Of a stretch of 64,000 nt of DNA, positions 1 through 64,000 are shown in pieces. This DNA comes from Dehalococcoidia bacterium. GTDB lineage: Bacteria > Chloroflexota > Dehalococcoidia > Lucifugimonadales > Australimonadaceae. Position 1 is the first letter of the stretch. Every line of letters starts with the position of its first letter. The notes under the pieces are model-generated. The model was not told the DNA's origin. It did no database searches and saw only the letters and a program-made list of their open reading frames with translations. The translations under genes were made by a program, and so were the position numbers. Location of the stretch: assembly GCA_034423175.1 (NCBI GenBank), contig DAOUJA010000034.1, positions 6,379-70,378 of the forward strand, in the 5' to 3' direction.

Positions 1-373
1 CCGTCCTCCCCAGCCCGAACAGCCCCCAGAAGTGCCACACCTCCGTCATTACCGCCAGCCCCAGCAGCGCGCCGGTCACCAGCATCCCCGCAACCACCAC
101 TGCCGTCCTTGCGCCGTACCGGTCCAGCAGGTGCCCTACCATCGCCGAGCCTATGGAGCCCCCCAGGCTGCCGATCGTGAACGCCATCGCCGTCTCCCAG
201 CGCGCCCAGCCCAGCTCCTGCTCGATGGGGGTCACGAACACGGAGAGCACGGGCCCGTACATCGGCACCTGCGCGAACGTCACCACGACCGACGTGCCGA
301 CGATCGCCCAGCCGTAGAAGACGTTCTTGAACGGCCAGAGCCGGGGAAGCTGCTGGTGCTGCTGCTCGCGCAT
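1..373 (-). CDS. MFS transporter, N-terminal fragment; the gene runs off the window start. Paralog of the adjacent MFS gene.
   Basis: Minus-strand ATG at 373-371 gives MREQQHQQLPRLWPFKNVFYGWAIVGTSVVVTFAQVPMYGPVLSVFV...LLDRYGAR. This closely parallels the N-terminus of the 373..1779 product. TGATG 1-nt overlap with the upstream stop. Confidence 0.7.
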   Translation of the reverse strand, partial: MREQQHQQLPRLWPFKNVFYGWAIVGTSVVVTFAQVPMYGPVLSVFVTPIEQELGWARWETAMAFTIGSLGGSIGSAMVGHLLDRYGARTAVVVAGMLVTGALLGLAVMTEVWHFWGLFGLGRT

Positions 374-1779
374 CAGGCCGCCGCCCCCGCCGTGGACGGC
401 ACCCGCAGCGGTTTCGCCAGATAGAACGCGGCGCAGGCCACGGCGAACGCGCCCGCCGCGCCCATGAAGGCCGTGTCGTAGCTGCCCGTGGCGTCGAACA
501 GGATTGCGGCGATCAGCGGCCCGCTGATGCCCAGCAACCCCTCGATCGGCGAGATGAACCCCTTGATCGACCCGGCGTGGAGACGCCCGAAGTAGTTGGG
601 GATCATGATCATCTGCGCCACCGTCCACCCGCCCGTTCCGAGGCCGAACAGCAGTCCGAAGAACGCCGCCATCGCGTACGTTTCCGCAACGATCAGCACG
701 CCCATCGCCAGCACGAACAACGCCAGCGAAGCCATGCTCACGTAGCGCACGTGGACGCGCTCCACGAGCACGCCCCAGCCCATCATCGAGACCGCCGCCA
801 CGCCCGTGTAGATGCTCACCACCGTTACCGTCAGCCCCTCCGGGATACCCTTGTCCTGGAAGTTCGCCACCGCGTGCACGTTGATGGCGATGTGCGCCGC
901 GAGTCCCGCTGCCATCCCCGCGATGAGCATCCAGAGCGTTCGCGTCCCCCGCACCTCCCGCAGCGTCCACGAGTGCTCGCCCACCGCCGCTCCTGCCCTT
1001 TCTGTCGTCGTTCCTGCGAAGGCAGGAACCTCGCCCGGTCCCCTTTCCCCTTCCGCCGTCGTTCCTGCACTCCCCGTCGTTCCTGCGAAGGCAGGAACCT
1101 CGCCTGGTTCTGAGGCCTCCCTCATGGCCGCCCTCTCCCCGTCGGGCCGGAGCCCGAAGTCCTCCGGCCTGCGCCGGATGTACACCAACGACGGCAGGCT
1201 GATGAAGAGCGCTGCCACGACGCCGAACACGAGGAACGACTCGCGCCAGCCCAGTGAGAGGAGCAGTGGCAGGATGAGCAGCGGCATGACGGCCTGGCCG
1301 CCGCGCTGCCCGGCGGCCCGTATCGCGATGGCGCGCCCCCGCATCCGGATGAACCAGTTGGCGATGGCAACCGTCGTCCCGAGCCCTACGCCCGCAACGG
1401 ACACGGTCCGCGCCGCGCCGTACGCCACCCAGAAGTGCCACGGCTCGCTCATCGCGGCCACGCTCAGCAGGGCCGCGGCCACCAGCAGACCCGTCCCTCC
1501 CATCACGCCCCGCGCTCCGTAACGGTCCACCAGCGGGCCGATGGCCGAGGCCAGCAGCGCCCCGCCCAGGCTCCCGACCGTGAACGCCACCGTGATCGTC
1601 GTGCGCGACCAGCCGAGGTCGTCCGCGATCGGCTTGACGAACAAGGAGAACACAGGGCCGTACATCGGCACCTGCGCTATCGAGATGAACAGGCTTGTGA
1701 AGACGATGGCCCAGCCGTAGTAGGCGCGGGACGGCCACAGGCGGGGCAGCTGCTGTATGCGCGCGGGGCCATTCTCCAT
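373..1779 (-). CDS. MFS transporter (OFA/MCT-like) with a repeat-derived insert in the central loop
   Basis: ORF 373..1902 trimmed to ATG 1779 (MENGPARIQQLPRLWPSRAYYGWAIVF...). Multi-TM hydrophobic pattern and the LVDRYGARGVM loop motif. The part of the ORF upstream of 1779 lies in the repeat array. Confidence 0.85.
   Translation of the reverse strand: MENGPARIQQLPRLWPSRAYYGWAIVFTSLFISIAQVPMYGPVFSLFVKPIADDLGWSRTTITVAFTVGSLGGALLASAIGPLVDRYGARGVMGGTGLLVAAALLSVAAMSEPWHFWVAYGAARTVSVAGVGLGTTVAIANWFIRMRGRAIAIRAAGQRGGQAVMPLLILPLLLSLGWRESFLVFGVVAALFISLPSLVYIRRRPEDFGLRPDGERAAMREASEPGEVPAFAGTTGSAGTTAEGERGPGEVPAFAGTTTERAGAAVGEHSWTLREVRGTRTLWMLIAGMAAGLAAHIAINVHAVANFQDKGIPEGLTVTVVSIYTGVAAVSMMGWGVLVERVHVRYVSMASLALFVLAMGVLIVAETYAMAAFFGLLFGLGTGGWTVAQMIMIPNYFGRLHAGSIKGFISPIEGLLGISGPLIAAILFDATGSYDTAFMGAAGAFAVACAAFYLAKPLRVPSTAGAAA
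1004..1104. repeat. Family-A palindromic REP units (core GTTCCTGCGNAGGCAGGAAC), 2 full copies and 1 half copy, inside the MFS coding sequence
   Basis: cgtcgttcctgcgaaggcaggaacctcgcc at 1004-1035 and 1075-1104, half copy at 1055-1069. The same unit recurs at 1811, 2008, 2206, 2402, 11090, 13402, 39826 and 40234. Confidence 0.85.
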
Positions 1780-1807
1780 CAGGCCCCTACCATACACGCC
1801 CTGCTGT

Positions 1808-2445
1808 CCCCGTCGTTCCTGCGCAGGCAGGAACCTCGCAGCCAGACGTGGCGCACCGTCATCCCGGCACCGGCTGGGATCCAGAGTGCGCGGGCAGCGC
1901 ACGCGGTGGGGCGGTGGGAGGGGGAAGCGTTATGCCTGGCAGAGAGCAGACCCTGCACTGCCAGCGGCCCGTCTTCATACCCTTACGCGGCCTGACAACG
2001 CCCTCCCCGTCGTTCCTGCGCAGGCGGGAACCTCGCAGCCAGGCGTGGGCGCACCGTCATCCCAGCACCGGCTGGGATCCAGAGTGCGCGGGCAGCGCAC
2101 GCGGTGGGGCGGTGGGAGGGGGGAGCGTTATGCCTGGCGGAGAGCAGACCCTGCACTGCCAGCGGCCCGTCCTCATACCCTTACGCGGCCTGACAACGCC
2201 CTCCCCGTCGTTCCTGCGCAGGCAGGAACCTCGCAGCCAGGCGTGCCGCACCGTCATCCCGGCACCGGCTGGGATCCAGAGTGCGCGGGCAGCGCACGCG
2301 GTGGGGCGGTGGGGGAGGGAGCGTTATGCCTGGCAGAGAGCAGACCCTGCACTGCCAGCGGCCCGTCTTCATACCCCGTACGCGGCCTGACAACGCCCTC
2401 CTGTCGTTCCTGCGCAGGCGGGAACCTCGCAGCCAGGCGTGCCGC
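1808..2445. repeat. Tandem array, about 3.3 copies of a ~197-bp composite unit (family-A REP + family-B REP + ~95-bp conserved segment)
   Basis: Unit starts (cgtcgttcctgcgcagg) at 1811, 2008, 2206 and 2402, giving periods of 197/198/196. The units are near-identical along their whole length. Confidence 0.9.
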
Positions 2446-2502
2446 GGGGCCCTTGTCATCTCGAGCGGAGTCGAGAGATCTCTCGGGCGCGCCCCGCGCC
2501 CC

Positions 2503-3321
2503 CTACGACCTCCGCACCCGCCCGAGCAGCGCCAGCAGCGCCAGCGGAATCGTCACCACCCCGATGATCCCGATGCCCAGCAGCGCCACGAAGATATCCT
2601 CCGGCACCCAGCCGTCGCTGATGAGCGACCGCATCCCCCGCAGCAGGTACGTCACCGGGTTGTACCGGACGATGGTCTCCATCCAGCCCGTCATCGCCTC
2701 CTGCGGAACGAACACCGGGCTCAGGAACACCACCGGGAAGAAGATGATGAAGCTCGAGTTCACCGCCGCCGGATTGCCCGTCTTCAGCGCTATGGCGTAC
2801 GGGAAGCCGTTGTAGACGATCGCCCAGGTGATCGTGAGCGCCAGCAACGCTGCGATGCCGATCAGGCCCGTCGTGAAGTCCACGCCTATGGCGAATGCCA
2901 GGACGAATACCGGCACCGACATCGCAACGGCCAGCGCCATGTCCGCCACCATGAACCCCAGCAGCATCGCCAGCCGGTTCACCGGGCTCAACGCCAGCCG
3001 GTCGAAGTAGCCGTTCTGGATGTCCAGCACCAGTATGTTCGCGCGGCTCAGTCCCGTCACCGCGAACAGGATGGCGACGGGTATCTGGAACGCCTTGTAG
3101 TCGAACCCCGCTGCCGCCGCCCCGCTCGGTATCTCCGTCAGGTCCTGCAACGCGCCCACGTTGATGACGAAGAAGAACACCGGGATGATGAGCGCCGGGA
3201 TGAGCGTCTCCATGTCGCGCGGGATCGAGCGCATCGCCCGTCCGCCCAGGCTCATCACGTCCCGCAGGAAACCTGCGCGGCGCGCCGTTACCGGTGTGAG
3301 GGAACGTGTTGCCGTGGTCAC
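2503..3321 (-). CDS. ABC-2 type transporter permease
   Basis: 272-aa polytopic membrane protein. 4-nt overlap with the upstream ATPase gene. ABC-2/DrrB-like layout. Confidence 0.85.
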   Translation of the reverse strand: MTTATRSLTPVTARRAGFLRDVMSLGGRAMRSIPRDMETLIPALIIPVFFFVINVGALQDLTEIPSGAAAAGFDYKAFQIPVAILFAVTGLSRANILVLDIQNGYFDRLALSPVNRLAMLLGFMVADMALAVAMSVPVFVLAFAIGVDFTTGLIGIAALLALTITWAIVYNGFPYAIALKTGNPAAVNSSFIIFFPVVFLSPVFVPQEAMTGWMETIVRYNPVTYLLRGMRSLISDGWVPEDIFVALLGIGIIGVVTIPLALLALLGRVRRS

Positions 3322-4310
3322 GACGCCACCCCCTCCGGCTCCGCGTCGTGCGGGGCGCCTTCAGCCTCCGCCTCCATGCGCGCCCCGGTGATGTGCAGGA
3401 ACACGTCGTCCAGCGTCGGCGTGCGCAGCGTGAGCGAGTGCACCGTCACTCCCGCCCGGTTCAACGCGAGCGCAACGTCGCTGACCAGCGCCGCCCCGTT
3501 CGCCGTGGAGACGGAGATCTCGTTCTCGTACACGTCCACCTGTTGGATGGACCGCACCCGCTCCAGCGCGGCGCGCCCCTGTTCCGGCTCCCCGACGCTC
3601 GCCACGATCACGTCCGAGCCGACCGACCGCTTCAGCTCGGCGGGCGTCCCCTCCGCCGACAGCACGCCGTGGTTGATGATGCCCACCCGCTCCGCCAGCG
3701 CGTCCGCCTCCTCCAGGTACTGCGTCGTCAGGAATATCGACACGCCCATCTCGCGGTTGATGGCCCGCACGTACTCCCACACCCGGGCGCGGCTGATGGG
3801 GTCCAGCCCCGTCGTCGGCTCGTCCAGGAACAGCACCTCCGGCGCGTGGATCAGCGACGCCGCCAGGTCCAGCCGCCGCTTCATCCCCCCGGAGTACGTC
3901 CCGATCTGCCGGCTCATTGCGTCGCCGATGTCCACGAGGTGCTCGAGCTCCTCGATCCGGCGGTTCGTCTCCCTGCGGGAGAGACCGTACAACGCGCCCT
4001 GCAGGCGCAACAGTTCGAGACCGCTCTGCTTCGGGTCCAGCCCCACCTCCTGCAGCGCCGTCCCGATCTTCAAGCGGACCTGCACCGCCTGCGAGACCAC
4101 GTCGAACCCGGCGACCCTCGCGCTGCCGCTCGACGGGAGGAGCAATGTCGTCAGCACGCGGAGCGTGGTCGTCTTGCCGGCCCCGTTCGGACCGAGGAAC
4201 CCGTATATCTCGCCCGGACTCACCGCAAGGCTGACGCCCTCGACGGCGTGCACCTCGCCGAACCGCCTGTATATGTCTGTCGCTTCTATCGCGTAGTTCG
4301 TCTGAGCCAT
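3318..4310 (-). CDS. ABC transporter ATP-binding protein (DrrA/ABC-2 subfamily)
   Basis: Walker A GPNGAGKTT, signature SGGMKRRL, Walker B LFLDEPTTGLD, plus a C-terminal regulatory extension. Confidence 0.9.
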   Translation of the reverse strand: MAQTNYAIEATDIYRRFGEVHAVEGVSLAVSPGEIYGFLGPNGAGKTTTLRVLTTLLLPSSGSARVAGFDVVSQAVQVRLKIGTALQEVGLDPKQSGLELLRLQGALYGLSRRETNRRIEELEHLVDIGDAMSRQIGTYSGGMKRRLDLAASLIHAPEVLFLDEPTTGLDPISRARVWEYVRAINREMGVSIFLTTQYLEEADALAERVGIINHGVLSAEGTPAELKRSVGSDVIVASVGEPEQGRAALERVRSIQQVDVYENEISVSTANGAALVSDVALALNRAGVTVHSLTLRTPTLDDVFLHITGARMEAEAEGAPHDAEPEGVAS

Positions 4311-4399
4311 TCCGCCTCCAACTTATCAATGATACCACTGTGGGCCGATAGGGCAGTCTCGCCGTTCTTGTGAAGAACAGCGTCACGCCAGCCCCCTCC

Positions 4400-4468
4400 C
4401 GTCATTCCCGCACCGGCGGGAACCCAGTGTGCGCGGGCCGCGCACGCGGTGGGGTGGTGGGAGGGGGG
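4400..4468 (+). repeat. Family-B REP/MITE-like element (two hairpins: GTCATTCCCGCnnnGCGGGAA and GTGCGCGGGCnGCGCAC, G-rich tail)
   Basis: cgtcattcccgcaccggcgggaacccagtgtgcgcgggccgcgcacgcggtggggtggtgggagggg. Homologous copies at 1856, 2053, 2250, 5480, 11582, 33939 (partial) and 44191 (inverted). Confidence 0.85.
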
Positions 4469-4609
4469 AAGCGTCACGCTGAGCAATGAGCATCCGCTGC
4501 ACCATCACCGTCCCATTCTCATATTGTCGATGGGCTATCATCCCCCTCGAACCAACCTACCGGCCTCTCGCGCAACCGCGCAACGGGCCGGTGTCACAGG
4601 AGCCGTAAC

Positions 4610-5473
4610 ATGCACGTCACCGACCGACGACGACGCCTCCGAGGCTACTTCGAGCGCGAGGGCTGCACCCGCCCCGCGTCCGTGTTCGACCCCGTCTCCT
4701 CCCGCACCGCCTACGCCCTCGGCTTCGAGGTCGGCATGCTCGGCGGCTCCATCGCCAGCGCCGTCATCCTCGGCGCGCCGGACGTCGCCGTGATGACCCT
4801 CACCGAGCTCGCCGACCAGGTCCGCCGCATCACCCGGGCCTCCGACATCAGCCAGATCGTCGACGCCGACAACGGCTACGGCAACGCGCTGAACGTCATG
4901 CGCACCGTCCGCGAGCTGGAGGACGCCGGCGCCAGCGGCATGACCATCGAAGACACCTCCCTCCCCAGCCGCTACGGCTCAGGCGGCAAGGAGGAGCTGA
5001 TCCCCCTCGACGAGATGACCGGCAAGCTGCGCGCCGCCGTCGCCGCCCGCCAGGACGACGCCACCGTCATCCTCGGGCGCACCCACGCCATCAACGCCAC
5101 CAGCCTCGAAGACGCCGTCGAGCGCGTCGCCGCCTACGCGGAGACCGGCGTGGACGGCATCTTCCTCATGGGCATCCGGGAGGAGGCCCACCTCCAGGCC
5201 GTCCGAGCCGTCACGAGCCTGCCCTTCATGCTCGGCAGCACGCCGGAGTCACTCACGCCCGACGTCCTCGCCCCCTGGGGCGTCAGGATCGTCCTGCGCG
5301 GCCACGGCACCTTCACCCAGACCGTCCGCACCGTCTACGAATCGCTCGAGCACCAGGCGTCCGGCACCCCCTCCGCCGACCTCGCCGACCGCGAGCCCAC
5401 CCCCGAGATGATGGCCGTCGCCACCGGCGCCGCCGGCTACCGCTCCGCCCGCGAAGCCTACCTGGGAGGATAG
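4610..5473 (+). CDS. Isocitrate lyase/PEP mutase superfamily protein (oxaloacetate decarboxylase-like); specificity unknown
   Basis: Family pattern in VFDPVSSRTAYALGFEVGMLGG, VDADNGYGNALNV and GMTIEDTS. It has neither the KRCGH motif nor the PepM EDKxxxxxNS motif. Confidence 0.75.
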   Translation: MHVTDRRRRLRGYFEREGCTRPASVFDPVSSRTAYALGFEVGMLGGSIASAVILGAPDVAVMTLTELADQVRRITRASDISQIVDADNGYGNALNVMRTVRELEDAGASGMTIEDTSLPSRYGSGGKEELIPLDEMTGKLRAAVAARQDDATVILGRTHAINATSLEDAVERVAAYAETGVDGIFLMGIREEAHLQAVRAVTSLPFMLGSTPESLTPDVLAPWGVRIVLRGHGTFTQTVRTVYESLEHQASGTPSADLADREPTPEMMAVATGAAGYRSAREAYLGG

Positions 5474-5479
5474 GCGTCC

Positions 5480-5548
5480 CGTCATTCCAGCACCGGCTGG
5501 AACCCAGAGTGCGCGGGCAGCGCACGCGGGGCGGGGTAGGGGGTGGGG
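5480..5548 (+). repeat. Family-B REP/MITE-like element
   Basis: cgtcattccagcaccggctggaacccagagtgcgcgggcagcgcacgcggggcggggtaggggg. Confidence 0.8.
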
Positions 5549-5678
5549 CGCCTTGCCCCCTCTCGTGAGGAGACCGCCGTCAACGCATTGCGACATCCGC
5601 TCCTTGCCTGGTGGTGCCGCGCCACTTAGCGTGCTCGCACGAACGACCCAACGGACACGTCCAGGGAGCACGGACCAT

Positions 5679-5885
5679 ATGCCGCCAAAGGTCAGGGAAG
5701 TCATCCGCTTGGTTGAACGGGATGGATGGCGACGGGTCAGAACGAGGGGAAGCCACCACGTGTACAAGCATCCGACGAAGCCGGGCATCACCGTCATATC
5801 GGGACACCCCGGTGTGGATATGCCACAGGGAACGTGGGAGAATGTCCTGAAACAAGCCGGCCTCGACAAGAGAGCGAACCGATGA
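5679..5885 (+). CDS. hicA: HicA-family mRNA interferase toxin
   Basis: MPPKVREVIRLVERDGWRRVRTRGSHHVYKHPTKPGITVISGH matches the HicA/YcfA pattern. ATG at 5679 within ORF 5553..5885. ATGA overlap with the next gene. Confidence 0.85.
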   Translation: MPPKVREVIRLVERDGWRRVRTRGSHHVYKHPTKPGITVISGHPGVDMPQGTWENVLKQAGLDKRANR

Positions 5886-6085
5886 AGTATGCCGTCATCA
5901 TCGAGAAGGGCCCTACCAGTTACGGCGCGTACGTGCCGGACCTGCCGGGTTGCGTAGCCGCAGCCGAAACCAGGGAAGAAGTGGATACGCTCATCCGCGA
6001 GGCCATCCAACTCTACATCGAAGCCCTGCAGGAAGACGGCCAACCCCTGCCCCAACCTCACTCCTACGAGTTGATCGAGGCCTGA
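5882..6085 (+). CDS. hicB: HicB-family antitoxin (short form, 67 aa)
   Basis: MKYAVIIEKGPTSYGAYVPDLPGCVAAAETREEVDTLIREAIQLYIE is the typical HicB N-terminal domain. Confidence 0.85.
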   Translation: MKYAVIIEKGPTSYGAYVPDLPGCVAAAETREEVDTLIREAIQLYIEALQEDGQPLPQPHSYELIEA

Positions 6086-6088
6086 CCC

Positions 6089-7510
6089 CTACCCTTCCTC
6101 CGCCAGCTCCGGCCAGAGGTGCCCCCACGGGCGCGCGCGCTCCAGCGCCGCCGATGCCCGCAGCACCCCAACGTCGTCGTACAGGCGGCCCACGATCTGC
6201 ACCGCCAGCGGCAGCCCGTTCGAGTGGAACCCCACCGGCACGCAGGCCGCCGGGTTGTACGCGTGATTGAACGGCGTGGTGAAGCTCTGCGGCGGGCGCG
6301 ACCGGTCCGGCATCCGCACGGCCTCTATCCGCTGCGCCGGGCCCATCGCCGGGCTCAGCAGCAGGTCGAAGCTCCGGAACCACTCCTGCACGCGCAGACC
6401 GTACCCGCGGTTGCGGCGCACGATGCGCCGGTACTGCCACGCCTTTGCGTGCGGCCCGGCCTCGTACACCGGGCGCGCCACGTCGCTCAGGTCGTCCAGG
6501 TGCTTCTCCAGGAAGTTGGGGATCATCGCCTCGGCGGCCGCGTAGTGGTCGCCCGAGTACGCCCACACGCCCGGCTCCAGCTCCTCCGGCTCATCGATCG
6601 TCGGAGGGTCCGCCTCGGTCACGATGCAGCCGGCGTCCTCAAAGAAGCGGGCCGTATCGCGCACCAGTTCGAGCGCCTCGCCGTCCATCGCGAAGCCCCT
6701 GCCGAAGTCGTAGCTCACCGCGACGCGCAGCCCGCGCAGGTCGCCCGACGCGAACGCGAGGTAGTCGCTCACCGGCGGCAGGTTGGACTCGCCGTCGCGC
6801 GGGTCGTAGCCCGCGAGCGCCTGCAGCACGAGCGCGGCGTCGCGCACCGTGCGCGTCATCGGCCCGTTGTGCGAGCGTCCGGGCGCCGCGCGCCACGTCT
6901 GGACTGACGGTATGCGCTGGTACGTCGGCTTGATGCCGAATATGCCGTTGATCGCCGACGGCATCCGTATCGAGCCGCCCGAGTCCGTCCCGATGGCGAG
7001 CGGCCCGAGGCCCGCGGCCACCTGCGCGCCGGCGCCGCCGCTGGAGCCGCCGCACGTGTGGTCCAGGTTCCAGGGGTTGCGTCCTGGTGGGCTGAGGCGG
7101 TTGTCCACCGCGCCGTGCAGCGCGAACTCCGGCAGGTTCGTCTTGCCGATGAGCACCCCGCCCTCGCGCCGGATCCGCCGCGCCATCTCCGAGTCCGGCT
7201 GCCGGTTCTCCACGAACGCCAGCGAGCCGTAGGTCGTCGGGTGGCCCGCCATCTCGATGCTGTCCTTCAGCGATATCGGCACGCCGCACAGCAGCCCGCG
7301 CTCGCCGGAGCCGAGCCACGCGGCTTCGGCTGCTTCGGCAGCCCGCATGGCGTCGTCCGTGTTCAGCGCGAGGAACGCGCTCAGCTTCGGGTCGAGCCGC
7401 TCGATGCGCTCGAACACCTCGCGCGTCACCTCCACGGGCGAGAAGTCGCGCCTCCTGTACCCCTCGAGCAACTCCGTGGCGGAGAGCCGCCAGAATCCCG
7501 CGTCGCTCAT
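6089..7510 (-). CDS. Amidase (amidase-signature family)
   Basis: AS-family motifs CGGSSGGAGAQVAAG and GTDSGGSIRMPS. 473 aa. Confidence 0.9.
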   Translation of the reverse strand: MSDAGFWRLSATELLEGYRRRDFSPVEVTREVFERIERLDPKLSAFLALNTDDAMRAAEAAEAAWLGSGERGLLCGVPISLKDSIEMAGHPTTYGSLAFVENRQPDSEMARRIRREGGVLIGKTNLPEFALHGAVDNRLSPPGRNPWNLDHTCGGSSGGAGAQVAAGLGPLAIGTDSGGSIRMPSAINGIFGIKPTYQRIPSVQTWRAAPGRSHNGPMTRTVRDAALVLQALAGYDPRDGESNLPPVSDYLAFASGDLRGLRVAVSYDFGRGFAMDGEALELVRDTARFFEDAGCIVTEADPPTIDEPEELEPGVWAYSGDHYAAAEAMIPNFLEKHLDDLSDVARPVYEAGPHAKAWQYRRIVRRNRGYGLRVQEWFRSFDLLLSPAMGPAQRIEAVRMPDRSRPPQSFTTPFNHAYNPAACVPVGFHSNGLPLAVQIVGRLYDDVGVLRASAALERARPWGHLWPELAEEG

Positions 7511-8070
7511 GACGACGCCAGCTGCTCTTTCAGCAGCGCCGTCTGTTTCGCCATCGGCACGCCCGCCCAGCGCGGCTCGCGGTCCTCACGCTCGATGATG
7601 AGCTCGATGAGCACCGGCCCCGTCATCGCGAGGATCTCCGGCAGGCGCTCCAGCAGGTCTTCCGCCGCCTCGATGCGGAGGGCGTCCGCGTAGCCCGCTC
7701 CCTTCGCGAGCGCCACCCAGTCGAACCGCCCGATCGCGGGCAGCGGCTGGTTGCCCGTGCTCTGGTGCAACCCGTTCGCGAAGACGAAGTGGTACAGGTT
7801 CGCGGGCGACTGCCCGGAGATGGTGACGAGCGAGCCCAGCTGCATGAGCAGGCTCCCGTCGCCGTCCAGCACCACCACCTTCTTGTCGGGCCGCGCCACG
7901 GCGAGTCCCAGCCCGATGGACGACGCGCTGCCCATGCACTGCGACGCGTCCACGTGGAATATCTCGCCCTGTCCCGCCTGGTGCCACGGGTGGACCGCCT
8001 GCATCGTCACGACGGACACGGCATCGCCGCGCCCTTCCGCGAGTATCTCTATGGCCTCGTTGCGTTCCAT
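7507..8070 (-). CDS. TPP-dependent 2-oxoacid decarboxylase, beta subunit (sulfopyruvate/phosphonopyruvate decarboxylase ComE-like)
   Basis: ORF 7507..8433 trimmed to ATG 8070 (MERNEAIEIL...). TPP-binding motif GSASSIGLGLA...VLDGDGSLLMQLG. Confidence 0.8.
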   Translation of the reverse strand: MERNEAIEILAEGRGDAVSVVTMQAVHPWHQAGQGEIFHVDASQCMGSASSIGLGLAVARPDKKVVVLDGDGSLLMQLGSLVTISGQSPANLYHFVFANGLHQSTGNQPLPAIGRFDWVALAKGAGYADALRIEAAEDLLERLPEILAMTGPVLIELIIEREDREPRWAGVPMAKQTALLKEQLASS

Positions 8071-8072
8071 GA

Positions 8073-8594
8073 TTACACCGTTGGCGCGCCCACGATGAGC
8101 GCCGCGGGCCCCATCGTCTCGTGGGCGCGCTCGTAGGCCGCCCGGATGTTCCCTATGTCGTCCGGCCCCTCCAGCCGCCAGTTCGGCACGCCCCACACGT
8201 TCAGCGTCGGCTCCACCATGCGGACGGCCCGGGACCGGCTCTCCTCTATCGGCACCATCGGGTCGCGCTGGAACTGCCCCACGAAGATGAACGTGGGGAT
8301 GCGCGCGTCCAGCGGTATCGCCTTGATCGTGTTGATGGACGCGAAGATGCCGTTGTTCTGGATAAGGAGCATCGGGTTCTTCCCGCCCATGTACAGCCCG
8401 GCGTTGATGCCCATCGCCTCGTCTTCGGTGCACGCCATGATGAACCGCATGGACGGCTCCTCCCGCAGCGCCGCGATCAGCGTCTTCTGGTAAGAGTCCG
8501 GGATGCAGATGACGTGGTCTATCCCCAGCGCGCGTAACTCCGCGACGATGACCGACGCCTCGACCCCGACCGCAACCGGCTTCGCTTCCGTCAT
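8073..8594 (-). CDS. TPP-dependent 2-oxoacid decarboxylase, alpha subunit (ComD-like, pyrimidine-binding domain)
   Basis: LGIDHVICIPDSYQKTLI...CTEDEAMGINAGLYMGGK matches the N-terminal domain of TPP enzymes. Its stop is 2 nt before the beta-subunit start. Confidence 0.8.
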   Translation of the reverse strand: MTEAKPVAVGVEASVIVAELRALGIDHVICIPDSYQKTLIAALREEPSMRFIMACTEDEAMGINAGLYMGGKNPMLLIQNNGIFASINTIKAIPLDARIPTFIFVGQFQRDPMVPIEESRSRAVRMVEPTLNVWGVPNWRLEGPDDIGNIRAAYERAHETMGPAALIVGAPTV

Positions 8595-8597
8595 ACG

Positions 8598-9716
8598 CTA
8601 CGCCCCCGCGATGCAGGAGAGTTCGACTTCGGCGTTGCCGTGCAGGTCGACCCCCACGATGTTCATCGTCGGCGGGTCGCCGCCCCAGTGCTCCGCAGCG
8701 AGCGCCACGAACTCATCCTCGAAGTAGATGTCGTCGAGGAAGACTTCGAGCCGCAGCACGTTCTCCAGCGACGTGTCGAACCGGTTGAGCGCGGCGTCCA
8801 GCCGGCGCAGCGCCTGCCGCGCCTGGCCTGTGCGGTCGCCGTACAGCTCCTGCTTCACCGCGCCGCTCTGCTCGTCCGCGAGCCCCGAAGCGCCCGACGC
8901 GAACACGAGCCCGTTCGCGCGCACGGCCTGCGCCCGGTCCGGGTCCTCCGCCAGCCACGCCGTTTCCTTCACGTCGCCGGGGTTGATGGCGATGCCGCCG
9001 ATCTCCATGACGCCGCGGCCGCCGAGCAGCGTCCCGACTGAGTACGCCGCGAACGGCACGCTCCCGCCGAAACGCTCCTTGAGCTGGTCGTAGTACGGCC
9101 CCACGTCGCCGATGCGCTTGAGCGCGCAGTCCGTACGCACGAGGTCGTCCAGGCTCCCGCCACCCTTCTCCAGGTGGGAGCGCAGCCACTCGTAGGTGTA
9201 GAACAGCTCCGTGCTGAACTGCTCCGGGACCTCCTCGGGCGCCTCCTCGTCCGTGAACGGGTTGGAGCGCCCGCGCACGCCGATGACGTACGTGAAGTCG
9301 CCGCAGCGCGTGATGCGCGACGCCCTGCCCCGGTGCGGCTGGTGCACGAACACCTGCCGTTCCAGGTCCGGCGTCATCGCCATCACGACGGCGGTGAGCA
9401 TGTTGACCCCCGCCATCTTGCACTGCGCGCCGAAGCTCACCGCGAGCTTGTGCCCTTCCTCGCCGAAGTGGTCCGGCCACGTCGCCATGCGCTCGAGCCG
9501 CCACGACTGGCCGGACGTGAAGTTCTCTATCCACACCGCGGCGTCGCCGCCGTAGCCCACCTGCTCCAGGCGCCGCGCCTGCCGCCCGTAGGCGTTGTTG
9601 CACTGCGGTATCGCCTGTCCGTCCAGCTCCGTGTCTATCTGCTGCGTCTCGATGTCGCGGTACCCGTCGGAACTGGAGAGGAAGACGTAGGGGCCGTAGC
9701 GGAGCACCGCCGCCAT
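8598..9716 (-). CDS. Tandem RidA/YjgF/L-PSP-like domain protein
   Basis: The C-terminal half ends ...NVLRLEVFLDDIYFEDEFVALAAEHWGGDPPTMNIVGVDLHGNAEVELSCIA, the YjgF-family pattern. The start at ATG 9716 was chosen to avoid overlapping the upstream gene. Confidence 0.6.
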   Translation of the reverse strand: MAAVLRYGPYVFLSSSDGYRDIETQQIDTELDGQAIPQCNNAYGRQARRLEQVGYGGDAAVWIENFTSGQSWRLERMATWPDHFGEEGHKLAVSFGAQCKMAGVNMLTAVVMAMTPDLERQVFVHQPHRGRASRITRCGDFTYVIGVRGRSNPFTDEEAPEEVPEQFSTELFYTYEWLRSHLEKGGGSLDDLVRTDCALKRIGDVGPYYDQLKERFGGSVPFAAYSVGTLLGGRGVMEIGGIAINPGDVKETAWLAEDPDRAQAVRANGLVFASGASGLADEQSGAVKQELYGDRTGQARQALRRLDAALNRFDTSLENVLRLEVFLDDIYFEDEFVALAAEHWGGDPPTMNIVGVDLHGNAEVELSCIAGA

Positions 9717-9777
9717 CTGCCGGTTGCGCTCGTCACCGAGCAGCACCTCTTTCTTGTGTCGGTTCTCGGCCAAGCGC

Positions 9778-10995
9778 TTACCCCCCGTTCTCCCCATTCG
9801 GTCCCTGGATGCGGAAGAGGCGTTGCGACCGCGCCCACACGACCTCATGCACGAGATCCGGGTCCACGCCGCTGAACATCCGCTCCATCGCGGGCGTCGC
9901 GTCCGGCCACGTCTGTCCCTGCTCGTGCGGGTAGTCGCAGCCCCAGATGACGCTGTCCCGGATCAGGAACTCCGGGTCCGGGATCATCTTCGCGCCGATG
10001 TAGTCCTCCTCGAACGTGAAGGTCATGTTCTTCTTCAGGTAGTGCAGGGGTTCCTGCTCCAGTTGGTGGATCGTGTCCGGCAAACGGTCGCTGTAGCAGC
10101 GCTGCATCCACTGGAAGAGGAACGGCAGCCACCCGATGCGGCACTCCGCCATGGAGACGTGCAGGTCCGGGTGGCGGTCGAACATGCCGCTGAACACGTA
10201 CTGGGCTATGTGCTTGCCCGCCGGGTTGAACGGCACCTGCGAGAAGTGCGCGAGCGACTGCCCGTACTCGTTGGGCGGGTACGGCGTGCCTGCCGTGTCG
10301 CCGATGTGCGCGCAGATCACCACTCCGGTCTCCTCGGCCGCGGCCCACACCGGCTCCCACACGGGCGACCAGACGCCCTCCGCCATGTCGTTCGGGCTGA
10401 GCTCCACGGCGCGGATGCCCTGGTCGGCGAGCCGGTACAGCTCCTCGACGCACGTCTCGGGGAACGCCGCGTGCAGCCAGGGCAGCACGATCAACCGGTC
10501 CGGGGAGTAGGAGCACAGTTCCACCGTCCAGTCGTTGAACGCGCGGTAGACCGCCTTCTCCAACTCCTTGTCCTTGAACACCCACTTGCGCGTGTTCCCG
10601 TAGTACACACCCGCGTAGAACTCGCCGATGTCCATGTGCTCGAGCAGGATCGCCGGGTCGGACGGGGGCAGCCGGCCCTCCTCGACCTCGATGGGCAGGA
10701 ACCGCTTGGCATGGTTCGCCCAGTCCTTGCCGTCGGCAGCGAACGCGTGGATGTCGTCCTCCCACTGCCACGCCGTGCCCTTGTGGGACTCGACGACCTT
10801 CGGGGCCTTCTCCCTGAACTGCGGGTCTATGCGCGACTGGATGATGTCGTGCGGATACCAGACGAGGTCTATGTGGTTATCCGCCGAGATGTACTTGTAA
10901 TCGACGTCGCCCCCGGCTTGCAGGTCGCGCCCCCCGATGTTGCGCCGCCGCGCTCTCCCTCCCAGCCTGTCCTGTCGGACATTCTCCTCCGGCAT
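9778..10995 (-). CDS. Amidohydrolase-2 (ACMSD-like) family metal-dependent hydrolase/decarboxylase
   Basis: ISADNHIDLVWYP..., ...HIGD..., ...WGCDYPHEQG: His/Asp metal-ligand pattern of PF04909-type enzymes. Confidence 0.8.
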   Translation of the reverse strand: MPEENVRQDRLGGRARRRNIGGRDLQAGGDVDYKYISADNHIDLVWYPHDIIQSRIDPQFREKAPKVVESHKGTAWQWEDDIHAFAADGKDWANHAKRFLPIEVEEGRLPPSDPAILLEHMDIGEFYAGVYYGNTRKWVFKDKELEKAVYRAFNDWTVELCSYSPDRLIVLPWLHAAFPETCVEELYRLADQGIRAVELSPNDMAEGVWSPVWEPVWAAAEETGVVICAHIGDTAGTPYPPNEYGQSLAHFSQVPFNPAGKHIAQYVFSGMFDRHPDLHVSMAECRIGWLPFLFQWMQRCYSDRLPDTIHQLEQEPLHYLKKNMTFTFEEDYIGAKMIPDPEFLIRDSVIWGCDYPHEQGQTWPDATPAMERMFSGVDPDLVHEVVWARSQRLFRIQGPNGENGG

Positions 10996-11089
10996 GACTC
11001 CGCTCCTTTCGCCCCCGCGCAAGCCTTCCGCGCGAGGCCACCGGAATCGTAGGATTGGCAGAGGGGAGTGTCAAGGAACGCGGCGTCCT

Positions 11090-11122
11090 CGTCGTTCCTG
11101 CGCAGGCAGGAACCTCGCAGCC
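11090..11122 (+). repeat. Family-A REP unit
   Basis: cgtcgttcctgcgcaggcaggaacctcgcagcc. Confidence 0.85.
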
Positions 11123-11175
11123 CGTGCCCCACAGAAGCGGTCCGCGAACCGACCCTACGCGGAGAGGACAACAAC

Positions 11176-11574
11176 ATGACGATCACCTACTCCACGAACG
11201 ATATGCCGAGCGCAGCCGAGGTCGCCGACCTCCTCCGCGCGGGAGGCTTCAACCGCCCGCTGGACGACCTCGGCCGCGTCGAGCGGATGCTGCGCAACGC
11301 CGACGTCATCGTGACCGCGCGGGACGGGGGTACGCTCGTCGGCATCGTCCGCGGGCTGGCCGACTTCGCGGTCTACGCCCTCGTGACCGAGCTGGCGGTC
11401 GCCGCGCCCTACAAGCGGTCGGGCATCGGGCGGGAACTGCTCCGGCTCTTCCGCGAGCAGGCCAGCGACGAGTGCGCCATCATCCTGCACTCCAGCGAGG
11501 AGGGACACGCCTTCTACGGCCACCTCGGCTGGGACAACCTCACCCGCTCCTGGCGCCTGCCGCGTTCACGCTAG
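11176..11574 (+). CDS. GNAT-family N-acetyltransferase
   Basis: ATG 11176 preceded by ggagagga. The motif ELAVAAPYKRSGIGRELL is the acetyl-CoA-binding Q/RxxGxG/A pattern. Confidence 0.8.
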   Translation: MTITYSTNDMPSAAEVADLLRAGGFNRPLDDLGRVERMLRNADVIVTARDGGTLVGIVRGLADFAVYALVTELAVAAPYKRSGIGRELLRLFREQASDECAIILHSSEEGHAFYGHLGWDNLTRSWRLPRSR

Positions 11575-11581
11575 ACCCTAC

Positions 11582-11649
11582 CGTCATTCCCGCACAGGCA
11601 GGAAGCCAGGGTGCGCGGGCAGCGCACGCGGGGAGGCTGGGTCGGGTGG
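11582..11649 (+). repeat. Family-B REP/MITE-like element
   Basis: cgtcattcccgcacaggcaggaagccagggtgcgcgggcagcgcacgcggggaggctgggtcgggtgg. Confidence 0.8.
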
Positions 11650-11715
11650 CTTCGTCGGCTTGCGTTGCTACCACCATCTCCGCCATCCCGCCACCGCGCG
11701 GGCAGGCTGAAGCCG

Positions 11716-11877
11716 TCACCTTCTCCTGCCGAACAGCACTGATAGCAGGACGAGCACGACGATGCCGACGCCTGCGATCCCGGCAGCCCATTCCTGCCCC
11801 GACACTACGAGGACAAGGGCTATGAACGTTACGACTACGATGCCGGCAACAAGAGATTGAAAGGTAGGTGGGAACAT
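11716..11877 (-). CDS. Candidate 53-aa two-TM membrane peptide (below the ORF-track cutoff)
   Basis: Hand translation: MFPPTFQSLVAGIVVVTFIALVLVVSGQEWAAGIAGVGIVVLVLLSVLFGRRR. It lies in a locally AT-richer patch. Its start is 5 nt after the stop of the preceding small ORF. Confidence 0.35.
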   Translation of the reverse strand: MFPPTFQSLVAGIVVVTFIALVLVVSGQEWAAGIAGVGIVVLVLLSVLFGRRR

Positions 11878-11882
11878 TCTGG

Positions 11883-12044
11883 TCACTCGGTGATGCGGAG
11901 TAGAGCAGTGACTATGGCGGCCGTAGAACCTATGCCTGCCAGAATCATAAGGGCAACTTCGGCCTTGGTCGCGTAGTGCTTCAAGGTGCGGTCAAGCTCC
12001 TCCCGCAACTCAGCGCGAGTGATAGGGTGCTCTCCCGTTGACAT
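11883..12044 (-). CDS. Candidate 53-aa peptide: charged N-terminal helix plus a C-terminal TM segment
   Basis: Hand translation: MSTGEHPITRAELREELDRTLKHYATKAEVALMILAGIGSTAAIVTALLRITE. GGAGGG lies about 12 nt upstream of the ATG. Confidence 0.4.
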   Translation of the reverse strand: MSTGEHPITRAELREELDRTLKHYATKAEVALMILAGIGSTAAIVTALLRITE

Positions 12045-12121
12045 GGTCTAACGCTTCCCTCCGCTGCCTTGAATCTCATGCGGAGAATAGCGCAGACGAA
12101 CTGACACTGCCAGGTACGCCC

Positions 12122-13474
12122 CTAACGCATCGACCGCAGCGTCCGTGAGAAGAGCGTCTCCCACGCCCCATAGGCCAGGATCACGCTGCCCGCTGACGCG
12201 AGCGCGATGCGCCCGCCGAACAGCTCCGCCAGCCCCGTGATGCCCAGGATCGCCACCGGGATGAGGCCGCCCATCATCGCGTTCAGCGCCTGCACGCGTC
12301 CCCGCATCTCGGCCTCCGAGTACGTCTGCAGCGCCGCGAGGTGCACCACCGTCCGCCCGGAGTGACCGATCCCGATCGGCAGCATGAGCAGCAGCGACAC
12401 CACGTACCACTCCGACCACGCGAACCCCACCACTCCCGCGCCGAACAGCGAGAAGAAGCCGATCAACAGCAGTCCTTTCCGCTGGAAATCGCCCAGCGAC
12501 GCGGCGGTCGTCGAGCCGAACAGCGACCCGAGGCCGAAGAACGTGACCAGCAGTCCAACGCCGTCCGCCTCTATCTGCAGAAGGTCCTGCGCCAGCGGCA
12601 GCAGGTGCTGGAACGGCTGGCCGAACACGGTGATCACGAAGCCCGCCAGGATCAGCGTGCGGATCCGCGGGGCCTGCCAGACGTAGCGGAAGCCCTCGAG
12701 CGGCGAGCTGCTCCGGCTCCGCCGGCGCGCGGCTCCCGCGCCCTGCACCGGGGTGAGGAACATCAGCCCCATCCCCACGACGTACATGCCGACGATGAGC
12801 ACGTAGGCCCACTCCGGGCCCCACCGCGCGAACAGCACGCCGGCCACCAGCGGCAGCAGCGTCCGGTTGGCGTTCTGCGACATCGTGTGCAGGCCGGTCG
12901 CGTTCAGCAGGTGCCGCTCGTCCACCAGCCCGCCGATGATGGCGCGCCGCGTCGGCGTGATGAACACCATCACGGAGCCCTGAAAGACGCCGATGATCAT
13001 GACGTGCCACCAGTCCAGCACGTCCATCGCGACGCCGACCGCCGTGATCCCCGCGAACACCGCCATCAGCCCCGCCGCCACGATGAGGATGTTCCGCATC
13101 GAGACCCTGTCCGCGAGCGCTCCCGCGAACGGAGACAGCACGAGCGACGGCGCGTTGTTCGCCGCGATGACGATCCCCAGCACGATGGGCGCGCGGTCGG
13201 CGAGGTCGTAGGCAAGGAGGGGCCGCGCCAGCATCGCCGCCTGCATCCCCCCGAAGTAGAAGAACATGGCGATGAAGTAGTTGCGGTATGCGGGGACCCC
13301 GAGCGCGTCGAATGTGCGCAGCCACCGGCGGCGTCCCGCCCGCTCGGCGCTCTGCGTGGACGTTCCTGCCCGCTCGGGGCTCGTCGTTCCTGGGGCCCCT
13401 TCCGTCGTTCCTGCGGAGGCAGGAACCTCGTTCCCCTGCTCCGCGCCTGTCGGGCGCTGCTGCTCCTCGGCCAT
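12122..13474 (-). CDS. MFS transporter
   Basis: 450-aa polytopic protein with MFS loop motifs (GALADRVSMRN). The N-terminal 45 aa are encoded by family-A repeat DNA, so the true start is uncertain. Confidence 0.85.
   Translation of the reverse strand: MAEEQQRPTGAEQGNEVPASAGTTEGAPGTTSPERAGTSTQSAERAGRRRWLRTFDALGVPAYRNYFIAMFFYFGGMQAAMLARPLLAYDLADRAPIVLGIVIAANNAPSLVLSPFAGALADRVSMRNILIVAAGLMAVFAGITAVGVAMDVLDWWHVMIIGVFQGSVMVFITPTRRAIIGGLVDERHLLNATGLHTMSQNANRTLLPLVAGVLFARWGPEWAYVLIVGMYVVGMGLMFLTPVQGAGAARRRSRSSSPLEGFRYVWQAPRIRTLILAGFVITVFGQPFQHLLPLAQDLLQIEADGVGLLVTFFGLGSLFGSTTAASLGDFQRKGLLLIGFFSLFGAGVVGFAWSEWYVVSLLLMLPIGIGHSGRTVVHLAALQTYSEAEMRGRVQALNAMMGGLIPVAILGITGLAELFGGRIALASAGSVILAYGAWETLFSRTLRSMR
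13359..13430. repeat. Family-A REP copies (2 half, 1 full) inside the 5' end of the MFS ORF
   Basis: gacgttcctgccc, ctcgtcgttcctgg and ccgtcgttcctgcggaggcaggaacctcg. Confidence 0.8.
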
Positions 13475-13583
13475 GGAGCGATGCTACCGCCGCGCCGCGT
13501 CCTTTGCCACAGCGGGGTTCCGGGCGCCTCCGCGATGGCGTTCCCGATGAGCGGAGCGGGCATTGCGAGGCGGGCGAACGCCG

Positions 13584-14870
13584 TCAGCCAGCGTCCACCT
13601 CGCCGACAGCGAAGCGCTCGTCTCCGGGGGGAGATGCCTCGCCATACAGGTCCCTCCCCCAGCAGACGGCGCTTCCGTCTGCGCGCAGACCGCATACGTG
13701 GGACCCGCCGCAGCTGATGGCTACGAAGCGCCCGCCCGAGGGTGGCGACATCACGGTCTCTCCGTCGATCCCCCAGCAGACCGGGACTCCGTCCGGCTGG
13801 AGGCCACACGCGAATCGTCCCCCGCTGCTTACGGCCACGAAGCGCTCGCCCTCAGGCGGCGACACGAATTTGATGATCCCGCTTCTCCAGCATGTGTTGC
13901 CTCCACATCCTTCATCGAGGACGTCGGGCGGAAGCGTCCAGCAGGCTACGCCGCCGTCGGACTTCAGCGCACACTTGACCAGGTTGCCGTCGCTGAATGA
14001 GACGTACTGTTCCCCCTGCGGCGCCGAAACCCGGATAGAGCCCGTCTCATCCCAACAGAAGGAACTACCGTCAGGACTCAGTTCGCACTCGGAGTCCATA
14101 CTGCTGGCGAACAACTTGAGCCGCCCACCCTCGGGCAGCAGGGTTTCGCGGCTGCGGTTCCGGCCCCAACAGGCCACACTGCCATCATCGCGCAGCCCGC
14201 ACCCGCCGGTGAGGTGAACGAAAAGCTCGCCCTCCGGTGAGGCCGACGCTACGTCGCGGCCTCCCCCCCAACACACGATGGCAGCGTCAGTGCGCAGCCC
14301 GCACGTTCTGTAGGCCCTGCTGCTGAGGGAAAGGAAACGCTCATCCTCCGATGGAGGAGGTTGACTGGCATCGTTGAACCCCCAGCAGGCCACGCTACCG
14401 TCGGGGCGCAGGCCGCACGTGTGGAACCACCCGCTGCTGAGCGCAACGAAGCGCTCGCCCTCAGGCGGCGACGATTGGCTGAAGTCGTTCAATCCCCAGC
14501 AGACCGTGCGGCCGTCGGGACGCAGGCCGCATGTGTGGGCGGTCCCGCTGCTGAGCGTGACGGGGCGTCCGGATGTGTATGGGGACGGCCGTTCTGGAAC
14601 AGGCAGAGGAGTGGGAGTCGCGGTTGGCGTGGGGGTGGGAGCGGGGGTTGGGGTCGACGTCGGCGTAGGAGTCGAGGTGGGAATCGAGGTGGGAGTCGCA
14701 GTGGGAGTGAAAGTCGGCTCCGGAACGGGCGCAGGTGTGGGAGTGCTGGTGGGGGGCGGCGTGGGCGTGGGGGTTGACGTTGGCGTGGGGATAGGCGTTG
14801 GCGTCGGCTGCGAGCAGGCGGCGAGCGCGAGCGCAAGGAACACGAGGACGAGGAGCGGGGGCGTTCGCAA
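13584..14870 (-). CDS. Lipoprotein with a Pro/Thr-rich linker and RCC1-like beta-propeller repeats
   Basis: TTG 14870 lies 7 nt after GGAGGG. Signal plus lipobox: [18 protein letters not shown]. About 75 aa of (T/P)-rich linker. About 9 repeats of CGLRxDGxxxCWG. Confidence 0.8.
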
Positions 14871-15175
14871 GGGATGTCCCTCCGTGGAAGTGCGTGGGAT
14901 TGTATATCCCTGGCCTCGAACCGGGTCGGCTGGATGGGCCCCCGCGCCCACGCACTCCCCTTCGCGGCGTAGTCATCACAGCGACACTGCTCTATTGCAG
15001 ACCTGAATCGCCTCCCCCATAATGAGGAACTACGCGTACAGCGCGCACCTGACCCTGTCGGACGAGCCGCAGGAAGATCGCTGCCCCCTCAGCGCAGAGC
15101 GAGGGGGCTCTTCATGTTAACCGGCAGCCCGTCATCCCGCTTTCGCGGGGACCCGGAGGCTTTGCCGTTAACGGG

Positions 15176-16741
15176 GTGACAGAGGTGGGACAGGAGATGG
15201 AACAGACTGCGGAAGACTTCACGCGGTACGCGGACGACCCCGCAGGGTTCGTGCGGGACGTGCTCGGCGAGGCGGGCATGCCCTACTCGAAGCAGGTCGA
15301 GATGCTCGACGCCGTCGTGGAGCACCGGCGCGTCTCGGTCGTCGGCGCCAACGGCTCCGGCAAGGACTGGGCAGCCGCCCGGGCCGTGCTCTGGTGGATG
15401 GAAACGCGGACGGATGCCAAGGCGGTCGTCACCGGGCCCACCCAGCGCCAGGTCGAGGAGATCGTCTGGCAGGAGATGCGCGAGGCTTACGCGGCGGCCG
15501 AGGACCGCCTCAGCGGAAGGATGCTGACCTCGAAGTACCGCATCGACGAGAACCGCTTCGCTATCGGCTTCTCCACCAACAAGGCCTGCAACATCCAGGG
15601 CTTCCACTCGCCCAACCTGCTCGTGGTCGTCACCGAAGCCCACGCCGTGCCGCAGGACCAGATAGACGCCATCAAGCGCCTCCACCCCAACCGGCTCCTC
15701 CTCGTCGGCAACGCCATGTCCCTCGAAGGCGAGTTCTACGAGTCCCACCACTCCCGCCGGGCGCGTTACCACCGCATAAAGATATCCGCGTACGACACCC
15801 CCAACTTCACCGGCGAGAACGGCGGTCTCCCCGGCGCCATCACCCCGGAGGACGCCGAGGAGCTCGCCCTCGACTGGTCGGAGGACCATCCTTCCTACGT
15901 CGCGGGCGTCCTCGCGGAGTTCCCCAACGCCCAGGAGGACTCCCTCGTCGGGCGCGACGCCGTCGAGCACGCCATGGAGCGAGGCGCCGCCCTCGCCGTA
16001 CAGCCCTGTCCGGACGGCCCCGACGCCAACGCACCCGTCTACCTGGGCGTGGACGTCGGCCGCTTCGGCGCGGACAAGTCCGCCATCTGCGTCCGCCAGG
16101 GCGGGCGCGTCCACAGCCTGCGCTCCTTCCGCGGCATGGACACGATGCGCCTCGTCTACGAGATCATCCGCACCAGGGAGGAGAGCGGCGCGGAGGCCTT
16201 GTTCGTCGACGAGGGCGGTCTCGGCGGCGGCGTCATAGACCGCCTCCGTGAACTCGGCGAGCCCGTCTACGGCGTGCATTTCGGCGGACGCGCTCCCCAC
16301 CGCACACGCTTCTTCAACACGCGCTCCGAGATCTTCTGGGAGGTGCGGATGCTGCTCAACGACGGGCTCATGACCCTCCCTCCCGACGAGGAGCTCGCCG
16401 GTCAGCTCGTCTCCCTCCGCTACGACGTGTCCAGCTCCGGCCAGGTGCGGTTGGAGGGCAAGCGGGAGATGCGCAAGCGCGGGCTGCCCTCACCCGACAA
16501 GGCGGACGCCCTGGCCCTGGCCTTCCTCACGCCGCCGTCATTCGGCATCTGGACCGGCACGGAGCCCTTCCTGGACGACGCCGCCCGTTCGCCCGGGAGT
16601 CTTCCGCGGCCCCAGTACGGCATCGGATGTGAGCTCCCGCCCTCCGCCCTCTCCTCACCCGCCGAACACGGGAGCGCCGCGGACGGCGACGCCCCCGACC
16701 GGAGCAGCGCCCGTACCCCGAACCTGCAGGTGTGGTTGTAG
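15176..16741 (+). CDS. Phage terminase large subunit-like protein (orphan)
   Basis: Walker A VVGANGSGKD and Walker B-like LLVVVTEAH. RNase H-like nuclease Asp motifs GVDVGRFGADKSAI, FVDEGGLGGGV and PDKADALALAF. Confidence 0.75.
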   Translation: MTEVGQEMEQTAEDFTRYADDPAGFVRDVLGEAGMPYSKQVEMLDAVVEHRRVSVVGANGSGKDWAAARAVLWWMETRTDAKAVVTGPTQRQVEEIVWQEMREAYAAAEDRLSGRMLTSKYRIDENRFAIGFSTNKACNIQGFHSPNLLVVVTEAHAVPQDQIDAIKRLHPNRLLLVGNAMSLEGEFYESHHSRRARYHRIKISAYDTPNFTGENGGLPGAITPEDAEELALDWSEDHPSYVAGVLAEFPNAQEDSLVGRDAVEHAMERGAALAVQPCPDGPDANAPVYLGVDVGRFGADKSAICVRQGGRVHSLRSFRGMDTMRLVYEIIRTREESGAEALFVDEGGLGGGVIDRLRELGEPVYGVHFGGRAPHRTRFFNTRSEIFWEVRMLLNDGLMTLPPDEELAGQLVSLRYDVSSSGQVRLEGKREMRKRGLPSPDKADALALAFLTPPSFGIWTGTEPFLDDAARSPGSLPRPQYGIGCELPPSALSSPAEHGSAADGDAPDRSSARTPNLQVWL

Positions 16742-16858
16742 GCGTGCGTGGCTGTCTCTGGCAGCGAACTGGCGCTTGGTGTAGGTTGCCGGTGCACGTC
16801 CGGGATGTGAGAGGGCATGGAAGTGAGTGAAATCGAACCGGGAGCCCCGGCTTGCTGA

Positions 16859-17593
16859 ATGCCGGCGAAGGAGCGAACCATGGTCGATCAGAACAGTCCG
16901 GAGAGTCTGCGCCAGCCGAAGCCGCCCCCTTCCAGGCCGAAGCGGGTCCAGCGTCACTTCCAGAGCAAGGTGGTCGCGGGGCTGCTCGAGTTGACTCCCC
17001 TCATCGTGACGGTGCTCGTCCTCTTCTTCATCATCGGCTACGCCGACCTGGTAAGGGATCTGCCATTCATAGCCGGCCAACCGTGGGACTTCCCCGGCGT
17101 TGGGTTGATCATCGCCATCGCCGTCTCCTACGTTGTGGGCCTCATCATCGTGACGCCACTCGGACGTATGCTGATGCGGGTGAAGGACGTGGTCCTGCGC
17201 AACGTTCCCATGGTCGGGACCATATTCGGAGTCACCCACCAGGCGATCACGTCGTTCTCCGGCCAGTTCAACTTCAGCCGGGTTGTCTTTGTGGAGTGGC
17301 CGCGGGAAGGGATGGTGGCGATGGGGTTCGTGACCGGGCAGGTGTACTCGGAGGACAGGGAGAAGTCCATGGTCGCCGTGTATATCCCGACCGTCCCCAA
17401 CCCGACGTCCGGAAACATGGCCTTCATCATCGAAGACGATGTCATGGAGACCAACATCTCAGTGGATGACGCCATGAAGCTCGTGTTCTCAGGCGGCATA
17501 CTCCTGCCCAAGTCGATCGTCATGGCCAGGGTCCCGCTGGGCACGAGGGACTCGCTGGACTACCTGGGACGATTCGAGTCGATTCCCAAGTAG
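16859..17593 (+). CDS. DUF502 family membrane protein
   Basis: Two N-terminal TM segments, then ...VFVEWPREGMVAMGFVTGQ...VAVYIPTVPNPTSGNMAFI, the typical DUF502 core. Confidence 0.8.
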   Translation: MPAKERTMVDQNSPESLRQPKPPPSRPKRVQRHFQSKVVAGLLELTPLIVTVLVLFFIIGYADLVRDLPFIAGQPWDFPGVGLIIAIAVSYVVGLIIVTPLGRMLMRVKDVVLRNVPMVGTIFGVTHQAITSFSGQFNFSRVVFVEWPREGMVAMGFVTGQVYSEDREKSMVAVYIPTVPNPTSGNMAFIIEDDVMETNISVDDAMKLVFSGGILLPKSIVMARVPLGTRDSLDYLGRFESIPK

Positions 17594-17725
17594 CGCTTCT
17601 CCTTTCCTCGCGAGTGGCAACCCGTGCCCACACCCCTGCTTGTGCGCTGTCCATGGAGGAACGCGGCATTCGGGGCCTGGATCGGCACGAAACTCACCAT
17701 GAGCGGACACCGCCGACTACCCCGC

Positions 17726-17734
17726 TGGTATACT
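17726..17734 (+). promoter_or_regulatory. Candidate extended -10 promoter element (TGgTATACT)
   Basis: tggtatact lies 36 nt upstream of the 17770 start, in an otherwise GC-rich intergenic region. Confidence 0.35.
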
Positions 17735-17769
17735 CGTCGAGACTCGTGAGAGAGAGAGCAGGAGCCTGA

Positions 17770-18747
17770 ATGAGCGTGGTGCAGGTAGTGGGCGCGGGGC
17801 CCGGCGCGGGTGCGACGACAGTCGCCTGCGGGCTGGCGTCGCTGCTGCGGTCGCAGGGGAAGCGCGTGACGCTCGTGAAGCCGCTGTCGCGCCCCGGTGA
17901 CGCGGACCCCGCGTTCCTGGCGTCGCTGGGCGGCTCCGCCGAGACGGTGGAGGTCGAGGGCGCCGCGTCGGCGGAGCAGGTAGCGCAGGCGGCCCGCATC
18001 GTGCAGGGCGCCGCATCGGGCGCCGACGTGGTGCTGGTGGAGGGCCCGCCCCTGGGGGCGGACGGAGCGTCGGAGCTGGCGCGGAGCGCGGACGCGGCGG
18101 TGGTCGCCGTGCTGGAGTACGAGCGAATGCTCGGCGCAGGGGCCTGCGGGGCGTGGCACGACGCGTTCGGCGACGCGCTCGCGGGCTGCGTCGTGAACAA
18201 GCGCACGCGATATGCGGAGCACGACGCCTCGGCCCGGCTCACGGCGGAGCTCGAGGACGCGGGGCTGCCCGTCCTCGGCGTGCTGCCGGAGGAGCGGCTG
18301 CTGCTCGCGCCGACGGTGCAGCAGGCGGCGGAGCACCTGGGCGGCACGTACTTCGCGGGCGAGGAAGGCGGCGGCGAGCTGATCGAGCACTTCCTCATCG
18401 GCGGCCTCATCACGGAGTGGGGCGGCAACTACTTCGGGCGGCTGCCGAACCAGGCGGTCGTCGTACGCGGCGGGCGGATAGACATCCAGATGAGCGCGCT
18501 CAACTTTCCGCTGAACGCGCTCTTCCTGACGGGGTGCGAGACGCCGTCGCAGTACGTCTACCAGCGCGCGGACGACCTTGACGTGCCGCTCATCGCGGTG
18601 GGGGGCAACACGCACGAGACCGCGGCGGCGCTGGAGTTGCTGAGCGATGCGGTGGGCATCCACCACGCGGCGAAGGCGGAGCGCGCCGGTGCGATGGCGC
18701 GGGAGTGCGTCGACGCGTCGGCGCTGATTGCGGCGCTCGGAGGCTGA
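17770..18747 (+). CDS. Pta N-terminal-like protein (BioD-like P-loop plus DRTGG domain), without a phosphotransacetylase catalytic domain
   Basis: N-terminal VVGAGPGAGATTVACGLA. C-terminal ...VVVRGGRIDIQMSALNFPLNALFLTG...DVPLIAVGGNTHE is DRTGG-like. Confidence 0.65.
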   Translation: MSVVQVVGAGPGAGATTVACGLASLLRSQGKRVTLVKPLSRPGDADPAFLASLGGSAETVEVEGAASAEQVAQAARIVQGAASGADVVLVEGPPLGADGASELARSADAAVVAVLEYERMLGAGACGAWHDAFGDALAGCVVNKRTRYAEHDASARLTAELEDAGLPVLGVLPEERLLLAPTVQQAAEHLGGTYFAGEEGGGELIEHFLIGGLITEWGGNYFGRLPNQAVVVRGGRIDIQMSALNFPLNALFLTGCETPSQYVYQRADDLDVPLIAVGGNTHETAAALELLSDAVGIHHAAKAERAGAMARECVDASALIAALGG

Positions 18748-18750
18748 GGC

Positions 18751-19440
18751 GTGGCGCTGATCGGCGTAACGGCGTCCAACGGCAGCAGCGCGGGCAGGTA
18801 CGTAGCCTCGCTCGAGTCGCGCGGGGCACAGGCGCGGGTGCTGACGCCAGAGCGGTTCACCTCCACAGAAGAGGCTATGGACGGCGTGTCCGGGCTGCTG
18901 CTGACCGGCGGAGGCGACGTCGACCCCGCCCTCTACGGCGAGACGCCGGACGGGGCTATGGGCATCGAGCCTGAGCGCGACGAGATGGAGATGGCGCTGT
19001 TCCGCTACGCGGTGCAGGAGGACATGCCGACACTGGGGATATGCCGCGGCATGCAGCTCATCAACGTGGCGATGGGCGGCAGGCTCATCCAGGACCTGCC
19101 GGGACACACGCTTCCGGAGTTCCAGTCGGCGACGCACCAGGTGTACGTATCGCCGGGGAGCCGCTTCGGCGCGATCATCGGCGCGGGAGCGATCTACCGG
19201 ACGAACAGCCGCCACCACCAGGGATTGAAGGAGGCGCAGCGCGCGCCGTGCCTGATGGCCTCGGCATACCACCCGGAGGACGGCATCGTGGAGGCGATCG
19301 AGAGTCCTGAGCATCCCTGGCTCGTAGGGGTGCAGTGCCACCCGGAGCGTGAAGACGAGGTGCCGAAGAGCTTCGGCAGGCTGTTCGCGTGGCTCGCCGG
19401 GTGGGCGGAGCGGTACGAAGCAGGAGACATGCCCCGATGA
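18751..19440 (+). CDS. Class I glutamine amidotransferase, peptidase C26 (gamma-glutamyl-GABA hydrolase-like)
   Basis: Catalytic triad context GICRGMQLINVAMGG, HHQG and GVQCHPE. Confidence 0.85.
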   Translation: MALIGVTASNGSSAGRYVASLESRGAQARVLTPERFTSTEEAMDGVSGLLLTGGGDVDPALYGETPDGAMGIEPERDEMEMALFRYAVQEDMPTLGICRGMQLINVAMGGRLIQDLPGHTLPEFQSATHQVYVSPGSRFGAIIGAGAIYRTNSRHHQGLKEAQRAPCLMASAYHPEDGIVEAIESPEHPWLVGVQCHPEREDEVPKSFGRLFAWLAGWAERYEAGDMPR

Positions 19441-19967
19441 GACGGCGGAACGTTCAGCCACAGCAGCAGTTGGACCCCTCCGGGGAGTGCCGCCACCTGT
19501 ACCTGACGCGCGACGCGACCTGCGTGCACTGCGGGATGCAGTTCCGGCTCGCTTGGGCGTCCGAGCGGCGGGACCTCGTCAAGCCGACGACGCGCAACGT
19601 GGTCATCGCGGTGGTTGCGGTGCTCCTGATGGTGCCGGCGCAGGCGTTCCCGATAGGAGGCACCTCCCTGCTGGCGTCCGTGTTCCTGGTGATAGCGGTG
19701 TACTTCTTCACGCGAACGCTCCTCGGGGGGTTCGAGTTGTACGCGCGGCACGGCTTCGTCCCGGGCAAGCTGGGGCCCATCCTTCGGCGGCACCCGCTCA
19801 ACCCGCTGCCGCCGAAGCCGTACGTGACGGCGCTGGGGCGCGTCCGCTTCCCGATAGACCTCGCGGTGTACCGGCTGTTCCAGGAGGGCGACACGCTGCT
19901 CATCGAACACCTGAGGTGGTCGCGGGTGCCGGTGGCGATCTACAAGGGGCATCCGGCGGGCTCGTAG
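19437..19967 (+). CDS. Hypothetical membrane protein with an N-terminal Cys cluster
   Basis: ATGA overlap with the upstream gene. Contains ECRHLYLTRDATCVHCG followed by two TM segments. No family recognised. Confidence 0.5.
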   Translation: MRRRNVQPQQQLDPSGECRHLYLTRDATCVHCGMQFRLAWASERRDLVKPTTRNVVIAVVAVLLMVPAQAFPIGGTSLLASVFLVIAVYFFTRTLLGGFELYARHGFVPGKLGPILRRHPLNPLPPKPYVTALGRVRFPIDLAVYRLFQEGDTLLIEHLRWSRVPVAIYKGHPAGS

Positions 19968-20004
19968 GGGCGTCAAGGAAGCGCAAACAGCCGTCACGGG
20001 GTTG

Positions 20005-20033
20005 TTGGGCAACGGGGTTGCGCCTGCTATAAT
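20005..20033 (+). promoter_or_regulatory. Candidate sigma-70-type promoter for gyrA (TTGGGC-17 nt-TATAAT)
   Basis: ttgggc at 20005-20010 and a perfect tataat at 20028-20033, about 100 nt upstream of the gyrA ATG. Confidence 0.45.
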
Positions 20034-20132
20034 GGCTGGACTATCCCGGCATATATTGGGAAGCGACAGTCCTCCGCCCACCACATGTAGTGGTTGTGGC
20101 GGCGTCTCCCCGGTCAGCGCGAAAGGAGCGGT

Positions 20133-23051
<2,919 letters not shown>

Positions 23052-23080
23052 ATTCGCGCCCCGCCAACCCTCACCCCTGA

Positions 23081-23106
23081 CCCCTCTCCCGCCATCGGGA
23101 GAGGGG
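23081..23106. terminator. Perfect 10-bp stem hairpin between the convergent gyrA and oxidoreductase genes (terminator-like or REP)
   Basis: cccctctccc-gccatc-gggagagggg. There is no clear U-tract. Confidence 0.4.
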
Positions 23107-23165
23107 GAACCGAAGGCGAGGTGTCCTGCTTCTGCGGGAACGACGAGGACACCCACCCGAAGGGA

Positions 23166-24548
23166 CTAGGCTTTCCTGAAGCGGCAGCCGTAGAGGATGC
23201 TGCCGTAGTAGTTGAAGGACCGCTTCGCCGCGGGGTCGTCGAAGGGGTAGTCGGCGCCGAGTTGCCGCGCGGCGGCAAGGCCGGTGACGAAGCAGGTCTC
23301 CTGGCTGTTGACCAGCGTGTGCGCGCCGCAGTGCCACGTCCGCCGCTTGCCCTGGATGCAGCGGAAGAGGCTGACGAGCAATACGACGTGGCGCACGTCG
23401 TGCACGACGTGCTGGAACCACCAACGCTTGACCACCTTGCTCTCGTCTATGGGCGTGACGGGGTTGTAGGTCACCAGGCAGGGCTTGTCCGACCGGTGAG
23501 CCCATGGCTGCTGGTTGTGCATGATGTACGTGATCTCGTAGTTGTCCGGCCTCGCGCCGTACTGCTCGACGTGGTTGCTCCGAGTGGCCAGGGGCTGCAC
23601 CTCGTTCTCCGGGAGGACCGAGTCGTCGTAGTGGACGACGGTGTGGTTGTGGAGCTCGCTCTCGTAGCGCACCGACGAGAGGATGAAGCGCTCGAGCAGC
23701 GTCGGCTCATCCAGCAGCATCAGCGTCTGGTTGGCGTTGCAGGCGAGGACGACGTCGTCGAACGTCTCCCGCACGCCTTCCGAGTCCTCGACGATGACGC
23801 AGGCCGCCTCCCGGTAGACCTTCCGGACGGGCCTGCTGAGGTAGATCCTGTCGCGGAAGCCCACGGTGAGGTTCTCGTAGATGCGCCGCGTCCCCTGGTC
23901 CCACGTCCACATAGGCGTGGCCTTCTCGATGTCGAAGAAGTCCAGGTACCGGGCGAAGAGCGCCGCGGGCATGTCGAACACGTTGGTCGCCATGAGGAAG
24001 TTGACGAACATGGGTTTCAGCACCTTGTAGCGGAAGTCACCCGAGAACCCGCCGAGGTTCAGGAGCGTCCCCATGCTGACGTAGTTGAAGGGGTTGAGGG
24101 CGTTCAGGAACTTCGACTGGGTGCGGCTGAGCCATCCGATCCGGTGCAGGCGTCCCAGAAGCTTCTGGAACTTCGCGATCTCGGCCTGCAGTTGCTCTCT
24201 GACGTCGGAGTCGAAGTCGTGGGCGTAGACCTGATCGCCATACCTGACGCTGTAGTTGAAGCGGGTATCGAGGAGCTCGATGCCGAACCTCTCGAGCAGC
24301 AGCAACACATGGTTGTAGACGGACGGGATGCAGGCGGTGACAGAGATATCGAAGGGGATGGAGGTGCCGTCGTCCTGCGGCATGTCTACCGTGACGGCGT
24401 TGCCGCCGACACGGTCCTGGGCCTCGTACAGCCTGAAATCGAATCGGTCCGGGTGGTGATGGAGCGCCCACGCGGCAGCCAGTCCCGAGATGCCTCCGCC
24501 CACGATGGCGACCCGCCGGGGCGCCGTCCCTGTCTGTCCAGTTGCCAT
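23166..24548 (-). CDS. FAD/NAD(P)-binding oxidoreductase (amine-oxidase-like)
   Basis: N-terminal dinucleotide fold VAIVGGGISGLAAAW...YEAQDRVGGN. 460 aa. Confidence 0.8.
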   Translation of the reverse strand: MATGQTGTAPRRVAIVGGGISGLAAAWALHHHPDRFDFRLYEAQDRVGGNAVTVDMPQDDGTSIPFDISVTACIPSVYNHVLLLLERFGIELLDTRFNYSVRYGDQVYAHDFDSDVREQLQAEIAKFQKLLGRLHRIGWLSRTQSKFLNALNPFNYVSMGTLLNLGGFSGDFRYKVLKPMFVNFLMATNVFDMPAALFARYLDFFDIEKATPMWTWDQGTRRIYENLTVGFRDRIYLSRPVRKVYREAACVIVEDSEGVRETFDDVVLACNANQTLMLLDEPTLLERFILSSVRYESELHNHTVVHYDDSVLPENEVQPLATRSNHVEQYGARPDNYEITYIMHNQQPWAHRSDKPCLVTYNPVTPIDESKVVKRWWFQHVVHDVRHVVLLVSLFRCIQGKRRTWHCGAHTLVNSQETCFVTGLAAARQLGADYPFDDPAAKRSFNYYGSILYGCRFRKA

Positions 24549-24591
24549 GGCCTCCTGCTCCCGGAGATGAGAGAGGGCGTATTCTAACCGC

Positions 24592-24597
24592 TATAAT
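24592..24597 (+). promoter_or_regulatory. Candidate -10 box (TATAAT) upstream of thrB
   Basis: A perfect tataat 34 nt upstream of ATG 24631. No good -35 element was seen. Confidence 0.3.
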
Positions 24598-24630
24598 CGT
24601 GAGGCAGCCGCACACGGCGCGCCCGCTTCC

Positions 24631-25560
24631 ATGTCAGACGTACTCACCATCCGCGTTCCCGCGACGACAGCGAACCTCGGCCCAGGCTTCGATTGCCTCG
24701 GCATGGCGCTGTCGCTGTGGAACACGATGCGGGTCGGGTGGGCCGACAAGCCGACGCTCAGCCTGCACGGGCTTGGCGCGGAGCACCTGCGGCGCGACCC
24801 CGGCAACCTGATGTACCGCTCAGCCGAGCGCGTACTCATCGAGACGGGCAACGCGGACCGCAGCCTGTCCATAGAGGCGTGGCAGGAGATTCCGCTCAGC
24901 CGAGGGCTCGGCAGCAGCTCAGCCGCCATCGTGGGCGGCATCTACGCCGCGAACGCCCTGCTCGGCTACCCGCTCTCGCCGCACCGGCTGCTGGAGCTGG
25001 CAACGGAGATCGAAGGGCACCCGGACAACGTTGCGCCCGCGCTGATGGGCGGCATGAGCATCGTCGTGGCGGACGGCCAGACCGTGCACGCCGCTCCGGC
25101 GCCGGTGCCCGGGGACCTGCAGTGCGTCGTCTACATCCCCGACAAGCCGATGGCGACGCACGAGGCGCGGAGCGTGCTGGGAGCTGAGGTACCGCGCGCC
25201 GACGCGGTATTCAACGCGGGCCGCACCGCGTTGCTGGTCGCGAGCCTCGTGCTCGACCGGCCGGAGTACCTGCGGCTGGCGACGCAGGACCGGCTGCACC
25301 AGCCGCAGCGCCAGCAGGTGTACCGGCAGATGAAGGTGATCTTCGACCATGCGCTGGCGGCCGGCGCGAGGGGAGTCTTTCTCTCAGGCGCGGGGTCGTC
25401 CGTGGTCGCGTTCACGAAGCAAGGTGAGAACCGGGCGTTCACCATCGGCTACGAGATGGCGGACGCGGGGGACAAGTCAGGCCTGACCGGCACCTTCCAG
25501 GTGCTGAAACCGGCGCGGGGCGGCGCCGAAGTGATACCGCACCCCAAGGGGTTGGAGTAG
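24631..25560 (+). CDS. thrB: Homoserine kinase
   Basis: VPATTANLGPGFDCLG and the GHMP-kinase motif PLSRGLGSSSAAIVGG. Confidence 0.9.
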   Translation: MSDVLTIRVPATTANLGPGFDCLGMALSLWNTMRVGWADKPTLSLHGLGAEHLRRDPGNLMYRSAERVLIETGNADRSLSIEAWQEIPLSRGLGSSSAAIVGGIYAANALLGYPLSPHRLLELATEIEGHPDNVAPALMGGMSIVVADGQTVHAAPAPVPGDLQCVVYIPDKPMATHEARSVLGAEVPRADAVFNAGRTALLVASLVLDRPEYLRLATQDRLHQPQRQQVYRQMKVIFDHALAAGARGVFLSGAGSSVVAFTKQGENRAFTIGYEMADAGDKSGLTGTFQVLKPARGGAEVIPHPKGLE

Positions 25561-26805
25561 ATGGCCGTCCTGGTGCAGAAATACGGCGGGACATCCGTCG
25601 GCGACGCGGAGAAGATACGGCACGTGGCGGAGCGCATCGCCGCGGCGCGCCGCGCGGGCAACAGCATCGCGGTCGTCGTGTCGGCGATGGGTGACACGAC
25701 CGACCGGCTCATCGAACTGGCGGAGTCCATCAGCGCCGCGCCTGACCCTCGCGAGCTGGACGTGCTGCTCTCGACGGGAGAGCTGGTCTCCTGCACGCTC
25801 GTCACGATGGCGCTCCGGGAGATAGGCGAAGCAGCCGTGAGCATGAGCGGGGCACAGGCGGGGATCCGCACGGACACGGCGCACGGGAGCGCCTCCATCG
25901 TGGAGTTCGACGCGGAGCGGGTGCAGCAGGCGCTGGACGCGGGGCGCATCGTCATCGTCGCGGGGTTCCAGGGCGTCACGCACGAGATGGACGTGACGAC
26001 GCTGGGTCGCGGAGGGTCGGACACGACGGCTGTCGCGCTCGCAGCGGCGCTGGGGGCGGAGCGTTGCGAGGTGTACACGGACGTGGACGGCATCTATACC
26101 GCGGACCCGCGCATCGTGCCCGACGCCCGCAAGCTGGAGGAGATCGGTTACGAGGAGATGCTGGAACTGGCGAGCTACGGCGCGAAGATGCACCCGCGCT
26201 CGATAGAGCTGGCGGCGTGGTACAACACGCCCGTTCTGGTGGCGTCGAGCGCGCGGGACGTGCCCGGCACGCTGATCCACGACACGGCGCCAGCGGGGGC
26301 TGGTGGGCCGGAAGGAGCAGGGATGGAAGTCGCGAACAAAGTGCGGGGAGTGACCTACGAGCGCGGCGTCGCGCGCATCACGCTGCGCGCCGTGCCTGAC
26401 CGCCCCGGCATCGCCGCCGCGGTCTTCGAGCCGCTTGCGGCTGCCAACGTCAGTGTGGACACCATCGTCCAGAACGCGAGCGCGGAGCGGCTGACGGACC
26501 TGTCGTTCACGGTGGACCGGGGCGACCTGCGCACCGCACTCCAGGTGACGGAGGGGGTTGCGGGGACGATAGGCGCGGCTGAGTGCGTCTCGCACGATAA
26601 CCTGGGGCAGGTGAGCATCGTGGGCACGGGCATGCAGAACGCTCCGGGGGTTGCCGCGGTGATGTTCTCCGCGCTCGCCGAAGCGGGCGTGAACATCGAG
26701 ATGATCACGACGTCGCAGATACGGATCACGTGCGTGGTGGACGAGGAGCAGGTGAACGACGCCGTCCGCACGCTGCACGCGGCGTTCGAGTTGGCAGAGG
26801 GGTAA
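25561..26805 (+). CDS. lysC: Aspartate kinase (with C-terminal ACT domains)
   Basis: MAVLVQKYGGTSVGD..., VVSAMGDTTD and GRGGSDTTAVALA. It starts immediately after the thrB stop. Confidence 0.93.
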   Translation: MAVLVQKYGGTSVGDAEKIRHVAERIAAARRAGNSIAVVVSAMGDTTDRLIELAESISAAPDPRELDVLLSTGELVSCTLVTMALREIGEAAVSMSGAQAGIRTDTAHGSASIVEFDAERVQQALDAGRIVIVAGFQGVTHEMDVTTLGRGGSDTTAVALAAALGAERCEVYTDVDGIYTADPRIVPDARKLEEIGYEEMLELASYGAKMHPRSIELAAWYNTPVLVASSARDVPGTLIHDTAPAGAGGPEGAGMEVANKVRGVTYERGVARITLRAVPDRPGIAAAVFEPLAAANVSVDTIVQNASAERLTDLSFTVDRGDLRTALQVTEGVAGTIGAAECVSHDNLGQVSIVGTGMQNAPGVAAVMFSALAEAGVNIEMITTSQIRITCVVDEEQVNDAVRTLHAAFELAEG

Positions 26806-26850
26806 GGGGGGATCAGACAGGGCGCCTCACGGAGACGCCCCTACAGGGGG

Positions 26851-27045
26851 CTAGGCCGAGAGCATCCGCTTGTTCTGCATGGTGCGGAGGCAGCGCGTGC
26901 AGACGTTCATGCGCTTCGCCTTGCCGCCGATGGTGAGCATCGCGCGCTGGATGTTCGGGAAGAACCAGCGGTTGGTGTGCCGGTTGGAGTGGCTGACGTT
27001 CTTGCCGGCGCGGCGGCGGGCGCCGCAGAGTTCACAGCTGGCCAT
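26851..27045 (-). CDS. rpmB: 50S ribosomal protein L28
   Basis: MASCELCGARRRAGKNVSHSNRHTNRWFFPNIQ... (64 aa), the C-terminal part of shadow-extended ORF 26851..27594. Confidence 0.9.
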   Translation of the reverse strand: MASCELCGARRRAGKNVSHSNRHTNRWFFPNIQRAMLTIGGKAKRMNVCTRCLRTMQNKRMLSA

Positions 27046-27147
27046 GTCGCTCTCTGTCGCCGGTACGCACCGGCGGGGTAGAATGCACGCACTCGAAAGA
27101 GTGCGCAGACGCAAAGTATAGCACGCCTCCACGCCCGTTGCGAACCG

Positions 27148-28803
27148 ATGAGCCCAGACGCACGCCAAACCTTCGACGCCCAGGACTTCCGGCAACTGGT
27201 GCTCTCCGGCGCGGGCTGCCTGGAAGCGAACGTCGACGCCATCAACGCGCTCAACGTCTTCCCGGTGCCCGACGGCGACACGGGCATCAACATGCTGCTG
27301 ACGCTGCGCGCCGCGACGACTGCCGAGCTGCCGGACACGGCGTCCGCAACCGTGGGGCTGATGAGCAGCGCGCTCGCGCGCGGGGCGCTGCTCGGCGCCC
27401 GGGGGAACAGCGGGGTCATCTTCTCCCAGTTCATGAAGGGGCTCGCCAGCGGGTTCGCGGAGTGCGAGCACGCCGACGGTGCGGCGTTCGCCGCGGCGCT
27501 GAGGTCCGCGTCGGACGCGGGCTACCAGGCGGTCGGGAACCCGGTTGAGGGCACGATGCTGAGCGTGATGCGGGCGGCGGCGGAGGCGGTGCACCCGCCG
27601 GACGGCACCCCGAACGCGCTGGACGTGCTGCGCGCCGCCTATGAGGCTGCCGAGCGCGCGCTGGCGTACACGCCGGAGCAGTTGCCCGTGCTGAAGCAGG
27701 CCGGCGTCGTGGACGCGGGCGGTCAGGGAGTCGTGGCCTTCCTCGCGGGGATGGTCAGCTTCGTGAGCGAGGAAGCGATCGAGCTACGCATCACGGCGCC
27801 CGAGGGCGGATTGGAGAGCGCGGCCGCGAACGTGAACCACGAGTTCCTGGAGCACACGGAAGAGGAGATGTACGGCTACTGCACGCAGTTCATCGTGCAG
27901 GGAGAGGGGCTCGACCCGGACGCGGTGCGCGAGCGCGTGATGGCGATGGCGGCGTCGACGGTCGTGGTCGGCGACGACCGGGTCGTGCGGGTGCACGCAC
28001 ACGCGGAGGACCCCGGGCCGCTGCTGAGCATTGGCGCGGCACTCGGCGCGCTCGACCAGATCAACATCCAGAACATGGACCTGCAGCACCAGGAGTTCAT
28101 GTCGCTTCACGGGTACGGCGAGGATGCACAAGAGCAGGCGGAGGCCACGGAGCTCGCGGTCATCCCGGTTGCGCCCGGCGAGGGCATCGCACGCGTGTTC
28201 CGCAGCCTCGGAGCGTCGGCGACGGTGTCAGGCGGTCAGACGATGAACCCGAGCGCGGCTGACATCATCGCCGCAGTGCAGAAGACGAACGCCGCGTTCA
28301 CCATCGTGCTGCCCAACAACAAGAACATCGTGCTCGCGGCGGAGCAGGCCGCCGAACTCTCGGAGTCGCCCATCGCGGTCGTGCCGTCGCGCAACGTTCC
28401 GCAGGGCATGGCTGCGATGCTGGCGTTCAATCCCGACCTGACGGGCGAGGAGAACGCCGAGGCGATGCGAGGCGCCCTCAACAGCGTGCGGTCAGGCGAG
28501 GTGACGACGGCGGTGCGCTCCACCACAATAGACGGCGTGGACGTCCAGGAGGGACAAGCGATAGCCATACTCGACGGCGTGCTCGCCGCGGCTGCGGAGG
28601 CGCCCAATGAAGCCCTCGCTGCGATGCTGGATGCCGCGGAACTCGAAGACGGCGCGCTGGTCACCCTCTTCTACGGCGCGGGACTGGCTGTGGAAGCGGC
28701 AGAGGAAGCCGCTGCCGCCGTCGCGGAGCGCTCCGGTGACATCGAGGTGGAAGTGCACGAAGGCGGACAGCCGCACTATCATTACCTCGTCTCCATCGAA
28801 TAG
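27148..28803 (+). CDS. DAK2 domain fusion protein (YloV-like)
   Basis: N-terminal Dak2 pattern (VFPVPDGDTGINM, GARGNSGVI). 551 aa. The arrangement divergent from rpmB and upstream of degV is the classical one. Confidence 0.88.
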   Translation: MSPDARQTFDAQDFRQLVLSGAGCLEANVDAINALNVFPVPDGDTGINMLLTLRAATTAELPDTASATVGLMSSALARGALLGARGNSGVIFSQFMKGLASGFAECEHADGAAFAAALRSASDAGYQAVGNPVEGTMLSVMRAAAEAVHPPDGTPNALDVLRAAYEAAERALAYTPEQLPVLKQAGVVDAGGQGVVAFLAGMVSFVSEEAIELRITAPEGGLESAAANVNHEFLEHTEEEMYGYCTQFIVQGEGLDPDAVRERVMAMAASTVVVGDDRVVRVHAHAEDPGPLLSIGAALGALDQINIQNMDLQHQEFMSLHGYGEDAQEQAEATELAVIPVAPGEGIARVFRSLGASATVSGGQTMNPSAADIIAAVQKTNAAFTIVLPNNKNIVLAAEQAAELSESPIAVVPSRNVPQGMAAMLAFNPDLTGEENAEAMRGALNSVRSGEVTTAVRSTTIDGVDVQEGQAIAILDGVLAAAAEAPNEALAAMLDAAELEDGALVTLFYGAGLAVEAAEEAAAAVAERSGDIEVEVHEGGQPHYHYLVSIE

Positions 28804-28823
28804 AGACGGTAAAGGGGGCAGGC

Positions 28824-29657
28824 ATGGCGGTAAAGGTCGTCACGGACAGCGCATCGGACATACCGGCGGAAGTCGCCGAGGAGCTCGGCATCTCCGTCGT
28901 GCCCTGCACGATCTTCTTCGGGGCTGATGCGTTCAAGGACGGCGTGGAGATCACCAAGGAGGAGTTCTTCGAGCGGCTGACCTCGGGCGGCGTCATGCCC
29001 ACGACGACGCAGCCCTCCGTAGGGGACTTCCTGGAGGTCTACAAGCCCCTGGCGGAGGCGGGGGACGACATCGTGTCGGTGCACGTGTCGGGCAAGCTGA
29101 GCGGGACGGTCAACTCGGCGCGACTCGCAGCCGAGGAGCTGCAAGGGACCACGGTGGAGATCGTGGACACGGAGCTCGCGTCCATGGGCGTCGCACTCGC
29201 GGCGAAGGCCGCGCTGGACGCCGCCGCCGGAGGCGGGGACGCCGCCGCCGCCGCCCAGGCCGCCCGCGATGCGGCGGCCAATACGGAAGTGATGTTCGTG
29301 CTCGACACGCTGGAGTACCTGAAGCGCGGAGGGCGCATCGGGAGCGCGCAGGCGCTGCTGGGGTCGCTGCTGTCCATGAAGCCGATACTGAAGCTGACGG
29401 ACGGCGAGGTGCACCCGCATGAGAAGGTGCGCACGAAGGGCAAGGCCGTGCAGCGCATGCGCGAGATCGTTGCGTCGGGCGGGCCGTACCGCGAGGCAGC
29501 GGTGATGCACCGCGTTACGGACGAGGAGGCCGGATCGATAAGCGACCACATCGCCCAGTTCACGGCGAACCCGGTACTGAGCGGTTCCATCGGGGCTTCG
29601 GTGGGGGCGCACACAGGCCCCGGCGTGATCGGTTTCGCTGTACGGAAAGAGGGGTAG
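28824..29657 (+). CDS. DegV family fatty-acid-binding protein
   Basis: VKVVTDSASDIP...MPTTTQPS...LEYLKRGGRIG. Confidence 0.88.
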   Translation: MAVKVVTDSASDIPAEVAEELGISVVPCTIFFGADAFKDGVEITKEEFFERLTSGGVMPTTTQPSVGDFLEVYKPLAEAGDDIVSVHVSGKLSGTVNSARLAAEELQGTTVEIVDTELASMGVALAAKAALDAAAGGGDAAAAAQAARDAAANTEVMFVLDTLEYLKRGGRIGSAQALLGSLLSMKPILKLTDGEVHPHEKVRTKGKAVQRMREIVASGGPYREAAVMHRVTDEEAGSISDHIAQFTANPVLSGSIGASVGAHTGPGVIGFAVRKEG

Positions 29658-29701
29658 GGTCGGGGCGCCAGGCGCCAGCGACTCAGGGAGGACTCACCTT
29701 C

Positions 29702-30376
29702 GTGTCAAGGCTCGCAACCAAGAGCATGGTGTTCGAGGGCATCTACGACGTGCCTGAGGCGGCGCGCATACTCAAGGCCGCGCAAGACTCGGACGTCCTC
29801 TACCCTGTCGCTCCCCCCAAGCTCATCCGCTGGATACGCATGGGGATAACCGATCCAGACCTTGCCGACGTCCCCGGACGCGAGTTGCTCATCGCCTTTG
29901 AAGACCTCGTTTCTCTCCGAATCGTCGCAGCATTGCGCGCGGCTGGGGTAGGTTTCTCCCGCATCCATGCTGCGGAATACAAGTTGCGAGAACTGACAGG
30001 TCACCGGCGACCGTTCGCTACCGAGTCGCTCTGGACGGACACGTCAGATGTGTTCACCTGTTTCCGGGGCATACTCCTCGCGGCAAGTCGAGGTGGGCAG
30101 TTAGCTTTGCGCCTAGTGGAAGAACACCTAATCCCTGTCCACGGGCTCGACTTCGCTGAAGGAATCGCTTCCTCATGGAATCCCGTCAGCTTCGTCGTAA
30201 TGCGCCCGGACGTGCAGTTCGGAGCGCCGTGCGTGGATGGAACGCGCATTCCTACGAAGGCGCTGTGGAATTCTTGGCGCGGAGGAGACTCGATGGAACT
30301 GCTGAGCGCCAGTTATGGCTTGTCCATCGAAGAAATCGAGGCCGCCGTCTCTTGGGAGGAGCGGTTAGCTGCCTGA
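29702..30376 (+). CDS. DUF433 domain protein, long form (putative antitoxin)
   Basis: C-terminal QFGAPCVDGTRIPTKALWNSWRGGDSMELLSASYGLSIEEIEAAVSW fits the DUF433 pattern. It carries an extra ~150-aa N-terminal region. Confidence 0.7.
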   Translation: MSRLATKSMVFEGIYDVPEAARILKAAQDSDVLYPVAPPKLIRWIRMGITDPDLADVPGRELLIAFEDLVSLRIVAALRAAGVGFSRIHAAEYKLRELTGHRRPFATESLWTDTSDVFTCFRGILLAASRGGQLALRLVEEHLIPVHGLDFAEGIASSWNPVSFVVMRPDVQFGAPCVDGTRIPTKALWNSWRGGDSMELLSASYGLSIEEIEAAVSWEERLAA

Positions 30377-30782
30377 CGGAACGCTCATCCTCGTCGACGA
30401 ATCTCTGAGTCCACCGGTCGCCGATGCGCTCTCGGCGGTCGGTTTCAACGCAACGAGTGTCCGCCGAGTTTTCGAACGGGAAGGTGTGCAGGACGAAGAG
30501 ATCATCGAGTGGCTTGCCCAACGCGATGGAGTGTGGGTGCATGCAGACGACAAGGCCAAGATTCAGCATGGAAGACAGGTACTCACATCCCGCATCTCCA
30601 CGCTTTGGGTACGGCGCCCTAAGACAGGCATGTCTGGCGTGAGCCAACTCCGCGCCATCATTCACGTCTTGGAAGACTACTTGGCCAGAAGGAGCCAGTC
30701 ACGAAGTCCGGTGCATTACAGAGTCGTCATTCACGGCGAGCAACACCGCGAGCGCGTGCGCCTGGAACCGTATAGCCCTTGA
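30369..30782 (+). CDS. DUF5615 / Mut7-C PIN-like protein (putative toxin); start inferred at CTG
   Basis: The frame of ORF 30486..30782 is open back to the TAG at 30366. The upstream part reads LPDGTLILVDESLSPPVADALSAVGFNATSV, a typical DUF5615 N-terminus. GGGAGGAG lies 7 nt before CTG 30369. Confidence 0.6.
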   Translation: MPDGTLILVDESLSPPVADALSAVGFNATSVRRVFEREGVQDEEIIEWLAQRDGVWVHADDKAKIQHGRQVLTSRISTLWVRRPKTGMSGVSQLRAIIHVLEDYLARRSQSRSPVHYRVVIHGEQHRERVRLEPYSP

Positions 30783-30786
30783 TTCG

Positions 30787-31152
30787 CTACTCCTCCACAG
30801 CGGACTCGATGTGAAGGATCTGCGCCGGGCCGTCCGGCTGCAGGGTGATGGCCACCAGATCGATGCGCCACGAGGCGGTGGCAAGCCCGTGCGCGGCCAG
30901 GTATTCCTTCGCGGCATGAACGAGCCGCGCCTGCTTGCGGCGCGTCACCGACTCCTCGGGCGTGCCGTAGGCCGTGCTGCGCTTCGTCCGCACCTCGACG
31001 AACACGACCTCCACGCCGTCCCGCGCGACGAGGTCTATCTCGCCGAAGCGGGTGCGGTAGTTGCGGGTCTCGACGACGAGTCCGCGCGCTTCGAGGTGCG
31101 CCTCAGCGATGCGCTCGCCCTGCGCGCCGAGCCTGGAACGCGGGCTAGGCAT
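30787..31152 (-). CDS. yraN: YraN family (UPF0102) endonuclease-like protein
   Basis: GERIAEAHLEARGLVVETRNYRTRFGEIDLVARDG..VVFVEVRTKR. Confidence 0.88.
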   Translation of the reverse strand: MPSPRSRLGAQGERIAEAHLEARGLVVETRNYRTRFGEIDLVARDGVEVVFVEVRTKRSTAYGTPEESVTRRKQARLVHAAKEYLAAHGLATASWRIDLVAITLQPDGPAQILHIESAVEE

Positions 31153-31744
31153 CGGTGAACAGCACCGGCTTGAACGGAGAGAAGGTGAGCCGGTGCACCG
31201 GCGACGGCCCCTTCTCCGCGACGGCGGCGAGGTGACGCGCGGACGCGTAGCCCTTGTGCGCGCCGAGACCGTAGCCCGGATAGCGTCTGTCCAACCGTCG
31301 CATGATGCTGTCCCGGTAGACCTTTGCGACGATGGAGGCGGCGGAAATGGCGGTGCAGAGCGCGTCGCCCTTCACGATGGCGGTGCACGGCTTGCGCCTC
31401 CAGTCCAGCGGGAACGCGTCCACGAGGACGTGGTCCGGGGGGTCGTCGAGGCGTTCGAGCGCGCGGCGCATCGCCATGCGGGAGGCGGGCGCGATGCCCT
31501 CGCTATCGATCTCCTGGTTGCTGGCCTCGCCGATGCCTATCGCGACGGCGATGGCGCGCACGAGCCTGTCGGCGCGGCGCAGCTCGGCGGGCCTGAGCGT
31601 CTTGCTGTCGCGCAGGAGCGGCAGGTCCTCGTGCTCGAAGCCGACCAGGTCCGGCAGGACGACGGCGCCCGCGACGACCGGCCCGGCGATGGGGCCGCGC
31701 CCCACCTCGTCGACACCCGCTATGCGGGCGAAGCCTTCCCGCAG
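31145..31744 (-). CDS. rnhB: Ribonuclease HII; start inferred at CTG 31744
   Basis: IAGVDEVGRGPIAGPVV, DSK, KGD..SIAAASIVAK and HKGY motifs. The catalytic D-E of GVDEV lies upstream of the first GTG (31705). GAGGAG lies 9 nt before an in-frame CTG and gives a 199-aa product. Confidence 0.8.
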   Translation of the reverse strand: MREGFARIAGVDEVGRGPIAGPVVAGAVVLPDLVGFEHEDLPLLRDSKTLRPAELRRADRLVRAIAVAIGIGEASNQEIDSEGIAPASRMAMRRALERLDDPPDHVLVDAFPLDWRRKPCTAIVKGDALCTAISAASIVAKVYRDSIMRRLDRRYPGYGLGAHKGYASARHLAAVAEKGPSPVHRLTFSPFKPVLFTDA

Positions 31745-31798
31745 GAGGCGGCGCTCCTCTTCCTGGGTGGGGATCGGGTATCCGTTCGTGGTGCGGCC

Positions 31799-32983
31799 TC
31801 AGACGGCAGCCGGTGCTCCGGCCGCGCCGTTCTCCTCAACGATGGGCAGCAACCTCGCCTCCACCGGGCCCTCTATGAAACCGCCGCCGAGGACGCGGTC
31901 GCCGTCGTAGAAGACGGCGGCCTGACCGGGGGTGACGGCGCGCTGCGGCTCGTCGAACCATAGCACCGCGTCGTCGCCGCCGTGGTGAAGGACGGCGGGG
32001 GCGGGGCGTCCGTTGTAGCGTATGCGGGCGGCGACGCGGGAGGCGTCAACGGGCCGCGTGTTCGCGACGTAGCGGACGCTCCCGACGCGCACACCGCGAC
32101 GGAGCAGGTCCGCGCCAGCGCCAACCGTGATGCGCCGCGTCTCGGGATCGACGGCCGTGACGAAGATCTTTTCGCCCTCCGGCAGACCGAGCGCCGACGG
32201 CGCGACGCCGATACCGCGCCTCTGACCGACCGTGTAGAACTCGATGCCGGCGTGTTCGCCGACGACCCGCCCGGACGCGTCGACGACCTCACCCGGCTCC
32301 GGCGCAGACTCCCGGCGCATGAACCGGCGGTAGTCGCCGCTGGGGATGAAGCAGATCTCCTGGCTGTCTACCTTGTCGGCAAGGTGGAAGCCGGCTTCCC
32401 TCGCCAGCGACCGTATCTCTCCCTTGGTGTAGGCGCCCACCGGCAGCAGCACACGTCCCAACTGCTCCTGGCCGAGGCCGAAGAGCACGTAGGACTGGTC
32501 CTTGCCCGCGTCCACGCCCTGGCGGAGCGTCCACGCGCCATCGCCATGGTCCCACTCGATGCGGGCGTAGTGGCCGGTGGCGACGAAGTCGGCGTCCATC
32601 ATCGCGGCGCGCCGCATGAGGAAGTCGAACTTGATGCGGTCGTTGCAGGCGATGCAGGGGTGGGGGGTGCGCCCGCGCTCGTACTCGCTCACGAAGTAGG
32701 CGACGACGTGCTCACGGAACTCGCGCCGGGCGTCGACGACGTAGTGCGGGACGCCGAGCACCTGGCAGACGCGGCGCGCGTCCTCGATGTCCTGTATCGA
32801 GCAACAGCCCTGGTGGTCCGACGAGATGTCGTCCTCATCCGCCGACCAGAGACGCATCGTGACGCCGACGACGTCGTACCCCTGCCGGTGCAGCAGGTAC
32901 GCGGCGACGGAGGAGTCGACGCCGCCCGACATCGCGGCGACGACCCGCTTCCCCTGCCCGATCGCGGTCTCATTCGTACTCAT
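31799..32983 (-). CDS. mnmA: tRNA 2-thiouridine(34) synthase
   Basis: PP-loop VVAAMSGGVDSSVAAYLL, CCS...D and conserved Cys residues. ATG at 32983. Confidence 0.92.
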   Translation of the reverse strand: MSTNETAIGQGKRVVAAMSGGVDSSVAAYLLHRQGYDVVGVTMRLWSADEDDISSDHQGCCSIQDIEDARRVCQVLGVPHYVVDARREFREHVVAYFVSEYERGRTPHPCIACNDRIKFDFLMRRAAMMDADFVATGHYARIEWDHGDGAWTLRQGVDAGKDQSYVLFGLGQEQLGRVLLPVGAYTKGEIRSLAREAGFHLADKVDSQEICFIPSGDYRRFMRRESAPEPGEVVDASGRVVGEHAGIEFYTVGQRRGIGVAPSALGLPEGEKIFVTAVDPETRRITVGAGADLLRRGVRVGSVRYVANTRPVDASRVAARIRYNGRPAPAVLHHGGDDAVLWFDEPQRAVTPGQAAVFYDGDRVLGGGFIEGPVEARLLPIVEENGAAGAPAAV

Positions 32984-33025
32984 ACGCTGCCCATGATAGC
33001 AGCGCTCCACCTATAATCCCCCCGC

Positions 33026-33394
33026 ATGGCATCGCACCAGGGCACACCAGCAGAAGCGGGAACGGCGGCGCGCAGGGCCGTGGACGCCGCATCGGACAAG
33101 CAAGGCTCCAACATCGTGCTGCTGGACGTGCGCGGCGTATCCGCGTTCGCCGACTACATGGTCGTGCTCACGGCGGGCAGCGTTCGGCAACTCAACGCGC
33201 TCGCGGATGACCTCGTCGAGGCCGTCGAGAAGGCGGGGCTCAGGCTCCATCACCGGGAGGGCTCCGCGGAGTCCGGCTGGGTGCTGCTGGACTTCGGCGA
33301 CGTGGTGGTGCACGTGTTCAGCGAGGAGCAGCGGGACTTCTACCGGCTGGAGCAGGTGTGGCGGGCGGGCAGAGAGCTCGTCAGGATTCAGTGA
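33026..33394 (+). CDS. rsfS: Ribosome silencing factor
   Basis: NIVLLDVRGVSAFADYMVVLTAGSVRQL...WVLLDFGDVVVHVFSEEQRDFYRLEQVW. Confidence 0.88.
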   Translation: MASHQGTPAEAGTAARRAVDAASDKQGSNIVLLDVRGVSAFADYMVVLTAGSVRQLNALADDLVEAVEKAGLRLHHREGSAESGWVLLDFGDVVVHVFSEEQRDFYRLEQVWRAGRELVRIQ

Positions 33395-33836
33395 CCCAGG
33401 GCTCGACCTCGCGGTCGTAGTCCAGCAGTTCGCCGTCCGCGAAGAAGATGGCGAGCTCCCGCTCGGCGGACTCGGGCGAGTCGGAGCCGTGGATGAGGTT
33501 CCGGCCGATGTCCACGGCCATGTCGCCGCGTATGGTGCCGGGCTCCGCGTTCCGGGGGTTGGTGGCGCCCATGGTCTTGCGCACAACCTCCACGGCGTCC
33601 TTGCCCTGCACCGCCATCGCGACGAGCGGGCGGGACATCATGAACGAGGCGAGCCCGGCGAAGAACGGCTTCTCCACGTGCTCCGCGTAGTGGCGCTGCG
33701 CGGTGGGCATGTCCAACTGCATCAGCTTGAGGCCGACGATCTGCAGTCCACGGTTTTCGAGACGCGAGATGATCCTGCCCGCGAGGCCGCGCTGCAGGGC
33801 ATCCGGCTTGAGCAGAACGAGAGAACGCTCGGACAA
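33381..33836 (-). CDS. ndk: Nucleoside-diphosphate kinase
   Basis: ERSLVLLKPDALQRGL...YAEH...GATNP..AEPGTIRGD...NLIHGSDS. Confidence 0.93.
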   Translation of the reverse strand: MSERSLVLLKPDALQRGLAGRIISRLENRGLQIVGLKLMQLDMPTAQRHYAEHVEKPFFAGLASFMMSRPLVAMAVQGKDAVEVVRKTMGATNPRNAEPGTIRGDMAVDIGRNLIHGSDSPESAERELAIFFADGELLDYDREVEPWVTES

Positions 33837-33938
33837 AATTGGTTACTCCTTCGTGCCGCCATACCGGCGGCGGAATCCGTAGGCTATCACACCCGAGCGT
33901 CCGCGAGGTGAGGGCTCCCCTGTTGTTCCTGCCCTTCC

Positions 33939-33979
33939 CGTCATTCCCGCGCAGGCGGGAATCCAGCGAGTGGTGGGCC
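33939..33979 (+). repeat. Family-B REP element, partial
   Basis: ccgtcattcccgcgcaggcgggaatccagcgagtggtgggcc. Confidence 0.75.
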
Positions 33980-34347
33980 AGGCTTCTCCTCGTAGCTGGA
34001 ATTCCTTGTTATCCGTTGCGATGCGTTGCATTCACTCGTAGATGGGCCTTGCTCCGGGCAACGACCGGGCCGCGCTCCGGAACGGCGCCGGTGACGGAAT
34101 GCAACGGCGTTGCAACAGGGGCAACGCGGCTCCGGCAGGGCTGCGTCCCCCGCCGACGTTCCGCCGTCACCACCCAGCGTACGCGGTCGGGGGGGCGGTG
34201 GGTAGGGGCGGATGTCGCATGTTCCAGTCGATGCATTTGGTCGCAATGACTTGCTGCCAGTGGTCGATACGACTGCTAATCTAGGGCGACCGCATCGATG
34301 AGGAGTTACCTCAACTCCGGCGCGGAACTACTTGAGAGGACTGTAGT

Positions 34348-37300
34348 ATGGCGTCCGACAACGTCAGCCTGCTCCCGTTCCGTTGCCTCTCGCTCGACCT
34401 CGAAGTCCTGAAGGACGGCAGCCGCATCCGTGCCTTCGCCGGAGTGCGCTCGGACACCAATCGTTCTTTCTCCTTCTCAGGGACCGGGCACTCATGGGCT
34501 GATGCGTTCGTTAGACTGGACCGCTTTGCCGATGGGGTGGGCTTCCTGCTGGGCCACAACCTGATCGCTTTCGATCTGCCCCACCTGCGCGCTGTGAACC
34601 CAAACCTCCGGCTGCTGCGGCTGCCTGCGGTGGATACGCTCAGGCTGAATCCTCTGGCTTTCCCCCGCAACCCCTACCACCACTTGGTTAAACACTACCA
34701 GGATGGACAGATCAAACGTGGACGCGTCAACAATCCCGAACTGGATGCAAGACTGACGCTGCAAGTACTCGAGAACCAGTTGACAGCATTTCGCGACGCC
34801 CCACCTGGCCTTCTAGCCGCTTGGCACTGGCTGACCACGGTTGAGGACGGCACCGGGTTCGACAAGGTGTTCGGATCACTGCGGGGCTTGCCTCGACCGT
34901 CCAATGCCGAGGGGCACGATGCTATACAGGCACAACTGGAAGGGAACTCCTGCCGGACGCAGGCACGTGAGGTCATGGCGCGTCCGAATGAACATGGCTG
35001 GGCCCTCGCCTACGTGTTGGCTTGGTTGTCCGTATCGGGAGGCAATTCGGTCATGCCTCCCTGGGTGCGGTATCAATTCCCTGAAGCAGGCCAACTGGTG
35101 CGCCTGTTGCGGGACACGCCCTGCGCCGACATCGACTGCTTGTGGTGCGCCGAACGGCACGACGCGCGCAAGGAACTGGCACGCTGGTTCGGGTTCAGTG
35201 GATTCCGTCCTGAGCCTGCGGACGAAGCCGGACGCTCCATGCAGCAGTCCGTCGTAGAGGCTGGGATGGCGGGGGAGCACACACTGGCCATCCTGCCGAC
35301 CGGCGCGGGGAAATCGCTCTGCTATCAGGTTCCAGCGCTGTCCCGTTACGACAAGACCGGCGCATTGACGGTAATCATCTCGCCGCTGGTCGCCCTCATG
35401 GCCGACCAGGTGGCGGGCCTGGAGAAACGGGGCATCGATTCCTGCGTCACTATCAACAGCCTCTTATCCATGCCTGAGCGAGCCGACGCTCTTGACCGGG
35501 TGCGGCTGGGAGACGCCGGGCTCCTCATCATTTCACCTGAGCAGTTGCGCAGCGTTGCCGTGCGCCGCGTTCTGGCGCAAAGGGAGATAGGCACCTGGGT
35601 GCTGGACGAGGCACACTGCCTCTCCAAGTGGGGGCACGACTTCCGGCCGGACTACCGCTACGTCGGGCGGTTCATCCGCGAGCGGGCCGGAAACGAGACT
35701 GTGCCGCCGGTGTTGTGCCTGACTGCAACCGCCAAGCCAGACGTGCAGGCGGAGATTGTTGACTACTTCCAGAGAGAACTCGGAATCGCGCTCAAGGTCT
35801 ACAACGGCGGTACTGAGCGCGCCAACCTCGAATTTACGGTGATACGGACGAGCACCAGCGAGAAGTTCGAACATATCCACCAGATCATAGAGTCCGATCT
35901 GCCGGCGCATGAACCCGGCGGAGCGATCGTCTACTGCGCAACCCGGCGGCACGCTGAACGGGTCGCCGGGTTCCTGCGTGAAAAGGGAATCCAGGCAGAC
36001 TACTTCCACGGGACATTGCCACCGGAGACCAAGAAGAACGTTCAGGAGAGTTTCATCGAGGGCGGCCTGCGCGTCATCGCCGCCACCAACGCCTTCGGCA
36101 TGGGCATCGACAAGCCGGACATCCGCCTCGTGATTCACGCAGACATCCCCGGTTCTCTGGAGAACTACTTGCAGGAAGCGGGCAGGGCAGGGCGCGACCA
36201 GCAGGCAGCTCGCTGCGTACTGCTGTACACGATGGACGACGTGGAGCGGCAGTTCGGGATGTCGGCCCATTCGCGCCTCACACGGCGGGAAGTCCACGGC
36301 GTCCTGAAAGCGCTGCGTAATCTCAACAAGAGGAACCGCTCGAACGGCGAAGTGGTGGCCACATCGGGCGAGATACTCATTGGGGACGAAGACCACGAAT
36401 TCGAGCGCGATAAGGCGACTGACGATACGCGGGTGCGCACGGCAGTAGCATGGCTGGAAGAAGCGCAACTGCTGACACGCGAGGAGAACCGCGTGCAAGT
36501 GTTCCCATCTTCCCTGCGGGTGCGTTCTCTGCAAGAAGCAAACGCCAGGCTCGCCAAGGCGCGCGTAGGGGACGCCGGCCGCCGCCAATTGCTGAAAATC
36601 GCCGAAACGCTGTTCGAAGCGGACCCGGACGAAGGCATCTCAACCGACGAATTGATGTCCGCATCCGGCCTCACTCCCGAAGGAGTACGGAGCGCTCTCC
36701 ATGACCTTGAGCGGCTGGGCATCGCCGCCAACGATACGGCCCTGACCGCCTTCGTCCACGAGAGAGTGAAGGGCAATTCCCGGCAGCGCTTCGATGAGGC
36801 GGCGGAGCTGGAGCGCGCCATGGTCGACCTCTTGCGCGAGACCGCGCCCGATATGGGGATAGGTGAAACGTCCACGCTTTATCTCCGTCAGGCGAGCCAG
36901 CGGTTGAAGGACGACGGCTACAAGAATGCTCTGCCGGAACGCTTGCGCCGCATCGTCCGGAGCATCGCTGCAGACGGTCGTGGCGACGGCGGAGGTGGCG
37001 GCAGTCTCGGCCTGCGCGGGGTGAATCGTGACGCCGTCCAAGTGACACTGCAACGCGAGTGGGGAATATTGGAGAAAACCGCAGGGTTGCGCAGGGCCGC
37101 CGCAGGGCGGCTTCTAGCCCACCTGCGCGCCTGTCTCCCTGCCGGAAGCAGAGGCACGGATCTGCTGGCTGAGACAACCGTCGGAGACCTGCTGAAGGCG
37201 CTCACCTCGGACATGACGCTGATGCAGGAAGTCAGGGAACCCAACAAGTTGATGGATCGTGCGCTGCTGTGGCTGCACGAACAGGATGTGGTCCGCCTGA

Positions 37301-39456
37301 ACAAGGGTCTTGCCGTGTTCCGCCCGGCCATGACCATCCGACTGAAGCAAGAAAGGCGCGGCTTCGCCCGGACCGATTTCGAACCGCTGAATCTCCACTA
37401 CAACGAACAGACGCTCCAGATCCACGTGATGGCGGAATACGCAGTGCGGGGCCTGACAGCCATGGCCGATGCCCTGCGCATGACCGTGGATTACTTCAAC
37501 CTGCGCAAACGGGACTTCGAGCGCCGCTGGCTGCCGGAGCGAGAAAAAGAACTCTTCCGCCAGACCACCCCTGAATCATGGCAGGCCATCGTCGAGAGCC
37601 TGAACAACCCTGTGCAGCGCAGTGTCGTAGCGGACGAAAGGGAGCAGGCCAACGTGCTGGTGCTTGCCGGTCCCGGCTCCGGGAAGACGCGGGTGCTGGT
37701 GCACCGCATCGCCTACCTCGTGCGCGCGATGCGCGAGAACCCCCACTCTATCCTCGCTCTCGCGTACAACAGACATGCCGCCGTAGATATCCGGCGCCGT
37801 TTGGCGGAACTCATCGGCGACGACGCTCGCGGCGTGGTGGTGCTCACCTGCCACGCGCTCGCCATGAGTCTTGCCGGCGCGAGTTTCACAGGGCGTGCGA
37901 ATGACCTGGACGACGCCGAATTCAAAAAGATACTCAAGGAAGCGGTGTCCCTGTTGCGCGGGGAAGGACTGCCGCCCGAGGAAGTGGACGAACAGCGGAC
38001 GCGGTTGCTCGCAGGCTTCCGCTGGATACTGGTTGACGAGTACCAAGATGTCGGCCCCGACGAGTATGCGCTGATCTCGGCGCTGGCGGGCAGGACGCTC
38101 TCCGAAGAAGACGACAAACTGAGCCTCTTCGCGGTGGGCGACGACGACCAGAACATCTATACCTTCAAGGGCGCGTCGGTGCGGTTTATCCGGCAGTTCG
38201 AGAAGGACTACGCAGCCAAACCGGTGTTCCTCACCGACAACTACCGCTCCACCAGCCACATCATCGCGGCTGCAAACGCGATAATCGAACCGGCGAAGCA
38301 ACGGATGAAGAACGGGCATCCCATTCATGTAAACCAAGTGCGTAAGAAGGAACCGCCTGGTGGCGTGTGGGTTCAACGCGATGCGGTTGCGCAAGGCCGG
38401 GTTCAGACATTGCCGGTTGGGGATTCGCGAATCTCCCAGGCGCAGGCAGTCGTCGCCGAGTTTCAGCGACTATCCAGCCTGACACAGGATTGGGATTGGG
38501 CTTCCTGCGCCGTGATAGCGCGCGAATGGAGTTACTTGGACCCGGTGCGCAGCCTCTGCGAGATCAAGGGCATCCCCGTGCAGATGTCGAACGAGGACTT
38601 CTCGGGCATCTGGCGCCTGCGGGAAACGCAGGCTCTCCTGCAGTGGGTGCACGAGCGAGACTCCCGCTTGATAACGAGCGCGGAACTGAACGACTGGCTG
38701 GAAAGGCAAACCTACGGCTCTTGGAACGAACTGCTGCTCGAAGCCGTGGGCGAGTATGCACTGGAGACCGGCGGCGCGGAAACGCCGGTAGCACACTTCG
38801 TCGAGTGGCTGGCGGAATGGGCGCGGGAGGTACGCCGCCGTCAGCGCGGGTTATTGCTGACCACTGCTTATGGCGCCAAGGGTCTGGAGTTCGACCATGT
38901 CGCGGTGCTGGACGGAGGGTGGGAGCGCGTTGAATACAGGGATGCCGATTCCCAGCGCCGGTTGTACTACGTTGCGATGACTCGCGCCCGTCAGACGCTT
39001 ACCCTTGCCCGCTTCCCGAGGCCACACCCATTCCAGGACGCCTTGCCGGACAGCCCGGCAGTGCTACACAGGGATGAACCCTTGTCGCTCCCGGCCCCCG
39101 CGCCGGAACTCACACGCACTTACCGCCGCCTCAGTCTAGGGGACGTTGATTTGGGTTTCGCGGGCCGCAAACGTTCGGCCGACCGTGTCCACCGCGCCAT
39201 TGCCTCGCTTGCACCAAGCGATCCATTGACGGTTCGCGTTCAGTCACACCCCTGGGAGCTTGTGGATTCGACAAGCACAGTGGTGGGGCGACTCGCGCAT
39301 CGCTTCGAGCCCGATGCCGGTATGCGGTGCATCGCCGCCAGCGTCCTTGCGGTTGTCACCTGGAATCACGAGATTTCAAGCCCTGAGTACCAGAGTGGTA
39401 TGCAGTGTGAATCGTGGGAGGTCGTGGTGCCAGAACTGGTATTCGAGCCTGAGTAG
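34348..39456 (+). CDS. 1702-aa fusion: DnaQ-like 3'-5' exonuclease + RecQ-family helicase + ~450-aa unknown linker + UvrD/PcrA-like SF1 helicase + ~140-aa unknown C-terminal domain
   Basis: Exonuclease motifs: LSLDLEV, GHNLIAFDLPHL, NPELDARLT. RecQ motifs: LAILPTGAGKS, LDEAHCLSKWGHDFRPDY, ATNAFGMGIDKPDIRLVIHADIPGSLENYLQEAGRAGRD. UvrD motifs: VLAGPGSGKT, ILVDEYQDVGP, FAVGDDDQNIYTFKGA, LTDNYRST, TAYGAKGLEFDHV, YVAMTRAR. Confidence 0.9.
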   Translation: MASDNVSLLPFRCLSLDLEVLKDGSRIRAFAGVRSDTNRSFSFSGTGHSWADAFVRLDRFADGVGFLLGHNLIAFDLPHLRAVNPNLRLLRLPAVDTLRLNPLAFPRNPYHHLVKHYQDGQIKRGRVNNPELDARLTLQVLENQLTAFRDAPPGLLAAWHWLTTVEDGTGFDKVFGSLRGLPRPSNAEGHDAIQAQLEGNSCRTQAREVMARPNEHGWALAYVLAWLSVSGGNSVMPPWVRYQFPEAGQLVRLLRDTPCADIDCLWCAERHDARKELARWFGFSGFRPEPADEAGRSMQQSVVEAGMAGEHTLAILPTGAGKSLCYQVPALSRYDKTGALTVIISPLVALMADQVAGLEKRGIDSCVTINSLLSMPERADALDRVRLGDAGLLIISPEQLRSVAVRRVLAQREIGTWVLDEAHCLSKWGHDFRPDYRYVGRFIRERAGNETVPPVLCLTATAKPDVQAEIVDYFQRELGIALKVYNGGTERANLEFTVIRTSTSEKFEHIHQIIESDLPAHEPGGAIVYCATRRHAERVAGFLREKGIQADYFHGTLPPETKKNVQESFIEGGLRVIAATNAFGMGIDKPDIRLVIHADIPGSLENYLQEAGRAGRDQQAARCVLLYTMDDVERQFGMSAHSRLTRREVHGVLKALRNLNKRNRSNGEVVATSGEILIGDEDHEFERDKATDDTRVRTAVAWLEEAQLLTREENRVQVFPSSLRVRSLQEANARLAKARVGDAGRRQLLKIAETLFEADPDEGISTDELMSASGLTPEGVRSALHDLERLGIAANDTALTAFVHERVKGNSRQRFDEAAELERAMVDLLRETAPDMGIGETSTLYLRQASQRLKDDGYKNALPERLRRIVRSIAADGRGDGGGGGSLGLRGVNRDAVQVTLQREWGILEKTAGLRRAAAGRLLAHLRACLPAGSRGTDLLAETTVGDLLKALTSDMTLMQEVREPNKLMDRALLWLHEQDVVRLNKGLAVFRPAMTIRLKQERRGFARTDFEPLNLHYNEQTLQIHVMAEYAVRGLTAMADALRMTVDYFNLRKRDFERRWLPEREKELFRQTTPESWQAIVESLNNPVQRSVVADEREQANVLVLAGPGSGKTRVLVHRIAYLVRAMRENPHSILALAYNRHAAVDIRRRLAELIGDDARGVVVLTCHALAMSLAGASFTGRANDLDDAEFKKILKEAVSLLRGEGLPPEEVDEQRTRLLAGFRWILVDEYQDVGPDEYALISALAGRTLSEEDDKLSLFAVGDDDQNIYTFKGASVRFIRQFEKDYAAKPVFLTDNYRSTSHIIAAANAIIEPAKQRMKNGHPIHVNQVRKKEPPGGVWVQRDAVAQGRVQTLPVGDSRISQAQAVVAEFQRLSSLTQDWDWASCAVIAREWSYLDPVRSLCEIKGIPVQMSNEDFSGIWRLRETQALLQWVHERDSRLITSAELNDWLERQTYGSWNELLLEAVGEYALETGGAETPVAHFVEWLAEWAREVRRRQRGLLLTTAYGAKGLEFDHVAVLDGGWERVEYRDADSQRRLYYVAMTRARQTLTLARFPRPHPFQDALPDSPAVLHRDEPLSLPAPAPELTRTYRRLSLGDVDLGFAGRKRSADRVHRAIASLAPSDPLTVRVQSHPWELVDSTSTVVGRLAHRFEPDAGMRCIAASVLAVVTWNHEISSPEYQSGMQCESWEVVVPELVFEPE

Positions 39457-40322
39457 ATTGACGACCTTGGCCGGAAGTACGGAGTGGCTGCGTATCCCTG
39501 TTCGGACTGCTGGCCTTCCGCCTGCGCGGGAACGACATGCGCGACATCTGCCCTTTTCGCGGTCGAGGCCCGACCGCGTACGCTGGTTGCATCCCGCTCA
39601 TCGTGAGCCTGGTCGAACCACATACGTGCAGTAGCCATAGACCGCGTTTTATGGGTCGGGGCCCGCTACACCCGCCATTGGTGCGGGTTTGATATGAAGA
39701 ACGCAGGAAGCAGGCCGTGGCCTTGTCGATATAGATCTGCTGGATGTCGAAATGCCCATTGTTCACTCGTAAGGCGCGGATCAAGAACAGCAGGAAGAAC
39801 GCGCGGCTGCGTCCGGGAGGAGAAGGGCTGCGAGGTCCCTGCCTCCGCAGGAACGACGGGGGTACCCGAGAGACGTTTCGGGTCCACTCAGCATGACAAC
39901 CCATCCTGTGCATCGATGTTGATTCCCGGATTGGTGACACGCGTCCCTTTCGCGGTCGCGGGATGACCGCGTACGCTGGTTGCATGAGCGTCGTACGTGC
40001 AGCAGCCATAGACCGCGTTTATGGGTCGGGGCCGAGCCATAGATCTGGTCTATGGGTCCGGCGCCCAACTTGTGAATTCGTTGGCCACCTTGTTCAGTTT
40101 TCGCGGGAAGCAGGCCGTGGCCTTGCGCAGAGCATCACAAGGTGGCCAAGGTGGCCAAATGAAGGGCCAGATTTACTCGTAACGCCGGCAACAAGGTGGC
40201 CAGATTGCAGGGCCGGTTGGACACCTTGCTCAGGGCTGCGAGGTTCCTGCCTCCGCAGGAACGACGAAAGAGGGCGCAGGATGGTTCGACAGGCTCACCA
40301 TGAGCGGGGCGGCCGTGGGCGG
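39457..40322. repeat. Repeat-dense intergenic region holding at least five REP families, several in two copies
   Basis: Duplicated blocks: ccctttcgcggtcg...gaccgcgtacgctggttgcat (39552 / 39944), gccatagaccgcgtttatgggtcggggcc (39633 / 40005) and gaagcaggccgtggccttg (39707 / 40107). Inverted family-A units at 39826 and 40234. ggttcgacaggctcaccatgagcgg at 40283. Confidence 0.8.
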
Positions 40323-41066
40323 CTAACCGCCTGCGACGGGTTTCGGTGGGCGCGGAGGGGTGATGCGGGGGGAGCGCAGGTAGCGCGGGGCGATGGCCGT
40401 CGCGCCGCCCGCTTCGCCCGAGGCCAGCAGCGCGGCGCCGAGCTCGGCAGCGCCCGCCAGCCGCGCGAGGGGCGCGGACTCGGCGACGAAGCGCGCGTCC
40501 GCGCCCAGGCGTTCGCGGAGGGCGTCGGCAACGTCCGCGACGGACTCGCCGCAGAAGAGCGTCGCGCCGGACTGAGCGGCGGCGGGCGGCGCGGCGGACT
40601 GGGTGGCGGCGGGCTGCGCGGCGGCGAAGTCCGGGATGGGGGAGACCTGCTCGTCGCTCAACGCGCGCCACGCGCCGCCGTCCATGCCGTAGGCAGCCCA
40701 GGCGACGACTCCCCGGCCCGCGGGGATGACGGCGCAGACGCGCTCCACCGATGCCCGGTAGGGGTAGGCCGACGCCTCGAGGGTGCTGACTCCCGCCACG
40801 GGAATGCCCCAGGCGACGGCCAGCCCTTTCGCGACGCCGATGCCGGTGCGCAGGGCGCTGAACCCGCCCGGTCCCACGCTCACGGCGATCCCGTCCAAGG
40901 CGTCCGGCGCGATGCCTTCCGCGTCCGTGAGCCAGCGGACGGCGGGCATGAGCTCCGCGGTGTGGTTGTTCCGGGAGCGCCAGGAGACGACGCGCGCGAG
41001 GCCGTCCCGCCATACCGCAGCCGCTCCATAGCGCGTGGAGGTGTCGATGACCAGGTAGGCCGTCAT
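40323..41066 (-). CDS. tsaB: tRNA t6A37 biosynthesis protein TsaB
   Basis: MTAYLVIDTSTRYGAAAV... and GIAVSVGPGGFSALRTGIGVAKGLA. ATGA overlap with tsaE. Confidence 0.85.
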   Translation of the reverse strand: MTAYLVIDTSTRYGAAAVWRDGLARVVSWRSRNNHTAELMPAVRWLTDAEGIAPDALDGIAVSVGPGGFSALRTGIGVAKGLAVAWGIPVAGVSTLEASAYPYRASVERVCAVIPAGRGVVAWAAYGMDGGAWRALSDEQVSPIPDFAAAQPAATQSAAPPAAAQSGATLFCGESVADVADALRERLGADARFVAESAPLARLAGAAELGAALLASGEAGGATAIAPRYLRSPRITPPRPPKPVAGG

Positions 41067-41536
41067 CCTTCCTCCCCGTTCAGCGCGGCGATCAGGCGCA
41101 CGTAGCGCTCGCCGTGCGGTTCCAGCGTCAGCACCCGGGCGTCCGGCGCGCCGCCGAAAGCGATGCTGACGGCGAGGTGCTCGTCCGGGAAGACGGACTG
41201 CGCCTGCTCCGGCCACTCCACGACGCACGCGCCGTCCTCCAGCATCTCGCCGAACGCGAGGTCGTCTATCTCGAGGTCGCCGCCGTCCATGCGGAAGAGG
41301 TCCACGTGGTAGACGGGGATGCGGCCCCGGTACTCGTGCACGAGCACGAAGGTGGGGCTGTGCGCGTATCCGGTGACGCCCGCGCCCCAGGCGACGCCCT
41401 GCGTGAGGGTGGTCTTGCCCGCGCCGAGCGTGCCGCGCAGCAGGTAGAGGTCGCCGGGCTCCGCGAGCGCGCCGAGCCTCCGCCCGAACGCCTGCGTCTC
41501 CTCGGCGCTGTTCGTCTCGAATCGAGCCTTCGTCAT
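41063..41536 (-). CDS. tsaE: tRNA t6A37 biosynthesis ATPase TsaE
   Basis: LLRGTLGAGKTTLTQG...SPTFVLVHEY...YHVDLFR. Confidence 0.88.
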   Translation of the reverse strand: MTKARFETNSAEETQAFGRRLGALAEPGDLYLLRGTLGAGKTTLTQGVAWGAGVTGYAHSPTFVLVHEYRGRIPVYHVDLFRMDGGDLEIDDLAFGEMLEDGACVVEWPEQAQSVFPDEHLAVSIAFGGAPDARVLTLEPHGERYVRLIAALNGEEG

Positions 41537-42525
41537 CGCAGATGCTCCCATCCTTCGACGGCGAACGAGAGCGGTTCGCCGCGTCCGGCGACGTATGCAA
41601 CCCTGCCCGGCGCGCCCTCCATCACGGCGCCGACGGCCGCGCTGCCGGGGATGTCGGCAACGGCGGCGGCTACGACGTCCGGCGGGCCCGCGAAGAGGAG
41701 CTCGTAGTCCTCGCCGCCACTCAGCGCCAGGCGCATCGCCTCCCCGCGGAACTCGGACCTGAGCGCATCCGCCACGGGGACCTGGTCGGCCTCGAGCTGC
41801 ACGGCCACGCCGGACGCCTTCGCGAGCTTGGGCAGGTCGGCGGCGAGCCCGTCGGAGAGGTCCATCGCGCACCGCACGCCGTGGCGCTTGAGGACAACGG
41901 CGGCGTCCGTCCGCGCCGCCGGCCTGCGGTGCGCCAGCGCGAGCGCCTGCCGCGCGGGGGTGTCCAGCGGCACCTCATCCTCCAGCAACAGGAGCCCGCC
42001 CCGTGACCCGCCGAGCGGGCCGGTGACCGCAAGCGCATCGCCGGGCCGGGCCGCAGAACGCGTGAGCGGCGTGGTGCTGCACACACCCGTCATCGCCACG
42101 GTGACGAACGCAACCGGCGAGCCGACGATGTCGCCCCCCATCAGCTCCGTGCCGTAGGCGGCGCACGCTTCCAGCATGCCGTCGTAGAGGTCGTCCACGC
42201 TGCTCACGTCCAGGTCTGCGGGCAGCCCCAGCGTGACCAGGCCCGCCACCGGCACGCCTCCCATCGCGGCGACGTCGCTCACGTTGGAGGCCCACGCCTT
42301 CCACCCGACGTCCGCCCACGACACGGTCGACGTGCGGAAGTGGACGCCCTCGACCATCGTGTCGGTCGTGGCGGCCTGAACGCCGCCCACGCGCCAGACC
42401 GCGGCGTCGTCGCCGATGCCGGCGATGATGCGCCCGCCCATGCCCTGCAGCGGGGCGACGCGGCGCACACGCGCGGTGATGCGCTCGATGAGCGCCGTTT
42501 CCCCCAACTCTCCGACCGTAGTCAT
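41533..42525 (-). CDS. thiL: Thiamine-monophosphate kinase
   Basis: ELGETALIERI...GIGDDAAVW...TTDTMVEGVHF. ORF 41533..42726 trimmed to ATG 42525; the upstream part is repeat-derived. Confidence 0.88.
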   Translation of the reverse strand: MTTVGELGETALIERITARVRRVAPLQGMGGRIIAGIGDDAAVWRVGGVQAATTDTMVEGVHFRTSTVSWADVGWKAWASNVSDVAAMGGVPVAGLVTLGLPADLDVSSVDDLYDGMLEACAAYGTELMGGDIVGSPVAFVTVAMTGVCSTTPLTRSAARPGDALAVTGPLGGSRGGLLLLEDEVPLDTPARQALALAHRRPAARTDAAVVLKRHGVRCAMDLSDGLAADLPKLAKASGVAVQLEADQVPVADALRSEFRGEAMRLALSGGEDYELLFAGPPDVVAAAVADIPGSAAVGAVMEGAPGRVAYVAGRGEPLSFAVEGWEHLR

Positions 42526-42559
42526 GGGGGCATTATCGCAAAACGCGGGCGGCATGGAG

Positions 42560-42629
42560 GGTCCTTCGACAAGCTCAGGATGAACGGGACTAACCCAAGG
42601 TGAGCGGGACAAGCTCAGGATGAGCGGGC
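42560..42629. repeat. REP family with a duplicated gacaagctcaggatgaNcggg unit
   Basis: ccttcgacaagctcaggatgaacggg ... gacaagctcaggatgagcggg. A related copy is at 40283. Confidence 0.7.
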
Positions 42630-42667
42630 TTTCGTCAGTGCGGGGCGTATACTGGAGTTGGGCCGAC

Positions 42668-44170
42668 ATGCCACGACTATCCCTCACGACCCTGCTCGCC
42701 GCCGCCATCCTGATGGCAGGCTGCACCTCGACGGCCTACACGCCAGAGCCCCCGACGCCGACTCCCACGCCCGTCCCAACCCCGGCTCCGGCGCTCACGC
42801 CGACACCGGCTGCCGGGAGCACGCCCGCACCCACGCCCGAGCATCCCTACGATCCCAACGACGCGATGTGGGGCATCTTCAGCGGCATCGACCAGACGCT
42901 CGAGGGGACGCAGCGCGCCCTCGCCGACGCCGTCAGGGAGAATGACGTCTCGCAGGTGCCCATCATCGTCGAGATCATGCGATACGGAGGCGGGCCCGCG
43001 CTGGACGAGGAGTACCGGCTGGCCCTGCTGAGCCTCACCGGCCAGGACTTCTGGATCAACCCGCCGGCGTGGAACGCGGCGATGGAGTGGCTCGGCCCCC
43101 GCAGGGACGAGTTCCCTCCGCCGGACGGCTACCTGGACTGGAAGGTGAACATCCTCGGCATCATCGACCCGCGGATGGCGGCATTCTTCACGTCCGCGCC
43201 CGGCACGGAGCGTATCGACCTGACAGAGGCGGTGTGGGGCGGCGTGCGGACCGACGGCATCCCCGACCTCCAGTCCGCTCCCACGCTCTCGCCGGACGAG
43301 GCGGACTACCTGGACCCGCGGGACCGGGTCTTCGGCGTCTCGGTCAACGGCGAGCACCGCGCCTACCCGCTGCGCATCATGAACCCGCACGAGATGGCGA
43401 ACGACGTGTTAGGAGGCGAGCCGATAGCGCTCGCCTACTGAACGCTCTGCTTCACCGGAATCGTGTATTCCGCAAGAATCAACGGGGAGCCAACCACATT
43501 CGGCACGTCCGGCATGCTCTACCAGAGCAACAAGCTGATGTACGACCGCACGACGAACTCGATATGGAACCAGTTCACGGGCGAGCCGGTCGTCGGCCCG
43601 CTGGCGGACAGCGGCATCCAGCTCGACTTCTTCCCGTCCGTGCTCACGACCTGGGAAGAGTGGCTCGCCGAGCACCCGGACACGACCGTCCTGAACAACA
43701 ACACCGGGGTCTACCCGCCCTCCACCTACGCGCACGAGTGGGAGCCCCAGGCGATCTACTTCGACTACTTCGCGTCGCCGCTGACGATGTTCCCGGTGTT
43801 CAACCGGGACGCGACGTTGCACGCCAAGGAGACCGTCATCGGCGTGGGCATCGGCGGCGACCACAAGGCGTACCCGGTCTCGGCATTCCAGGAGGAGCCG
43901 GTCATCAACGACACGGTGGGCGGGCAGGAGATCGTCGTGGTGGGGTCGAGCCTGTGGGGCACCGGAAGGGTCTACGAGCGGGGCGGGCTGATGTTCGCCG
44001 AGGACGATGACGGGCTGCGGGACGCAGGGGGGGCGCTGTGGAGCGTCAGCGAGAACGCGCTGACCCGGTCAGGGGACGGGGAGACGCTGGCGCGCATACC
44101 GACGATCACGTCGTTCTGGCACGGGTGGTTCTCGTTCCACCCGGACACCGCGATCTACGGGAGCAGCTAG
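42668..44170 (+). CDS. DUF3179 lipoprotein read through one in-frame TGA (43439-43441): candidate selenoprotein, otherwise a pseudogene
   Basis: ORFs 42620..43441 and 43463..44170 share one frame and are separated only by a TGA. Signal plus lipobox: MPRLSLTTLLAAAILMAGC, then a PT-rich linker. The DUF3179 core is DGIPDL...VNGEHRAYPLRIMNPHEMANDVLGGEPIALAY-TGA-TLCFTG...FGTSGMLYQSNKLMYDRTTNSIWNQ. Confidence 0.6.
43451..43478 (+). promoter_or_regulatory. Candidate bacterial SECIS-like hairpin downstream of the in-frame TGA
   Basis: Upper stem CGGAAU (43456-61) pairs with AUUCCG (43467-72) around loop CGUGU. Lower stem UUC/GAA with an internal loop. The apical loop starts 23 nt from the U of UGA and contains GU. 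Confidence 0.4.
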
Positions 44171-44190
44171 GGTCTGGCAGAAGTAAGTTT

Positions 44191-44294
44191 CCCCCCCACC
44201 CGCCCCAGCGCGTGCGCTGCCCGCGCACTCTGGGTTCCCGCCTGTGCGGGAACGACGGGGGCACCCTGGACCCCAGCCGGTGCCCGGGATGACG
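44191..44294 (-). repeat. Family-B REP element (inverted orientation) plus an adjacent half element
   Basis: ccccccacccgccccagcgcgtgcgctgcccgcgcactctgggttcccgcctgtgcgggaacgacg, then ggaccccagccggtgcccgggatgacg. Confidence 0.8.
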
Positions 44295-44313
44295 TTATCA
44301 AGTGCCGTTTAAC

Positions 44314-44347
44314 AGGAAGAAGGCGGGTCTCCCCGCCCTTCATTCCT
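44314..44347. terminator. Strong stem-loop between the convergent DUF3179 and Rieske genes (candidate bidirectional terminator)
   Basis: AGGAA-GAAGGCGGG-tctc-CCCGC(C)CTTC-a-TTCCT. Confidence 0.45.
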
Positions 44348-44500
44348 CTGACAGCGTCCCCGGCACACCTCTGAACCTTCGCTCCTTCTGCATATCCAAG
44401 GCGGAGCCACCCATGTCCGTGCCGGTATTCGCTTCAACTCCCATACTACGGGGAGCGTGTTGCGCGCCGGTTACACGAACGTTAAGAGATTGTTACGGCT

Positions 44501-45772
44501 TCAGGCTGCGCCCACGTACATCTTCTGCATGAGGGCGTCCTGCCAGCGGACGCTGCCGGGCAGCACCTCCTCGATGGCGCGGATGTGATAGTAGGCGTCG
44601 TTCGCGCCGACAGGGGTCCCGCCGTCCTCGACCGTGCGGGTCGCCTGCATCAGCATCTTGCGGGCAGTGATGACGGCGCGGTCGGTCTGGCCGAGGTGCT
44701 CCTGGCTGCGGTCGACGATGCGTTTCATCGCTTCCTGCACCGCCCTGTCCTGCGCGTTGATGCCCTTGATGCCGGTGAACGTGTCCGTGCGCTGGAGCTC
44801 GCGGTCGATCAGCCAGTCGTTGGCCGGGTTGCGGTGGCTGCGCCACGTCGTCTGATCGACGTCGTCGGGGCCGTTGCCGGTGGCGAGCTCGTCGCGCTCG
44901 GCCTGGGTGAGCGGCTCGTCCAGCGTGTAGAACCAGTTCCAGACCATGGTGGTCTCGTCGTCCATGGGCACCCAGTGGTGTCCGGCGATCTTGAACTTGA
45001 ACCAGGAGCCGTCGTTGTTCAGCTGCGCCGCGCGTATCTGGACGTGGGGCATCACGTAGTGGTAGGTGCGGACGTAGTTCGCGTCCTCGCCGGGCAGGGG
45101 ACGGACCGACCCGTACCGGTAGCCGTATTCCGTGAGCTCGACGTCCAGCTTGGAGGCGGTCGCTTTGGCGCGCAGGCCGTCCAGTCCCGCCGCGCCGCCG
45201 GTGCCGAACTTCCGGTGGAGGAAGGACGAGTGAACGGAGTCTATGCCGCCCTCCAGCGCCTGCAGCCAGTTGCACTCCTCGATGACCTTGGAGGCGTGCC
45301 GGTGGGTCTGCGGCTGGCGCGTGAACTCGAACGAGGGCTCAGGCGGCGTCTGCTCCTTCGGCCCCATGTACGTCCAGATGACGCCGCCCAACTCCACGGT
45401 GGGATAGGCGGTGACGCGCACCTTGCGGCTGAAGTCGAACTGAGCGGGCTCGTTGGGCATGTCCACGCAGGCACCGTCCACGTCGAACTTCCAGCCGTGG
45501 TAGACGCAGCGGATGCCGTTCTCCTCGTTGCGGCCCAGCCAGAGGGACGTGAGGCGGTGGGGGCACCACTCGCTCATCAGTCCGACGCGGCCGGACGTGT
45601 CGCGGAAGGCGACGAGGTCCTCGCCGAGGATGCGCAGGCGCAGAGGGTCGCAGTCCGGGTGCGGCAGCTCGTGGGAGATGAGGACGGGCTGCCAGTATCG
45701 GCGCATGACCTCTCCCATCGGCGTGCCGGGCCCCACACGGGTGAGTCGTTCGTTGTCCTGGGTCGAAAGCAT
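44501..45772 (-). CDS. Rieske [2Fe-2S] non-heme iron oxygenase, alpha subunit-like
   Basis: Rieske motif CPHRLTSLWLGRNEENGIRCVYHGWKF. ATG at 45772 (MLSTQDNERLTRVGPGTPMG). Confidence 0.88.
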   Translation of the reverse strand: MLSTQDNERLTRVGPGTPMGEVMRRYWQPVLISHELPHPDCDPLRLRILGEDLVAFRDTSGRVGLMSEWCPHRLTSLWLGRNEENGIRCVYHGWKFDVDGACVDMPNEPAQFDFSRKVRVTAYPTVELGGVIWTYMGPKEQTPPEPSFEFTRQPQTHRHASKVIEECNWLQALEGGIDSVHSSFLHRKFGTGGAAGLDGLRAKATASKLDVELTEYGYRYGSVRPLPGEDANYVRTYHYVMPHVQIRAAQLNNDGSWFKFKIAGHHWVPMDDETTMVWNWFYTLDEPLTQAERDELATGNGPDDVDQTTWRSHRNPANDWLIDRELQRTDTFTGIKGINAQDRAVQEAMKRIVDRSQEHLGQTDRAVITARKMLMQATRTVEDGGTPVGANDAYYHIRAIEEVLPGSVRWQDALMQKMYVGAA

Positions 45773-45916
45773 GGTTGGCTTCCTCGCGTAGGTTGGTTTC
45801 GGATGGTTGTACGCCCCGCGGGGCGGGACTGTCAACGAGCCTACCTAGCCCGCCCGAGAGATGTTTCGACTCCGCCTCTGGCTACGCTCAACATGACAAG
45901 CCCCAACTCCGAGCGG

Positions 45917-47332
45917 CTACGCTACCCCCCCGCGCAGCAGGCGGAGGAATTCCGTCACGTCCGTCACGTCGTCGAGGCGCTCCGTCATGTCGATAACCTC
46001 GTCGACCGTCGCGTCGCTGAGCGGGGTGCCGGCGTGGACGGCGCACTCGCGGAACTTCTGGTGGCGCTGTGCGTCCGTCAGCGGGTTATCGCGGTGGCCC
46101 GGGGGAGCGTCCACGCGCTCAGAGAGCGTTTCGCCGCTCGCGAGCGTCACCTCCACGACGCCGGACTTGCCGAGCGACTCGTCGACCTCGTAGCCGGTGA
46201 CGTTGGCGATGCGCAGGGCGGCTTCCTCGAACAGTCCCTGCGGCGTGGGCTGGAGGTCCGCCAGCGTCACGCCGCCGGTGGTGAGCGCGCGCGCCGTCGC
46301 GAAGATGATCGAGTCCTCCGCCTCGACCGGCGCCTGCGGGTTGCGCCGAGTCTGCAACGGTTCGCAGAAGGTGCGGATGTGCGGCTCGCCGCGCAGCAGC
46401 ACGCGCGTCACCGCCGACGCGTCCGGCACGCGTGAGGCGCGCAGGTTCGACGCGGCCTCGATGAAGACGTGCGCGACGCCGGTGGTGGGCCACGGCTTGA
46501 TCCCCACGTTCAGCAGACGCCACTCCCCGCCGAGACCGTCGCTCATCGCGGAGCGGTCGAACACGCCGCCGTAGTAGGTGGGGAAGAAGCCGGCATCGCC
46601 CTCGAACGCGTCACAGTCGCCCAGCAGTCCTTCGCGCGCCAGGAGCACGCTCTGCATGCCGGCCTGGCAGGAGAACGCGGCGTAGACGGCCTTCGCGGGA
46701 CGCCCCTCGAGCACGGGCTGCCTCCCGCCGGACGCCTGCATGAACGCGAGGCCGAGCGCGCTGTGCGTCTCCAGCGGCGAGAGGCCGAGCATGCGCGAAC
46801 CGCTCATCGCGGCAGCGAGGCAGCCCGGCATCTGGGTCGGCTGCGGTCGGGACTCCGTGAAGGCGCCCACCCTGGCGGTGATGGCGATGCCGATGCGCGA
46901 CATCAGCTCCATGCCCGCCGCGAGAGCGGTCATGAACTCCCTGCCGGACGCGCCGCCGCGCAGATCCGCCGCCGAGAACGCTGTCGGCAGCGTCACCGGC
47001 CCCAGGTGGCCGGAGCCGACGGCGGTGGTGTCGTCGAAGTTGAGCGCGTGCGCCATGCCGCCGTTCAGCATCGCGGCGGCAGCGGCGGGCAGCCTGTCCG
47101 GCAGGCCGATGAGCGACGCCTCTTCCACGCCTCCCGCCTTGCGGGCCCACGCGAGCAGTTGCGGGATACCGATGCCGAGCGTGTTGGCCGCGAGGGATGT
47201 CGCGAGCGTGTCGAGCGTGATCGAGCGGACCGTGCGGCGTACGCTGTCCGGAAGGTCCTCGTACGTCAACCCCGCGCCGAACCGCGCCCACAGCGAGGTC
47301 AGCTCTTCCGCGCCATCGTTCCGTGTCGCCAT
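45917..47332 (-). CDS. MmgE/PrpD family protein (2-methylcitrate dehydratase-like)
   Basis: 471 aa. The N-terminal LTYEDLPDSVRRTVRSITLDTLA and the overall family pattern. Confidence 0.85.
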   Translation of the reverse strand: MATRNDGAEELTSLWARFGAGLTYEDLPDSVRRTVRSITLDTLATSLAANTLGIGIPQLLAWARKAGGVEEASLIGLPDRLPAAAAAMLNGGMAHALNFDDTTAVGSGHLGPVTLPTAFSAADLRGGASGREFMTALAAGMELMSRIGIAITARVGAFTESRPQPTQMPGCLAAAMSGSRMLGLSPLETHSALGLAFMQASGGRQPVLEGRPAKAVYAAFSCQAGMQSVLLAREGLLGDCDAFEGDAGFFPTYYGGVFDRSAMSDGLGGEWRLLNVGIKPWPTTGVAHVFIEAASNLRASRVPDASAVTRVLLRGEPHIRTFCEPLQTRRNPQAPVEAEDSIIFATARALTTGGVTLADLQPTPQGLFEEAALRIANVTGYEVDESLGKSGVVEVTLASGETLSERVDAPPGHRDNPLTDAQRHQKFRECAVHAGTPLSDATVDEVIDMTERLDDVTDVTEFLRLLRGGVA

Positions 47333-47396
47333 GCCACACTCCTCCAGTCAACCGGTCCGGCCCATTATGACACTCGCGCAGTAGTAGCATGACCCC

Positions 47397-48122
47397 ATGC
47401 GAACGCTCATCGTCAGCGACGTGCACAGCAACCTCACCGCGCTCGAAGCCGTGGTCACCGCGGCAGAGGCCGACAGGCCGCTGGACGGGGTGTGGTGCCT
47501 GGGCGATATCGTCGGCTACGGGCCGTGGCCGACGGAGACCGTGCAGCGCCTGCGGTCGCTCGACGCGGTCTGCATCCAGGGTAACCACGACGCGGGAGCG
47601 GTGGGGCGTATCAGTCTCGATACGTTCAACCACGTCGCGCGCGAGGCGTGCCGGTGGAACGGGGCGCAGCTGGACGAGGACGCGCGCTCCTTCCTGCGAG
47701 AGCTACCGGACAGCGTTGCCGTCGCCGGGTTCACGCTCGTGCACGGCACGCCGAGAGACCCGATATGGGAGTACCTCACCAGCCACGCCGACGCCGTCGA
47801 CGCGCTCGAGCGGGTCGACACGCGCGACGTGCTGGTCGGGCACACGCACCTCCAGTTCGCGTTCGAGGACGGGCGCGGGGCGGCGGCGCCGGGGCCGGGC
47901 GGGCTGACCGTGGGGCGGGACGGCGGACGCCTCGTCGTCAACCCAGGGAGCGTGGGGCAGCCGCGGGACCGCGACCCGCGCGCCGCGTACGCGGTCTACG
48001 ACAGCGAGGCGGAGACGCTGGCGCTGCGGCGGGCCGCGTACGACGTCGCCGCCGTGCAACGCGCCATGGAGGCCGTGGGCCTCCCGGAGCCGCTGATCTC
48101 CCGGCTGAGCGTGGGCCGGTGA
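47397..48122 (+). CDS. Metallophosphoesterase (YfcE/MJ0936-like)
   Basis: MRTLIVSDVHSN, GDIVGYGP, GNHD, VHGTP and GHTH motifs. Confidence 0.85.
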   Translation: MRTLIVSDVHSNLTALEAVVTAAEADRPLDGVWCLGDIVGYGPWPTETVQRLRSLDAVCIQGNHDAGAVGRISLDTFNHVAREACRWNGAQLDEDARSFLRELPDSVAVAGFTLVHGTPRDPIWEYLTSHADAVDALERVDTRDVLVGHTHLQFAFEDGRGAAAPGPGGLTVGRDGGRLVVNPGSVGQPRDRDPRAAYAVYDSEAETLALRRAAYDVAAVQRAMEAVGLPEPLISRLSVGR

Positions 48123-48238
48123 CCGGCCGCTGCTCCGATGGCAACCGTACATTTACGGATCCGAGCGAGCGCCGTGGGAGAAGCCATCCAGTCCTGTGCC
48201 ATGGTGAACTGAGCGCAACAGAGTCGATCCGTTTGGCC

Positions 48239-49057
48239 CTATTCTTCACAGACTATGCCGTCACCATCCCCATCGATTGCGGACGGCACAAGGGCTTGGG
48301 GAAACCCATAGCCGCCGCCAGGATATTCCCCAGTGTATTGATGCCGACCCTGTTCACGGGGCTCGCCGGCCGCATCAGCAGCGGCGCAGGAAACATAGGC
48401 TTTCGGCTCCAGTTTCTCTGTAGGTTCAGCACGCTCGAATAGGCCTACCTGCGAAAACACCGAACGGGAAAGCTCCGTACCGTTTACGCCGCATGCGGAT
48501 GAACCTGCCTGCGTTACTGACGGAGTGCAATGCACCGAACCGCCTTCTACGGATAAAGTTCTCCACTCCTCCTCGGACAAGGGTCCGATCAGAATGTGCT
48601 GGCCACCCCAGTACACATACGCGAATATGTCATTAGTAAAGGTATTCCGCTTCCAAGTGGTATTGGGAGCATCTGGAACCAGATACACCGTAAGGACCTC
48701 TTGATCGCCCGACACGAAAGACCTCGTTATCGGCGTCGGCGTTGGATCAACTGGCAAAGGAGTGGCTATCACTATCGTTGGACGAGGCCTGCCCCATGAC
48801 TCCGGCGTTGGGGTTGATGTGGGCTGTTGCGTTGGAGTAGGTTCGGCTTTCGGTGTTGGACTCAGAACAGCGGGAGTAGACGTCGGGATTGGAACTGCCG
48901 TAGCTGTAGCAGTTGCTGTGGCTATTGCCTTAGCGGTTGCTGTGGCTGTTGCCGTCGGCTCCTCTGTCACGGTCGTCGCGGCAGCGCTGCATCCTGCCAG
49001 AAGCACTCCCCCAACCAGTAGCACAACCGCTATCAACGCTGGCTTCATCACTCGCAT
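48239..49057 (-). CDS. Lipoprotein with a PT/TA-rich linker and a C-terminal Excalibur calcium-binding domain
   Basis: MRVMKPALIAVVLLVGGVLLAGC (lipobox). C-terminal ...IDGDGDGIVCEE. The 3' half is visibly lower in GC. Confidence 0.7.
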   Translation of the reverse strand: MRVMKPALIAVVLLVGGVLLAGCSAAATTVTEEPTATATATAKAIATATATATAVPIPTSTPAVLSPTPKAEPTPTQQPTSTPTPESWGRPRPTIVIATPLPVDPTPTPITRSFVSGDQEVLTVYLVPDAPNTTWKRNTFTNDIFAYVYWGGQHILIGPLSEEEWRTLSVEGGSVHCTPSVTQAGSSACGVNGTELSRSVFSQVGLFERAEPTEKLEPKAYVSCAAADAAGEPREQGRHQYTGEYPGGGYGFPQALVPSAIDGDGDGIVCEE

Positions 49058-49986
49058 ACCACGCCGTCGTTGTCCCGGTCGTCCATGAACCGATAGGCCG
49101 GGTGGCCGCGGGGGACAGGCGCGATGCCGTGACGCCGCGCCTCCGCGCAGGTGATGCGGCCGTTCCCGTTGTCGTCGTACAGCCGCAGGGCATCGACGTT
49201 GGACGCACTCCCTGACGAGGGGGTCGGCGTCGCGACCTGAAGCGCGCGCGAACGGTCGACGACCATCGCGGTCGACGCGCAGCCCGACAGGACGCCTTCC
49301 AACACGTCGCGCTCGCGCCTGTCGATGGTGAGGTTGTACCGCTGGCGCACCTCGACCACGCGGCCCGCGAACCAGCACTGGTTCAGGTCGGGAAGCCACT
49401 CCGCCGCGTCCTTTCCGCTCTTCTGCGAGCGATTGACCGAGGGGCTGGCCAACGTGAGGTTCAGGAGGTCGGAGGAGAACCGGCGCCTGGTCGCAGCGTC
49501 CGTGGCACAGAGGCCGCTGTCGTGCGCCTCCGACCGGGCGATGATGTGCTCGATATCGGTCTGGGAGGTGCTGTCGAACCAGGTGCCCGTGTACGGGCCG
49601 TAGACGATGCCGCCCATGCTCGCCACGATGCGCGGCTCCACCGACTGCGAGTAGGAGTAGTCGTCGGAATCGTATGGCGAGCAGCGATGTTCGGCGGCGA
49701 CGGCAAGTCCCCGCCAGGTACCCGAGCCGACCGTTATCTGCGGCGTCGAGAGTGATAGGACCGGCGTAGGCGTGGCCGCAGGCGGCACGGGCGTGACAGC
49801 AGCGGATGCAGGTGTGGCCGCAGGCGACGCGGGTGTCGCCGTCGGAGCGGGAAGCCGCTGGTCTGCCGGAGGCGGCGTCGGCGTGGGAGTGCTCTGCTCA
49901 CAGGCGATCAGGGTCGCAGCAAGCACCAGGGCAGCGGGTGCGCAGAACCAGAGTCGTATATCTCCAGGTACGGATACGATAGACAC
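49048..49986 (-). CDS. Secreted lipoprotein: DUF1524/HNH-type nuclease domain plus a C-terminal Excalibur domain
   Basis: GTG 49986, with signal RLWFCAPAALVLAATLIAC. DIEHIIARSEAHDSG...NLTLASPSVNRSQKSGKDAAEW is DUF1524-like. C-terminal DDRDNDGVVCE. Confidence 0.7.
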   Translation of the reverse strand: MSIVSVPGDIRLWFCAPAALVLAATLIACEQSTPTPTPPPADQRLPAPTATPASPAATPASAAVTPVPPAATPTPVLSLSTPQITVGSGTWRGLAVAAEHRCSPYDSDDYSYSQSVEPRIVASMGGIVYGPYTGTWFDSTSQTDIEHIIARSEAHDSGLCATDAATRRRFSSDLLNLTLASPSVNRSQKSGKDAAEWLPDLNQCWFAGRVVEVRQRYNLTIDRRERDVLEGVLSGCASTAMVVDRSRALQVATPTPSSGSASNVDALRLYDDNGNGRITCAEARRHGIAPVPRGHPAYRFMDDRDNDGVVCE

Positions 49987-50140
49987 TGGCGAGATTCTAC
50001 TGTGGTCTGCATGAGTTCTACTACAACCGCCGGGGCACTCGAACCTCGGTACGGCACTCACGGGGCATGCGCCCCTTACGAGATACGGGCCGCATCCGCT
50101 ACGCTGGCTACACCGAGCACCGTCCGAGGAGGAGGACAAC

Positions 50141-51106
50141 ATGACCCAGCAGCCCGTTCCCGCGATCCGATTCGGAGCGTCGTGGTCGACGCAGTTCCGG
50201 TTCACGCAGGCCATCGGCCGCGGGCTCAGCGAGCTGAAGCGGGTCGATGCCACGGTACACGTCCTCGGCCCCGGCGGCATGGGCGCGCTCGTCAACGGCG
50301 CGGTGGACGTCATCTTCTCCAAGTGGGTCGTCAACGAGCACCGCTACACGGGCACGGGCATATTCGCCGGGGACAAGCCCGACGACTGGCTGCGGACCAT
50401 CGCGTGGCTACCGCAGGAAGACCGCTTCCTCTTCGCGATGGCCCCGTGGACGGGCATCGAGTCGTTCGAGCAACTCGCGGCTGAGAAGCCGGTACTGCAC
50501 ATGGCGGGGAGCGGCGCCGAGGTCGTGCTCCAGGAGTACGGCTTCAGCTACGCCGACATCGAGCGGTGGGGCGGCTCGGTGGGGCGCATGGAGCACACGG
50601 CGCGCGACGCCAAGGCCCGCTACGACGCCGGACAGCTCGACGCCTTCTGGGGCGACGGCAGCGCGTACGACTTCTCGGCGTGGCCGTGGGTCGGCTCGCG
50701 CGGTTACCGCTTCCTCGACATCAGCGAGGAGGTCATGCAGCGGCTGGAGGCGAAGGGACTGCGACGCCAGGTGACGCCCGCGGGCTTCGTCCCCGGCATC
50801 GACAGGACGCTCACCGCGCTGGACGACTCGCACATCGTGGTGACGTGCCGCGCCGACCTCGACGACGAGCTGGCCTACCTGCTCGCGAAGGCCATCGACG
50901 ACAAGAAGCGGGACATCGAACTGACGTCGATCCAGATCGACTACGACAACGGGGAGGCCGGCGGCCTGCCGATGATCAGGCCGACGTACTGGTCGTCGCT
51001 CACGGGGCCTATCGGCCGCCAGTGGGACGAGGGCATCACGGGCGCACCGCTGCACGAAGGCGCGCGGCGTTACTACCGGGAGCAGGGGTACCTGCAGGGC
51101 CGCTAG
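50141..51106 (+). CDS. Periplasmic-binding-fold protein (TAXI/NMT1-like) without an evident signal peptide
   Basis: 321 aa. The resemblance to TAXI-type solute receptors is weak and pattern-level only (e.g. ...GAPLHEGARRYYREQG at the C-terminus). Confidence 0.5.
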   Translation: MTQQPVPAIRFGASWSTQFRFTQAIGRGLSELKRVDATVHVLGPGGMGALVNGAVDVIFSKWVVNEHRYTGTGIFAGDKPDDWLRTIAWLPQEDRFLFAMAPWTGIESFEQLAAEKPVLHMAGSGAEVVLQEYGFSYADIERWGGSVGRMEHTARDAKARYDAGQLDAFWGDGSAYDFSAWPWVGSRGYRFLDISEEVMQRLEAKGLRRQVTPAGFVPGIDRTLTALDDSHIVVTCRADLDDELAYLLAKAIDDKKRDIELTSIQIDYDNGEAGGLPMIRPTYWSSLTGPIGRQWDEGITGAPLHEGARRYYREQGYLQGR

Positions 51107-51155
51107 AACTCGATGCCCCGGGTCTCGTACGTGTGCTCGATGAACTGGAGCATCG

Positions 51156-52037
51156 TCACGCGGAATCTCCGCCCCCAGGCGCGGAAGAGTACGCCGAGCG
51201 CGGCAGTCGCCCTGCCCTCGCCCTCGCCCGTGTTGACGATGACGAGGCCGTACCGATGAGGCCGACCGCGAGCGCCCCGGTGACCGGTTCCCGGTAGACG
51301 GTGCACCGCACGCCGAAGGCGGACTCGACAGCTTCCGGGGTCAGCACCTCCTCCGGCGTTCCCTCTGCAAGCACCCGCCCCTCGCTCAGCAGCACCAGCC
51401 GGTCGCAGTAGCGCGCAGCCATGTGCAGGTCGTGGATGGCGGCGACGGCGGTCAGGCCGTCGTCCACGAGCTGCCGCACGAGGTCCAGCACCTTGAGCTG
51501 GTGGTAGACGTCCAGGTTGGACGTCGGTTCGTCCAACAGCAGGACGCGGGGCTGCTGGGCCAGGGCGCGCGACACGAATACCCGCTGGCGCTCCCCACCG
51601 GAGAGGGTGTCGAGCGTCCTGCCGGCGAACTGCTCCGTGTCGGTCCGGCGCATCGCGTCAAGGGCGATGCGGTTGTCCCTGCCTCCCTCTATCTGGAAGC
51701 GCCCCAGGTGGGGGTACCTGCCCATGAGCACCAGCTCGAAGGACGTGAACCCCTGCGTGTACGGGGCGATCTGGGGGACCAGCGCCAGCCGGGCGGCGAC
51801 GTCCCTCGACGACATGGCCCGCAGGTCGGCGCCCTCCAGGGAGACCGCTCCGTGTTCGTGCCGCAGAATGCCGGAGAGAGCTCTCAGGAGCGTGGACTTC
51901 CCCGCTCCGTTGGGGCCGATGACGCCGACGAACTGCCCTTGCTCAATCCGCAGGCACACACCGTCCAGAAGCGTCTCCTCCTCGATACTGTAGGAAAGGC
52001 CCTCCGTGACGACCGCAGGCGGTGCTTCTTCGTACAT
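51156..52037 (-). CDS. ABC transporter ATP-binding protein (FecE/BtuD type)
   Basis: Walker A GPNGAGKST, signature LSGGERQRV, Walker B LLLDEPTSNLD. Confidence 0.88.
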   Translation of the reverse strand: MYEEAPPAVVTEGLSYSIEEETLLDGVCLRIEQGQFVGVIGPNGAGKSTLLRALSGILRHEHGAVSLEGADLRAMSSRDVAARLALVPQIAPYTQGFTSFELVLMGRYPHLGRFQIEGGRDNRIALDAMRRTDTEQFAGRTLDTLSGGERQRVFVSRALAQQPRVLLLDEPTSNLDVYHQLKVLDLVRQLVDDGLTAVAAIHDLHMAARYCDRLVLLSEGRVLAEGTPEEVLTPEAVESAFGVRCTVYREPVTGALAVGLIGTASSSSTRARARAGRLPRSAYSSAPGGGDSA

Positions 52038-52043
52038 CGGCGT

Positions 52044-53165
52044 CTACTCCGGCAGGCTGAAGGGGGCGCCTACGGGTCGGGTGGGGTCGTCGCCCCACAG
52101 CAGCCGTGCGAGCTCCTCGGCGCCCAGGATGTTCCAGTAGGAGAGCGTGGTGAAGTGCTTGCTCTCCACCACGTGGACGGCGCCGCGGCTGATCGCGGGC
52201 ACCTCCGCGAGCGCCTCGTTCGCAAACAGGCCCTGCCTGAACTCTTCAGCGCCGAAGGCGGCGGGCTGAGGGATGATGATGACCTCCGGGTCCATCGCGA
52301 TGACCCCCTCCAGGCTGGTGGTCTGGTTCCCCTCGACGCCCGCTTCTTCCGCCGCGTTGATGCCCCCCGCCGCAGTGATGACGCCACCCTCCGTCGAGTT
52401 GCCTCCCGCCACCCATACCTGGTCCGAGTACTGCGTGAGGGCGAGGACGCGCGGACGAGGCTCCGCGCCCGCGGTAGCCGCGACGACCGCATCGTACCGT
52501 TCACGCACCTCGTCGGCGAACTCCAGGGCCCGCTCCTCCTCGCCGAGGATGTAGCCGATGAGCAGGATGTTCTCTATCCGCGCCTCGGGATCGTGCTGCA
52601 GCGCCGTCTGCACGACGGGGATGCCGAGCTTCGACAGCGCCTCGATACCCTCGGCGGGGAAGAAGGGACTGGTGACGATGACGTCCGGCGACTGGGCGAT
52701 GATCGTTTCCGGGTCGCGCGTCACTACGGGTTTGTCCTGCACCAGCGGCGCGACGTTCGAGAAGGTGGGGTCAGTCGTGGCGCCTCCCACGGCGACGAGC
52801 CGGTCTGCAGGCACCAGGGCAAGGACCACTTCGTCGTGTCCCACGGAAGCGGCGATGACGCGCTCCGGCTTCGCCGGGATGCTGACGACGCCGTTCAGCC
52901 CCTCGACCTCCCGCGGCCAGCCGAGGTTGGCGGGGTCCACGATGCCGGAAACGTTGTCCGGCAACCTGAGAGCGGGCTCGGGCGTCGGCGTCGACTCTGG
53001 GAGCGCCGTTGGCGTCGGCGTAGCGACCGCGGTGGGCGTGGCTGTCGGTGCGAGCGTCGGCGTCGGTGTCGGCGTAGGGGCCGACTGAGAACAGCCGACC
53101 AGCACGGCCAGGGCGAGGAAAGCGAACAGCGGGACGATGAGATCGGTGAAGGGTCTGGCAGGCAA
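52044..53165 (-). CDS. ABC substrate-binding lipoprotein (BtuF/FhuD cluster-A type) with a PT-rich linker
   Basis: TTG 53165 lies 6 nt after AAAGGAG. LIVPLFAFLALAVLVGC lipobox, then a PT-rich linker. Core pattern: PERVIAAS...DPETIIAQSPDVIV.... Confidence 0.85.
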   Translation of the reverse strand: MPARPFTDLIVPLFAFLALAVLVGCSQSAPTPTPTPTLAPTATPTAVATPTPTALPESTPTPEPALRLPDNVSGIVDPANLGWPREVEGLNGVVSIPAKPERVIAASVGHDEVVLALVPADRLVAVGGATTDPTFSNVAPLVQDKPVVTRDPETIIAQSPDVIVTSPFFPAEGIEALSKLGIPVVQTALQHDPEARIENILLIGYILGEEERALEFADEVRERYDAVVAATAGAEPRPRVLALTQYSDQVWVAGGNSTEGGVITAAGGINAAEEAGVEGNQTTSLEGVIAMDPEVIIIPQPAAFGAEEFRQGLFANEALAEVPAISRGAVHVVESKHFTTLSYWNILGAEELARLLWGDDPTRPVGAPFSLPE

Positions 53166-53191
53166 AGCGGCTCCTTTCGTACGGTCCGGCC

Positions 53192-54226
53192 TCACAGCGA
53201 GTAGACCTGTCGCTTGTTCCGGATGAGCAGGAAGATGAAGAACGGCGCGCCCACGAACGCGGTGAGGACGCCGACGCGGAACTCGGCTGGTTGGATGATG
53301 GTGCGTGCGAACGTGTCCGCCGCGGTGACGAACACCGCCCCGCCCAGCGCGCTCATCGGCACCAGCACCCGGTGGTCCGGCCCCATCAACAGCCGGAGAA
53401 CGTGGGGCGTCACGAGGCCCACGAAGGCGATGGTGCCGCTCACGGCCACGGCGGCGCCGGTGACGAGCGCGGCCGCCGTCAGCAGGATGACGCGGGCCGT
53501 CCCCACCCTGACGCCCATGGAGCGGGCCTCGTCGTCGCCCAGCGTCAACAGGTTCAGGTCGCGGGCCATCAGCATGATGACGGCGGCGCCGCCGAGGATG
53601 AGCGGCGCCGAGATGCGCACGTGTTCCCACGAGCGAGAGTCCAGCCCTCCGGCGAGCCAGAACAGCACCTCCCGGAGCGCCGCGGTGCCGGGCAGGAGGA
53701 TGATGATCGCAGAGACGATCGCGCCGAGGAACGCGTTGACCGCAACCCCCGCGAGCAGCAGCGTTGCCATGCTGAAGCGTCCCCCAACAGCGGCGATGCC
53801 GTACACGAGGAACGCGGCGGCGACCGCGCCCGCGAATGCGAAGGCAGGGAGCGCAAGGAAGAACAGTCCCGCCATGCCCGTGGCGATGGCGGCCACGGCC
53901 CCAACCGCTCCCCCGGCGGACACGCCGATGATGCCGGGGTCGGCCATCGGGTTGCGGAACAACCCCTGCATCGTCGCCCCGGCCACTCCCAGCGCGACGC
54001 CCACCGCGGCGCCGACCAGTATGCGCGGGAGCCTGATCTGCTCGATCACGAGCTGCTCGGTGCGGCTGAACCCGCCCGCCTCGATCCCCAGGAACGACAG
54101 CATGATGGAGGCGACGTGGTAGACAGGTATGCCGACAGGGCCAAGGCTGAGCGACACGACGGCGCTCGCCAGGACCAGCAGGCCCAGGACGGCAGAGCCG
54201 ATCGCCAAGCGGCTGGTTACCGCCAT
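53192..54226 (-). CDS. FecCD/BtuC-family ABC permease
   Basis: 344-aa polytopic protein with ...GAVFVTAADTFARTI...PVGVLTAFVGAPFFIFLL. ATG 54226 was chosen because the riboswitch terminator lies inside the longer ORF. Confidence 0.88.
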   Translation of the reverse strand: MAVTSRLAIGSAVLGLLVLASAVVSLSLGPVGIPVYHVASIMLSFLGIEAGGFSRTEQLVIEQIRLPRILVGAAVGVALGVAGATMQGLFRNPMADPGIIGVSAGGAVGAVAAIATGMAGLFFLALPAFAFAGAVAAAFLVYGIAAVGGRFSMATLLLAGVAVNAFLGAIVSAIIILLPGTAALREVLFWLAGGLDSRSWEHVRISAPLILGGAAVIMLMARDLNLLTLGDDEARSMGVRVGTARVILLTAAALVTGAAVAVSGTIAFVGLVTPHVLRLLMGPDHRVLVPMSALGGAVFVTAADTFARTIIQPAEFRVGVLTAFVGAPFFIFLLIRNKRQVYSL

Positions 54227-54263
54227 CCTGCGGTAGCCGCGCAACGTCGCGAGTCCAACGGCT

Positions 54264-54300
54264 ATCAAACCAAGAACCTCCAGCGTCTCTCCGCTGGAGG
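54264..54300 (-). terminator. Intrinsic terminator forming the riboswitch expression platform
   Basis: Minus strand: CCUCCAGCG-gagaga-CGCUGGAGG followed by UUCUUGGUUUGAU. Confidence 0.55.
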
Positions 54301-54367
54301 TTGGGTCCGTTCTCCGGTTGCGCCCGGCACCGAGGGACCCTCTCAAGAGCGGAGAGCGGTCACCTTT

Positions 54368-54530
54368 CGTTCAGGCAGGTCTCCTGGCTTCGCGGGAGGA
54401 TCATCCGCCGGGCCCTTCCCGTCGGCTTCTCCGACAGTGGGCTCCGGCTCCCGTTATCCCGCTTACAGTGGCGCTACCGCGGCGGACTCTCACCGCCTTC
54501 CCTATTCTCCCTGGGACGGGCACCTGAACG
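54368..54530 (-). promoter_or_regulatory. Cobalamin (B12) riboswitch aptamer
   Basis: Minus strand: P1 CGUUCAGG...CCUGAACG. Conserved GGUGCC, AGGGAA, GGUGAGAGUCC and GCCACUG, and the B12 box AGCCAGGAGACCUGCC. It lies upstream of the BtuCFD-type operon. Confidence 0.85.
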
Positions 54531-54781
54531 AACTGTGAGCGTATGTTGATCTCGATGGGGCAGGCTATGGCCCGGCCAGCGGGCTGTCAAGCAGAGCGCC
54601 GCGCGTCCGGCCTGGCCGGGCATCGCGCTTGACCCACATCACCTTTGGAAGCAGACTCCCGTATCGGTAGGCCGCAGGAGACGCTTACGGTGTTGAGGCA
54701 GCAGCCAGACATGCCCCCACCGCAAAGGAGTGACCGATAGCAACCGACGCCAGAGGCGCGAACGCCGGCTCGAAGTGGGCA

Positions 54782-56155
54782 GTGCTCACTGCCGCGGCTA
54801 CGAGCACGCTTCTGGGCACGTCAGACTTCTCCATAGTCGCGATCGCGCTCCCCGCCTTCACCGAGGTATTCAGCGCGTCGACTTCAACCGTCGTCTGGAT
54901 AGCCCTGTCCTACCAGCTCATAGTGCTGGGCCTGGCGTTGCCGATGGGCCGCCTGGGCGACCAGTTCGGCAACAAGACCGTCTTTGCCGCCGGAGCCCTC
55001 ATCTATACGGTTGGCCTCGCGAGCGCAGCCGCTGCGCCGGGCATCCTGACCCTCATCGCCTTCCGGGCGGTGCAGGGCGCCGGCGCGGCGATGATGGTCT
55101 CCCTCTCGCTGGGGCTGGTGTCGAACGCGTTTCCGTCCAACGAGCGCGGCAAGGCGCTGGGGCTCATAGCGTCGGTTGCCGGTTTCGGGCTGATGTCCGG
55201 GCCCGCGCTCGGCGGACTCCTTCTCGATACGCTGGGCTGGCGCTCCATCTTCTGGATGCGCGCGCCGTTCGCCTTCGCCGGGTTCGTACTCGCCATGGTC
55301 TACCTCAGGAACATGCGGGCGACCGCGGACAAAGGGACCGACTTCATGGACGCCGCGGCGCTGTTCGCGGCGCTGGTCCTTATGGCGGTCGGGTTGAACC
55401 GGGGTTCCGCCGAAGGCTGGACGTCGCCCCTGGTGCTGGCGGCGGTCCCGCTGAGCGCTACCGCCCTGGCAGCGTTCGCGCTCCGCTCGGTCCGCATAGC
55501 GAGCCCGGTCGTGGACATACGGATGTTCCGCAACCCCGCCCTCTCCCTCTCCAGCGGCCTGATGTTGATGGCCGGCGTATCGATGATGGCCGTCACGTTC
55601 ACGATGCCGTTCTACCTCCTCCTCGCGCACGGTCTCTCACCGGCGGCGGCCGGGCTCGTGATGCTGGCGCACCCCGCCGCGATCCTCGTGCTCCCGCCCT
55701 TCACCGGCAGGCTGTCCGACCGGATCGGCCCGAGGGTGCCGACGTCCCTTGGGCTGGGCCTGTCGGCGTCGGCGCTCTTCCTGCTGACGACGCTGCTCCC
55801 GACCACTCCCGTCCCGGTCATCGTGGGCATCCTGATGCTGGGCGGCATCGGCGGGTCGTTCTTCCAGGCGCCCAACCAGAGCGTGATCATGAGCGCGGCG
55901 CCGCGGGACCGCGTCGGTACGGTCTCCGCCCTCGTCCCGACCCTTCGCTACATCGGCATAATCACCGGCGTGGCTGCCTCCGAGGCGTTATTCACCACGG
56001 GACTGGGGACGCCGGGGCTGAGCGGAGCGGATGCGGAGACCGTGACGGCAGCCGCACGGACGGTCTTCATCGTCTTCGGTTGCGTGGCTTCCGCGGCCGC
56101 GCTGATAGCGCTCTTCCGCAACGGCGGACGGGTATCACCCGGCGGCAGCGCCTAG
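54782..56155 (+). CDS. MFS transporter (DHA2/EmrB-like); the true start may be upstream (ATA 54737)
   Basis: DFSIVAIALP, GRLGDQFGNK and LIAFRAVQGAGAAMM motifs with multiple TM segments. See the finding on start codons. Confidence 0.85.
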   Translation: MLTAAATSTLLGTSDFSIVAIALPAFTEVFSASTSTVVWIALSYQLIVLGLALPMGRLGDQFGNKTVFAAGALIYTVGLASAAAAPGILTLIAFRAVQGAGAAMMVSLSLGLVSNAFPSNERGKALGLIASVAGFGLMSGPALGGLLLDTLGWRSIFWMRAPFAFAGFVLAMVYLRNMRATADKGTDFMDAAALFAALVLMAVGLNRGSAEGWTSPLVLAAVPLSATALAAFALRSVRIASPVVDIRMFRNPALSLSSGLMLMAGVSMMAVTFTMPFYLLLAHGLSPAAAGLVMLAHPAAILVLPPFTGRLSDRIGPRVPTSLGLGLSASALFLLTTLLPTTPVPVIVGILMLGGIGGSFFQAPNQSVIMSAAPRDRVGTVSALVPTLRYIGIITGVAASEALFTTGLGTPGLSGADAETVTAAARTVFIVFGCVASAAALIALFRNGGRVSPGGSA

Positions 56156-57151
56156 CCTGCTCCGCAGGCGGGGGTAGGCCTCCAGCGCATTGTCAAAGAA
56201 TATCCGGCGCTTCTCCGCTTCGGTGATGCCGGGGACCGCGTCGACGTAGGGCTTAGTGTCGTCGAAGTAGCGGCCCGTCCGCGCATCCACACCTCTAACG
56301 GCGCCGATCATCTCGGACGCGAAGATGACGTTGGGCGCGCCCATCACCCGCACGAGGAAGTCGACGCCCTCCTGGTGGTAGACGCAGGTGTCGAAGTACA
56401 GGTTGCCGAGCAGGAGCTCGTCGAGAGGCGGCCGGCCCATGTCCTGGGCGATGCCGCGGTAGCGGCCCCAGTGGAACGGAACGGCGCCGCCGCCGTGGGG
56501 AAGCACGAACCTGAGCGTCGGAAAGTCCGCGAACAGGTCCGAGAGGAGGAACTGCATGAAGGCCGTCGTATCGCCGTTGAGATAGTGTGCGCCGGTCCCG
56601 TGGAAGTTGGGGTTGCACGACATGCTGACGTGAATCATGGCCGGGACTTCCAGCTCGACCATCCGCTCGTAGAGCCCGTACCACCAGCGGTCGGTCAACG
56701 GCGGGTCAGTCCAGTAGCCGTCGGTCGGGTCGGGGTTCAGGTTGCAGCCGACGAAACCCAGCTCGTTGACGCAGCGGTCCAACTCGGCGATGCACTCGGA
56801 CGGCGAGACACCCGGAGACTGAGGGAGCTGGCAGACGCCGATGAAGTTGTCCGGGTACAAGGTGCAGACGCGATGGACGAGGTCGTTGACGGTGCGGCTC
56901 CACTGCATGCTCGTCCGGGCGTCGCCGAAGTGATGGCCCATCCCACCCGCAGTCGGCGAGAAGAGCGCCACGTCCGTTCCGCGCTCGCGCTGCAGCCTGA
57001 GCTGGCCCTTCTCGATGGTCTCGCATATCTCGTCGTCGCTGATCGACAGCGGCTCGGTGAAGGGGCGCCCCGCACCCTCGATCTGGCGCGCTCGCCACGC
57101 GCGCAACTGCGGCGGGGCGGTCGTGTAGTGGCCGTGGACGTCGATGATCAT
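56135..57151 (-). CDS. Amidohydrolase-2 (ACMSD-like) family protein
   Basis: MIIDVHGHY..., ...HVSMSC..., ...LPHGGGAVPF, ...FASEM: metal-ligand pattern of PF04909-type enzymes. Confidence 0.85.
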   Translation of the reverse strand: MIIDVHGHYTTAPPQLRAWRARQIEGAGRPFTEPLSISDDEICETIEKGQLRLQRERGTDVALFSPTAGGMGHHFGDARTSMQWSRTVNDLVHRVCTLYPDNFIGVCQLPQSPGVSPSECIAELDRCVNELGFVGCNLNPDPTDGYWTDPPLTDRWWYGLYERMVELEVPAMIHVSMSCNPNFHGTGAHYLNGDTTAFMQFLLSDLFADFPTLRFVLPHGGGAVPFHWGRYRGIAQDMGRPPLDELLLGNLYFDTCVYHQEGVDFLVRVMGAPNVIFASEMIGAVRGVDARTGRYFDDTKPYVDAVPGITEAEKRRIFFDNALEAYPRLRSRLGAAAG

Positions 57152-57344
57152 GTGCCGGATTCTACGTCATGCCCGGCAGGGTAAGCTTCATGGAGCTTGT
57201 CCGTGTGCGCTCGTGAGCGTTGCGGGCACTTGATGCCCGCCGTGCAGACTCTCGCTGGCAGTCGTGTCCGGGTAGTCGGTCGATGATGATAGCATTCGTG
57301 CCATGTCAGCCCCATGACCGCTGACGAAAGAGAGCATCGTTCCG

Positions 57345-58757
57345 TTGAACAGCACCGGTTCTCGGCACTATGACGCGGCGATAATTGGCGCTGGCCCAGT
57401 AGGTAGCCTGTGCGCACTCGCCTACGCGCGCAGGGGTGCCCGGGTAGCCCTGTTCGAACAGAACCCCACCGAACATCAAACAGGACTGAAGGGCGAGTGG
57501 CTGCATCCACCCGCCTCGCGGATACTGGAACAGACCGGGGTCCGTTTCGATTCGGAGGCCCACGCCACCAAAGGGTTCGTGGTGTTTCCGGAGGATGGCT
57601 CTGAGCCAATCCCGCTGACCTACCCGGACGGGTCGCACGGCCTGGTATGCCCGCACGAAACCCTCGTCTTGCGTCTGCGCGAGGCTGCCAATGACGAGCC
57701 CAACGTCGACCTCATACAGGCGCGGGCCTACCCGCTCCATGACGGCAGGGTCACCTACGGCCGGGACGGCACCCGGGAATCCGTGACCGCAGACCGGATC
57801 GTCGGCGCAGACGGCCGATCGTCCGCCGTGCTGCGAATGTTGGGGCTGACAACAAAGCCCACGGTCTGTTCGCGCATGATAGGAATCAGGGTGAACGGAG
57901 TGAAGTTGCCCGCGGACGACTACGGGCACATCTTCTGTGGCGGCCCCGGCCCCATATTCATGTACAGGTTGGGAGAGGACAGCGTTTGCGCCATTATGGA
58001 TATCCCGCGCGAATACTCGGGCCGTCACGCCGACGGCCTGTTGTTGAATTCGTATATCCCCTGGCTGCCGCCGGATATCAGATCGTTGTTCGTGGAAGCG
58101 GTGCGCAAGCGGCGCTTCAAGCGCGCCGGAAACATGATCAGACCGCGCATCTCGTACGGTAACTCGCGTTTCGTTGTTATCGGCGATGCGGTCGGGCACT
58201 ACCATCCGATGACGGCGGTGGGACTGACCCTCGGTTTCGGCGATGCCGTGGCGCTGGCGGAGAGCGAGGACTTCAGCGGTTTCGTCGCCAGGCGCTTCGA
58301 GGAGGTCCGCGCGCCCGAGATGCTTGCCATGGGGTTCTATGAGGTATTTGCCGATCATCGGGCCGAGGCAGTGGCGCTCAGGCATGCGGTCTATCGGATA
58401 TGGAGGAAGGGCGGTGGGAACACCGATCGCAGCATCCGTTTGCTCGCTTGTGAAGATACGTCAGAGGCCAGTCTGGGCTTCATCGGCGGCATAGTGGTTG
58501 CCCTGGCTGTTGCGAGAGCGATTCCGATGTCCATGAGCCCACGCGCCTGGCGCCGGGCAGGCGGCATCGTTCATCGCCTTGCCCTTCGCATCGGATGGTT
58601 CATGAGGGCCGTTTGCGAACTACGCAGATTGAGAGCCAGAGGCGAAGTTCGGCACGAGCGATTCCATGGCAGCCTGGAGCGTGCCTTTCTGACCTCCACG
58701 CCACCCCAGGGCCGCTTCAGCCAACCGCGTGACCAGGAGCATGCCGGTGCACCCTGA
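57345..58757 (+). CDS. FAD-dependent monooxygenase, squalene epoxidase-like
   Basis: IIGAGPVG. GEWLHPPASRIL resembles GELLQPGG. VGADGRSS. GDAVGHYHPMTAVGLT resembles GDAxNMRHPLTGGGMT of squalene epoxidases. TTG start. Confidence 0.78.
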   Translation: MNSTGSRHYDAAIIGAGPVGSLCALAYARRGARVALFEQNPTEHQTGLKGEWLHPPASRILEQTGVRFDSEAHATKGFVVFPEDGSEPIPLTYPDGSHGLVCPHETLVLRLREAANDEPNVDLIQARAYPLHDGRVTYGRDGTRESVTADRIVGADGRSSAVLRMLGLTTKPTVCSRMIGIRVNGVKLPADDYGHIFCGGPGPIFMYRLGEDSVCAIMDIPREYSGRHADGLLLNSYIPWLPPDIRSLFVEAVRKRRFKRAGNMIRPRISYGNSRFVVIGDAVGHYHPMTAVGLTLGFGDAVALAESEDFSGFVARRFEEVRAPEMLAMGFYEVFADHRAEAVALRHAVYRIWRKGGGNTDRSIRLLACEDTSEASLGFIGGIVVALAVARAIPMSMSPRAWRRAGGIVHRLALRIGWFMRAVCELRRLRARGEVRHERFHGSLERAFLTSTPPQGRFSQPRDQEHAGAP

Positions 58758-60681
58758 TGCCCATTCCGCCTTGAGGATGGCGACCGAGGGCTTGCTGCAC
58801 CTCCAGGATGAGGATGGCAGCTTTGAGGGTGAAGTGGTGTGGTGCCCCATGCTCTCCGCGCAGTACGTGCTGCTGCACCATATCCTCGGCCGTCCGCTCG
58901 AGCCCGCCCGCCGCCGCGGCGTGTTGCGCTACTTCCAGCGGTCCCGCCTGGAAGGAGGCCTGTGGAGCCTCCACGAGCACGAACCGCCCAGCCTGTTCGT
59001 CACTGCACTGGTCTACGTCTCGGCCAGATTGCTCGGCGTCGAGCGGGAGGACCCGTTGATCGAACCGGCTCGGCGGTTCCTGCAGAAAGAGGGAGTCCTC
59101 GGGATCCCCACCTGGGGTAAGTTCTGGCTGGCGCTTCTCAATCTCTACGACTGGCGCGGCGTCAATGCCATCCTGCCGGAGGTGTGGGGCCTGCCCCGTT
59201 GGATGCCGTTGCATCCTTCGCATTGGTACTGCCATACGCGGCTCATCTACATGGGAATGGCATCCCTTTACGCGCATCGCTTCCAGGCGCCCGTAACGCC
59301 CCAGATCGCCTCCATAAGAGAAGAGCTGTACCCCCAGGGGTTTGCCGACGCCGATTTCGCTGCGAGCCGCAATCGCCTGCGCGACGCCGACCTGCACACC
59401 AGGCCAAGCGTGTGGCTCCGCGCCGGGTTCGGTCTCGCACGCCTCTTCGATCGGTTGCACAGCAAGCGCCTGCGCGCCCGCTACCTGGAGGCGATCGTCC
59501 GCAGCATCAGATGGGAGCTTCAGACCACCAACCATACGAGCATATCTCCCGTCAGCGGGATACTGAACATCCTTGTCCTGTGGCTGCGCGACCCCGAAGA
59601 TGCCGACGGACTCCGCGCCCTCGCACAGTTGGACCGCTGGATCTGGGAAGACGACGAGGGAGGGTTGCGCGTCTCCGGGGCCAGAAGCGCCTCCTGGGAT
59701 ACTGCCTTCGCCTTGCAAGCGCTGTCGACGGCGTCCGAACTCGACGGGGTCCGCGATGCGCTCCGCAGCGGGGCGAACTACCTTCGCGGACAGCAGATCG
59801 GCATCAGCTTCGAAGGGTATCGAGAGGCCTATCGGAACGACCCCAACGGCGGCTGGTGTTTCGCCGCGGGGTGGCACGGCTGGCCGGTGACCGACTGCAC
59901 CGCCGAGGCGGTCCTTGGGCTTCTCTCTGCCGACAGGGACGCAGCGGACGAGACGGCACTGGGCGACGCGGTCCGGTTCATGCTGCGGGGCCAGAATCGA
60001 GATGGCGGTTTCGGCACGTACGAAGCGCAGCGCAGCGTGGTTGGCCTCGAGTGGCTGAACCCGGCCGAGATGTTCGGGGACTCCATGACGGAGCACTCCT
60101 ATGTCGAGTGCACCGCCTCTTGTCTTGCGGCCCTGGCGGCTTGCGGAGAGCGCTTCCCCCGGGTCATCGGCCAGGCGGAAACCAGGGCCATCTCACGGGC
60201 CGACGCATGGCTACGCCGCGCCCAGGAGCGAGACGGCTCCTGGCGCGGGGTATGGGGCGTTCAGTTCATCTATGGCACGTTCTTCGGGATAAGGGGTCTG
60301 CTTGCCGCTGGCGCTCGTCCTGACGATCCAGCCCTGCGCTCGGCCTGCCAGTGGCTACTGGACCGTCAACGGGAAGACGGGGGATGGGGCGAGCACTACC
60401 GGGGTTGCTACACCGGCCGGTACGTCGCGCACGAAGAGGGCCAGGTCATCCAGACGGCGTGGGCAATGATCGCGCTCCTCGAGGCGGGCGCCACGGACTG
60501 GAACGCGATCACGCGGGGCGCTCAGTTCCTCGCAGGCATGCAGAGGGAGGACGGGACATGGCCCAGGCAGGACATGGCCGGGATATTCTTTCGCACCGCA
60601 CTCCTGGACTACGCGCTGTATCGCCAGTATTTTCCCCTGCATGCTCTCGGTCTCTACGCGCAGCGCCGCCTGGCAGACTAG
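58741..60681 (+). CDS. Oxidosqualene cyclase (lanosterol/cycloartenol synthase family)
   Basis: Catalytic motif WHGWPVTDCTAE (DCTAE, not the DxDDTA of squalene-hopene cyclases). QW-type repeats (RDGSWRGVWG, EDGGWGE, EDGTWPR). AGGAG lies before ATG 58741. It overlaps the epoxidase gene end. Confidence 0.88.
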   Translation: MPVHPDAHSALRMATEGLLHLQDEDGSFEGEVVWCPMLSAQYVLLHHILGRPLEPARRRGVLRYFQRSRLEGGLWSLHEHEPPSLFVTALVYVSARLLGVEREDPLIEPARRFLQKEGVLGIPTWGKFWLALLNLYDWRGVNAILPEVWGLPRWMPLHPSHWYCHTRLIYMGMASLYAHRFQAPVTPQIASIREELYPQGFADADFAASRNRLRDADLHTRPSVWLRAGFGLARLFDRLHSKRLRARYLEAIVRSIRWELQTTNHTSISPVSGILNILVLWLRDPEDADGLRALAQLDRWIWEDDEGGLRVSGARSASWDTAFALQALSTASELDGVRDALRSGANYLRGQQIGISFEGYREAYRNDPNGGWCFAAGWHGWPVTDCTAEAVLGLLSADRDAADETALGDAVRFMLRGQNRDGGFGTYEAQRSVVGLEWLNPAEMFGDSMTEHSYVECTASCLAALAACGERFPRVIGQAETRAISRADAWLRRAQERDGSWRGVWGVQFIYGTFFGIRGLLAAGARPDDPALRSACQWLLDRQREDGGWGEHYRGCYTGRYVAHEEGQVIQTAWAMIALLEAGATDWNAITRGAQFLAGMQREDGTWPRQDMAGIFFRTALLDYALYRQYFPLHALGLYAQRRLAD

Positions 60682-60693
60682 GCGCGGGCGGCC

Positions 60694-62730
60694 TCAAACC
60701 CGGACCTCATGCCGCCTTTCCTTGATGACGAACTTGACTTTCTTGCTGAGGGACAGCGTCGGAAAGGGGCTGATGCGCAGTCTGGCGTCCGGTGGCGACA
60801 GATCGAACGTGAAGTGGTGCGCCAGCATCAACACGTTGAGAGCGATGTGCATCTCGGCCCAGCGGCTGCCTATGCACTTGTGGGTGCCCAGGCCGAAGGG
60901 CGCATAGCCCGGACTGAAGTGCTCGTTGCGCGGCGGCAGATAGCGGTCGATGTCAAACGTGAAGGGGTCCGGAAAAGCGTCATCCATGTAGTGCGAGGCG
61001 CTCTGGGCGATCACCACACGCGCGCGCAGTGGGAGTTCATAGCCCTGGACGTTGCAGGTGTTCATGACATTGCGCATCGTGAAGGCGGTAATGGGTGTCA
61101 GCCGCAGGGCCTCCATCAGCACGCGGTGTGTGACGTCGATCCTGTCCGGCCTCAGGTCTTCACCGGCAGGGTCGCCATCGGCGAACAGTGCGTCGGCCTC
61201 CGCCTGCACACGCCTGTAGATGTCGGGGTTCGATGCCAGGTAGAAGAAGATGAAGCTGATCATGTCAGCGAGGTACATGCCGGTCAGCAGCGCGGTCCCG
61301 AGCGGAAAGCCGAAGTCGGTTTCCGGGAGGAACTGCGGGTCGTTGGCATGGAGGGCGAAGAAGCCGTCGACGACGTCCGGGGGGGCGCCGAGGCGCTGGG
61401 CCGGGGTGTGGTTGGCCTCGATGCGCTCGACTATCTGTTGGTTCAGCTTCGCACGGCGCTTCATCTTCGGCGTCTTCAACATGAACTTGGGTAAGAGGCC
61501 CGCGACGTGAGTGAGGAGCGCGCGCTCCTTGAATTGCAGGAGGTCTTCGACCACCTCCTGGGTCTCCTGGCTGACCAGGAGCGGGGACATCTGTGCATTC
61601 ATGTACAGCCGGAGCACCGACCTGGCATGGATGACGTCGCCGGCAGCCCACGACGACAAGTGCCGGCGCGCGTTGTGATAGACCTCGTCGAGGCGGCGGA
61701 CCAAGGTATCAGGCGAGTATGAGGACCTCAGAGCCTTGCGAAAGCGGAAATGGTCGGCGCCATCGGTGGAATGTATGGTGCGGGAGACGCCGTACGCCGC
61801 CTCGATGCTGGCCAGATACTCCTTGGAGCGCAGGTACAAGCGGCCATTCCGGTGGATCCAGCGGTTCACTTCGGTCCCGGCGAGGAAGATGTAGGACTTC
61901 TTCGAAAACGGGGGGCGCAGCTCAAACACCGGTCCATACTGCTTGGCGAGGTCGGCAAAGAGGGCCGGGAGGTTGCCGGACCTTACGTGGCGATTGAACA
62001 GCATCTTGCGTAGAGAGATGCGCGGGATCTTCTTCGTGAGGGGCGAGCGCCGCAGGTGGAACCCGGTGATGTTGCTACTCACCGCCTCGCTGATGGAGCG
62101 GGCGATGACGTCCATCTGGCAGACCAACTTGACGCGCTGCCCGGCCTCCTCGTCGAGGGGCAGGATAGAGTGAATGACATTGCAGGCGTTGAGGAGGGCG
62201 ATCGTAATGACGTCGCGGGGGTCAGGGATATCGCCCCCGAGGATGACGCCGTGGATGCGCGTTCTGATGAAGGCAACTCCGTCGCTGTTGCGGGCATCCG
62301 CGCGTGCCTCTATCTCATAAGCGGTGCGCGCCAAGGTCCAGAAGTCACCCTCGTGGTACTCCAGGAACTGGAGCCGGACCAGGTCGTTGAGCACGAGGTC
62401 GACGATCGTTTCCGCTTGTGGGACGAGCCGCTCGATCCAGTACTGCGTGCTGTGTTGTTCCGGCTCGCCGGCGATCTCCTCCAGGATGGGGTCCAGGATG
62501 GGTGAGCCGGTCGGAGTTCTGTCGTTGAGGAACAGGGATTCTGTGTCGGTGTCGATGCGAAATCGGAGGGAAAGTTCTGCCAGCACGGCCCCGATGATGG
62601 TGCAATTGAGGCTCCAGCCCGGCACCTGGTGAAAATAGCCGCTTTCCTCATTGAGGAGCATCAGCACCAGCTCTTCAGGCAGGGAGAGAGAATGGTGGTT
62701 GATCGTGCTCGAAGCTGAACTCGTCATCAC
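60694..62730 (-). CDS. Fusion protein: N-terminal GPP34/GOLPH3-like domain plus a cytochrome P450
   Basis: aa 15-215: LPEELVLMLLNEESGYF...IIGAVLAELSLRFRI...PILDPILEEI (GPP34 pattern). aa 250-678: P450 with ExxR (EALR) and heme loop FGLGTHKCIG. Confidence 0.88.
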   Translation of the reverse strand: MMTSSASSTINHHSLSLPEELVLMLLNEESGYFHQVPGWSLNCTIIGAVLAELSLRFRIDTDTESLFLNDRTPTGSPILDPILEEIAGEPEQHSTQYWIERLVPQAETIVDLVLNDLVRLQFLEYHEGDFWTLARTAYEIEARADARNSDGVAFIRTRIHGVILGGDIPDPRDVITIALLNACNVIHSILPLDEEAGQRVKLVCQMDVIARSISEAVSSNITGFHLRRSPLTKKIPRISLRKMLFNRHVRSGNLPALFADLAKQYGPVFELRPPFSKKSYIFLAGTEVNRWIHRNGRLYLRSKEYLASIEAAYGVSRTIHSTDGADHFRFRKALRSSYSPDTLVRRLDEVYHNARRHLSSWAAGDVIHARSVLRLYMNAQMSPLLVSQETQEVVEDLLQFKERALLTHVAGLLPKFMLKTPKMKRRAKLNQQIVERIEANHTPAQRLGAPPDVVDGFFALHANDPQFLPETDFGFPLGTALLTGMYLADMISFIFFYLASNPDIYRRVQAEADALFADGDPAGEDLRPDRIDVTHRVLMEALRLTPITAFTMRNVMNTCNVQGYELPLRARVVIAQSASHYMDDAFPDPFTFDIDRYLPPRNEHFSPGYAPFGLGTHKCIGSRWAEMHIALNVLMLAHHFTFDLSPPDARLRISPFPTLSLSKKVKFVIKERRHEVRV

Positions 62731-64000
62731 TACGACCCTTCCTGTTGCCGTCTGTATATCGCCTCGATTTCCTCGTCGAGCGTGATCGACCAGGTTTCCA
62801 CCATCGAGCGCAGCCGCATATTCTGGTACGCGCCCCAGATCGTCATAGCAGAGGGCACCAGCAGCACTGACAGGATCAGCGAATAGGCAATCGTAATCAC
62901 CACCGTGAAGCCGAACTGCTGTAGCGCAGGGACCGGCGAGAGGATCAACACGCCGATCCCGCCGCCCGTGGTCAGGGCAGAACCCAGGAGGGCAGAGCCG
63001 GTCGTTTTCAGGGTGCGGACCGCCGCTATCTGGGGATTGCGAAGGTGGCTGTACTCCTCCCGGTATCTATGGATGATATGTATCGTGTAATCCACGCCGA
63101 TCCCGATCGAGAGCGCCGTGATGGTTGCAGTTACGATGGTGTAGGGGATCCCGAGCAGCGCCAGCGTGCCGAGTATCCAGATCAGGACGAGCACGATAGG
63201 CCCGACGGCGATGAAGGCCAGCATCGGTTGACGGAGTGTCGCCCAGAAGAACACGAACAGGATGCCGAGGGCCACGGCGATCGTAGCCGCTATCGCTTCC
63301 GTTTGACGGCTCGTCATCTCTTCCGTCACCGTAACCGAGATAACGCTTCCCGAAGCAACCGTGACGGCATCATCTTCACCGAACCAGAGCCCTTCGATCT
63401 CTCCCTGCAGGACCTTCGTTTGATCCGGATCGTTCGTGGAGGCCGGGAACTGCAGCAGGAACGCATCGATGCCCTGCGGATCGTTGACCAGCAGACGCGC
63501 GGCGGCAGGGTCTCTCGCCTCGAGCCTGTCCAGGAATTCCTGCATCAGCACTGGATCGAAATGCACCCCGGACGTGGCTTCTTCGAAGAGCGCGGCGAGT
63601 TCCGGGTCATACTTATCCCCGGGCTCGCCGGAGTCGTCGGTCCAGTCCTGCACGAAGTACTCGAAAGAAGCCTGGATCGGTCCTGACGCCGCCTGCGGCC
63701 GTTTCCATTCGTCCTCGAAAGAGGTCGTCAGATCGTGCAGGCTCACCAGTGTCCGGGTCTCCGTGGCCTCTGCACGCAGGAGCACATTGGCGATCTCCGA
63801 TGAACCGCCGATGGCAGCATCCAGTGTCTCCCAGTCATCCGCGACGCTCCCGCCACTGGGAAGAAGGTCCAGTATGCTGAACCGCGCTTCGATCTGCGTC
63901 GCCGCGCCCCCCAGTACCATAGACAGCGCCAGTATGGCGACGAGATAGGGCATGGGTCTACGCGTGACGCTTCCCCCCACCAGTTCCGCGGCCCGGTCGA
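62730..64000 (-). CDS. MMPL/RND-family transporter (HpnN-like), C-terminal half; the gene continues past the window end
   Basis: TM segment, ~200-aa soluble loop, then 5 TM segments containing LSIGIGVDYTIHIIHRY. The frame is open to position 64000. Its stop overlaps the P450 start by 1 nt. Confidence 0.8.
   Translation of the reverse strand, partial: DRAAELVGGSVTRRPMPYLVAILALSMVLGGAATQIEARFSILDLLPSGGSVADDWETLDAAIGGSSEIANVLLRAEATETRTLVSLHDLTTSFEDEWKRPQAASGPIQASFEYFVQDWTDDSGEPGDKYDPELAALFEEATSGVHFDPVLMQEFLDRLEARDPAAARLLVNDPQGIDAFLLQFPASTNDPDQTKVLQGEIEGLWFGEDDAVTVASGSVISVTVTEEMTSRQTEAIAATIAVALGILFVFFWATLRQPMLAFIAVGPIVLVLIWILGTLALLGIPYTIVTATITALSIGIGVDYTIHIIHRYREEYSHLRNPQIAAVRTLKTTGSALLGSALTTGGGIGVLILSPVPALQQFGFTVVITIAYSLILSVLLVPSAMTIWGAYQNMRLRSMVETWSITLDEEIEAIYRRQQEGS

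Follow-up and report, generated by a model that had tools for sequence, protein, structure and literature searches.

In the eukaryotic helicase WRN, one chain carries a DEDD-superfamily exonuclease, in its case of the RNase D-like DEDDy kind, on the N-terminal side of a RecQ-type SF2 motor. Among bacteria, Firmicute DinG likewise joins a DnaQ-like exonuclease, here an N-terminal DEDDh domain, to an SF2 motor, which is XPD-like; it has no second helicase. RecBCD, AddAB and AdnAB bring two helicase motors and nuclease activity together in one DNA-end-processing machine; they are multi-subunit enzymes with SF1 motors of opposite or matched polarity and RecB-type (PD-(D/E)XK) nucleases, and RecBCD also acts against phage. 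GajB of Gabija, DpdF of Dpd and PsyrT of PsyrTA are accessory, horizontally transferred proteins that sometimes lie in defence islands, with GajA, the dpd cluster and PsyrA as their partners. We take the single-gene anti-phage systems Nhi and Hna to be further analogues.

Here we describe a gene that shares features with several of these systems. It lies in a stretch of 64,000 nucleotides from a Dehalococcoidia bacterium, the whole of which is referred to below as the window. Its product has the WRN order of exonuclease and RecQ-type motor (RecQ core E = 2e-48). It differs from WRN in its exonuclease, which resembles the DnaQ/DinG type and has Asn for the general-base His, in the lack of any detected RQC or HRDC, in having a whole UvrD-type SF1 motor and a beta-rich tail besides, and in coming from a bacterial, horizontally mobile gene. 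The resemblance to WRN is most likely convergent. DinG supplies one of the best PDB profile matches, although sequence similarity between the two proteins is weak. A search of the literature found no description of an exonuclease-RecQ-UvrD architecture or of this motor pairing.

Domain architecture

The gene occupies 34348-39456 as one uninterrupted ORF with an ATG start between ndk and tsaB, and its coordinates and length agree exactly with those in an earlier note on this DNA. That note had read the product as a fusion of exonuclease, RecQ and UvrD helicases, and this reading of the domains proved correct. The features of the locus are as follows.

33381-33836, minus strand: ndk, flanking gene
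33894-40322, no strand: inserted block of ~6.4 kb, defined against the empty ndk-tsaB sites of related genomes
33894-34347, plus strand: upstream spacer (within the insert), with a REP-like hairpin at 33940-33967
34348-39456, plus strand: ORF of 1,702 aa, stop codon within; dN/dS 0.16-0.18 against three orthologs
34348-34797, plus strand: aa 1-150, DEDD (DnaQ-like) exonuclease-like domain, from invariant residues and PDB profile matches
34798-35223, plus strand: aa 151-292, predicted helical linker with four invariant Cys (C202, C259-x4-C264-x2-C267), leading into RecQ motif 0 (FGF..FR)
35224-36267, plus strand: aa 293-640, RecQ-type SF2 motor (Q299, Walker A GAGKS 319-323, DEAH 420-423, QEAGRAGRD 609-617)
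36268-37602, plus strand: aa 641-1085, family-specific middle region, mostly helical, with weak winged-helix signals, in place of RecQ Zn, RQC and HRDC
37603-39012, plus strand: aa 1086-1555, UvrD/PcrA-type SF1A motor (Q1090, AGPGSGKT 1107-1114, DEYQD 1230-1234, GDDDQ 1264-1268, R1300, KGLE 1511-1514, YVAMTRA 1541-1547)
39013-39453, plus strand: aa 1556-1702 (147 aa), conserved beta-rich tail with a FAG motif and W1690 in WEV
39457-40322, no strand: downstream spacer, two copies of a ~400-bp unit made of host REP-like hairpins
40323-41066, minus strand: tsaB, flanking gene

Pfam placed DEAD at residues 297-466 and Helicase_C at 506-617, followed by UvrD-helicase from 1087 and UvrD_C to 1554. 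The first motor belongs to the RecQ family: NCBIfam recQ_fam (TIGR00614) scored 296.5 bits (cutoff 219.8) across residues 296-642, and RecQ, BLM, RECQ1 and WRN in the PDB matched with E = 1e-48 to 1e-61. The RecQ equivalog TIGR01389 reached 331 bits against a cutoff of 640, covering profile positions 5-340 of 591. Pfam detected no RecQ_Zn_bind, RQC or HRDC, and no Cys motif follows the core. The RecQ core had been called complete; both motor lobes are indeed present, but the Zn, RQC and HRDC parts of a RecQ protein went undetected.

The second motor is of the SF1A type and was correctly described as a complete UvrD/PcrA-type helicase, as PF00580 (130 bits), PF13361 (49 bits) and PF13538 (31 bits) all scored above their cutoffs and its motifs are invariant. 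It falls outside UvrD/PcrA/Rep/HelD orthology, with the pcrA, uvrD and rep models scoring 128-168 bits against cutoffs of 911-1144. The suggestion that the two motors are of opposite architecture does not hold, because the RecQ and UvrD families both translocate 3'->5'. The oddity of the protein is instead that two motors of the same polarity, drawn from different superfamilies, share one chain. Unlike RecBCD, AddAB and AdnAB, it joins one SF2 and one SF1A motor to a DEDD-type domain within a single polypeptide, and since both motor families normally run 3'->5', they cannot co-translocate in the same direction on opposite strands.

Pfam made no exonuclease call on the N-terminus even at E = 10, a threshold at which the middle region and tail likewise gave nothing meaningful. 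Profile searches of the PDB with the N-terminal 292 aa returned DEDD exonucleases as top matches (9l85, E = 8e-4; the DinG exonuclease 8zef, E = 0.0096), followed by the Cas2-DEDDh, Pol II and T7 polymerase exonucleases, and the DEDD alignments span the motifs that hold the four acids. These motifs read D17-x-E19, G69-H70-N71...D76, D96-T-L, Y110-H111...K115 and N128-x4-D133. The acids D17, E19, D76 and D133 of ExoI, ExoII and ExoIII are invariant, which together with the PDB matches upholds the earlier assignment of a DnaQ/DEDD-like exonuclease. The general-base His of DEDDh enzymes (H-x4-D) is absent: position 128, which aligns with the His of the PDB exonucleases, is Asn here, as the note had pointed out, and Asn, Gln or Ser across the family. 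Given no canonical general-base His, the domain may be inactive or serve only in binding, and this feature counts against reading the protein as a helicase-nuclease.

The linker, whose secondary structure is taken from a low-confidence AF2 model, contains a Cys/His knuckle according to the earlier note. Its C259, C264 and C267 are invariant, but H271 varies and the fourth ligand appears to be C202. Because C202 is invariant and H271 is not, the predicted metal site is more likely Cys4 than CCCH.

The middle region (445 aa) showed only weak GntR, IdeR and Crp-type matches. Neither it nor the tail has a Pfam or PDB family match: PDB profile searches with both yielded chance-level or weak winged-helix matches only, and 24 tail homologs scanned singly against Pfam gave none. 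The note's description of a ~450-aa middle and a ~140-aa tail without recognised motifs stands. Structure prediction of these regions, which the note had suggested, provided secondary structure at low confidence: AF2 models built from alignments of 20 close homologs had a mean pLDDT of 56.6 for aa 1-700 and 46.3 for aa 620-1702, with strands in the tail at a pLDDT of about 53-78. At such confidence we took only secondary structure from the models, and the readings given here draw no support from predicted folds.

Conservation and selection

A set of 46 relatives with 36-75% identity keeps every helicase motif, the DEDD acids and the four Cys invariant, along with K322, DEAH, R613, R616, K1113, DEYQD, GDDDQ and R1546. 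Among the matches listed in a protein search were more than 100 clusters of ~1,700 aa at 70-91% identity, and the middle region retrieved 922 clusters (50% identity), drawn from many phyla, at E <= 1e-3 from a representative library. Full-length members among the matches listed measure about 1,670-1,911 aa and have the same layout with the middle region in the same position; the layout recurs in Deinococcus, Bacteroides and Calothrix proteins of 1,618-1,668 aa. Hosts include Dehalococcoidia, Poribacteria, Latescibacterota, Magnetococcales and Aquisalimonas. Copies in Poribacteria, Latescibacterota and Proteobacteria are 58-73% identical, and more distant ones occur in Bacteroidota, Deinococcota and Cyanobacteria. 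A collection of 50,697 phage records contained no relative of the middle region.

By module, dN/dS against the three orthologs was 0.09-0.31, indicating purifying selection in every module. These proteins form a large, uncharacterised family with a fixed predicted architecture: DEDD exonuclease, Cys4 site, RecQ-type motor, winged-helix-like region, UvrD-type motor and beta-rich tail. Identity of ~70% across phyla, a fixed architecture and housekeeping-like dN/dS are unusual for a defence gene and count against such a role.

Acquisition and mobility of the gene

The locus comprises ndk, rsfS, tsaB and tsaE, and the site between ndk and tsaB is empty in three of six genomes. At these empty sites (L018, L019 and L020), GTGTGATAGGCTACG comes within 8 bp after the tsaB stop, with ndk next; in the window the same motif is found at about 33867-33893, with the tsaB stop at 40323. 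The L018 genome has a 91%-identical copy ~420 kb away, where homology covers the ORF and ~75 bp. The G+C content of the ORF, which the earlier note had called visibly low, is 62.5% against 67.6% in the remaining window, with a GC3 of 0.75 against about 0.87-0.94 in genes nearby. In most loci the gene keeps a GC of about 0.60-0.64 while that of the flanks ranges over 0.50-0.69. It occurs in 24-26 plasmid records, mostly of plasmids typed non-mobilizable. Megaplasmids or chromids of 0.3-2.2 Mb carry it in Rhizobium, Paracoccus, Cereibacter and Croceicoccus, and in Deinococcus sp. AJ005 it directly adjoins the replication initiator gene. Two loci (L015 and L028) have it as the first cargo gene next to a tyrosine integrase and tRNA-Ala.

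The empty sites, the second location, the gene's own GC, its spread across phyla and the plasmid and integrase-linked copies strongly support the proposal of an acquired single-gene island. The comparison of synteny and composition that the note had proposed found the gene neither universal at this locus nor host-like in composition. Recent acquisition in this genome is ruled out, as dS of the gene in three genomes (0.32-0.39) is in line with that of the flanks (0.28-0.60), so that the gene has diverged along with its surroundings. Such stable inheritance at one site in three genomes of this lineage is a point against a defence role.

The insert shows none of the marks of a mobile element that we looked for: its junctions lack a target-site duplication, and it contains neither a recombinase ORF nor a tRNA. 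Two candidate pairs of terminal inverted repeats (33940-33967 with 39509-39536; 34171-34191 with 39569-39589) were rejected, since they stand in the wrong relative order, the repeats occur window-wide and the spacers differ between orthologous loci. Repeat-rich spacers of about 0.5-0.9 kb had been taken to bound an island. Their sizes are right (511 and 866 bp), but the hairpins were counted 11-14 times over the 64-kb window, and the repeats at the flanks are REP-like hairpins of the whole genome rather than ends of an element or boundaries of an island. At L011 the downstream spacer measures just 98 bp, and at L010 462 bp, which marks the repeats as later additions.

The copy at L001, a different locus, conserves the final 75-100 bp before the ORF (34273-34347), a stretch therefore likely to hold the putative promoter and ribosome-binding region. 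The upstream spacer contains no sigma-70 consensus promoter, scans of both spacers for promoters and terminators were negative, and an Rfam search of 33000-41200 returned no RNA family.

Genomic contexts

The gene was solitary in all contexts examined, with no conserved partner. At L016 it is flanked by a type IIG restriction enzyme, HEC-01A/B (285 and 182 bits) and SoFic (406 bits); at L014 a type I restriction-modification system starts one gene off, and L028 has a type ISP restriction enzyme upstream. Five loci (L001, L013, L021, L022 and L023) have toxin-antitoxin genes or IS elements near the gene, and L009 has resolvases and an HNH protein. Other neighbours belong to DNA metabolism: the gene adjoins ogt at L017 and L027, with NurA near in L017; nfo and ssb lie within about 7 kb at L024; and a topoisomerase and RNase HI are near at L022. 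The plain housekeeping or DNA-repair contexts of the window itself, L017, L027 and L024 count against defence.

A PADLOC run, also proposed earlier, matched the helicase models DpdF (384 bits), PsyrT (300 bits) and GajB (164 bits), in each case over generic motor cores only; PADLOC 2.0 called no named system, and none of its models matched the architecture end to end. The DpdF equivalog NF041063 scored 208.6 bits against a cutoff of 550 and there is no dpd cluster. Neither GajA (the OLD nuclease) nor the PsyrA antitoxin lies beside the gene in the window or in ~20 related contexts. The lack of any named PADLOC system that includes the gene weighs against defence. Context and domain content make a defence role plausible, with proximity to defence genes taken as case-by-case loci and not as an enrichment over a background rate.

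Discussion

We tentatively favour a horizontally mobile, stand-alone helicase-nuclease that acts on foreign or aberrant DNA, a reading to which we give a little less than an even chance. In its favour are the architecture, the catalytic integrity, the purifying selection, the insertion, the cross-phylum mobility, and the occurrence of the gene on its own in variable regions and in some defence islands. The protein would load on DNA with a 3' single-stranded end, gap or branch, structures that are plentiful in recombination intermediates and in phage or plasmid DNA undergoing replication. The pair of ATP-driven 3'->5' motors would unwind the DNA and strip bound proteins, while the N-terminal 3'->5' exonuclease-like domain would trim or degrade the exposed 3' strand. 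Replication or recombination of the foreign DNA would be aborted, making the protein a single-protein immune or anti-mobile-element factor. The substrates, exonuclease activity and defence phenotype in this scheme are inferred.

Its main rival, quite possible in our view though we would not bet on it, is an accessory genome-maintenance enzyme: a bacterial WRN analogue with an added UvrD-like anti-recombinase, spreading as a self-contained repair module and acting, in the host or in large replicons, on forks that have stalled, on gaps or on intermediates of illegitimate recombination. Repair and anti-recombination are classic roles of RecQ, UvrD and 3'-5' exonucleases, and the constraint on the gene is housekeeping-like, with very high conservation, a fixed architecture and divergence in step with the flanks. 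The ogt, NurA, nfo-ssb and topoisomerase-RNase HI neighbourhoods fit such an enzyme, as do carriage on megaplasmids and chromids and a repeat-dense host genome. However, a repair factor sits poorly with patchiness even in close relatives, where half of the sites are empty, with a GC content that the gene retains as its own, and with copies in defence islands and integrase-borne islands. The gene is also in no repair operon, and no SOS-type regulation was seen.

Alternatively, the gene might serve its carriers in plasmid or island maintenance, replication or counter-defence, processing the element's own replication intermediates or clearing host nucleoprotein barriers, with the chromosomal copies as remnants. 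PcrA/UvrD-type helicases drive rolling-circle plasmid replication, and the many plasmid copies, the initiator neighbour in Deinococcus sp. AJ005 and the integrase-proximal cargo position would suit this role. We nevertheless consider it improbable: the gene is intact and under purifying selection where it stands without element genes (in the window, L001, L017 and L027), its plasmids are mostly typed non-mobilizable, it belongs to no conjugation or replication operon, and the phage records lack it. An artefact of annotation or assembly, or a pseudogene in decay, for which only the non-canonical exonuclease motif speaks, is refuted by the unbroken frame, the more than 100 clusters of ~1,700 aa, the shared layout of the full-length members among the matches listed, the invariant catalytic motifs and the dN/dS of every module.

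If the stand-alone helicase-nuclease reading were extended, the family could represent a novel kind of immune or anti-mobile-element machine made of one polypeptide, although we regard this as rather unlikely. Such a machine would combine SF2 RecQ-type and SF1A UvrD-type 3'->5' motors with a non-canonical DEDD nuclease and a Cys4 site (Zn or Fe-S), would use a dual-motor mechanism unlike that of RecBCD-type enzymes, and would travel as a one-gene cassette between bacteria that live together and come from many phyla. The motors might, for example, reel in both strands from an internal entry point, or strip recombinases while the invading 3' strand is degraded.

The present label, 'RecQ family ATP-dependent DNA helicase', obscures two thirds of the protein. 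Cultured carriers exist in Cereibacter, Rhizobium, Allochromatium, Thiothrix, Bacteroides and Nostoc, so direct testing is feasible. The covalent pairing of RecQ and UvrD motors offers a natural model for cooperation between motors of the same polarity, and the protein parallels, in bacteria, the way in which WRN combines exonuclease and helicase. If its function were confirmed, the family would constitute a widespread one-gene helicase-nuclease system present in many phyla.

Domain organisation of the fusion protein

The open reading frame singled out by the earlier note is real, running for 1,702 codons from an ATG. Its motors and setting are as follows.

34348-39456 (+): exonuclease-RecQ-UvrD fusion gene
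Residues 297-617: DEAD/Helicase_C pair (Pfam)
Residues 1087-1554: UvrD-helicase/UvrD_C pair (Pfam)
33381-33836 (-): ndk, neighbouring gene
33894-40322: inserted block, from alignment of empty and occupied sites

Pfam thus called both helicases that had been read from motifs. Residues 296-642 passed an NCBIfam subfamily model of the RecQ family (296.5 bits versus a cutoff of 219.8), and residues 261-664 matched the solved structures of RecQ, BLM, RECQ1, RECQ5 and WRN in a PDB search. The E. coli-type RecQ equivalog (NCBIfam) was not passed; the match stops at position 340 of 591, so the half of canonical RecQ that holds the Zn, RQC and HRDC parts is missing, and the "complete RecQ core" originally described holds for the SF2 motor but not for that half. 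The UvrD part scored above Pfam thresholds, and residues 1081 onward matched solved structures of UvrD, PcrA and Rep, in agreement with the UvrD/PcrA-type SF1 assignment; none of the NCBIfam UvrD, PcrA or Rep equivalogs was passed. An alignment of 46 family members shows no variation at any helicase signature residue of either motor.

An exonuclease domain was not recognised by Pfam in the N-terminus, even at E = 10. When the first 292 residues, aligned over 19 diverse relatives, were used for a PDB profile search, the best matches were all DEDD-superfamily exonucleases: "exodeoxyribonuclease III" (9l85, 9mrc; E = 8e-4 to 4e-3) and the DinG exonuclease (8zef; E = 0.0096), with Cas2-DEDDh, the exonuclease domains of Pol II and T7 polymerase, and oligoribonuclease as further matches. 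The scores are weak yet consistent, the alignment covers the ExoI, ExoII and ExoIII motifs, and four acidic residues (D17, E19, D76 and D133) are invariant in the 46 members, which are 36-75% identical to the query. The proposed DnaQ/DEDD-like exonuclease is supported by these results, and the asparagine remarked on in its ExoIII motif was read correctly: Asn128 aligns with the catalytic His of DEDDh enzymes (the family has Asn, Gln or Ser there), making the domain non-canonical. An invariant Y110-H111...K115 motif lies just upstream of the Asn128 motif and, speculatively, could supply a substitute base.

In the supposed Cys/His knuckle, C259, C264 and C267 are invariant in both alignments but H271 varies; C202, a further invariant cysteine, is a better candidate for the fourth ligand. 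The site would then more likely be Cys4, with putative Zn or possibly Fe-S binding. In a representative set of 1.84 billion proteins, residues 641-1085 matched 922 clusters (50% identity) with E <= 1e-3, of which 251 reached E <= 1e-30; the full-length proteins among the matches listed measure ~1,670-1,911 aa and have the region in the equivalent position. Pfam and PDB profile searches gave it weak similarities of winged-helix type only, and matched nothing to the conserved 147-residue tail, which is beta-rich in an otherwise poor AF2 model. Both AF2 models are of low confidence (pLDDT 56.6 and 46.3).

Insertion between ndk and tsaB

The gene has 62.5% GC and a GC3 of 0.75, compared with 67.6% GC for the rest of the window and a GC3 of 0.87-0.94 in neighbouring genes, in line with the lower GC first noticed. 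Opposite ndk it is flanked by tsaB, tsaE and thiL, and the spacers on its two sides are 511 bp and 866 bp long. A hairpin element (GTCGTTCCTGCG[C/G]AGGCAGG, with TTCCCGCGCAGGCGGGAA as a related form), of which the 64-kb window has 11-14 copies, makes up their repeats.

1007-2422: REP-like hairpins
4405, 11091, 11587, 13404, 23125, 33944, 39515, 39838, 40246, 44235: dispersed REP-like hairpins
39503-40300: tandem duplication of a ~400-bp unit between the fusion gene and tsaB (sub-blocks matched 371-408 bp apart)

In two related Dehalococcoidia assemblies (L010, identical to L002, and L011) the gene occupies the identical ndk-tsaB site, with spacers of 450 and 775 bp upstream and of 98 bp (L011) and 462 bp downstream; the ~400-bp unit is partial in L010 (one 98-bp and one 202-bp match). 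Given these differing lengths and the copy number in the window, the hairpins are REP-like elements of the host that have built up in non-coding DNA, not mobile-element ends, and the idea of a repeat-bounded island is not upheld. Hairpins at 1812, 2009, 2207 and 2403 follow a ~197-bp spacing, suggesting that a longer unit is repeated there in tandem.

Mean identity of flanking proteins to the window is 89.3% (L010) and 87.9% (L011), and that of the fusion protein 89.2% and 88.2%; its dS (0.32 and 0.39) falls inside the flank range of 0.28-0.60. The insertion is therefore older than the split of the three occupied genomes. Contigs of more distant relatives, reached through a TsaB search, yielded three empty sites (L018, L019 and L020; mean flank identities 86.2, 86.4 and 83.4%), in which the whole fakA...prpD synteny is kept and tsaB and ndk lie about 100-130 bp apart without the gene. 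When empty and occupied sites are aligned, the insertion point has the stop codon of tsaB on one side and a conserved motif, GTGTGATAGGCTACG, on the other. The left junction, TAG|CCGCCC, is common to the three occupied genomes and fits a single insertion event; no target-site duplication at the junctions, and no recombinase or tRNA in the insert, was found.

The closest homolog, P0001, is encoded on the same 3.06-Mb contig as empty site L018, at a distance of ~420 kb and with unrelated metabolic genes on either side. It is 91.0% identical to the window's protein, above the 86.2% of core genes, and DNA homology between the two loci begins 75 bp before the ATG and ends precisely at the stop codon. 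The gene was acquired, as the earlier note had suggested.

Three further regions of the window were recorded.

29702-30376 (+): DUF433-domain ORF between degV and a UPF0102 gene (GC3 0.68, host ~0.9), followed by small ORFs up to ~30665
49048-50331 (-): 427-aa protein with GmrSD_C (HNH-type nuclease) and C-terminal Excalibur calcium-binding domains, in a locally lower-GC bin (0.637)
58729-63980: lower GC (0.61-0.645); squalene-hopene cyclase, 677-aa GPP34-cytochrome P450 fusion, MMPL/sterol-sensing-domain transporter

At the position of the first, L018 has a DUF433 gene and a 99-aa ORF, and L010, L011, L019 and L020 have nothing; this seems to be another small islet of variable content and may be a toxin-antitoxin pair. 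The second may be a secreted nuclease. The third, with its unusual GPP34-P450 fusion, probably forms a cluster for making and exporting hopanoids or triterpenoids.

Distribution, constraint and neighbourhoods

Among the matches listed were more than 100 protein clusters of ~1,700 aa at 70-91% identity, and copies 58-89% identical occur in named genomes of Dehalococcoidia, Poribacteria, Latescibacterota, Magnetococcales and Aquisalimonas. Distant relatives in Deinococcus, Bacteroides and Calothrix keep the layout (1,618-1,668 aa) with an N-terminal domain ~24-32% identical. Gene GC is ~0.60-0.64 in most loci read (full range 0.55-0.71), whether flanks are at 0.50 (Latescibacterota, Poribacteria) or 0.69 (the window's lineage); being above some hosts' GC and below others', the gene circulates with its own composition. 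Family members occur in 24-26 plasmid records (Thiothrix, Cereibacter, Rhizobium, Microvirga, Paracoccus, Croceicoccus, Sulfitobacter, Allochromatium, cyanobacteria, Bacteroides and Deinococcus) and were absent from a collection of 50,697 phage records.

Whole-gene dN/dS is 0.16-0.18 against three orthologs, and 0.09-0.31 across six regions, including the exonuclease-like domain, middle and tail. The protein is functional, with constraint on every module.

In all of ~20 contexts the gene is solitary, with varying surroundings and no recurrent partner. The first seven entries below have a defence or mobile-element character.

L016, 292-14929: defence island with type IIG restriction enzyme, HEC-01A/B, SoFic, the fusion gene, and a Peptidase_M78 (RmrA-like) gene with a DUF4411 gene
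L014: type I restriction-modification system starting one gene away
L012: WYL and Cas6 genes ~3-4 kb away
L013, L021, L023, L001: toxin-antitoxin genes nearby
L022, L023: IS elements nearby
L009: resolvases and an HNH protein nearby
L015, L028: fusion gene, tyrosine integrase, tRNA-Ala, in that order; type ISP restriction enzyme farther upstream in L028
Window: ordinary setting
L017, L027: ordinary setting, adjoining ogt; NurA nearby in L017
L024: ordinary setting, nfo and ssb within ~7 kb

The L015 and L028 arrangement is a classic integrated island. This island (1-14726, at tRNA-Ala(cgc)) also carries a GT4-conflict glycosyltransferase, a radical SAM/SPASM protein, a methyltransferase, a histidine phosphatase and either a Fic protein (L015) or the type ISP enzyme (L028), which may form a DNA- or glycan-modification module. 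As a tally over ~20 loci, the association with defence genes is no more than suggestive.

Possible roles

Translocation is 3'->5' in the RecQ family and in the UvrD/PcrA/Rep family alike, so the "opposite architecture" first supposed does not apply if taken as polarity; what is unusual is that one chain joins motors which share a polarity but belong to different superfamilies. RecB and RecD run in parallel along the two strands of a duplex, which such a pair cannot do. The two could instead work in tandem on a single strand, one unwinding while the other strips proteins such as RecA, as UvrD does, or they could pull opposite ways from an internal entry site. DEDD nucleases take nucleotides off 3' ends.

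Our preferred reading, a tentative one, is that the protein may be a stand-alone helicase-nuclease directed against the DNA of invading elements. Its targets would be DNA with 3' ends, gaps or branches. Such action would resemble that of single-gene and two-gene helicase-nuclease defence systems. For the defence factor envisaged in the earlier note PADLOC 2.0 named no system, and only generic helicase cores (DpdF, PsyrT, GajB) were hit. The main rival, a WRN-like accessory repair or anti-recombination enzyme, is a lesser but serious possibility in view of the strong conservation of the family, its housekeeping-like constraint and the repair genes in several neighbourhoods. Maintenance of the carrying elements is improbable, since intact solitary chromosomal copies are still under selection.

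The family carries only the database label "RecQ family ATP-dependent DNA helicase", and no description of an exonuclease-RecQ-UvrD fusion was found in the full-text literature searched, whose coverage was limited, so that an earlier one is possible. The window's gene is an ordinary representative of this large and uncharacterised family, which we place among the helicase-nuclease machines.

Follow-up and report, generated by a model that had tools for sequence, protein, structure and literature searches.

A DUF3179 lipoprotein gene of a Dehalococcoidia bacterium with an in-frame TGA that is very likely decoded as selenocysteine

Two open reading frames of a Dehalococcoidia bacterium, 42620..43441 and 43463..44170 on the 64,000-nucleotide stretch of DNA analysed here (the window), share a common frame and are parted by a single TGA at 43439-43441. 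Does this TGA end one protein ahead of another, does it mark a gene in decay, or is it read as an amino acid within one continuous chain? An earlier note, made from the letters of this DNA, had described the two reading frames and proposed that together they form a selenoprotein gene; the coordinates were confirmed, and the peptide obtained by reading through the TGA is exactly as it was quoted there.

A single reading frame across the TGA

Within the window, which has a G+C content of 67%, the stricter version of a same-frame scan left TGA 43439 as the sole candidate. Two other TGA junctions were rejected as selenoproteins, one at 18745-47 (forward strand) between the adjacent genes for a DRTGG protein and a glutamine amidotransferase, the other at 31799-801 (reverse strand) between the adjacent genes mnmA and rnhB. 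The gene around TGA 43439 likely starts at ATG 42668, in agreement with the start of a recorded protein of 257 aa, and comprises 500 codons, including one candidate selenocysteine (Sec) codon, up to the stop TAG at 44168-70. Its parts are the following.

42668..44170, forward strand: complete candidate selenoprotein gene for a DUF3179 lipoprotein precursor, in a single frame with one internal TGA
42654..42657, forward strand: Shine-Dalgarno-like GGAG, 10 nt upstream of ATG 42668, read from the sequence
42668..42724, forward strand: lipoprotein signal peptide with lipobox L-M-A-G-C (Cys codon 42722-24), from a pattern test
42725..42841, forward strand: Pro/Thr-rich tether after the lipidated Cys, from the translation
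42842..43252, forward strand: N-terminal all-helical domain upstream of the Pfam domain, from the AF2 model of homologue P0001 (helices at residues 68-185)
43253..44149, forward strand: DUF3179 (PF11376) domain, E = 6.4e-76, 256 bits, profile positions 2-292 of 292, in one stretch

In the public protein collections (NCBI, ENA), this gene is stored as two proteins, 257 aa from 42668 and 218 aa from 43514, a division that is almost certainly wrong. When the read-through was searched with Cys at the stop, it matched DUF3179 with 256 bits against a Pfam cutoff (gathering score) of 27 bits, and the match spans residues 212-510, with the TGA (residue 274) inside. The site is numbered here from 42620, as Sec274 and Cys277; counted from ATG 42668, the scheme that gives Cys19 for the lipidated cysteine, these are residues 258 and 261. 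The proposal that both halves are intact, with no further stops or frameshifts, is borne out by this one Pfam stretch across the TGA, and by the frame past it, which in the first 43 Sec-type sequences (collected as described below) contains 242-267 open codons and no additional stop.

The lipoprotein signal that had been read in the N-terminus was confirmed as well. Following GGAG 42654-57 and ATG 42668, signal peptide and lipobox read MPRLSLTTLLAAAILMAG-C, which fits a bacterial lipoprotein, judged by pattern alone, and a pattern test for a hydrophobic stretch with a lipobox was positive in 39/43 Sec-type sequences, while two of the four that it missed (L018, L035) do show a lipobox by eye. 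The low-complexity linker after the lipobox is found in orthologues too, and in the AF2 model of the Cys-type homologue P0001 residues 1-59 are disordered (pLDDT <50). Since the lipoprotein signal and the tether are conserved, the mature protein is expected to sit, by its lipid anchor, on the outside of the cytoplasmic membrane. The helical region that follows, 42842..43252, is without a Pfam match.

The TGA codon among homologues and related genomes

The two codons of the motif are these.

43439..43441, forward strand: putative Sec-encoding TGA, the U of U-T-L-C, at a Cys column in homologues
43448..43450, forward strand: partner Cys codon TGC of the UxxC motif, with Cys at +3 in 115/120 homologues

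The best 120 homologues in the protein search have a length of about 540 aa and share about 50% identity with the read-through; all carry PF11376, and those of the Cys type are single chains. At the TGA column they have Cys in 114 cases, Ser in three, Asp in two and Trp in one, with A-Y-C-T-L-C-G as the consensus around it. The claim that the TGA sits at the conserved Cys of the family is therefore upheld, both by these 114 of 120 proteins and by TGC or TGT at the same codon in 30 related loci (see below). At the partner codon, every sequence of the first Sec-type set (43/43) has TGC or TGT. Among these 120 best homologues, none that is full-length exceeds 52% identity, which suggests that close relatives are split in the databases as well.

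Related loci were therefore sought at the level of DNA. A first scan, in which each species was represented by one genome, yielded 44 loci. SAR202, Dehalococcoidia or other Chloroflexota MAGs account for nearly all of them, several sponge bins included. Forty-three of these align over the site, and 42 carry TGA at the same codon, at 49-87% protein identity to the window; the sole alphaproteobacterial locus has TGC there. A Cys-type homologue served as the seed of a second scan, which contributed 80 more loci. When the site was mapped by tblastn over both scans, TGA was present in 93 other loci and TGC or TGT in 30, the remaining codons stemming from low-identity secondary alignments and one paralogue. 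Each of the 93 TGA loci comes from a different species-representative genome, and the Sec-type loci all belong to Chloroflexota, mostly SAR202/Dehalococcoidia, with many from sponges and many on closed chromosomes.

The reading frame is also under constraint on either side of the codon. Downstream of the TGA, dN/dS ranges from 0.16 to 0.42, and upstream from 0.18 to 0.55; purifying selection thus acts on both sides, and about equally. The gene is flanked by thiL, tsaE and tsaB on one side; the genes on its other side encode a Rieske oxygenase and an MmgE/PrpD protein. These neighbours are unrelated to it, are encoded on the opposite strand and change from clade to clade, and no gene partner is conserved across clades. 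In one relative, L044, the gene is absent between thiL and the Rieske oxygenase gene.

The hairpin downstream of the TGA

The earlier note had also drawn a stem-loop 3' of the TGA as a candidate SECIS element. Two versions of it can be distinguished.

43456..43472, forward strand: SECIS-like hairpin with a 6-bp stem CGGAAU/AUUCCG and a 5-nt loop CGUGU, from codon constraint, RNAalifold and covariation
43451..43478, forward strand: extended stem-loop with a 3-bp lower stem (43451-53/43476-78), from the MFE fold of the window

The loop begins 20 nt after the UGA. Directly below the 6-bp stem, C43455 and C43473 form a mismatch in the window, at a position that is G-C or C-G in most orthologues, so that the orthologue stem is mostly 7 bp. 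Folding energies by themselves are not telling: a 62-nt fold reaches -13.1 kcal/mol, which is no more stable than that of shuffled sequences (z = -0.58), and the hairpin alone has -4.4 to -5.1 kcal/mol in the window, compared with -7.3 to -7.8 kcal/mol in orthologues. It is therefore only through comparative evidence that the hairpin stands out beyond chance. Scans against Rfam, at the gathering threshold for the whole window and permissively for 43300-43650, gave no SECIS-like family.

This comparative evidence begins with the codons. In the 43 Sec-type sequences, codon +6 after the TGA is restricted to GGA or GGG, the preferred GGC being absent; codons +7 (ATC), +8 (GTG) and +10 (TCC) are each identical in 43/43; and codon +9 is TAT in 43/43, though TAC dominates elsewhere. 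The codons flanking the hairpin, on the other hand, vary freely. RNAalifold on the same 43 sequences returned a 7-bp hairpin as the only consensus structure. The 3-bp lower stem is absent from this orthologue consensus, and is probably not essential. The 6-bp stem and the CGUGU loop that had been proposed hold, now with covariation behind them; the lower stem is not conserved in orthologues.

Covariation is visible at several levels. At pair 17-35, 19 sequences have G-C, 15 have C-G and the other nine, the window among them, have C.C. In a second Sec clade of 18 loci, the element reads GCGCGAU-CGGGU-AUCGCGC in identical register, and encodes A-I-G-Y-R in place of G-I-V-Y-S, while in three further loci U-A replaces C-G at pair 18-34. 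Over an alignment of 85 sequences, compensatory changes occur at 4/7 hairpin pairs, and the paired cells amount to 94.6%, a share that drops to 22-63% once the partner is slid; the covariation score was reached by no shuffle. In the nine loci that make up a third clade, the hairpin is a different one of 6 bp, GGC(A/G)UC...GA(U/C)GCC, which lies 2 nt further downstream and has a compensatory pair of its own. Together with the TGA in 93 other genomes, these changes answer the question of whether orthologues keep both the codon and a hairpin at the same place.

What happens to this region in relatives that have Cys? Over a 121-residue mapping probe, clade L045-L059, which is of the Cys type, shares 74-78% identity with the window, and its codons at the corresponding positions vary freely (GGC/GGT/GGA, ATC/ATA/ATT, GCC/GCA/GCG, TAC/TAT and AGC/CAC/TCC), with no hairpin common to the clade. 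Cys-type relatives thus lack the hairpin.

The bSECIS model, in the parameters quoted from it in PMC13188914, has a loop of 3-9 nt, a stem of 4-16 bp, a G in the first two loop positions, a spacing between UGA and loop of 16-37 nt, and an MFE of -7.5 kcal/mol or lower. In geometry, the window hairpin conforms to it, with a 5-nt loop that has G in its second position and U next, a stem of 6 bp and a spacing of 20 nt. The energy limit is reached only by the longer fold, as the hairpin alone has just -4.4 to -5.1 kcal/mol. Compared with the prototype bSECIS, that of E. coli fdhF, the likeness lies in a coding-region hairpin immediately 3' of the UGA; with bSECIS elements generally, the window shares the small apical loop, G then U at loop positions 2-3 and an upper stem of 6-7 bp. 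It differs by its mismatched seventh pair and the low stability of the hairpin alone, and it has neither sequence similarity to the fdhF element nor a match in Rfam. With three hairpin variants at one site, and amino-acid changes that track base pairing, this is an unusually clean comparative case of a bacterial SECIS, and the set of DUF3179 Sec sequences should be useful for training selenoprotein predictors.

Decoding of the TGA and relation to known selenoproteins

Sec insertion also requires its machinery. No selA, selB, selD or tRNA-Sec was found in the 64-kb window or the fetched flanks: ARAGORN, run on the window and the 44 loci, gave no tRNA-Sec (no tRNA at all in the window, and tRNA-Ser(GGA) in the fetched flanks of five loci), phmmer with an approximate E. 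coli SelD query matched only the ThiL neighbours, and about 45 window genes annotated with Pfam and NCBIfam include no SelA, SelB or SelD. For related genomes, published data are available. SelA and SelB COGs are enriched in bins of sponge symbionts (Slaby et al. 2017, PMC5649159), and Table S4 of that study gives SelA/SelB/SelD counts of 1/1/1 for bin16 (MPMJ) and 4/1/1 for bin127 (MPNN), both of them SAR202. Two of our TGA-bearing loci, L012 and L094, belong to the genomes bin16 and bin127, respectively. Furthermore, BSepDB lists two Dehalococcoidia MAGs, with 49 and 46 selenoprotein genes, among the ten most selenoprotein-rich bacteria (PMC13326102). The gene described here is further evidence of a heavy investment in selenium by SAR202 and sponge-symbiont Chloroflexota.

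Taking the comparative evidence together, we consider it very likely, with a probability of roughly 0.92, that TGA 43439-41 is decoded as Sec within one lipoprotein gene. In the mechanism that we propose, the mRNA hairpin 43456-72, which starts 14 nt past the UGA and has its loop 20 nt past it, would act as a bacterial SECIS and recruit SelB-GTP-Sec-tRNA(Sec), upon which the ribosome would insert Sec and not terminate. The full precursor would then be exported, lipidated at Cys19 and tethered through the Pro/Thr-rich linker. Sec274 and Cys277 would form a U-x-x-C pair on a beta-hairpin turn, and may be either a redox-active selenenylsulfide couple or a pair of metal ligands (selenolate/thiolate) outside the cytoplasmic membrane.

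Which other explanations could account for an internal TGA at this place? Recoding might do without selenium, if near-cognate or suppressor decoding, for example, put Trp, Gly or Cys at a UGA that is read through or reassigned, and the hairpin were a generic stimulator of read-through. The single homologue with Trp at the TGA column would suit this, as does the failure to find Sec machinery directly in that part of the source genome which the 64-kb window and fetched flanks cover. We regard it as unlikely, with a small chance at best, given that recoding falls precisely on the Cys of a CxxC motif, the hallmark of Sec/Cys pairs, that the hairpin fits the bSECIS geometry, and that SelA, SelB and SelD are reported for two genomes bearing orthologues. 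Moreover, TGA ends many ordinary genes in the window (thiL, for one, is matched by its equivalog model up to the final position and stops at TGA), and the code is therefore the standard one. It is very unlikely that the TGA terminates a split gene, whose C-terminal polypeptide would be made from GTG 43463 or ATG 43514, and whose two parts might associate. Such a break would fall inside a beta-hairpin and divide one Pfam domain, and it would leave the second part without a signal peptide, whereas the first is an exported lipoprotein; neither of the two possible starts is preceded by a Shine-Dalgarno sequence, and Cys-type homologues are all single chains. The databases do list a product of 218 aa starting at 43514, and GTG 43463 is invariant in hairpin variant A, but in variant C this codon is GGG, so there is no conserved start there.

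The two remaining explanations treat the TGA as an accident, either of evolution or of sequencing. A nonsense mutation in a Cys-type DUF3179 gene, with the downstream frame decaying, would leave one in-frame stop and two fragments for the gene callers, which is how this gene presents itself, and the window does depart from the Cys-type consensus at conserved columns just past the TGA (e.g. G to F at +4). These departures are, however, common to whole clades and coincide with the hairpin, the same TGA recurs in 93 other species-level genomes, and the downstream half, intact in 43/43 sequences, is under purifying selection at a dN/dS (0.16-0.42) equal to that upstream; the relaxed constraint that a decaying copy should show is not seen, and we hold a pseudogene to be highly improbable. 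An error of sequencing or assembly would need only a single base, as TGC and TGA differ by no more, and its chance is practically negligible: the TGA is found in 93 other assemblies, from several projects and technologies, many of them complete, closed chromosomes, which rules such an error out. Overall, the conserved TGA, the open frame, the dN/dS values and the use of TGA as an ordinary stop make a pseudogene, an error and a reassigned code excluded or very unlikely, and leave Sec decoding as the reading with which we continue.

So what could the Sec residue do in this protein? The AF2 model of P0001 (pLDDT 86.6, pTM 0.84) consists of a helical N-terminal domain and a beta-rich DUF3179 body, in which the C-T-L-C corresponding to the motif (residues 263-266) lies at the end of a strand and in the turn that follows, and not at the N-terminus of a helix. 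Therefore, this is not a thioredoxin fold. Thioredoxin-fold oxidoreductases, such as the DsbA-like and thioredoxin-like ones, share the Sec/Cys pair spaced by two residues, which is their redox centre, but they carry their CxxC at a helix N-terminus, whereas that of DUF3179 is placed on a strand end and turn; nor was any thioredoxin-fold hit obtained. A search by sequence gave no relative in the PDB, and Foldseek gave no significant match, the only suggestive local hits being to Rieske ferredoxin and NirD at E >= 0.19. This weak local resemblance to Rieske/NirD-type beta-folds (2qpz, with probability 0.89 and a TM-score of 0.56 on the target, 4aiv and 2jo6) extends to the placement of Cys residues in loops at the tip of a beta-structure. 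DUF3179 lacks the CxH...CxxH cluster-binding motifs of Rieske proteins, having C-x-x-C only, and with a fold similarity as weak as E = 0.19 it does not qualify as a Rieske [2Fe-2S] domain; membership is not claimed.

From the pair and its location, the U-x-x-C chemistry may tentatively be put down to a selenenylsulfide redox couple or a selenolate/thiolate metal site outside the membrane. One might go further and picture a selenolate/thiolate site on the beta-hairpin knuckle of a Rieske-like beta-domain, lipid-anchored outside the membrane and not of the thioredoxin type, which would be common throughout sponge-associated SAR202 and would have been overlooked systematically owing to the annotation of its gene in two pieces. 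We think this speculative picture rather unlikely to be right as a whole. If true, it would mean a distinct extracytoplasmic selenium site, with a metal- or chalcogen-binding or an unusual redox centre.

The practical value of the present analysis lies in the correction of an annotation. The mis-call as two proteins probably affects the other 93 genomes too, and hides in them a conserved exported selenoprotein. At the level of the family, the suggestion that this is a selenoprotein of an uncharacterised family does not survive comparison with the literature: "DUF3179 domain-containing protein, UxxC/T" is already catalogued as a selenoprotein family in PMC9312934 (example MBW1804167.1) and PMC13188914 (example MDJ0986319.1), both of which credit the study by Zhang & Gladyshev (2007, NAR 35:4952; PMC1976440) on deltaproteobacterial symbionts of a gutless worm. 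The gene is thus an instance of an already known selenoprotein family with the standard bacterial mechanism, and because the family has been catalogued before, the case is sound but ordinary. As both family and mechanism have been described, no new question is opened. What is specific here is the host clade, SAR202 and other Chloroflexota, the length of the lipoprotein, the split annotation and the unusually clear covariation of the SECIS; these do not change the kind of thing that it is.

In its relation to the catalogued family, the protein shares the Pfam domain, the U-x-x-C with one Sec (U-T-L-C at 43439-43450, in line with the UxxC/T pattern) and the Cys homologues at the same position. 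Where the catalogued family is credited to deltaproteobacterial symbionts, the members found here belong to Chloroflexota (SAR202/Dehalococcoidia) and have about 500 residues, and they differ from it furthermore by the additional N-terminal helical domain and the lipoprotein anchor.

Apparent loss, possible duplication and flanks of the DUF3179 gene

Several observations on related genomes bear on the history of the DUF3179 (PF11376) lipoprotein gene with the in-frame TGA, the proposed selenoprotein gene. At locus L044 (CAZQVD010000003.1, roughly 2800-3350), the Rieske oxygenase gene directly follows thiL, and the DUF3179 gene that would lie between them is absent save for a 22-residue C-terminal remnant; this indicates that the gene was lost at a syntenic site. 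At another locus, L061, a second DUF3179 paralogue is found around 3985, 1.7 kb downstream of the copy with TGA (Sec-type), and carries D-V-Q-T where Sec-type proteins have U-T-L-C, so that both putative redox residues are lost. When the first beta-subdomain of DUF3179 was used as a tblastn query, secondary matches of 22-29% identity appeared about 507 nt downstream at many loci (e.g. 2362 versus 2869 in L047), which suggests that DUF3179 originated by internal duplication.

In one subclade (L026-L029 and L035), the selenoprotein gene is directly followed, about 100-300 nt on, by a tRNA-Ser(GGA) gene, which is not a tRNA-Sec gene. On the upstream side, in the thiL/DUF3179 intergenic region of the window, a pair of direct repeats, CAAGCTCAGGATGA(A/G)CGG, is located just before the selenoprotein gene; a third copy is listed with them:

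42570-42587 and 42610-42627, two repeat copies, 40 nt apart
39594-39611, minus strand, third, diverged copy

Three matches were observed versus 0.02 expected by chance. Possible identities for the repeat are a REP-like element and a regulator site.

Helicase ORF and cobalamin-related genes

Elsewhere in the window, the following features were annotated:

34336-39456, plus strand, 1706-aa ORF combining DEAD/Helicase_C and UvrD-type helicase domains
51156-52043, minus strand, ABC ATPase gene
53192-54370, minus strand, FecCD-type permease gene
54357-54542, minus strand, cobalamin riboswitch (99.9 bits)

At 0.75, the GC3 of the helicase ORF falls below the values of the genes around it. The riboswitch is directly upstream of the permease gene, with the ATPase gene further downstream on the same strand, and together these look like a B12-regulated uptake operon.

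An apparent sterol-synthesis cluster

Domain and profile matches outline an apparent sterol-synthesis cluster in this SAR202-type genome:

57318-63998 (also 44501-45835), squalene epoxidase (PF08491), a cyclase, a fused cytochrome P450 and GPP34 domain, and an MMPL/sterol-sensing-domain transporter

A weak match to the SdmA (sterol 4-beta-methyl monooxygenase) model, far below cutoff, was found in the Rieske oxygenase adjoining the DUF3179 gene. Because the GC3 of the cluster is 0.74-0.80, versus about 0.9 elsewhere, it may have been acquired. The best-scoring model for its cyclase is the 2,3-oxidosqualene cyclase TIGR03463, at 725 bits (below the 851-bit cutoff), compared with 281 bits for hopene cyclase.

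Follow-up and report, generated by a model that had tools for sequence, protein, structure and literature searches.

The squalene epoxidase (SE) and oxidosqualene cyclase (OSC) genes of the window, which is the whole analyzed stretch of 64,000 nucleotides of DNA, are part of a four-gene sterol cassette; cassettes of this kind are known from previous reports on sponge-associated bacteria. The best explanation of the locus, which we regard as likely, is a sterol cassette composed of a squalene epoxidase, a lanosterol-type oxidosqualene cyclase, a cytochrome P450 fusion protein, and a transporter of the RND family. The first-pass annotation described a two-gene module; the identities of its genes hold, but its extent does not, since the unit comprises four genes and reaches beyond the end of the annotated region and of the window. 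The features of the cassette are listed below in window coordinates.

57313..57344, no strand: left edge of the shared block and short region upstream of the epoxidase gene, from blastn against L002
57345..58757, forward strand: squalene epoxidase (squalene monooxygenase), FAD-dependent, 470 aa; Pfam SE and FAD_binding_3
57387-57404, forward strand: GxGxxG motif of the epoxidase
57492-57512, forward strand: GEWLHPP motif of the epoxidase
57804-57824, forward strand: GADG motif of the epoxidase
58182-58229, forward strand: GDAxxxxHPxxxxG motif of the epoxidase (GDAVGHYHPMTAVGLT)
58729..60681, forward strand: oxidosqualene cyclase, lanosterol-synthase type, 650 aa (644 aa from 58747); TIGR03463, 1W6K, and neighbor-joining tree
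59887..59907, forward strand: catalytic-acid motif V-T-D-C-T-A-E, equivalent to human V453-S454-D455-C456; alignment to 1W6K and 1GSZ
60694..62730, reverse strand: GPP34 (GOLPH3-like)-cytochrome P450 fusion, 677 aa; Pfam GPP34 E=7e-29, p450 E=1e-32
about 60745-61971, reverse strand: P450 domain of the fusion; Pfam
60868-60897, reverse strand: heme-Cys loop FGLGTHKCIG
about 62077-62679, reverse strand: GPP34 domain, N-terminal in the fusion; Pfam
62730..64000, reverse strand: C-terminal half of the RND transporter (HAE3/MMPL type) with a sterol-sensing-like domain; Pfam MMPL, Sterol-sensing, and Patched SSD

The epoxidase and cyclase genes are co-oriented and overlap, as the first-pass annotation had stated. 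They are in different reading frames, and the open reading frames have exactly the positions given above. The motifs that it named, GEWLHPP, the GDAVGHYHPMTAVGLT segment, and VTDCTAE, were all found. The overlap is 29 nucleotides when the cyclase start is taken from the longest open reading frame and 11 nucleotides when it is taken from the public gene call for the contig, which places it at 58747 (protein P0001, 644 aa). The stop codons of the cyclase and P450 genes are separated by 12 nucleotides, and the stop codon of the RND gene abuts the start of the P450 gene (TAGTGATG). The cassette is organized as two convergent, tightly packed pairs of genes. The complete RND protein has 822 residues, of which the N-terminal 406 are encoded past the window end.

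The four genes form a block of approximately 7.9 kb that extends from 57313 to about 65197 of the window, corresponding to positions 8567-16451 of the contig (locus L001). In a blastn comparison with a Dehalococcoidia chromosome (L002), the block has a DNA identity of 89%, and the similarity is confined to the four genes. The flanks of the two loci are unrelated apart from a single match of 179 nucleotides and 70% identity, positioned on opposite sides of the cassette. The same four genes are present in rearranged order in loci L005, L007, L010, and L013. All four are under purifying selection, with dN/dS of 0.17-0.32 (0.17 for the cyclase and 0.19-0.32 for the epoxidase).

The relatives of the cyclase share 71-92% identity and form one tight clade from metagenome-assembled genomes (MAGs) whose labels cover ten or more phyla or classes of bacteria, including Dehalococcoidia, Nitrospirales, Binatia, Gamma- and Alphaproteobacteria, Acidimicrobiales, Thermoanaerobaculia, and others. 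Several of these MAGs have sponge-derived names. The epoxidase and cyclase form a single open reading frame of approximately 1110-1300 residues (1114-1137 as called) in 60 of the 81 related loci, and this fusion of the orthologues, together with the overlap of the genes in the window, links the two enzymes functionally. The split corresponds to a frame change inside a linker of 7-18 residues, and two frames are also used in L002-L019. Fused-type loci mostly carry CYP51, ERG24, SdmA/B, and a sterol methyltransferase (SMT) alongside. In contrast, tblastn searches with fused-type queries detected no ERG24, CYP51, SdmA, SdmB, or SMT, either in the window or in the 10 kb around the genes in L001-L019, and no candidate for squalene synthase is present among the conserved neighbors or the annotated genes of the window. 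The GPP34-P450 gene adjoins the cyclase gene in 18 of the 19 split-type loci and in about 21 of the 62 fused-type ones. The RND gene is a neighbor in 15 of the 19 split-type loci; in the remaining four, the contig is short or truncated. The Chloroflexota variant of the cluster is characterized by split genes, no demethylation genes nearby, and the constant presence of the P450 fusion and the transporter.

Two alpha/alpha-barrel squalene-cyclase domains (PF13249, residues 17-309, and PF13243, residues 320-644) span the cyclase over its full length and match the Pfam families SQHop_cyclase_N and SQHop_cyclase_C with E=9e-50 and E=2e-56, respectively, values that rule out a chance match. The score of the cyclase with the oxidosqualene cyclase model TIGR03463 (osq_cycl; EC 5.4.99.7/8) is 725 bits, under the trusted cut-off of 851, versus 280 bits with the hopene cyclase model; the general squalene/oxidosqualene cyclase model TIGR01787 is passed with 509 bits against a cut-off of 323. 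The match to human lanosterol synthase (1W6K) has E=4e-132 and 37% identity over 655 columns, and that to squalene-hopene cyclase (SHC) E=4e-53. In the catalytic column, the sequence VTDCTAE of the window protein is aligned with VSDCTAE of human lanosterol synthase and DVDDTA of the SHC from A. acidocaldarius, which agrees with the earlier claim of an oxidosqualene cyclase signature in place of DxDDTA. A neighbor-joining tree, calculated without bootstrap from three solved structures as references and leaving out Methylococcus, Gemmata, and myxobacterial sequences, places the window cyclase as a sister to the human and plant enzymes with SHC as the outgroup. Thus, the HMM scores, matches to solved structures, catalytic residues, and tree all put the protein on the oxidosqualene cyclase side and not within SHCs.

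The cyclase shares with the human enzyme the catalytic Asp-Cys motif (D455 and C456 in human numbering), the cysteine partner C533, the His/Tyr base (H232 and Y503), and the cation-stabilizing aromatic residues W387, F444, W581, F696, and Y704. T381 and C449 are replaced by alanine and histidine, and the column of Y98 contains valine, at a position where the alignment is uncertain. Valine at position 453 goes with lanosterol, not cycloartenol, as the product in tested bacteria (Wei 2016, PMC4919349), and Mohanty 2020 (PMC7074536) applied the same rule to the fused homologue MsbE. V453 predicts lanosterol as the product of the window cyclase. With A/H/V at positions 381/449/453, the enzyme departs from the canonical triads for both lanosterol and cycloartenol, so that V453 is the only one of the three residues behind this prediction.

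The flavoprotein was described in the first-pass annotation as squalene-epoxidase-like, and the family and structure matches bear this out. It contains the motifs of an FAD Rossmann fold and an SE domain (PF08491; EC 1.14.14.17), which is matched with 79 bits and E=4e-22 (cut-off 20.1 bits), in addition to FAD_binding_3. Human squalene monooxygenase SQLE (6C6N) is its best solved relative, with E=1e-21 over residues 9-411 and about 25% identity; the next best match, with 2e-8, is 13 orders of magnitude weaker. Families of the UbiH/UbiF type top the NCBIfam list because NCBIfam has no squalene-epoxidase model, and the UbiH-type scores are all far below the cut-offs (63 versus 225 bits). The protein is thus closer to squalene monooxygenase than to UbiH, PHBH, or further group-A flavin monooxygenases. 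Over its whole length, the epoxidase can be aligned with the N-terminal half of fused SE-OSC proteins, and its orthologues, with 47-58% identity, are physically fused to the cyclase in most related loci. Its C-terminal tail is amphipathic or hydrophobic. The FAD motifs are common to the window protein and human SQLE, whereas the active-site Tyr195 of the human enzyme is replaced by Phe in the window protein and all aligned relatives. The eukaryotic N-terminal extensions of the human epoxidase and cyclase are absent in the bacterial proteins.

The GPP34-P450 fusion was considered as a divergent CYP51 that stands in for the missing demethylase, and this was rejected. The similarity of its P450 domain to CYP51 of M. 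capsulatus is low (77 bits, compared with 343 bits for the true CYP51 of fused-type clusters), and the fusion occurs together with a true CYP51 in at least 12 loci; it is therefore not CYP51. The AlphaFold2 model of the fusion has a pLDDT of 76.6, and its Foldseek neighbors CYP51, CYP46A1, and CYP120A1 all have E of about 1e-13, which does not discriminate among sterol and terpenoid P450s. The I-helix of the P450 lacks the usual acid-alcohol pair, and its chemistry may therefore be atypical. Since a distant GPP34-P450 (38% identity) is located in a non-sterol context, the fusion as such is not specific for sterols. The GPP34 domain may serve in membrane or lipid targeting; its alignment to GOLPH3/Vps74 is weak (E about 0.04-0.1), and the phosphoinositide (PI4P)-binding residues of these proteins do not line up in it. 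A literature search combining GPP34, P450, and sterol found no paper.

The RND transporter belongs, by its best assignment, to the generic HAE3/MMPL family. The full-length protein scores 197 bits with TIGR00921 HAE3 (cut-off 352). Its matches to the HpnN, Sterol-sensing, and Patched SSD models are significant though weak, and it is far under the equivalog cut-offs of HpnN (75 versus 752 bits) and BstA (32 versus 1400 bits). As a member of the RND superfamily, the protein resembles the lipid transporters HpnN (hopanoids) and BstA (sterols) and the sterol-sensing-domain proteins Patched and NPC1, and its gene lies beside one for cyclic-triterpenoid synthesis. The work of Zhai et al. 2024 (PMC10942540) provides a precedent for a sterol transporter of the RND type. 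As the host is presumably a member of Chloroflexota with a monoderm envelope, no outer-membrane delivery partners would be expected.

The cluster type and its horizontal transfer have been published (Mohanty 2020, PMC7074536; Kelly 2022, PMC9531527; Brown 2023, PMC10070321). The earlier description of the pathway as rare and patchy in bacteria understates current knowledge, because earlier papers already cover this gene family and the way it has spread among sponge symbionts. The closest of these systems are the msb locus of a gammaproteobacterial symbiont of Melophlus (PMC7074536) and the Ircinia steroid clusters (PMC9531527). The window cyclase falls in their clade, with 71-78% identity to fused-type loci that have the gene set of these two papers, the epoxidase is of the same family, and the occurrence in MAGs from many phyla including Dehalococcoidia matches. 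The evidence for horizontal transfer also agrees, as does dN/dS, which is 0.17 both for lanosterol synthase (LSS) in Kelly 2022 and for the window cyclase. In the published clusters, the epoxidase is fused to the cyclase (MsbE), whereas the window has split, overlapping genes. The published clusters are defined by the triad ERG24-CYP51-LSS in one operon (Kelly 2022), which in most cases has SdmA/SdmB on its upstream side and SMT or squalene synthase on its downstream side; in the 64 kb of the window, the cyclase gene has none of these partners. Conversely, the obligate GPP34-P450 and RND transporter of the window are not mentioned in the available portions of Mohanty 2020 and Kelly 2022.

Methylococcus capsulatus has a lanosterol synthase and a separate epoxidase (PMC4919349, PMC10070321), which constitute a minimal sterol pathway, as in the window. 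Sponge-metagenome cyclases were placed in the all-bacterial Group 1 (Brown 2023, PMC10070321), and V453 as the lanosterol-type indicator is common to Group 1 cyclases and the window cyclase. Methylococcus adds CYP51-ferredoxin, SdmA/B, and the BstABC transporters, whereas the window encodes a P450 of another family and an RND protein that is only distantly similar to BstA.

The window is probably a chromosomal piece of a member of Chloroflexota, similar to Dehalococcoidia/SAR202 and of the kind found in marine sponges, that carries the sterol cassette. The best named matches of GyrA (20094-23051) are in Chloroflexi, Dehalococcoidia, and SAR202, and the remainder of the window contains housekeeping genes. 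The genomes with the closest GyrA differ from those with the closest cassette, a comparison limited by clustering and database coverage; this is only suggestive of a patchy distribution of the cassette within Chloroflexota. The drop in G+C that had been claimed from about 57.3 kb is real (63.2% for 57313-64000 versus 67.6% for the rest of the window) but modest, and similarly low dips occur at 30-31, 34-40, and 48-49 kb. GC3 of the four genes is 0.74-0.83, whereas 38 other genes average 0.895 (sd 0.047), so that the four have z values between -1.3 and -3.3; like G+C, GC3 singles out the cassette. However, its codon-usage distance of 0.17-0.22 is not anomalous relative to the background of 0.197 ± 0.041. 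Among the relatives, G+C of the cyclase gene keeps to 0.60-0.71, while that of the flanks varies from 0.51 to 0.72. The horizontal acquisition proposed in the first-pass annotation is supported more strongly by the comparative data than by G+C. The 64-kb window contains no tRNA genes and no integrase or transposase, and the cassette edges have no meaningful direct or inverted repeats. The sole repeat candidate, an 18-nucleotide inverted pair within an amidohydrolase gene approximately 0.7 kb outside the left block edge, is probably due to chance. Matches to promoters and terminators do not exceed shuffled expectation.

We infer the substrates and products, as well as what the P450 and the transporter do. 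The epoxidase would convert squalene to (3S)-2,3-oxidosqualene using O2 and reductant. The Asp of VTDCTAE would protonate the epoxide, and the cyclization would yield a tetracyclic protosterol, most likely lanosterol. The P450 probably oxidizes the protosterol, and export of the lipid from the cytoplasmic membrane is the probable function of the transporter. Because genes for C-14 and C-4 demethylation (CYP51, ERG24, SdmA/B), SMT, and squalene synthase are absent nearby, the pathway may stop at a 4,4,14-trimethyl sterol, possibly modified by the P450, or the remaining steps may be encoded elsewhere in the genome. A broader proposal, which we offer tentatively, is that the split SE and OSC, GPP34-P450, and RND genes form a self-contained, horizontally exchanged module to make, oxidize, and export a protosterol, distinct from the ERG24-CYP51-LSS cluster. 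The GPP34-anchored P450 family might then perform a new bacterial sterol oxidation, and the RND pump might deliver the product to the cell surface or the sponge host.

It is also conceivable, although improbable, that the cyclase belongs to the oxidosqualene cyclase family but makes something other than a membrane sterol. Candidate products are a triterpenol, of the arborane type or another, and the aglycone of a specialized metabolite such as a norlanostane saponin, which would be tailored by the P450 and exported by the RND protein. The mixed A/H/V triad fits such a product, as does the fact that the cyclase is accompanied by a tailoring-type P450 and an exporter instead of demethylation enzymes, and a bacterial homologue of oxidosqualene cyclases reportedly makes arborinols. 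Mohanty 2020 (PMC7074536) proposed that the sarasinoside core derives from the fused homologue of the Melophlus symbiont. However, the cyclase resembles lanosterol synthases in V453 and in the deprotonation dyad H232/Y503, no glycosyltransferases are encoded nearby, and in fused-type clusters the cyclase clade is linked to CYP51, ERG24, SdmA/B, and SMT, which act on lanosterol-type sterols. Membrane-sterol synthesis by the cassette is also preferred over a main role in handling sterols of the sponge host, in which the RND protein and GPP34-P450 would take up or alter exogenous sterols, with little contribution from the epoxidase and cyclase. We consider this very unlikely, as purifying selection on the epoxidase and cyclase is as strong as on the other two genes, both enzymes are kept in every related locus, and the four genes move as one block. 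Consistent with host-sterol handling are the separate, convergent transcription unit of the RND and P450 genes, the occurrence of the fusion without the cyclase in other bacteria, and the sponge-derived names of the MAGs of relatives, since the surrounding tissue is presumably rich in sterols.

A hopanoid module of a UbiH-like aromatic hydroxylase and a squalene-hopene cyclase, or sponge DNA mis-assembled into a bacterial contig, is refuted by the HMM scores, alignments, tree, and loci of the relatives, leaving it a negligible probability. The prominence of UbiH/UbiF-type families in the NCBIfam list and the eukaryotic origin of the best solved relatives of the cyclase could have suggested these explanations. 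However, the UbiH-type scores are far under the cut-off, the DxDD motif is absent, and the SHC scores are less than half of the OSC scores. The overlapping genes have no introns, their neighbors on the 72.5-kb contig are bacterial, and the identical arrangement is found in independently assembled bacterial chromosomes.

Bacterial sterol synthesis bears on the reading of sterane biomarkers and on the origin of the eukaryotic pathway, and sponge symbionts are central to the dispute about 24-isopropylcholestane. The presence of SE and OSC genes in sponge symbionts has already been published, and the locus adds nothing to that basic fact. What it delineates is a less-described, compact Chloroflexota variant, in which the only constant partners are the GPP34-P450 fusion and the sterol-sensing-like RND transporter. 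These two proteins could be new components of sterol modification and sterol trafficking. Characterization of the GPP34-P450 would inform the whole family, because the fusion accompanies about a third of the classical clusters, in several phyla.

The proteins read by the first-pass annotation as a squalene epoxidase (SE) and an oxidosqualene cyclase (OSC) are encoded, as it claimed, by two co-oriented, overlapping open reading frames, and the motifs quoted for both were all found in place. Together with two genes on the opposite strand they form a four-gene cassette:

57345..58757, + strand: SE flavoprotein, 470 aa
58729..60681, + strand: OSC, 650 aa in the longest open reading frame
Directly 3' of the OSC gene, - strand: fusion of an N-terminal GPP34 (GOLPH3-like) domain and a C-terminal cytochrome P450, 677 aa
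Upstream of the P450 gene, - strand: RND transporter of the HAE3/MMPL type, with sterol-sensing and Patched domain matches

The SE and OSC genes lie in different frames and overlap by 11–29 nt depending on the cyclase start, because the public gene call (ENA ERZ23495130, scaffold_1125, 72.5 kb) begins the cyclase at 58747 (644 aa) instead of 58729. The OSC and GPP34-P450 genes are convergent, with stop codons 12 nt apart, and the stop of the RND gene abuts the P450 start at the junction TAGTGATG. The full-length RND protein has 822 aa, and its N-terminal half is encoded past the window end.

The cyclase contains both squalene-cyclase domains and scores 725 bits with the 2,3-oxidosqualene cyclase model, below the trusted cut-off of 851, versus 280 bits with the hopene cyclase model. 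Its closest solved relative is human lanosterol synthase (E=4e-132, 37% identity, full length), whereas the squalene-hopene cyclase (SHC) of A. acidocaldarius reaches only E=4e-53. The motif VTDCTAE, previously read as an OSC-type catalytic-acid motif, indeed aligns with human VSDCTAE (D455) and SHC DVDDTA. Counterparts of human C456, C533, H232, Y503, W387, F444, W581, F696, and Y704 are retained in the alignments. In a neighbor-joining tree, the cyclase and all its close relatives are sister to human and plant OSCs, with SHC as outgroup. Position 453 (human numbering) is valine, a residue that fully correlated with lanosterol, not cycloartenol, in the bacteria that Wei et al. (PMC4919349) tested. 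The assignment of lanosterol as the product is nevertheless provisional, since Ala381 and His449 match neither canonical triad.

For the flavoprotein, the Pfam squalene-epoxidase domain gives 79 bits, and the closest solved relative is human squalene monooxygenase (E=1e-21; second match 2e-8). Matches to UbiH-type NCBIfam models are all far under cut-off, which upholds the reading as SE. The strongest evidence for its predicted function is gene fusion of the Rosetta-stone kind: the SE and OSC orthologues are joined in a single reading frame of ~1110–1300 aa (1114–1137 aa as called) in 60 of 81 related loci. The SE parts of these fused loci are 47–58% identical to the window SE, which aligns across the entire N-terminal half of the fused protein, linker included. 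The split of the window pair corresponds to a frame change within the linker of 7–18 residues.

The edges of the cassette are defined by L002, a Dehalococcoidia chromosome (OZ244813.1), which shares 89% DNA identity with the source contig only from window position 57313 to ~65197. The common block comprises exactly the four cassette genes, and the flanks are unrelated. The same genes occur in other relatives in varied order and orientation, and all four have dN/dS values of 0.17–0.32 against two relatives. The amidohydrolase and MFS genes upstream are not conserved partners of the cassette, which is marked by neither a tRNA nor a flanking repeat nor a mobility gene. In L002 (6031–8394) and four further loci (L005, L007, L018, and L019) the cassette adjoins a full-length hybrid regulator of 787 aa (GAF-HisKA-HATPase-REC-OmpR). 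Just beyond the window end, at 16483–16680 of the source contig, a 65-aa OmpR-type winged-helix fragment lies by the RND gene as a remnant of such a regulator. The regulator may be a cassette-associated gene that has decayed in this genome.

The cassette exists in two architectures. The split type, with separate SE and OSC genes, comprises L001–L019 as well as L067 and L072. Cyclases of L001–L019 are 82–92% identical to that of the window; of these loci, only L004, on a 5-kb contig, lacks the GPP34-P450 (65–86% identity). The RND transporter (72–85%) occurs in 15 of the 19, and the four loci without it lie on short or truncated contigs. No CYP51, ERG24, SdmA, SdmB, or SMT gene was found within 10 kb in L001–L019 or in the 64-kb window. 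The fused type contains SdmB-like and SdmA-like (NF052579, 410 bits) genes, ERG24, CYP51, SE-OSC, and often SMT, and its CYP51 is bona fide, scoring 343 bits with the CYP51 of M. capsulatus. A GPP34-P450 homologue (30–66% identity) is also present in about 21 of the 62 loci of this type, and a related RND transporter in ~15. An intermediate architecture is found in L054 (Tepidiformaceae, 3315–11935), where fused SE-OSC accompanies GPP34-P450 (66%) and RND (73%) without CYP51; L067 and L072 show the reverse, split genes with CYP51 upstream. SE and OSC seem to have undergone fusion or fission on more than one occasion.

The GPP34-P450 was rejected as a CYP51, with only 77 bits. Its co-occurrence with CYP51 argues that it would perform an additional step and not replace the demethylase. 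The heme-cysteine loop, ExxR, and PERF-like motifs are invariant, and the I-helix lacks the usual acid-alcohol pair. The AF2 model (pLDDT 76.6, pTM 0.72) has CYP51, CYP46A1, CYP120A1, and CYP184A1 as near-equal structural neighbors. The fusion is an old architecture with a wide distribution, and at least 50 representatives with less than 50% identity match over the full length. The family is also broader than sterol clusters. A distant member, P0365 (38% identity; contig L082, 10001–12028), is encoded amid genes for TonB receptors and polysaccharide lyases and has no sterol gene in its vicinity. A literature search for GPP34, P450, and sterol together found no paper.

The general finding is already known from sponge symbionts. 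Mohanty et al. (2020, PMC7074536) describe a Melophlus symbiont with the fused SE/cyclase MsbE, SdmA/B-like genes, a sterol reductase, and CYP51. Kelly et al. (2022, PMC9531527) report that 115 of 537 Ircinia MAGs, from ten phyla including Dehalococcoidia, contain ERG24-CYP51-LSS clusters, whose gene trees disagree with the species tree and whose omega values are 0.13–0.26. Brown et al. (2023, PMC10070321) showed the activity of SMTs from such clusters and assigned OSCs of sponge metagenomes to bacterial Group 1. No description of a split, demethylase-less cassette with the P450 fusion and RND transporter was found in the literature.

The window is chromosomal Chloroflexota DNA. It carries gyrA, aspartokinase, homoserine kinase-like, mnmA, ndk, and rnhB genes, and its GyrA matches Chloroflexi, Dehalococcoidia, and SAR202 proteins (top identity 87%). 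The lower G+C claimed from about 57.3 kb is present and modest, 63.2% in 57313–64000 versus 67.6% in the remaining window. GC3 of the cassette genes is 0.74–0.83, versus 0.895 ± 0.047 in 38 other window genes; equally low G+C dips occur elsewhere, and codon-usage distance is unremarkable.

The second compositionally odd region, at 34–40 kb (G+C 61–63%), contains a gene (34348–39456, + strand; GC3 0.75) for a 1702-aa protein joining DEAD/RecQ-like and UvrD-type helicases. It matches the PADLOC models DpdF (384 bits), PsyrT (300 bits), and GajB (164 bits), and may belong to a defence island. An RCC1-repeat protein with eukaryote-like repeats is encoded at 13584–14951 (- strand; low GC3, 0.75); eukaryote-like repeat proteins of this sort are reportedly enriched in sponge symbionts. 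At 44501–47332 (- strand), a LigXa-type Rieske oxygenase adjoins an MmgE/PrpD-family protein; the oxygenase was rejected as an SdmA orthologue (weak tblastn match of its Rieske domain to SdmA, 28% over 90 aa). An artefact of assembly or sequencing is the most likely origin of the poly-C run (17222–17286) in which the source contig ends, outside the window.

A genome scan identified 80 loci with cyclases 71–92% identical to that of the window. The MAG titles name Dehalococcoidia (closest), Tepidiformaceae, Nitrospirales, Binatia, Gamma- and Alphaproteobacteria, Acidimicrobiales, Thermoanaerobaculia, Nitrospinaceae, and others, with sponge-derived names such as Spongia_Bin9, lac_sponge TsSOB, Ca. 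Porisulfidus, Ca. Poriferihabitaceae, and Ca. Spongiisociaceae. This high identity across phyla, and the narrow G+C of the cyclase genes (0.60–0.71) despite host flanks of 0.51–0.72, points to horizontal spread of the cyclase, in line with the acquisition proposed by the first-pass annotation. A split-type four-gene cassette with an 84% identical cyclase is present in L010 (OZ243930.1, 3938–11935), a complete chromosome titled Ca. Spongiisociaceae, a family of Acidimicrobiia, not Chloroflexota, in the NCBI taxonomy. If this label is right, the window-type cassette itself has crossed phyla.

The evidence, which comes from the genes, favors the original interpretation of SE and OSC as a sterol-synthesis pair. 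It is likely that SE would convert squalene to oxidosqualene, which OSC would cyclize to lanosterol or a close isomer. Much more tentatively, conserved linkage, the sole basis for the later steps, suggests that the P450 would oxidize the sterol product and that the RND protein would mediate its transport.

Follow-up and report, generated by a model that had tools for sequence, protein, structure and literature searches.

A GPP34–cytochrome P450 fusion encoded beside sterol-pathway genes in a Dehalococcoidia bacterium: a candidate sterol-tailoring enzyme coupled to export

What might be the role of a protein that joins a domain of the GOLPH3/Vps74 family to a cytochrome P450, when its gene converges on an oxidosqualene cyclase (OSC) gene and starts at the stop codon of a transporter gene? 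This question is raised by a locus in the window, that is, the whole 64,000-nucleotide stretch of Dehalococcoidia DNA analyzed here. The reading that we favor, with a probability of roughly 0.55, is that the product, a member of the published GPP34_L family, would work in the cytoplasm as a two-domain enzyme: its P450 would tailor sterols in a manner coupled to their export, and its GPP34 domain would serve as tether or adaptor.

The fusion gene, its neighbors, and its relatives

The features of the locus are as follows.

54782..56155, plus strand: MFS transporter; a homolog adjoins the fusion gene in loci L008, L010, L012, and L031
57345..58757, plus strand: squalene epoxidase (FAD monooxygenase with SE domain, PF08491)
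58747..60681, plus strand: OSC, convergent with the fusion gene; reading frame open from 58729
60694..62730, minus strand: GPP34-P450 fusion gene, 678 codons from GTG 62730, 0 internal stops
60748..61974, minus strand: cytochrome P450 domain (residues 253–661, Pfam PF00067)
60868..60897, minus strand: heme-binding loop FGLGTHKCIG, with the invariant Cys ligand, fitting FxxGxxxCxG
61264..61287, minus strand: I-helix segment LTGMYLAD, with a one-residue deletion and Tyr485 at the Thr position
61975..62079, minus strand: inter-domain stretch (residues 218–252)
62080..62682, minus strand: GPP34 (GOLPH3/Vps74-like) domain (residues 17–217, Pfam PF05719)
62730..64000, minus strand: 3' part of an RND (MMPL/HAE3-type) transporter gene (822 aa), which runs beyond the window end

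The single uninterrupted 678-aa ORF reported in the preliminary description was borne out, although the public gene call begins one codon after the GTG, at ATG 62727, and yields a protein of 677 aa (P0001). Its stop at 60694–60696 is separated by 12 nt from the OSC stop TAG, which ends at 60681, and the TAG of the RND/MMPL transporter gene overlaps the GTG by 1 nt, with the ATG starting 2 nt past that stop; the spacing and the coupling to an MMPL gene are thus as first described. Pfam agreed with the assignment of an N-terminal GPP34 domain followed by a complete P450: PF05719 scored 101.8 bits (cut-off 29.1, E 6.6e-29, profile positions 1–198 of 201) and PF00067 scored 113.9 bits (E 1.1e-32). 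The ExxR motif of the P450 is EALR, whose E and R are invariant among the relatives, as is the Cys ligand. Between the domains, a short low-confidence hinge is followed by a basic conserved segment (KKIPRISLRK...), and residues 218–262 have a net charge of +9. The full-length protein was modeled with a predicted pTM of 0.80. Neither a hydrophobic N-terminal signal peptide nor a transmembrane segment was found in its sequence.

In the same window, a DCTAE-type OSC (SQHop_cyclase N and C domains, TIGR03463 at 725 bits) lies alongside the squalene epoxidase as in a bacterial sterol gene cluster, and the epoxidase gene overlaps the OSC start by 11 nt. The MFS transporter is a possible member of the system. 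The window's cluster contains no P450 other than the fusion, and no ferredoxin or reductase gene was found in it; a 65-aa ORF upstream of the pump was considered as a ferredoxin and rejected, as it resembles a fragment of a response regulator.

That an error of assembly or a frameshift merged two genes into this ORF has virtually no likelihood, and we rejected the idea. Both Pfam domains were present in all of the 119 full-length relatives (56–86% identity) among the 120 matches listed, and the same single ORF recurs in at least 120 protein clusters and at 33 loci from independent assemblies, complete chromosomes among them, so the joint that was to be checked is genuine. One of these chromosomes, OZ244813.1, encodes an ortholog with 86% identity. 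The inter-domain linker is conserved, and approximately 47 full-length representatives persist at 26–47% identity. A genome may carry up to three tandem paralogs, or members of two different fusion clades. The closest relatives of the window protein come from sponge-associated MAGs, and one distant relative comes from a sample named TARA.

The architecture, which the preliminary description believed to be undescribed, has in fact been published. According to the main text of Ferreira et al. (2025, Microbiome, PMC11706023), the fusion is named GPP34_L and occurs in 656 copies, all from sponge symbionts. The identical architecture and the shared lineages (Dehalococcoidia, Acidimicrobiia, Nitrospirota, and others) place the window protein in this family. 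The preliminary description had itself named a common, already annotated fusion as counting against its proposal, and the novelty is lowered to that extent. New here are the sterol-cluster and export context, the distant relationship of the P450 to CYP51 together with a true CYP51 in one fusion-bearing genome, the deletion in the I-helix, and the unconserved PI4P arginines in a strongly acidic domain. Neither the deletion nor the loss of the PI4P-pocket residues is reported, and neither sterol nor squalene is mentioned, in that main text.

The two domains of the protein

The P450 domain is closest to CYP51 among proteins of solved structure. A profile search against the PDB gave Methylococcus CYP51 as the top match (93 bits, E 1e-25), followed by human CYP51, CYP17A1, and CYP120A1, and a Foldseek search with the full-length model also ranked Methylococcus CYP51 first (E 8e-15, TM 0.79). 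P450 matches dominated this Foldseek search with almost equal E-values, so this comparison does not discriminate CYP51 from CYP17, CYP120, or BM3. Membership in a P450 family such as CYP51 requires at least 40% identity, and the fusion P450 lies below this value, with 21–22% identity to Methylococcus CYP51 and 24% to the CYP51 of locus L011. The CYP51 signature AGQHTS, with its His-Thr, is absent from the I-helix. NCBIfam models gave the P450 only weak sub-threshold matches; pentalenene oxygenase, for example, scored 82 bits where the cut-off is 800.

The I-helix itself is altered. Both HMMER and MAFFT set T-G-M-(gap)-Y opposite A-G-x-(D/E)-T, and the acid-alcohol pair (A/G)Gx(D/E)T is accordingly replaced by TGM-Y, the acid being lost through a one-residue deletion. 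Tyr485 (P0001 numbering), at the position of the Thr, does not vary among 80 relatives. AGxDT or AGxHT is retained in more distant fusions and in stand-alone relatives. The hand alignment in the preliminary description was therefore essentially right, but the trait is limited to one subfamily; judging from these alignments, the atypical I-helix arose within it and does not characterize all such fusions. The loss of the acid, together with the invariant Tyr, suggests that oxygen activation or the type of reaction is probably non-standard. A close known parallel is the CYP51-ferredoxin fusion of Methylococcus capsulatus (PDB 6mcw, 7jj1, and 7snm), likewise a bacterial P450 of the sterol pathway that carries an accessory domain; its partner, however, is a C-terminal ferredoxin instead of an N-terminal GPP34 domain, and its I-helix reads AGHHT, with none of the deletion seen in TGM-Y.

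With the GPP34 family profile as the query, GOLPH3 (E 5e-5) and Vps74 (E 1e-3) were the sole significant matches in the PDB. The isolated domain was modeled poorly (pLDDT 53.6, from an alignment of 14 sequences), and a Foldseek search with this low-confidence model likewise pointed to GOLPH3 and Vps74 as the sole matches at E <0.01 (probability 1.00, TM 0.40). The HMM evidence thus upholds the GPP34 call. The domain shares family and fold, including the beta-hairpin, with GOLPH3 and Vps74 (PDB 3kn1, 9qpq, and 2zih), but differs from them in that it is bacterial, has no Golgi context, is fused to an enzyme, is much more acidic, and lacks the conserved residues of the PI4P pocket. In GOLPH3, these residues are W81, R90, R171, and R174. 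The three arginines align to Ile45, Glu106, and Val109 in the fusion, with moderate posterior probability around R171/R174, and W81 aligns to Pro36, with Trp38 two residues on. Glu106 is nearly invariant across the fusion family. The best-conserved stretch of the domain, LLNEESGYFHQVPGW, lies where GOLPH3 has its ligand pocket; a conserved beta-hairpin (HxGxFWT) is also present. The net charge of the domain is −19; domains this acidic bind anionic bacterial membranes poorly, a point against the reading that we favor. Because the pocket arginines are not conserved and the charge is so negative, binding of lipid headgroups, which the preliminary description assigned to this module, appears doubtful from the alignment. 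Two observations are in keeping with a tether or adaptor. The membrane anchor of eukaryotic P450s lies at the N-terminus, the position held by GPP34 in the fusion. GOLPH3 also binds the basic tails of membrane enzymes via an acidic groove (PMC13408441).

Gene context across related loci

Sterol-pathway-type genes were located within 10 kb of the fusion gene in 27 of the 33 loci, unambiguously in 21 of those 27, and an RND exporter was nearby in 20 of the 33. The linkage to sterol genes takes at least four different arrangements and extends over several phyla. In nine loci besides the window, the epoxidase, OSC, RND, and fusion genes are adjacent with shuffled order and orientation, and the clade carrying this four-gene module is monophyletic in a neighbor-joining tree. 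In other clades, a sterol methyltransferase (SMT, PF08498) and an ERG4/ERG24 reductase (PF01222; PDB 4quv, E 5e-32) are found near one to three tandem copies of the fusion, together with LolA-like and RND genes. A further arrangement includes a Rieske/KshA_C oxygenase, an LppX-like lipoprotein, and MFS and RND transporters. In the Nitrospirales locus L011, a canonical CYP51 (FAGQHTS), beside a fused epoxidase-cyclase, is encoded approximately 9 kb from the fusion gene. These contexts considerably strengthen the sterol or triterpenoid link suggested in the preliminary description, as far as gene neighborhoods can indicate.

More distant fusions have AcrB-type RND pumps or sulfotransferases as neighbors, and the pairing with AcrB-type pumps implies that the common denominator of the family may be a hydrophobic molecule plus efflux rather than a sterol. 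Family members at loci L015, L022, L030, and L039 have no sterol genes nearby; this, like the ferredoxin or reductase gene missing from the window's cluster, speaks against tailoring.

RND exporters of lipids that are coupled to lipid synthesis are familiar from hopanoids (HpnN), sterols (BstA), and mycobacterial lipids (MmpL with LppX). The window transporter resembles these systems through weak matches to the HAE3, MMPL, HpnN, and BstA models, and the recurrence of LppX-like and LolA-like carriers in the related loci is a further likeness to the MmpL-LppX type. We know of no RND lipid-export system in which a GPP34-bearing P450 is coupled to the pump gene.

Candidate roles and known sterol clusters

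On the reading that we favor, the squalene epoxidase, OSC, RND exporter, and fusion would constitute a four-gene module that makes a tetracyclic, lanosterol-like triterpenol, oxidizes it, and passes it to the exporter. The substrate is proposed from the gene neighborhood. The P450 domain would be a distant offshoot of the CYP51 neighborhood of P450s, working after cyclization as a tailoring enzyme and not as the canonical 14-alpha-demethylase. The GPP34 domain would not read PI4P; most likely, it would hold the enzyme to the membrane or to a partner there, for which the co-translated RND pump is a candidate, through its conserved beta-hairpin and acidic surface.

It is unlikely that the fusion is instead the sterol 14-alpha-demethylase of these bacteria, a highly divergent CYP51 with an extra domain. 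The lead of CYP51 structures in the profile and fold searches, the resemblance of the heme loop (GLGTHKC) to that of Methylococcus CYP51 (GGGRHKC), the direct adjacency of an ERG4/ERG24-family reductase in 11 loci, and the position of the fusion as the sole P450 in the window's cluster are all compatible with such a role. Nevertheless, the margin over the CYP120, CYP725, and CYP17 matches is small, the identity to CYP51 reaches just 21–24%, AGQHTS is missing from an I-helix that has also lost a residue, L011 has a canonical CYP51 besides its fusion, and tandem paralogs or two fusion clades occur within one genome. Somewhat less improbable is a P450 whose substrate is not the bacterium's own sterol but some different hydrophobic compound (a host sterol, terpenoid, or toxin, for example). 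The adjacent RND pump would expel this compound after its modification, and the proximity of the cyclase in the window's clade would be secondary. The RND pump is indeed the most general neighbor, AcrB-type pumps adjoin distant members that lack sterol genes, and sulfotransferases follow others; against this, the epoxidase, cyclase, pump, and fusion have stayed linked through several rearrangements in the window's clade, and three further clades lie beside the sterol-specific genes for SMT, ERG4/24, and CYP51.

Two alternatives concern the GPP34 domain. We consider it quite improbable that the domain is a carrier that takes a sterol or lipid from the membrane to the P450 and has no tethering function: its best-conserved stretch covers the GOLPH3 ligand pocket, from which the basic residues have gone, and genes for lipid carriers recur in the clusters, but no GPP34 protein is known to us as a sterol binder and the model of the isolated domain is poor. 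The role proposed in the main text of Ferreira et al. (PMC11706023), that GPP34_L binds host PI4P, would make the protein a released symbiosis effector that blocks maturation of the host phagosome, with the P450 as an accessory. This we regard as very doubtful. The restriction of the family, in the reports so far (PMC11706023, main text), to sponge symbionts is in keeping with it, as are the homology of GPP34 to the eukaryotic PI4P effector GOLPH3 and the origin of nearly all loci from MAGs of reported sponge-symbiont lineages, several of which bear sponge-project names. On the other side stand the substituted pocket residues and the acidity of the domain, the absence of a signal peptide, the relative from the TARA-named sample, and the translational coupling of the gene to an RND pump amid sterol genes. 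P450s, moreover, depend on heme and on cytoplasmic electron donors. The location of the fusion inside clusters for sterol synthesis and lipid export favors sterol tailoring over binding of host phosphoinositides. Should the fusion indeed tailor sterols in step with their export, the mechanism published for GPP34_L would need revision, bacterial sterol pathways would acquire an additional enzyme family with an odd active site, and the bacterial role of the GOLPH3 fold could be tested directly with the four-gene cassette, which can be expressed in E. coli.

The GPP34_L literature, in which the family marks sponge symbiosis and is given a putative function in phagosome evasion, here meets the sterol-cluster literature in one gene; no paper linking GPP34_L with sponge-symbiont sterol clusters was found in the literature searched. 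Such clusters matter for the interpretation of sterane biomarkers. As a tentative extension, the fusions may form a large unrecognized family of bacterial sterol-tailoring enzymes, in which a GOLPH3-like domain links a membrane-lipid P450 with an RND exporter. The subfamily in the window, with a single Tyr in place of the canonical oxygen-activation pair, would then carry out unusual sterol chemistry, and the modified sterols would leave the cell, possibly for the sponge host. If true, this would have consequences for how unusual sponge sterols and sterane biomarkers are explained, and it would give the GOLPH3 fold a bacterial function in a lipid pathway predating the Golgi.

Sterol clusters of sponge symbionts are already known, among them the 5.9-kb ERG24-CYP51-LSS "CSG" cluster of Kelly et al. 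(2022, PMC9531527) and the msb cluster of a Melophlus symbiont (PMC7074536), in which msbD is described as a homolog of lanosterol 14-demethylase and msbE is a fused epoxidase-cyclase. They share habitat and lineages with the fusion loci, as well as oxidosqualene cyclase, sterol methyltransferase, sterol reductase, and Rieske oxygenases. They differ in their use of a canonical CYP51, and a GPP34-P450 with an RND partner lies outside their descriptions. The idea that the "CYP51" of Kelly et al. is the fusion was rejected, since the comparable msb cluster has msbD beside msbE and L011 likewise has a canonical CYP51. A fused epoxidase-cyclase like msbE would explain the 5.9-kb length of the CSG cluster. 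Some of the fusion loci come from the same Ircinia MAG set as these clusters.

The GPP34-P450 gene and its neighbours

The fusion gene is a single ORF of 678 codons, as the preliminary description had claimed, and starts from GTG; in the public gene call the start is the ATG immediately after it, which yields a protein of 677 residues (P0001). Residue numbers follow P0001, except that the Pfam ranges follow the 678-residue ORF (P0001 number plus 1). The main features are as follows.

60694..62730 (-): fusion gene, with GPP34 (PF05719) at residues 17-217 of the ORF (Pfam, 101.8 bits, E 6.6e-29) and p450 (PF00067) at residues 253-661 of the ORF (Pfam, 113.9 bits, E 1.1e-32)
58747-60681: neighbouring oxidosqualene cyclase with a DCTAE motif (TIGR03463 at 725 bits)
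neighbouring gene: squalene epoxidase
neighbouring gene, extending beyond the window end: RND/MMPL transporter, 822 aa
54782..56155: MFS transporter

Three P450 motifs lie where the preliminary description had placed them: the heme loop at 60868..60897 (FGLGTHKCIG), ExxR, and the I-helix stretch at 61264..61287 (LTGMYLAD). Its statements on gene arrangement also held: 12 nt separate the convergent stops (the last nucleotide of the cyclase stop is 60681, and the stop codon of the P450 spans 60694-60696), and the TAG of the upstream transporter gene overlaps the GTG start of the fusion. The active site of the cyclase reads H-G-W-P-V-T-D-C-T-A-E, in which we take the Val to occupy a position typical of lanosterol synthases and the His one typical of cycloartenol synthases. 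The MFS transporter is a homolog of the MFS gene that accompanies the fusion at four other loci (L008, L010, L012, and L031) and may be part of the fusion system. A 65-aa ORF (L034:607-804), which lies past the end of the window on the upstream side of the RND gene, resembles the C-terminal winged-helix part of response regulators; its identification as a ferredoxin was rejected, and it is probably a gene remnant.

Distribution and genomic context

A search of 5.8 billion proteins found more than 2,000 matches to the fusion protein, and among the best 120 of these, all 119 full-length matches possess both domains (56-86% identity). Surveying one genome per species yielded 33 loci with the fusion, several of them on complete chromosomes, in MAGs of Dehalococcoidia, Acidimicrobiia, Nitrospirales, Thermodesulfobacteriota/Dadabacteria, Poribacteria, Latescibacteria, and Longimicrobiales. 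HMMER, run exhaustively against 1.84 billion representatives, found about 47 full-length fused representatives with 26-47% identity. The linker between the domains is conserved. The notion that the ORF is an assembly artefact is refuted, and its recurrence in loci and protein matches indicates that the architecture is common. It has also been published under the name GPP34_L, with 656 proteins counted in sponge symbionts of many phyla (Ferreira et al. 2025, PMC11706023), so the main claim of novelty, that the architecture was undescribed, fails.

The words 'sterol' and 'squalene' do not occur in the main text of that paper, and no paper in the literature searched links GPP34 to bacterial sterols. 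Three features are absent from that literature and seem to be new: the association of the family with sterol clusters and RND pumps, the lack of conservation in the PI4P pocket, and the I-helix deletion specific to a subfamily. All three can be tested with a small gene cassette. Two fusion genes, one of them followed by an OEP-MFP-AcrB efflux system, were found on a contig of a sample named TARA_SAMEA6039926 (L040:572-11998, and L041); the fusion may not be strictly confined to sponge symbionts, contrary to the published view.

ORFs were called at all loci and clustered, and the recurrent clusters were named with Pfam and NCBIfam. The gene contexts correspond to clades of a neighbor-joining tree. 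In the window's clade (the window, L001-L007, L026, and L028; 66-86% identity), the RND pump, fusion, cyclase, and epoxidase are always adjacent, except that L028 ends inside the fusion gene and shows only the pump among the partner genes. Order and orientation vary among the genomes, and adjacency that persists through such shuffling is better explained by a functional link than by inheritance of the gene order.

In the Thermodesulfobacteriota/Dadabacteria loci (about 50% identity), the fusion is present as a single copy or as up to three in tandem, beside an ERG4/ERG24-family sterol reductase (PDB 4quv, E 5e-32), together with a sterol methyltransferase (Sterol_MT_C), an amine-oxidase-like flavoprotein, a LolA-like protein, and an RND pump. 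Two or three tandem paralogs by ERG4/ERG24 and the methyltransferase were observed in Thermodesulfobacteriota MAGs at L013, L016, L019, L023, L024, and L033 (about 7000-16700 in each). A third group (L008, L009, L010, L012, L029, L031, and L032) has a Rieske/KshA_C oxygenase, an LppX-like lipoprotein, an MFS transporter, and an RND pump, and L008 a methyltransferase as well. The Nitrospirales locus L011 holds the fusion, a pump, and a methyltransferase; a canonical CYP51 (YQFTVPIFGRGVAYD, FAGQHTS, FGGGKHVCMG) is found about 9 kb from the fusion and is immediately followed by a fused squalene-epoxidase/oxidosqualene-cyclase ORF (together L011:17431-22025, -), an arrangement matching the published sponge-symbiont 'CSG'/msb cluster.

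Overall, at least one sterol-pathway-type gene lies within 10 kb of the fusion at 27 of the 33 loci, six of which were counted solely on the Rieske/KshA_C oxygenase, presumed to be sterol-linked; three of the other six loci are truncated contigs. An RND pump occurs at 20 of the 33. Distant fusions (30-40% identity) are adjacent to AcrB-type tripartite RND pumps or followed by sulfotransferases. In L035:7106-11362 and L036:8360-11589, fusions with 33-36% identity and a canonical I-helix (AGLHT and AGIDT) immediately precede one or two sulfotransferase genes, an order that hints at hydroxylation and then sulfation. Sulfated sterols are known from sponges.

Properties of the two domains

GOLPH3 (E 5e-5) and Vps74 (E 1e-3) were the sole PDB matches of the GPP34 family profile, and the domain modelled alone, with low confidence, also matched only these two. 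In a full-length GOLPH3 alignment, the PI4P pocket residues W81, R90, R171, and R174 (Wood et al. 2009) align to Pro36, Ile45, Glu106, and Val109; two residues past Pro36 there is a Trp, and Glu106 is nearly invariant. The domain has a net charge of -19 (also the family mean) and a pI of 4.5, residues 218-262 following it have a charge of +9, and the pI of the P450 domain is 9.25. Neither a transmembrane segment nor a hydrophobic N-terminal signal peptide was found in the fusion protein sequence. The beta-hairpin with which GOLPH3 inserts into membranes has a predicted counterpart at residues 122-132 that bears a conserved HxGxFWT, and the acidic groove of GOLPH3 binds basic tails of membrane enzymes (PMC13408441). 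Taken together, these features suggest that the bacterial domain is a tether or adaptor more than a phosphoinositide reader.

For the P450 domain, the family profile best matched the heme domain of Methylococcus capsulatus CYP51 among solved structures (93 bits, E 1e-25, with an alignment over the whole length), followed by taxadiene hydroxylase, human CYP51, and CYP120A1. The full-length model was confident (pLDDT 80.8, pTM 0.80), and with it Foldseek also placed Methylococcus CYP51 first (E 8e-15, TM 0.79), with CYP17A1, human CYP51, CYP120A1, and BM3 at nearly equal scores.

A one-residue gap falls within the acid-alcohol motif in HMMER alignments to CYP120 and CYP51 as well as in an independent MAFFT alignment that includes canonical relatives, changing A-G-x-(D/E)-T to (T/A)-(G/S)-x-gap-Y. 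Across the 80 closest relatives, Tyr485 and Asp488 do not vary. AGxDT or AGxHT persists in the stand-alone 450-aa relatives and in most of the more distant fusions, which indicates that the deletion is a derived trait of the subfamily including the window and all 33 loci. We infer that the change may alter proton delivery or lead to a non-hydroxylase reaction. HTPAQR (residues 440-445, about window 61393-61410) is invariant or nearly so and sits just past model helix 420-439, taken as the F-G region, which is normally variable in P450s; it could be a substrate-entry site or contact the GPP34 domain.

Possible roles of the fusion protein

We favour, with a probability of roughly 0.55, a sterol-tailoring role: the P450 would act on a sterol after the neighbouring cyclase has acted and would be coupled to the RND exporter, while the GPP34 domain would keep the enzyme attached to the membrane or to a membrane partner. 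A non-sterol substrate, likewise with efflux, is kept alive by the distant family members but seems unlikely. That the P450 is simply a divergent CYP51 is quite improbable: it is 21-24% identical to any CYP51, it lacks the I-helix signature of CYP51, and a true CYP51 coexists with the fusion in L011. These three points led us to regard the domain, as far as its sequence tells, as a separate family near CYP51; the number of fusion paralogs also argues against CYP51.

Two further proposals concern the GPP34 domain. It is decidedly doubtful that it serves as a lipid carrier, since no sterol-binding GPP34 protein is known. Symbiont GPP34 has been proposed to bind host PI4P and thereby block phagosome maturation (Ferreira et al. 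2025, PMC11706023). Such an effector role is very unlikely here in view of the lost pocket residues, the acidic domain, the lack of a hydrophobic N-terminal signal peptide, and the operon context.

Elsewhere in the window, a 1702-aa protein (34348-39456) has both a DEAD/Helicase_C and a UvrD-type helicase module and may be a defence or repair gene, and a protein with GmrSD_C (restriction endonuclease) and Excalibur domains (49048-50334) may be a defence gene.
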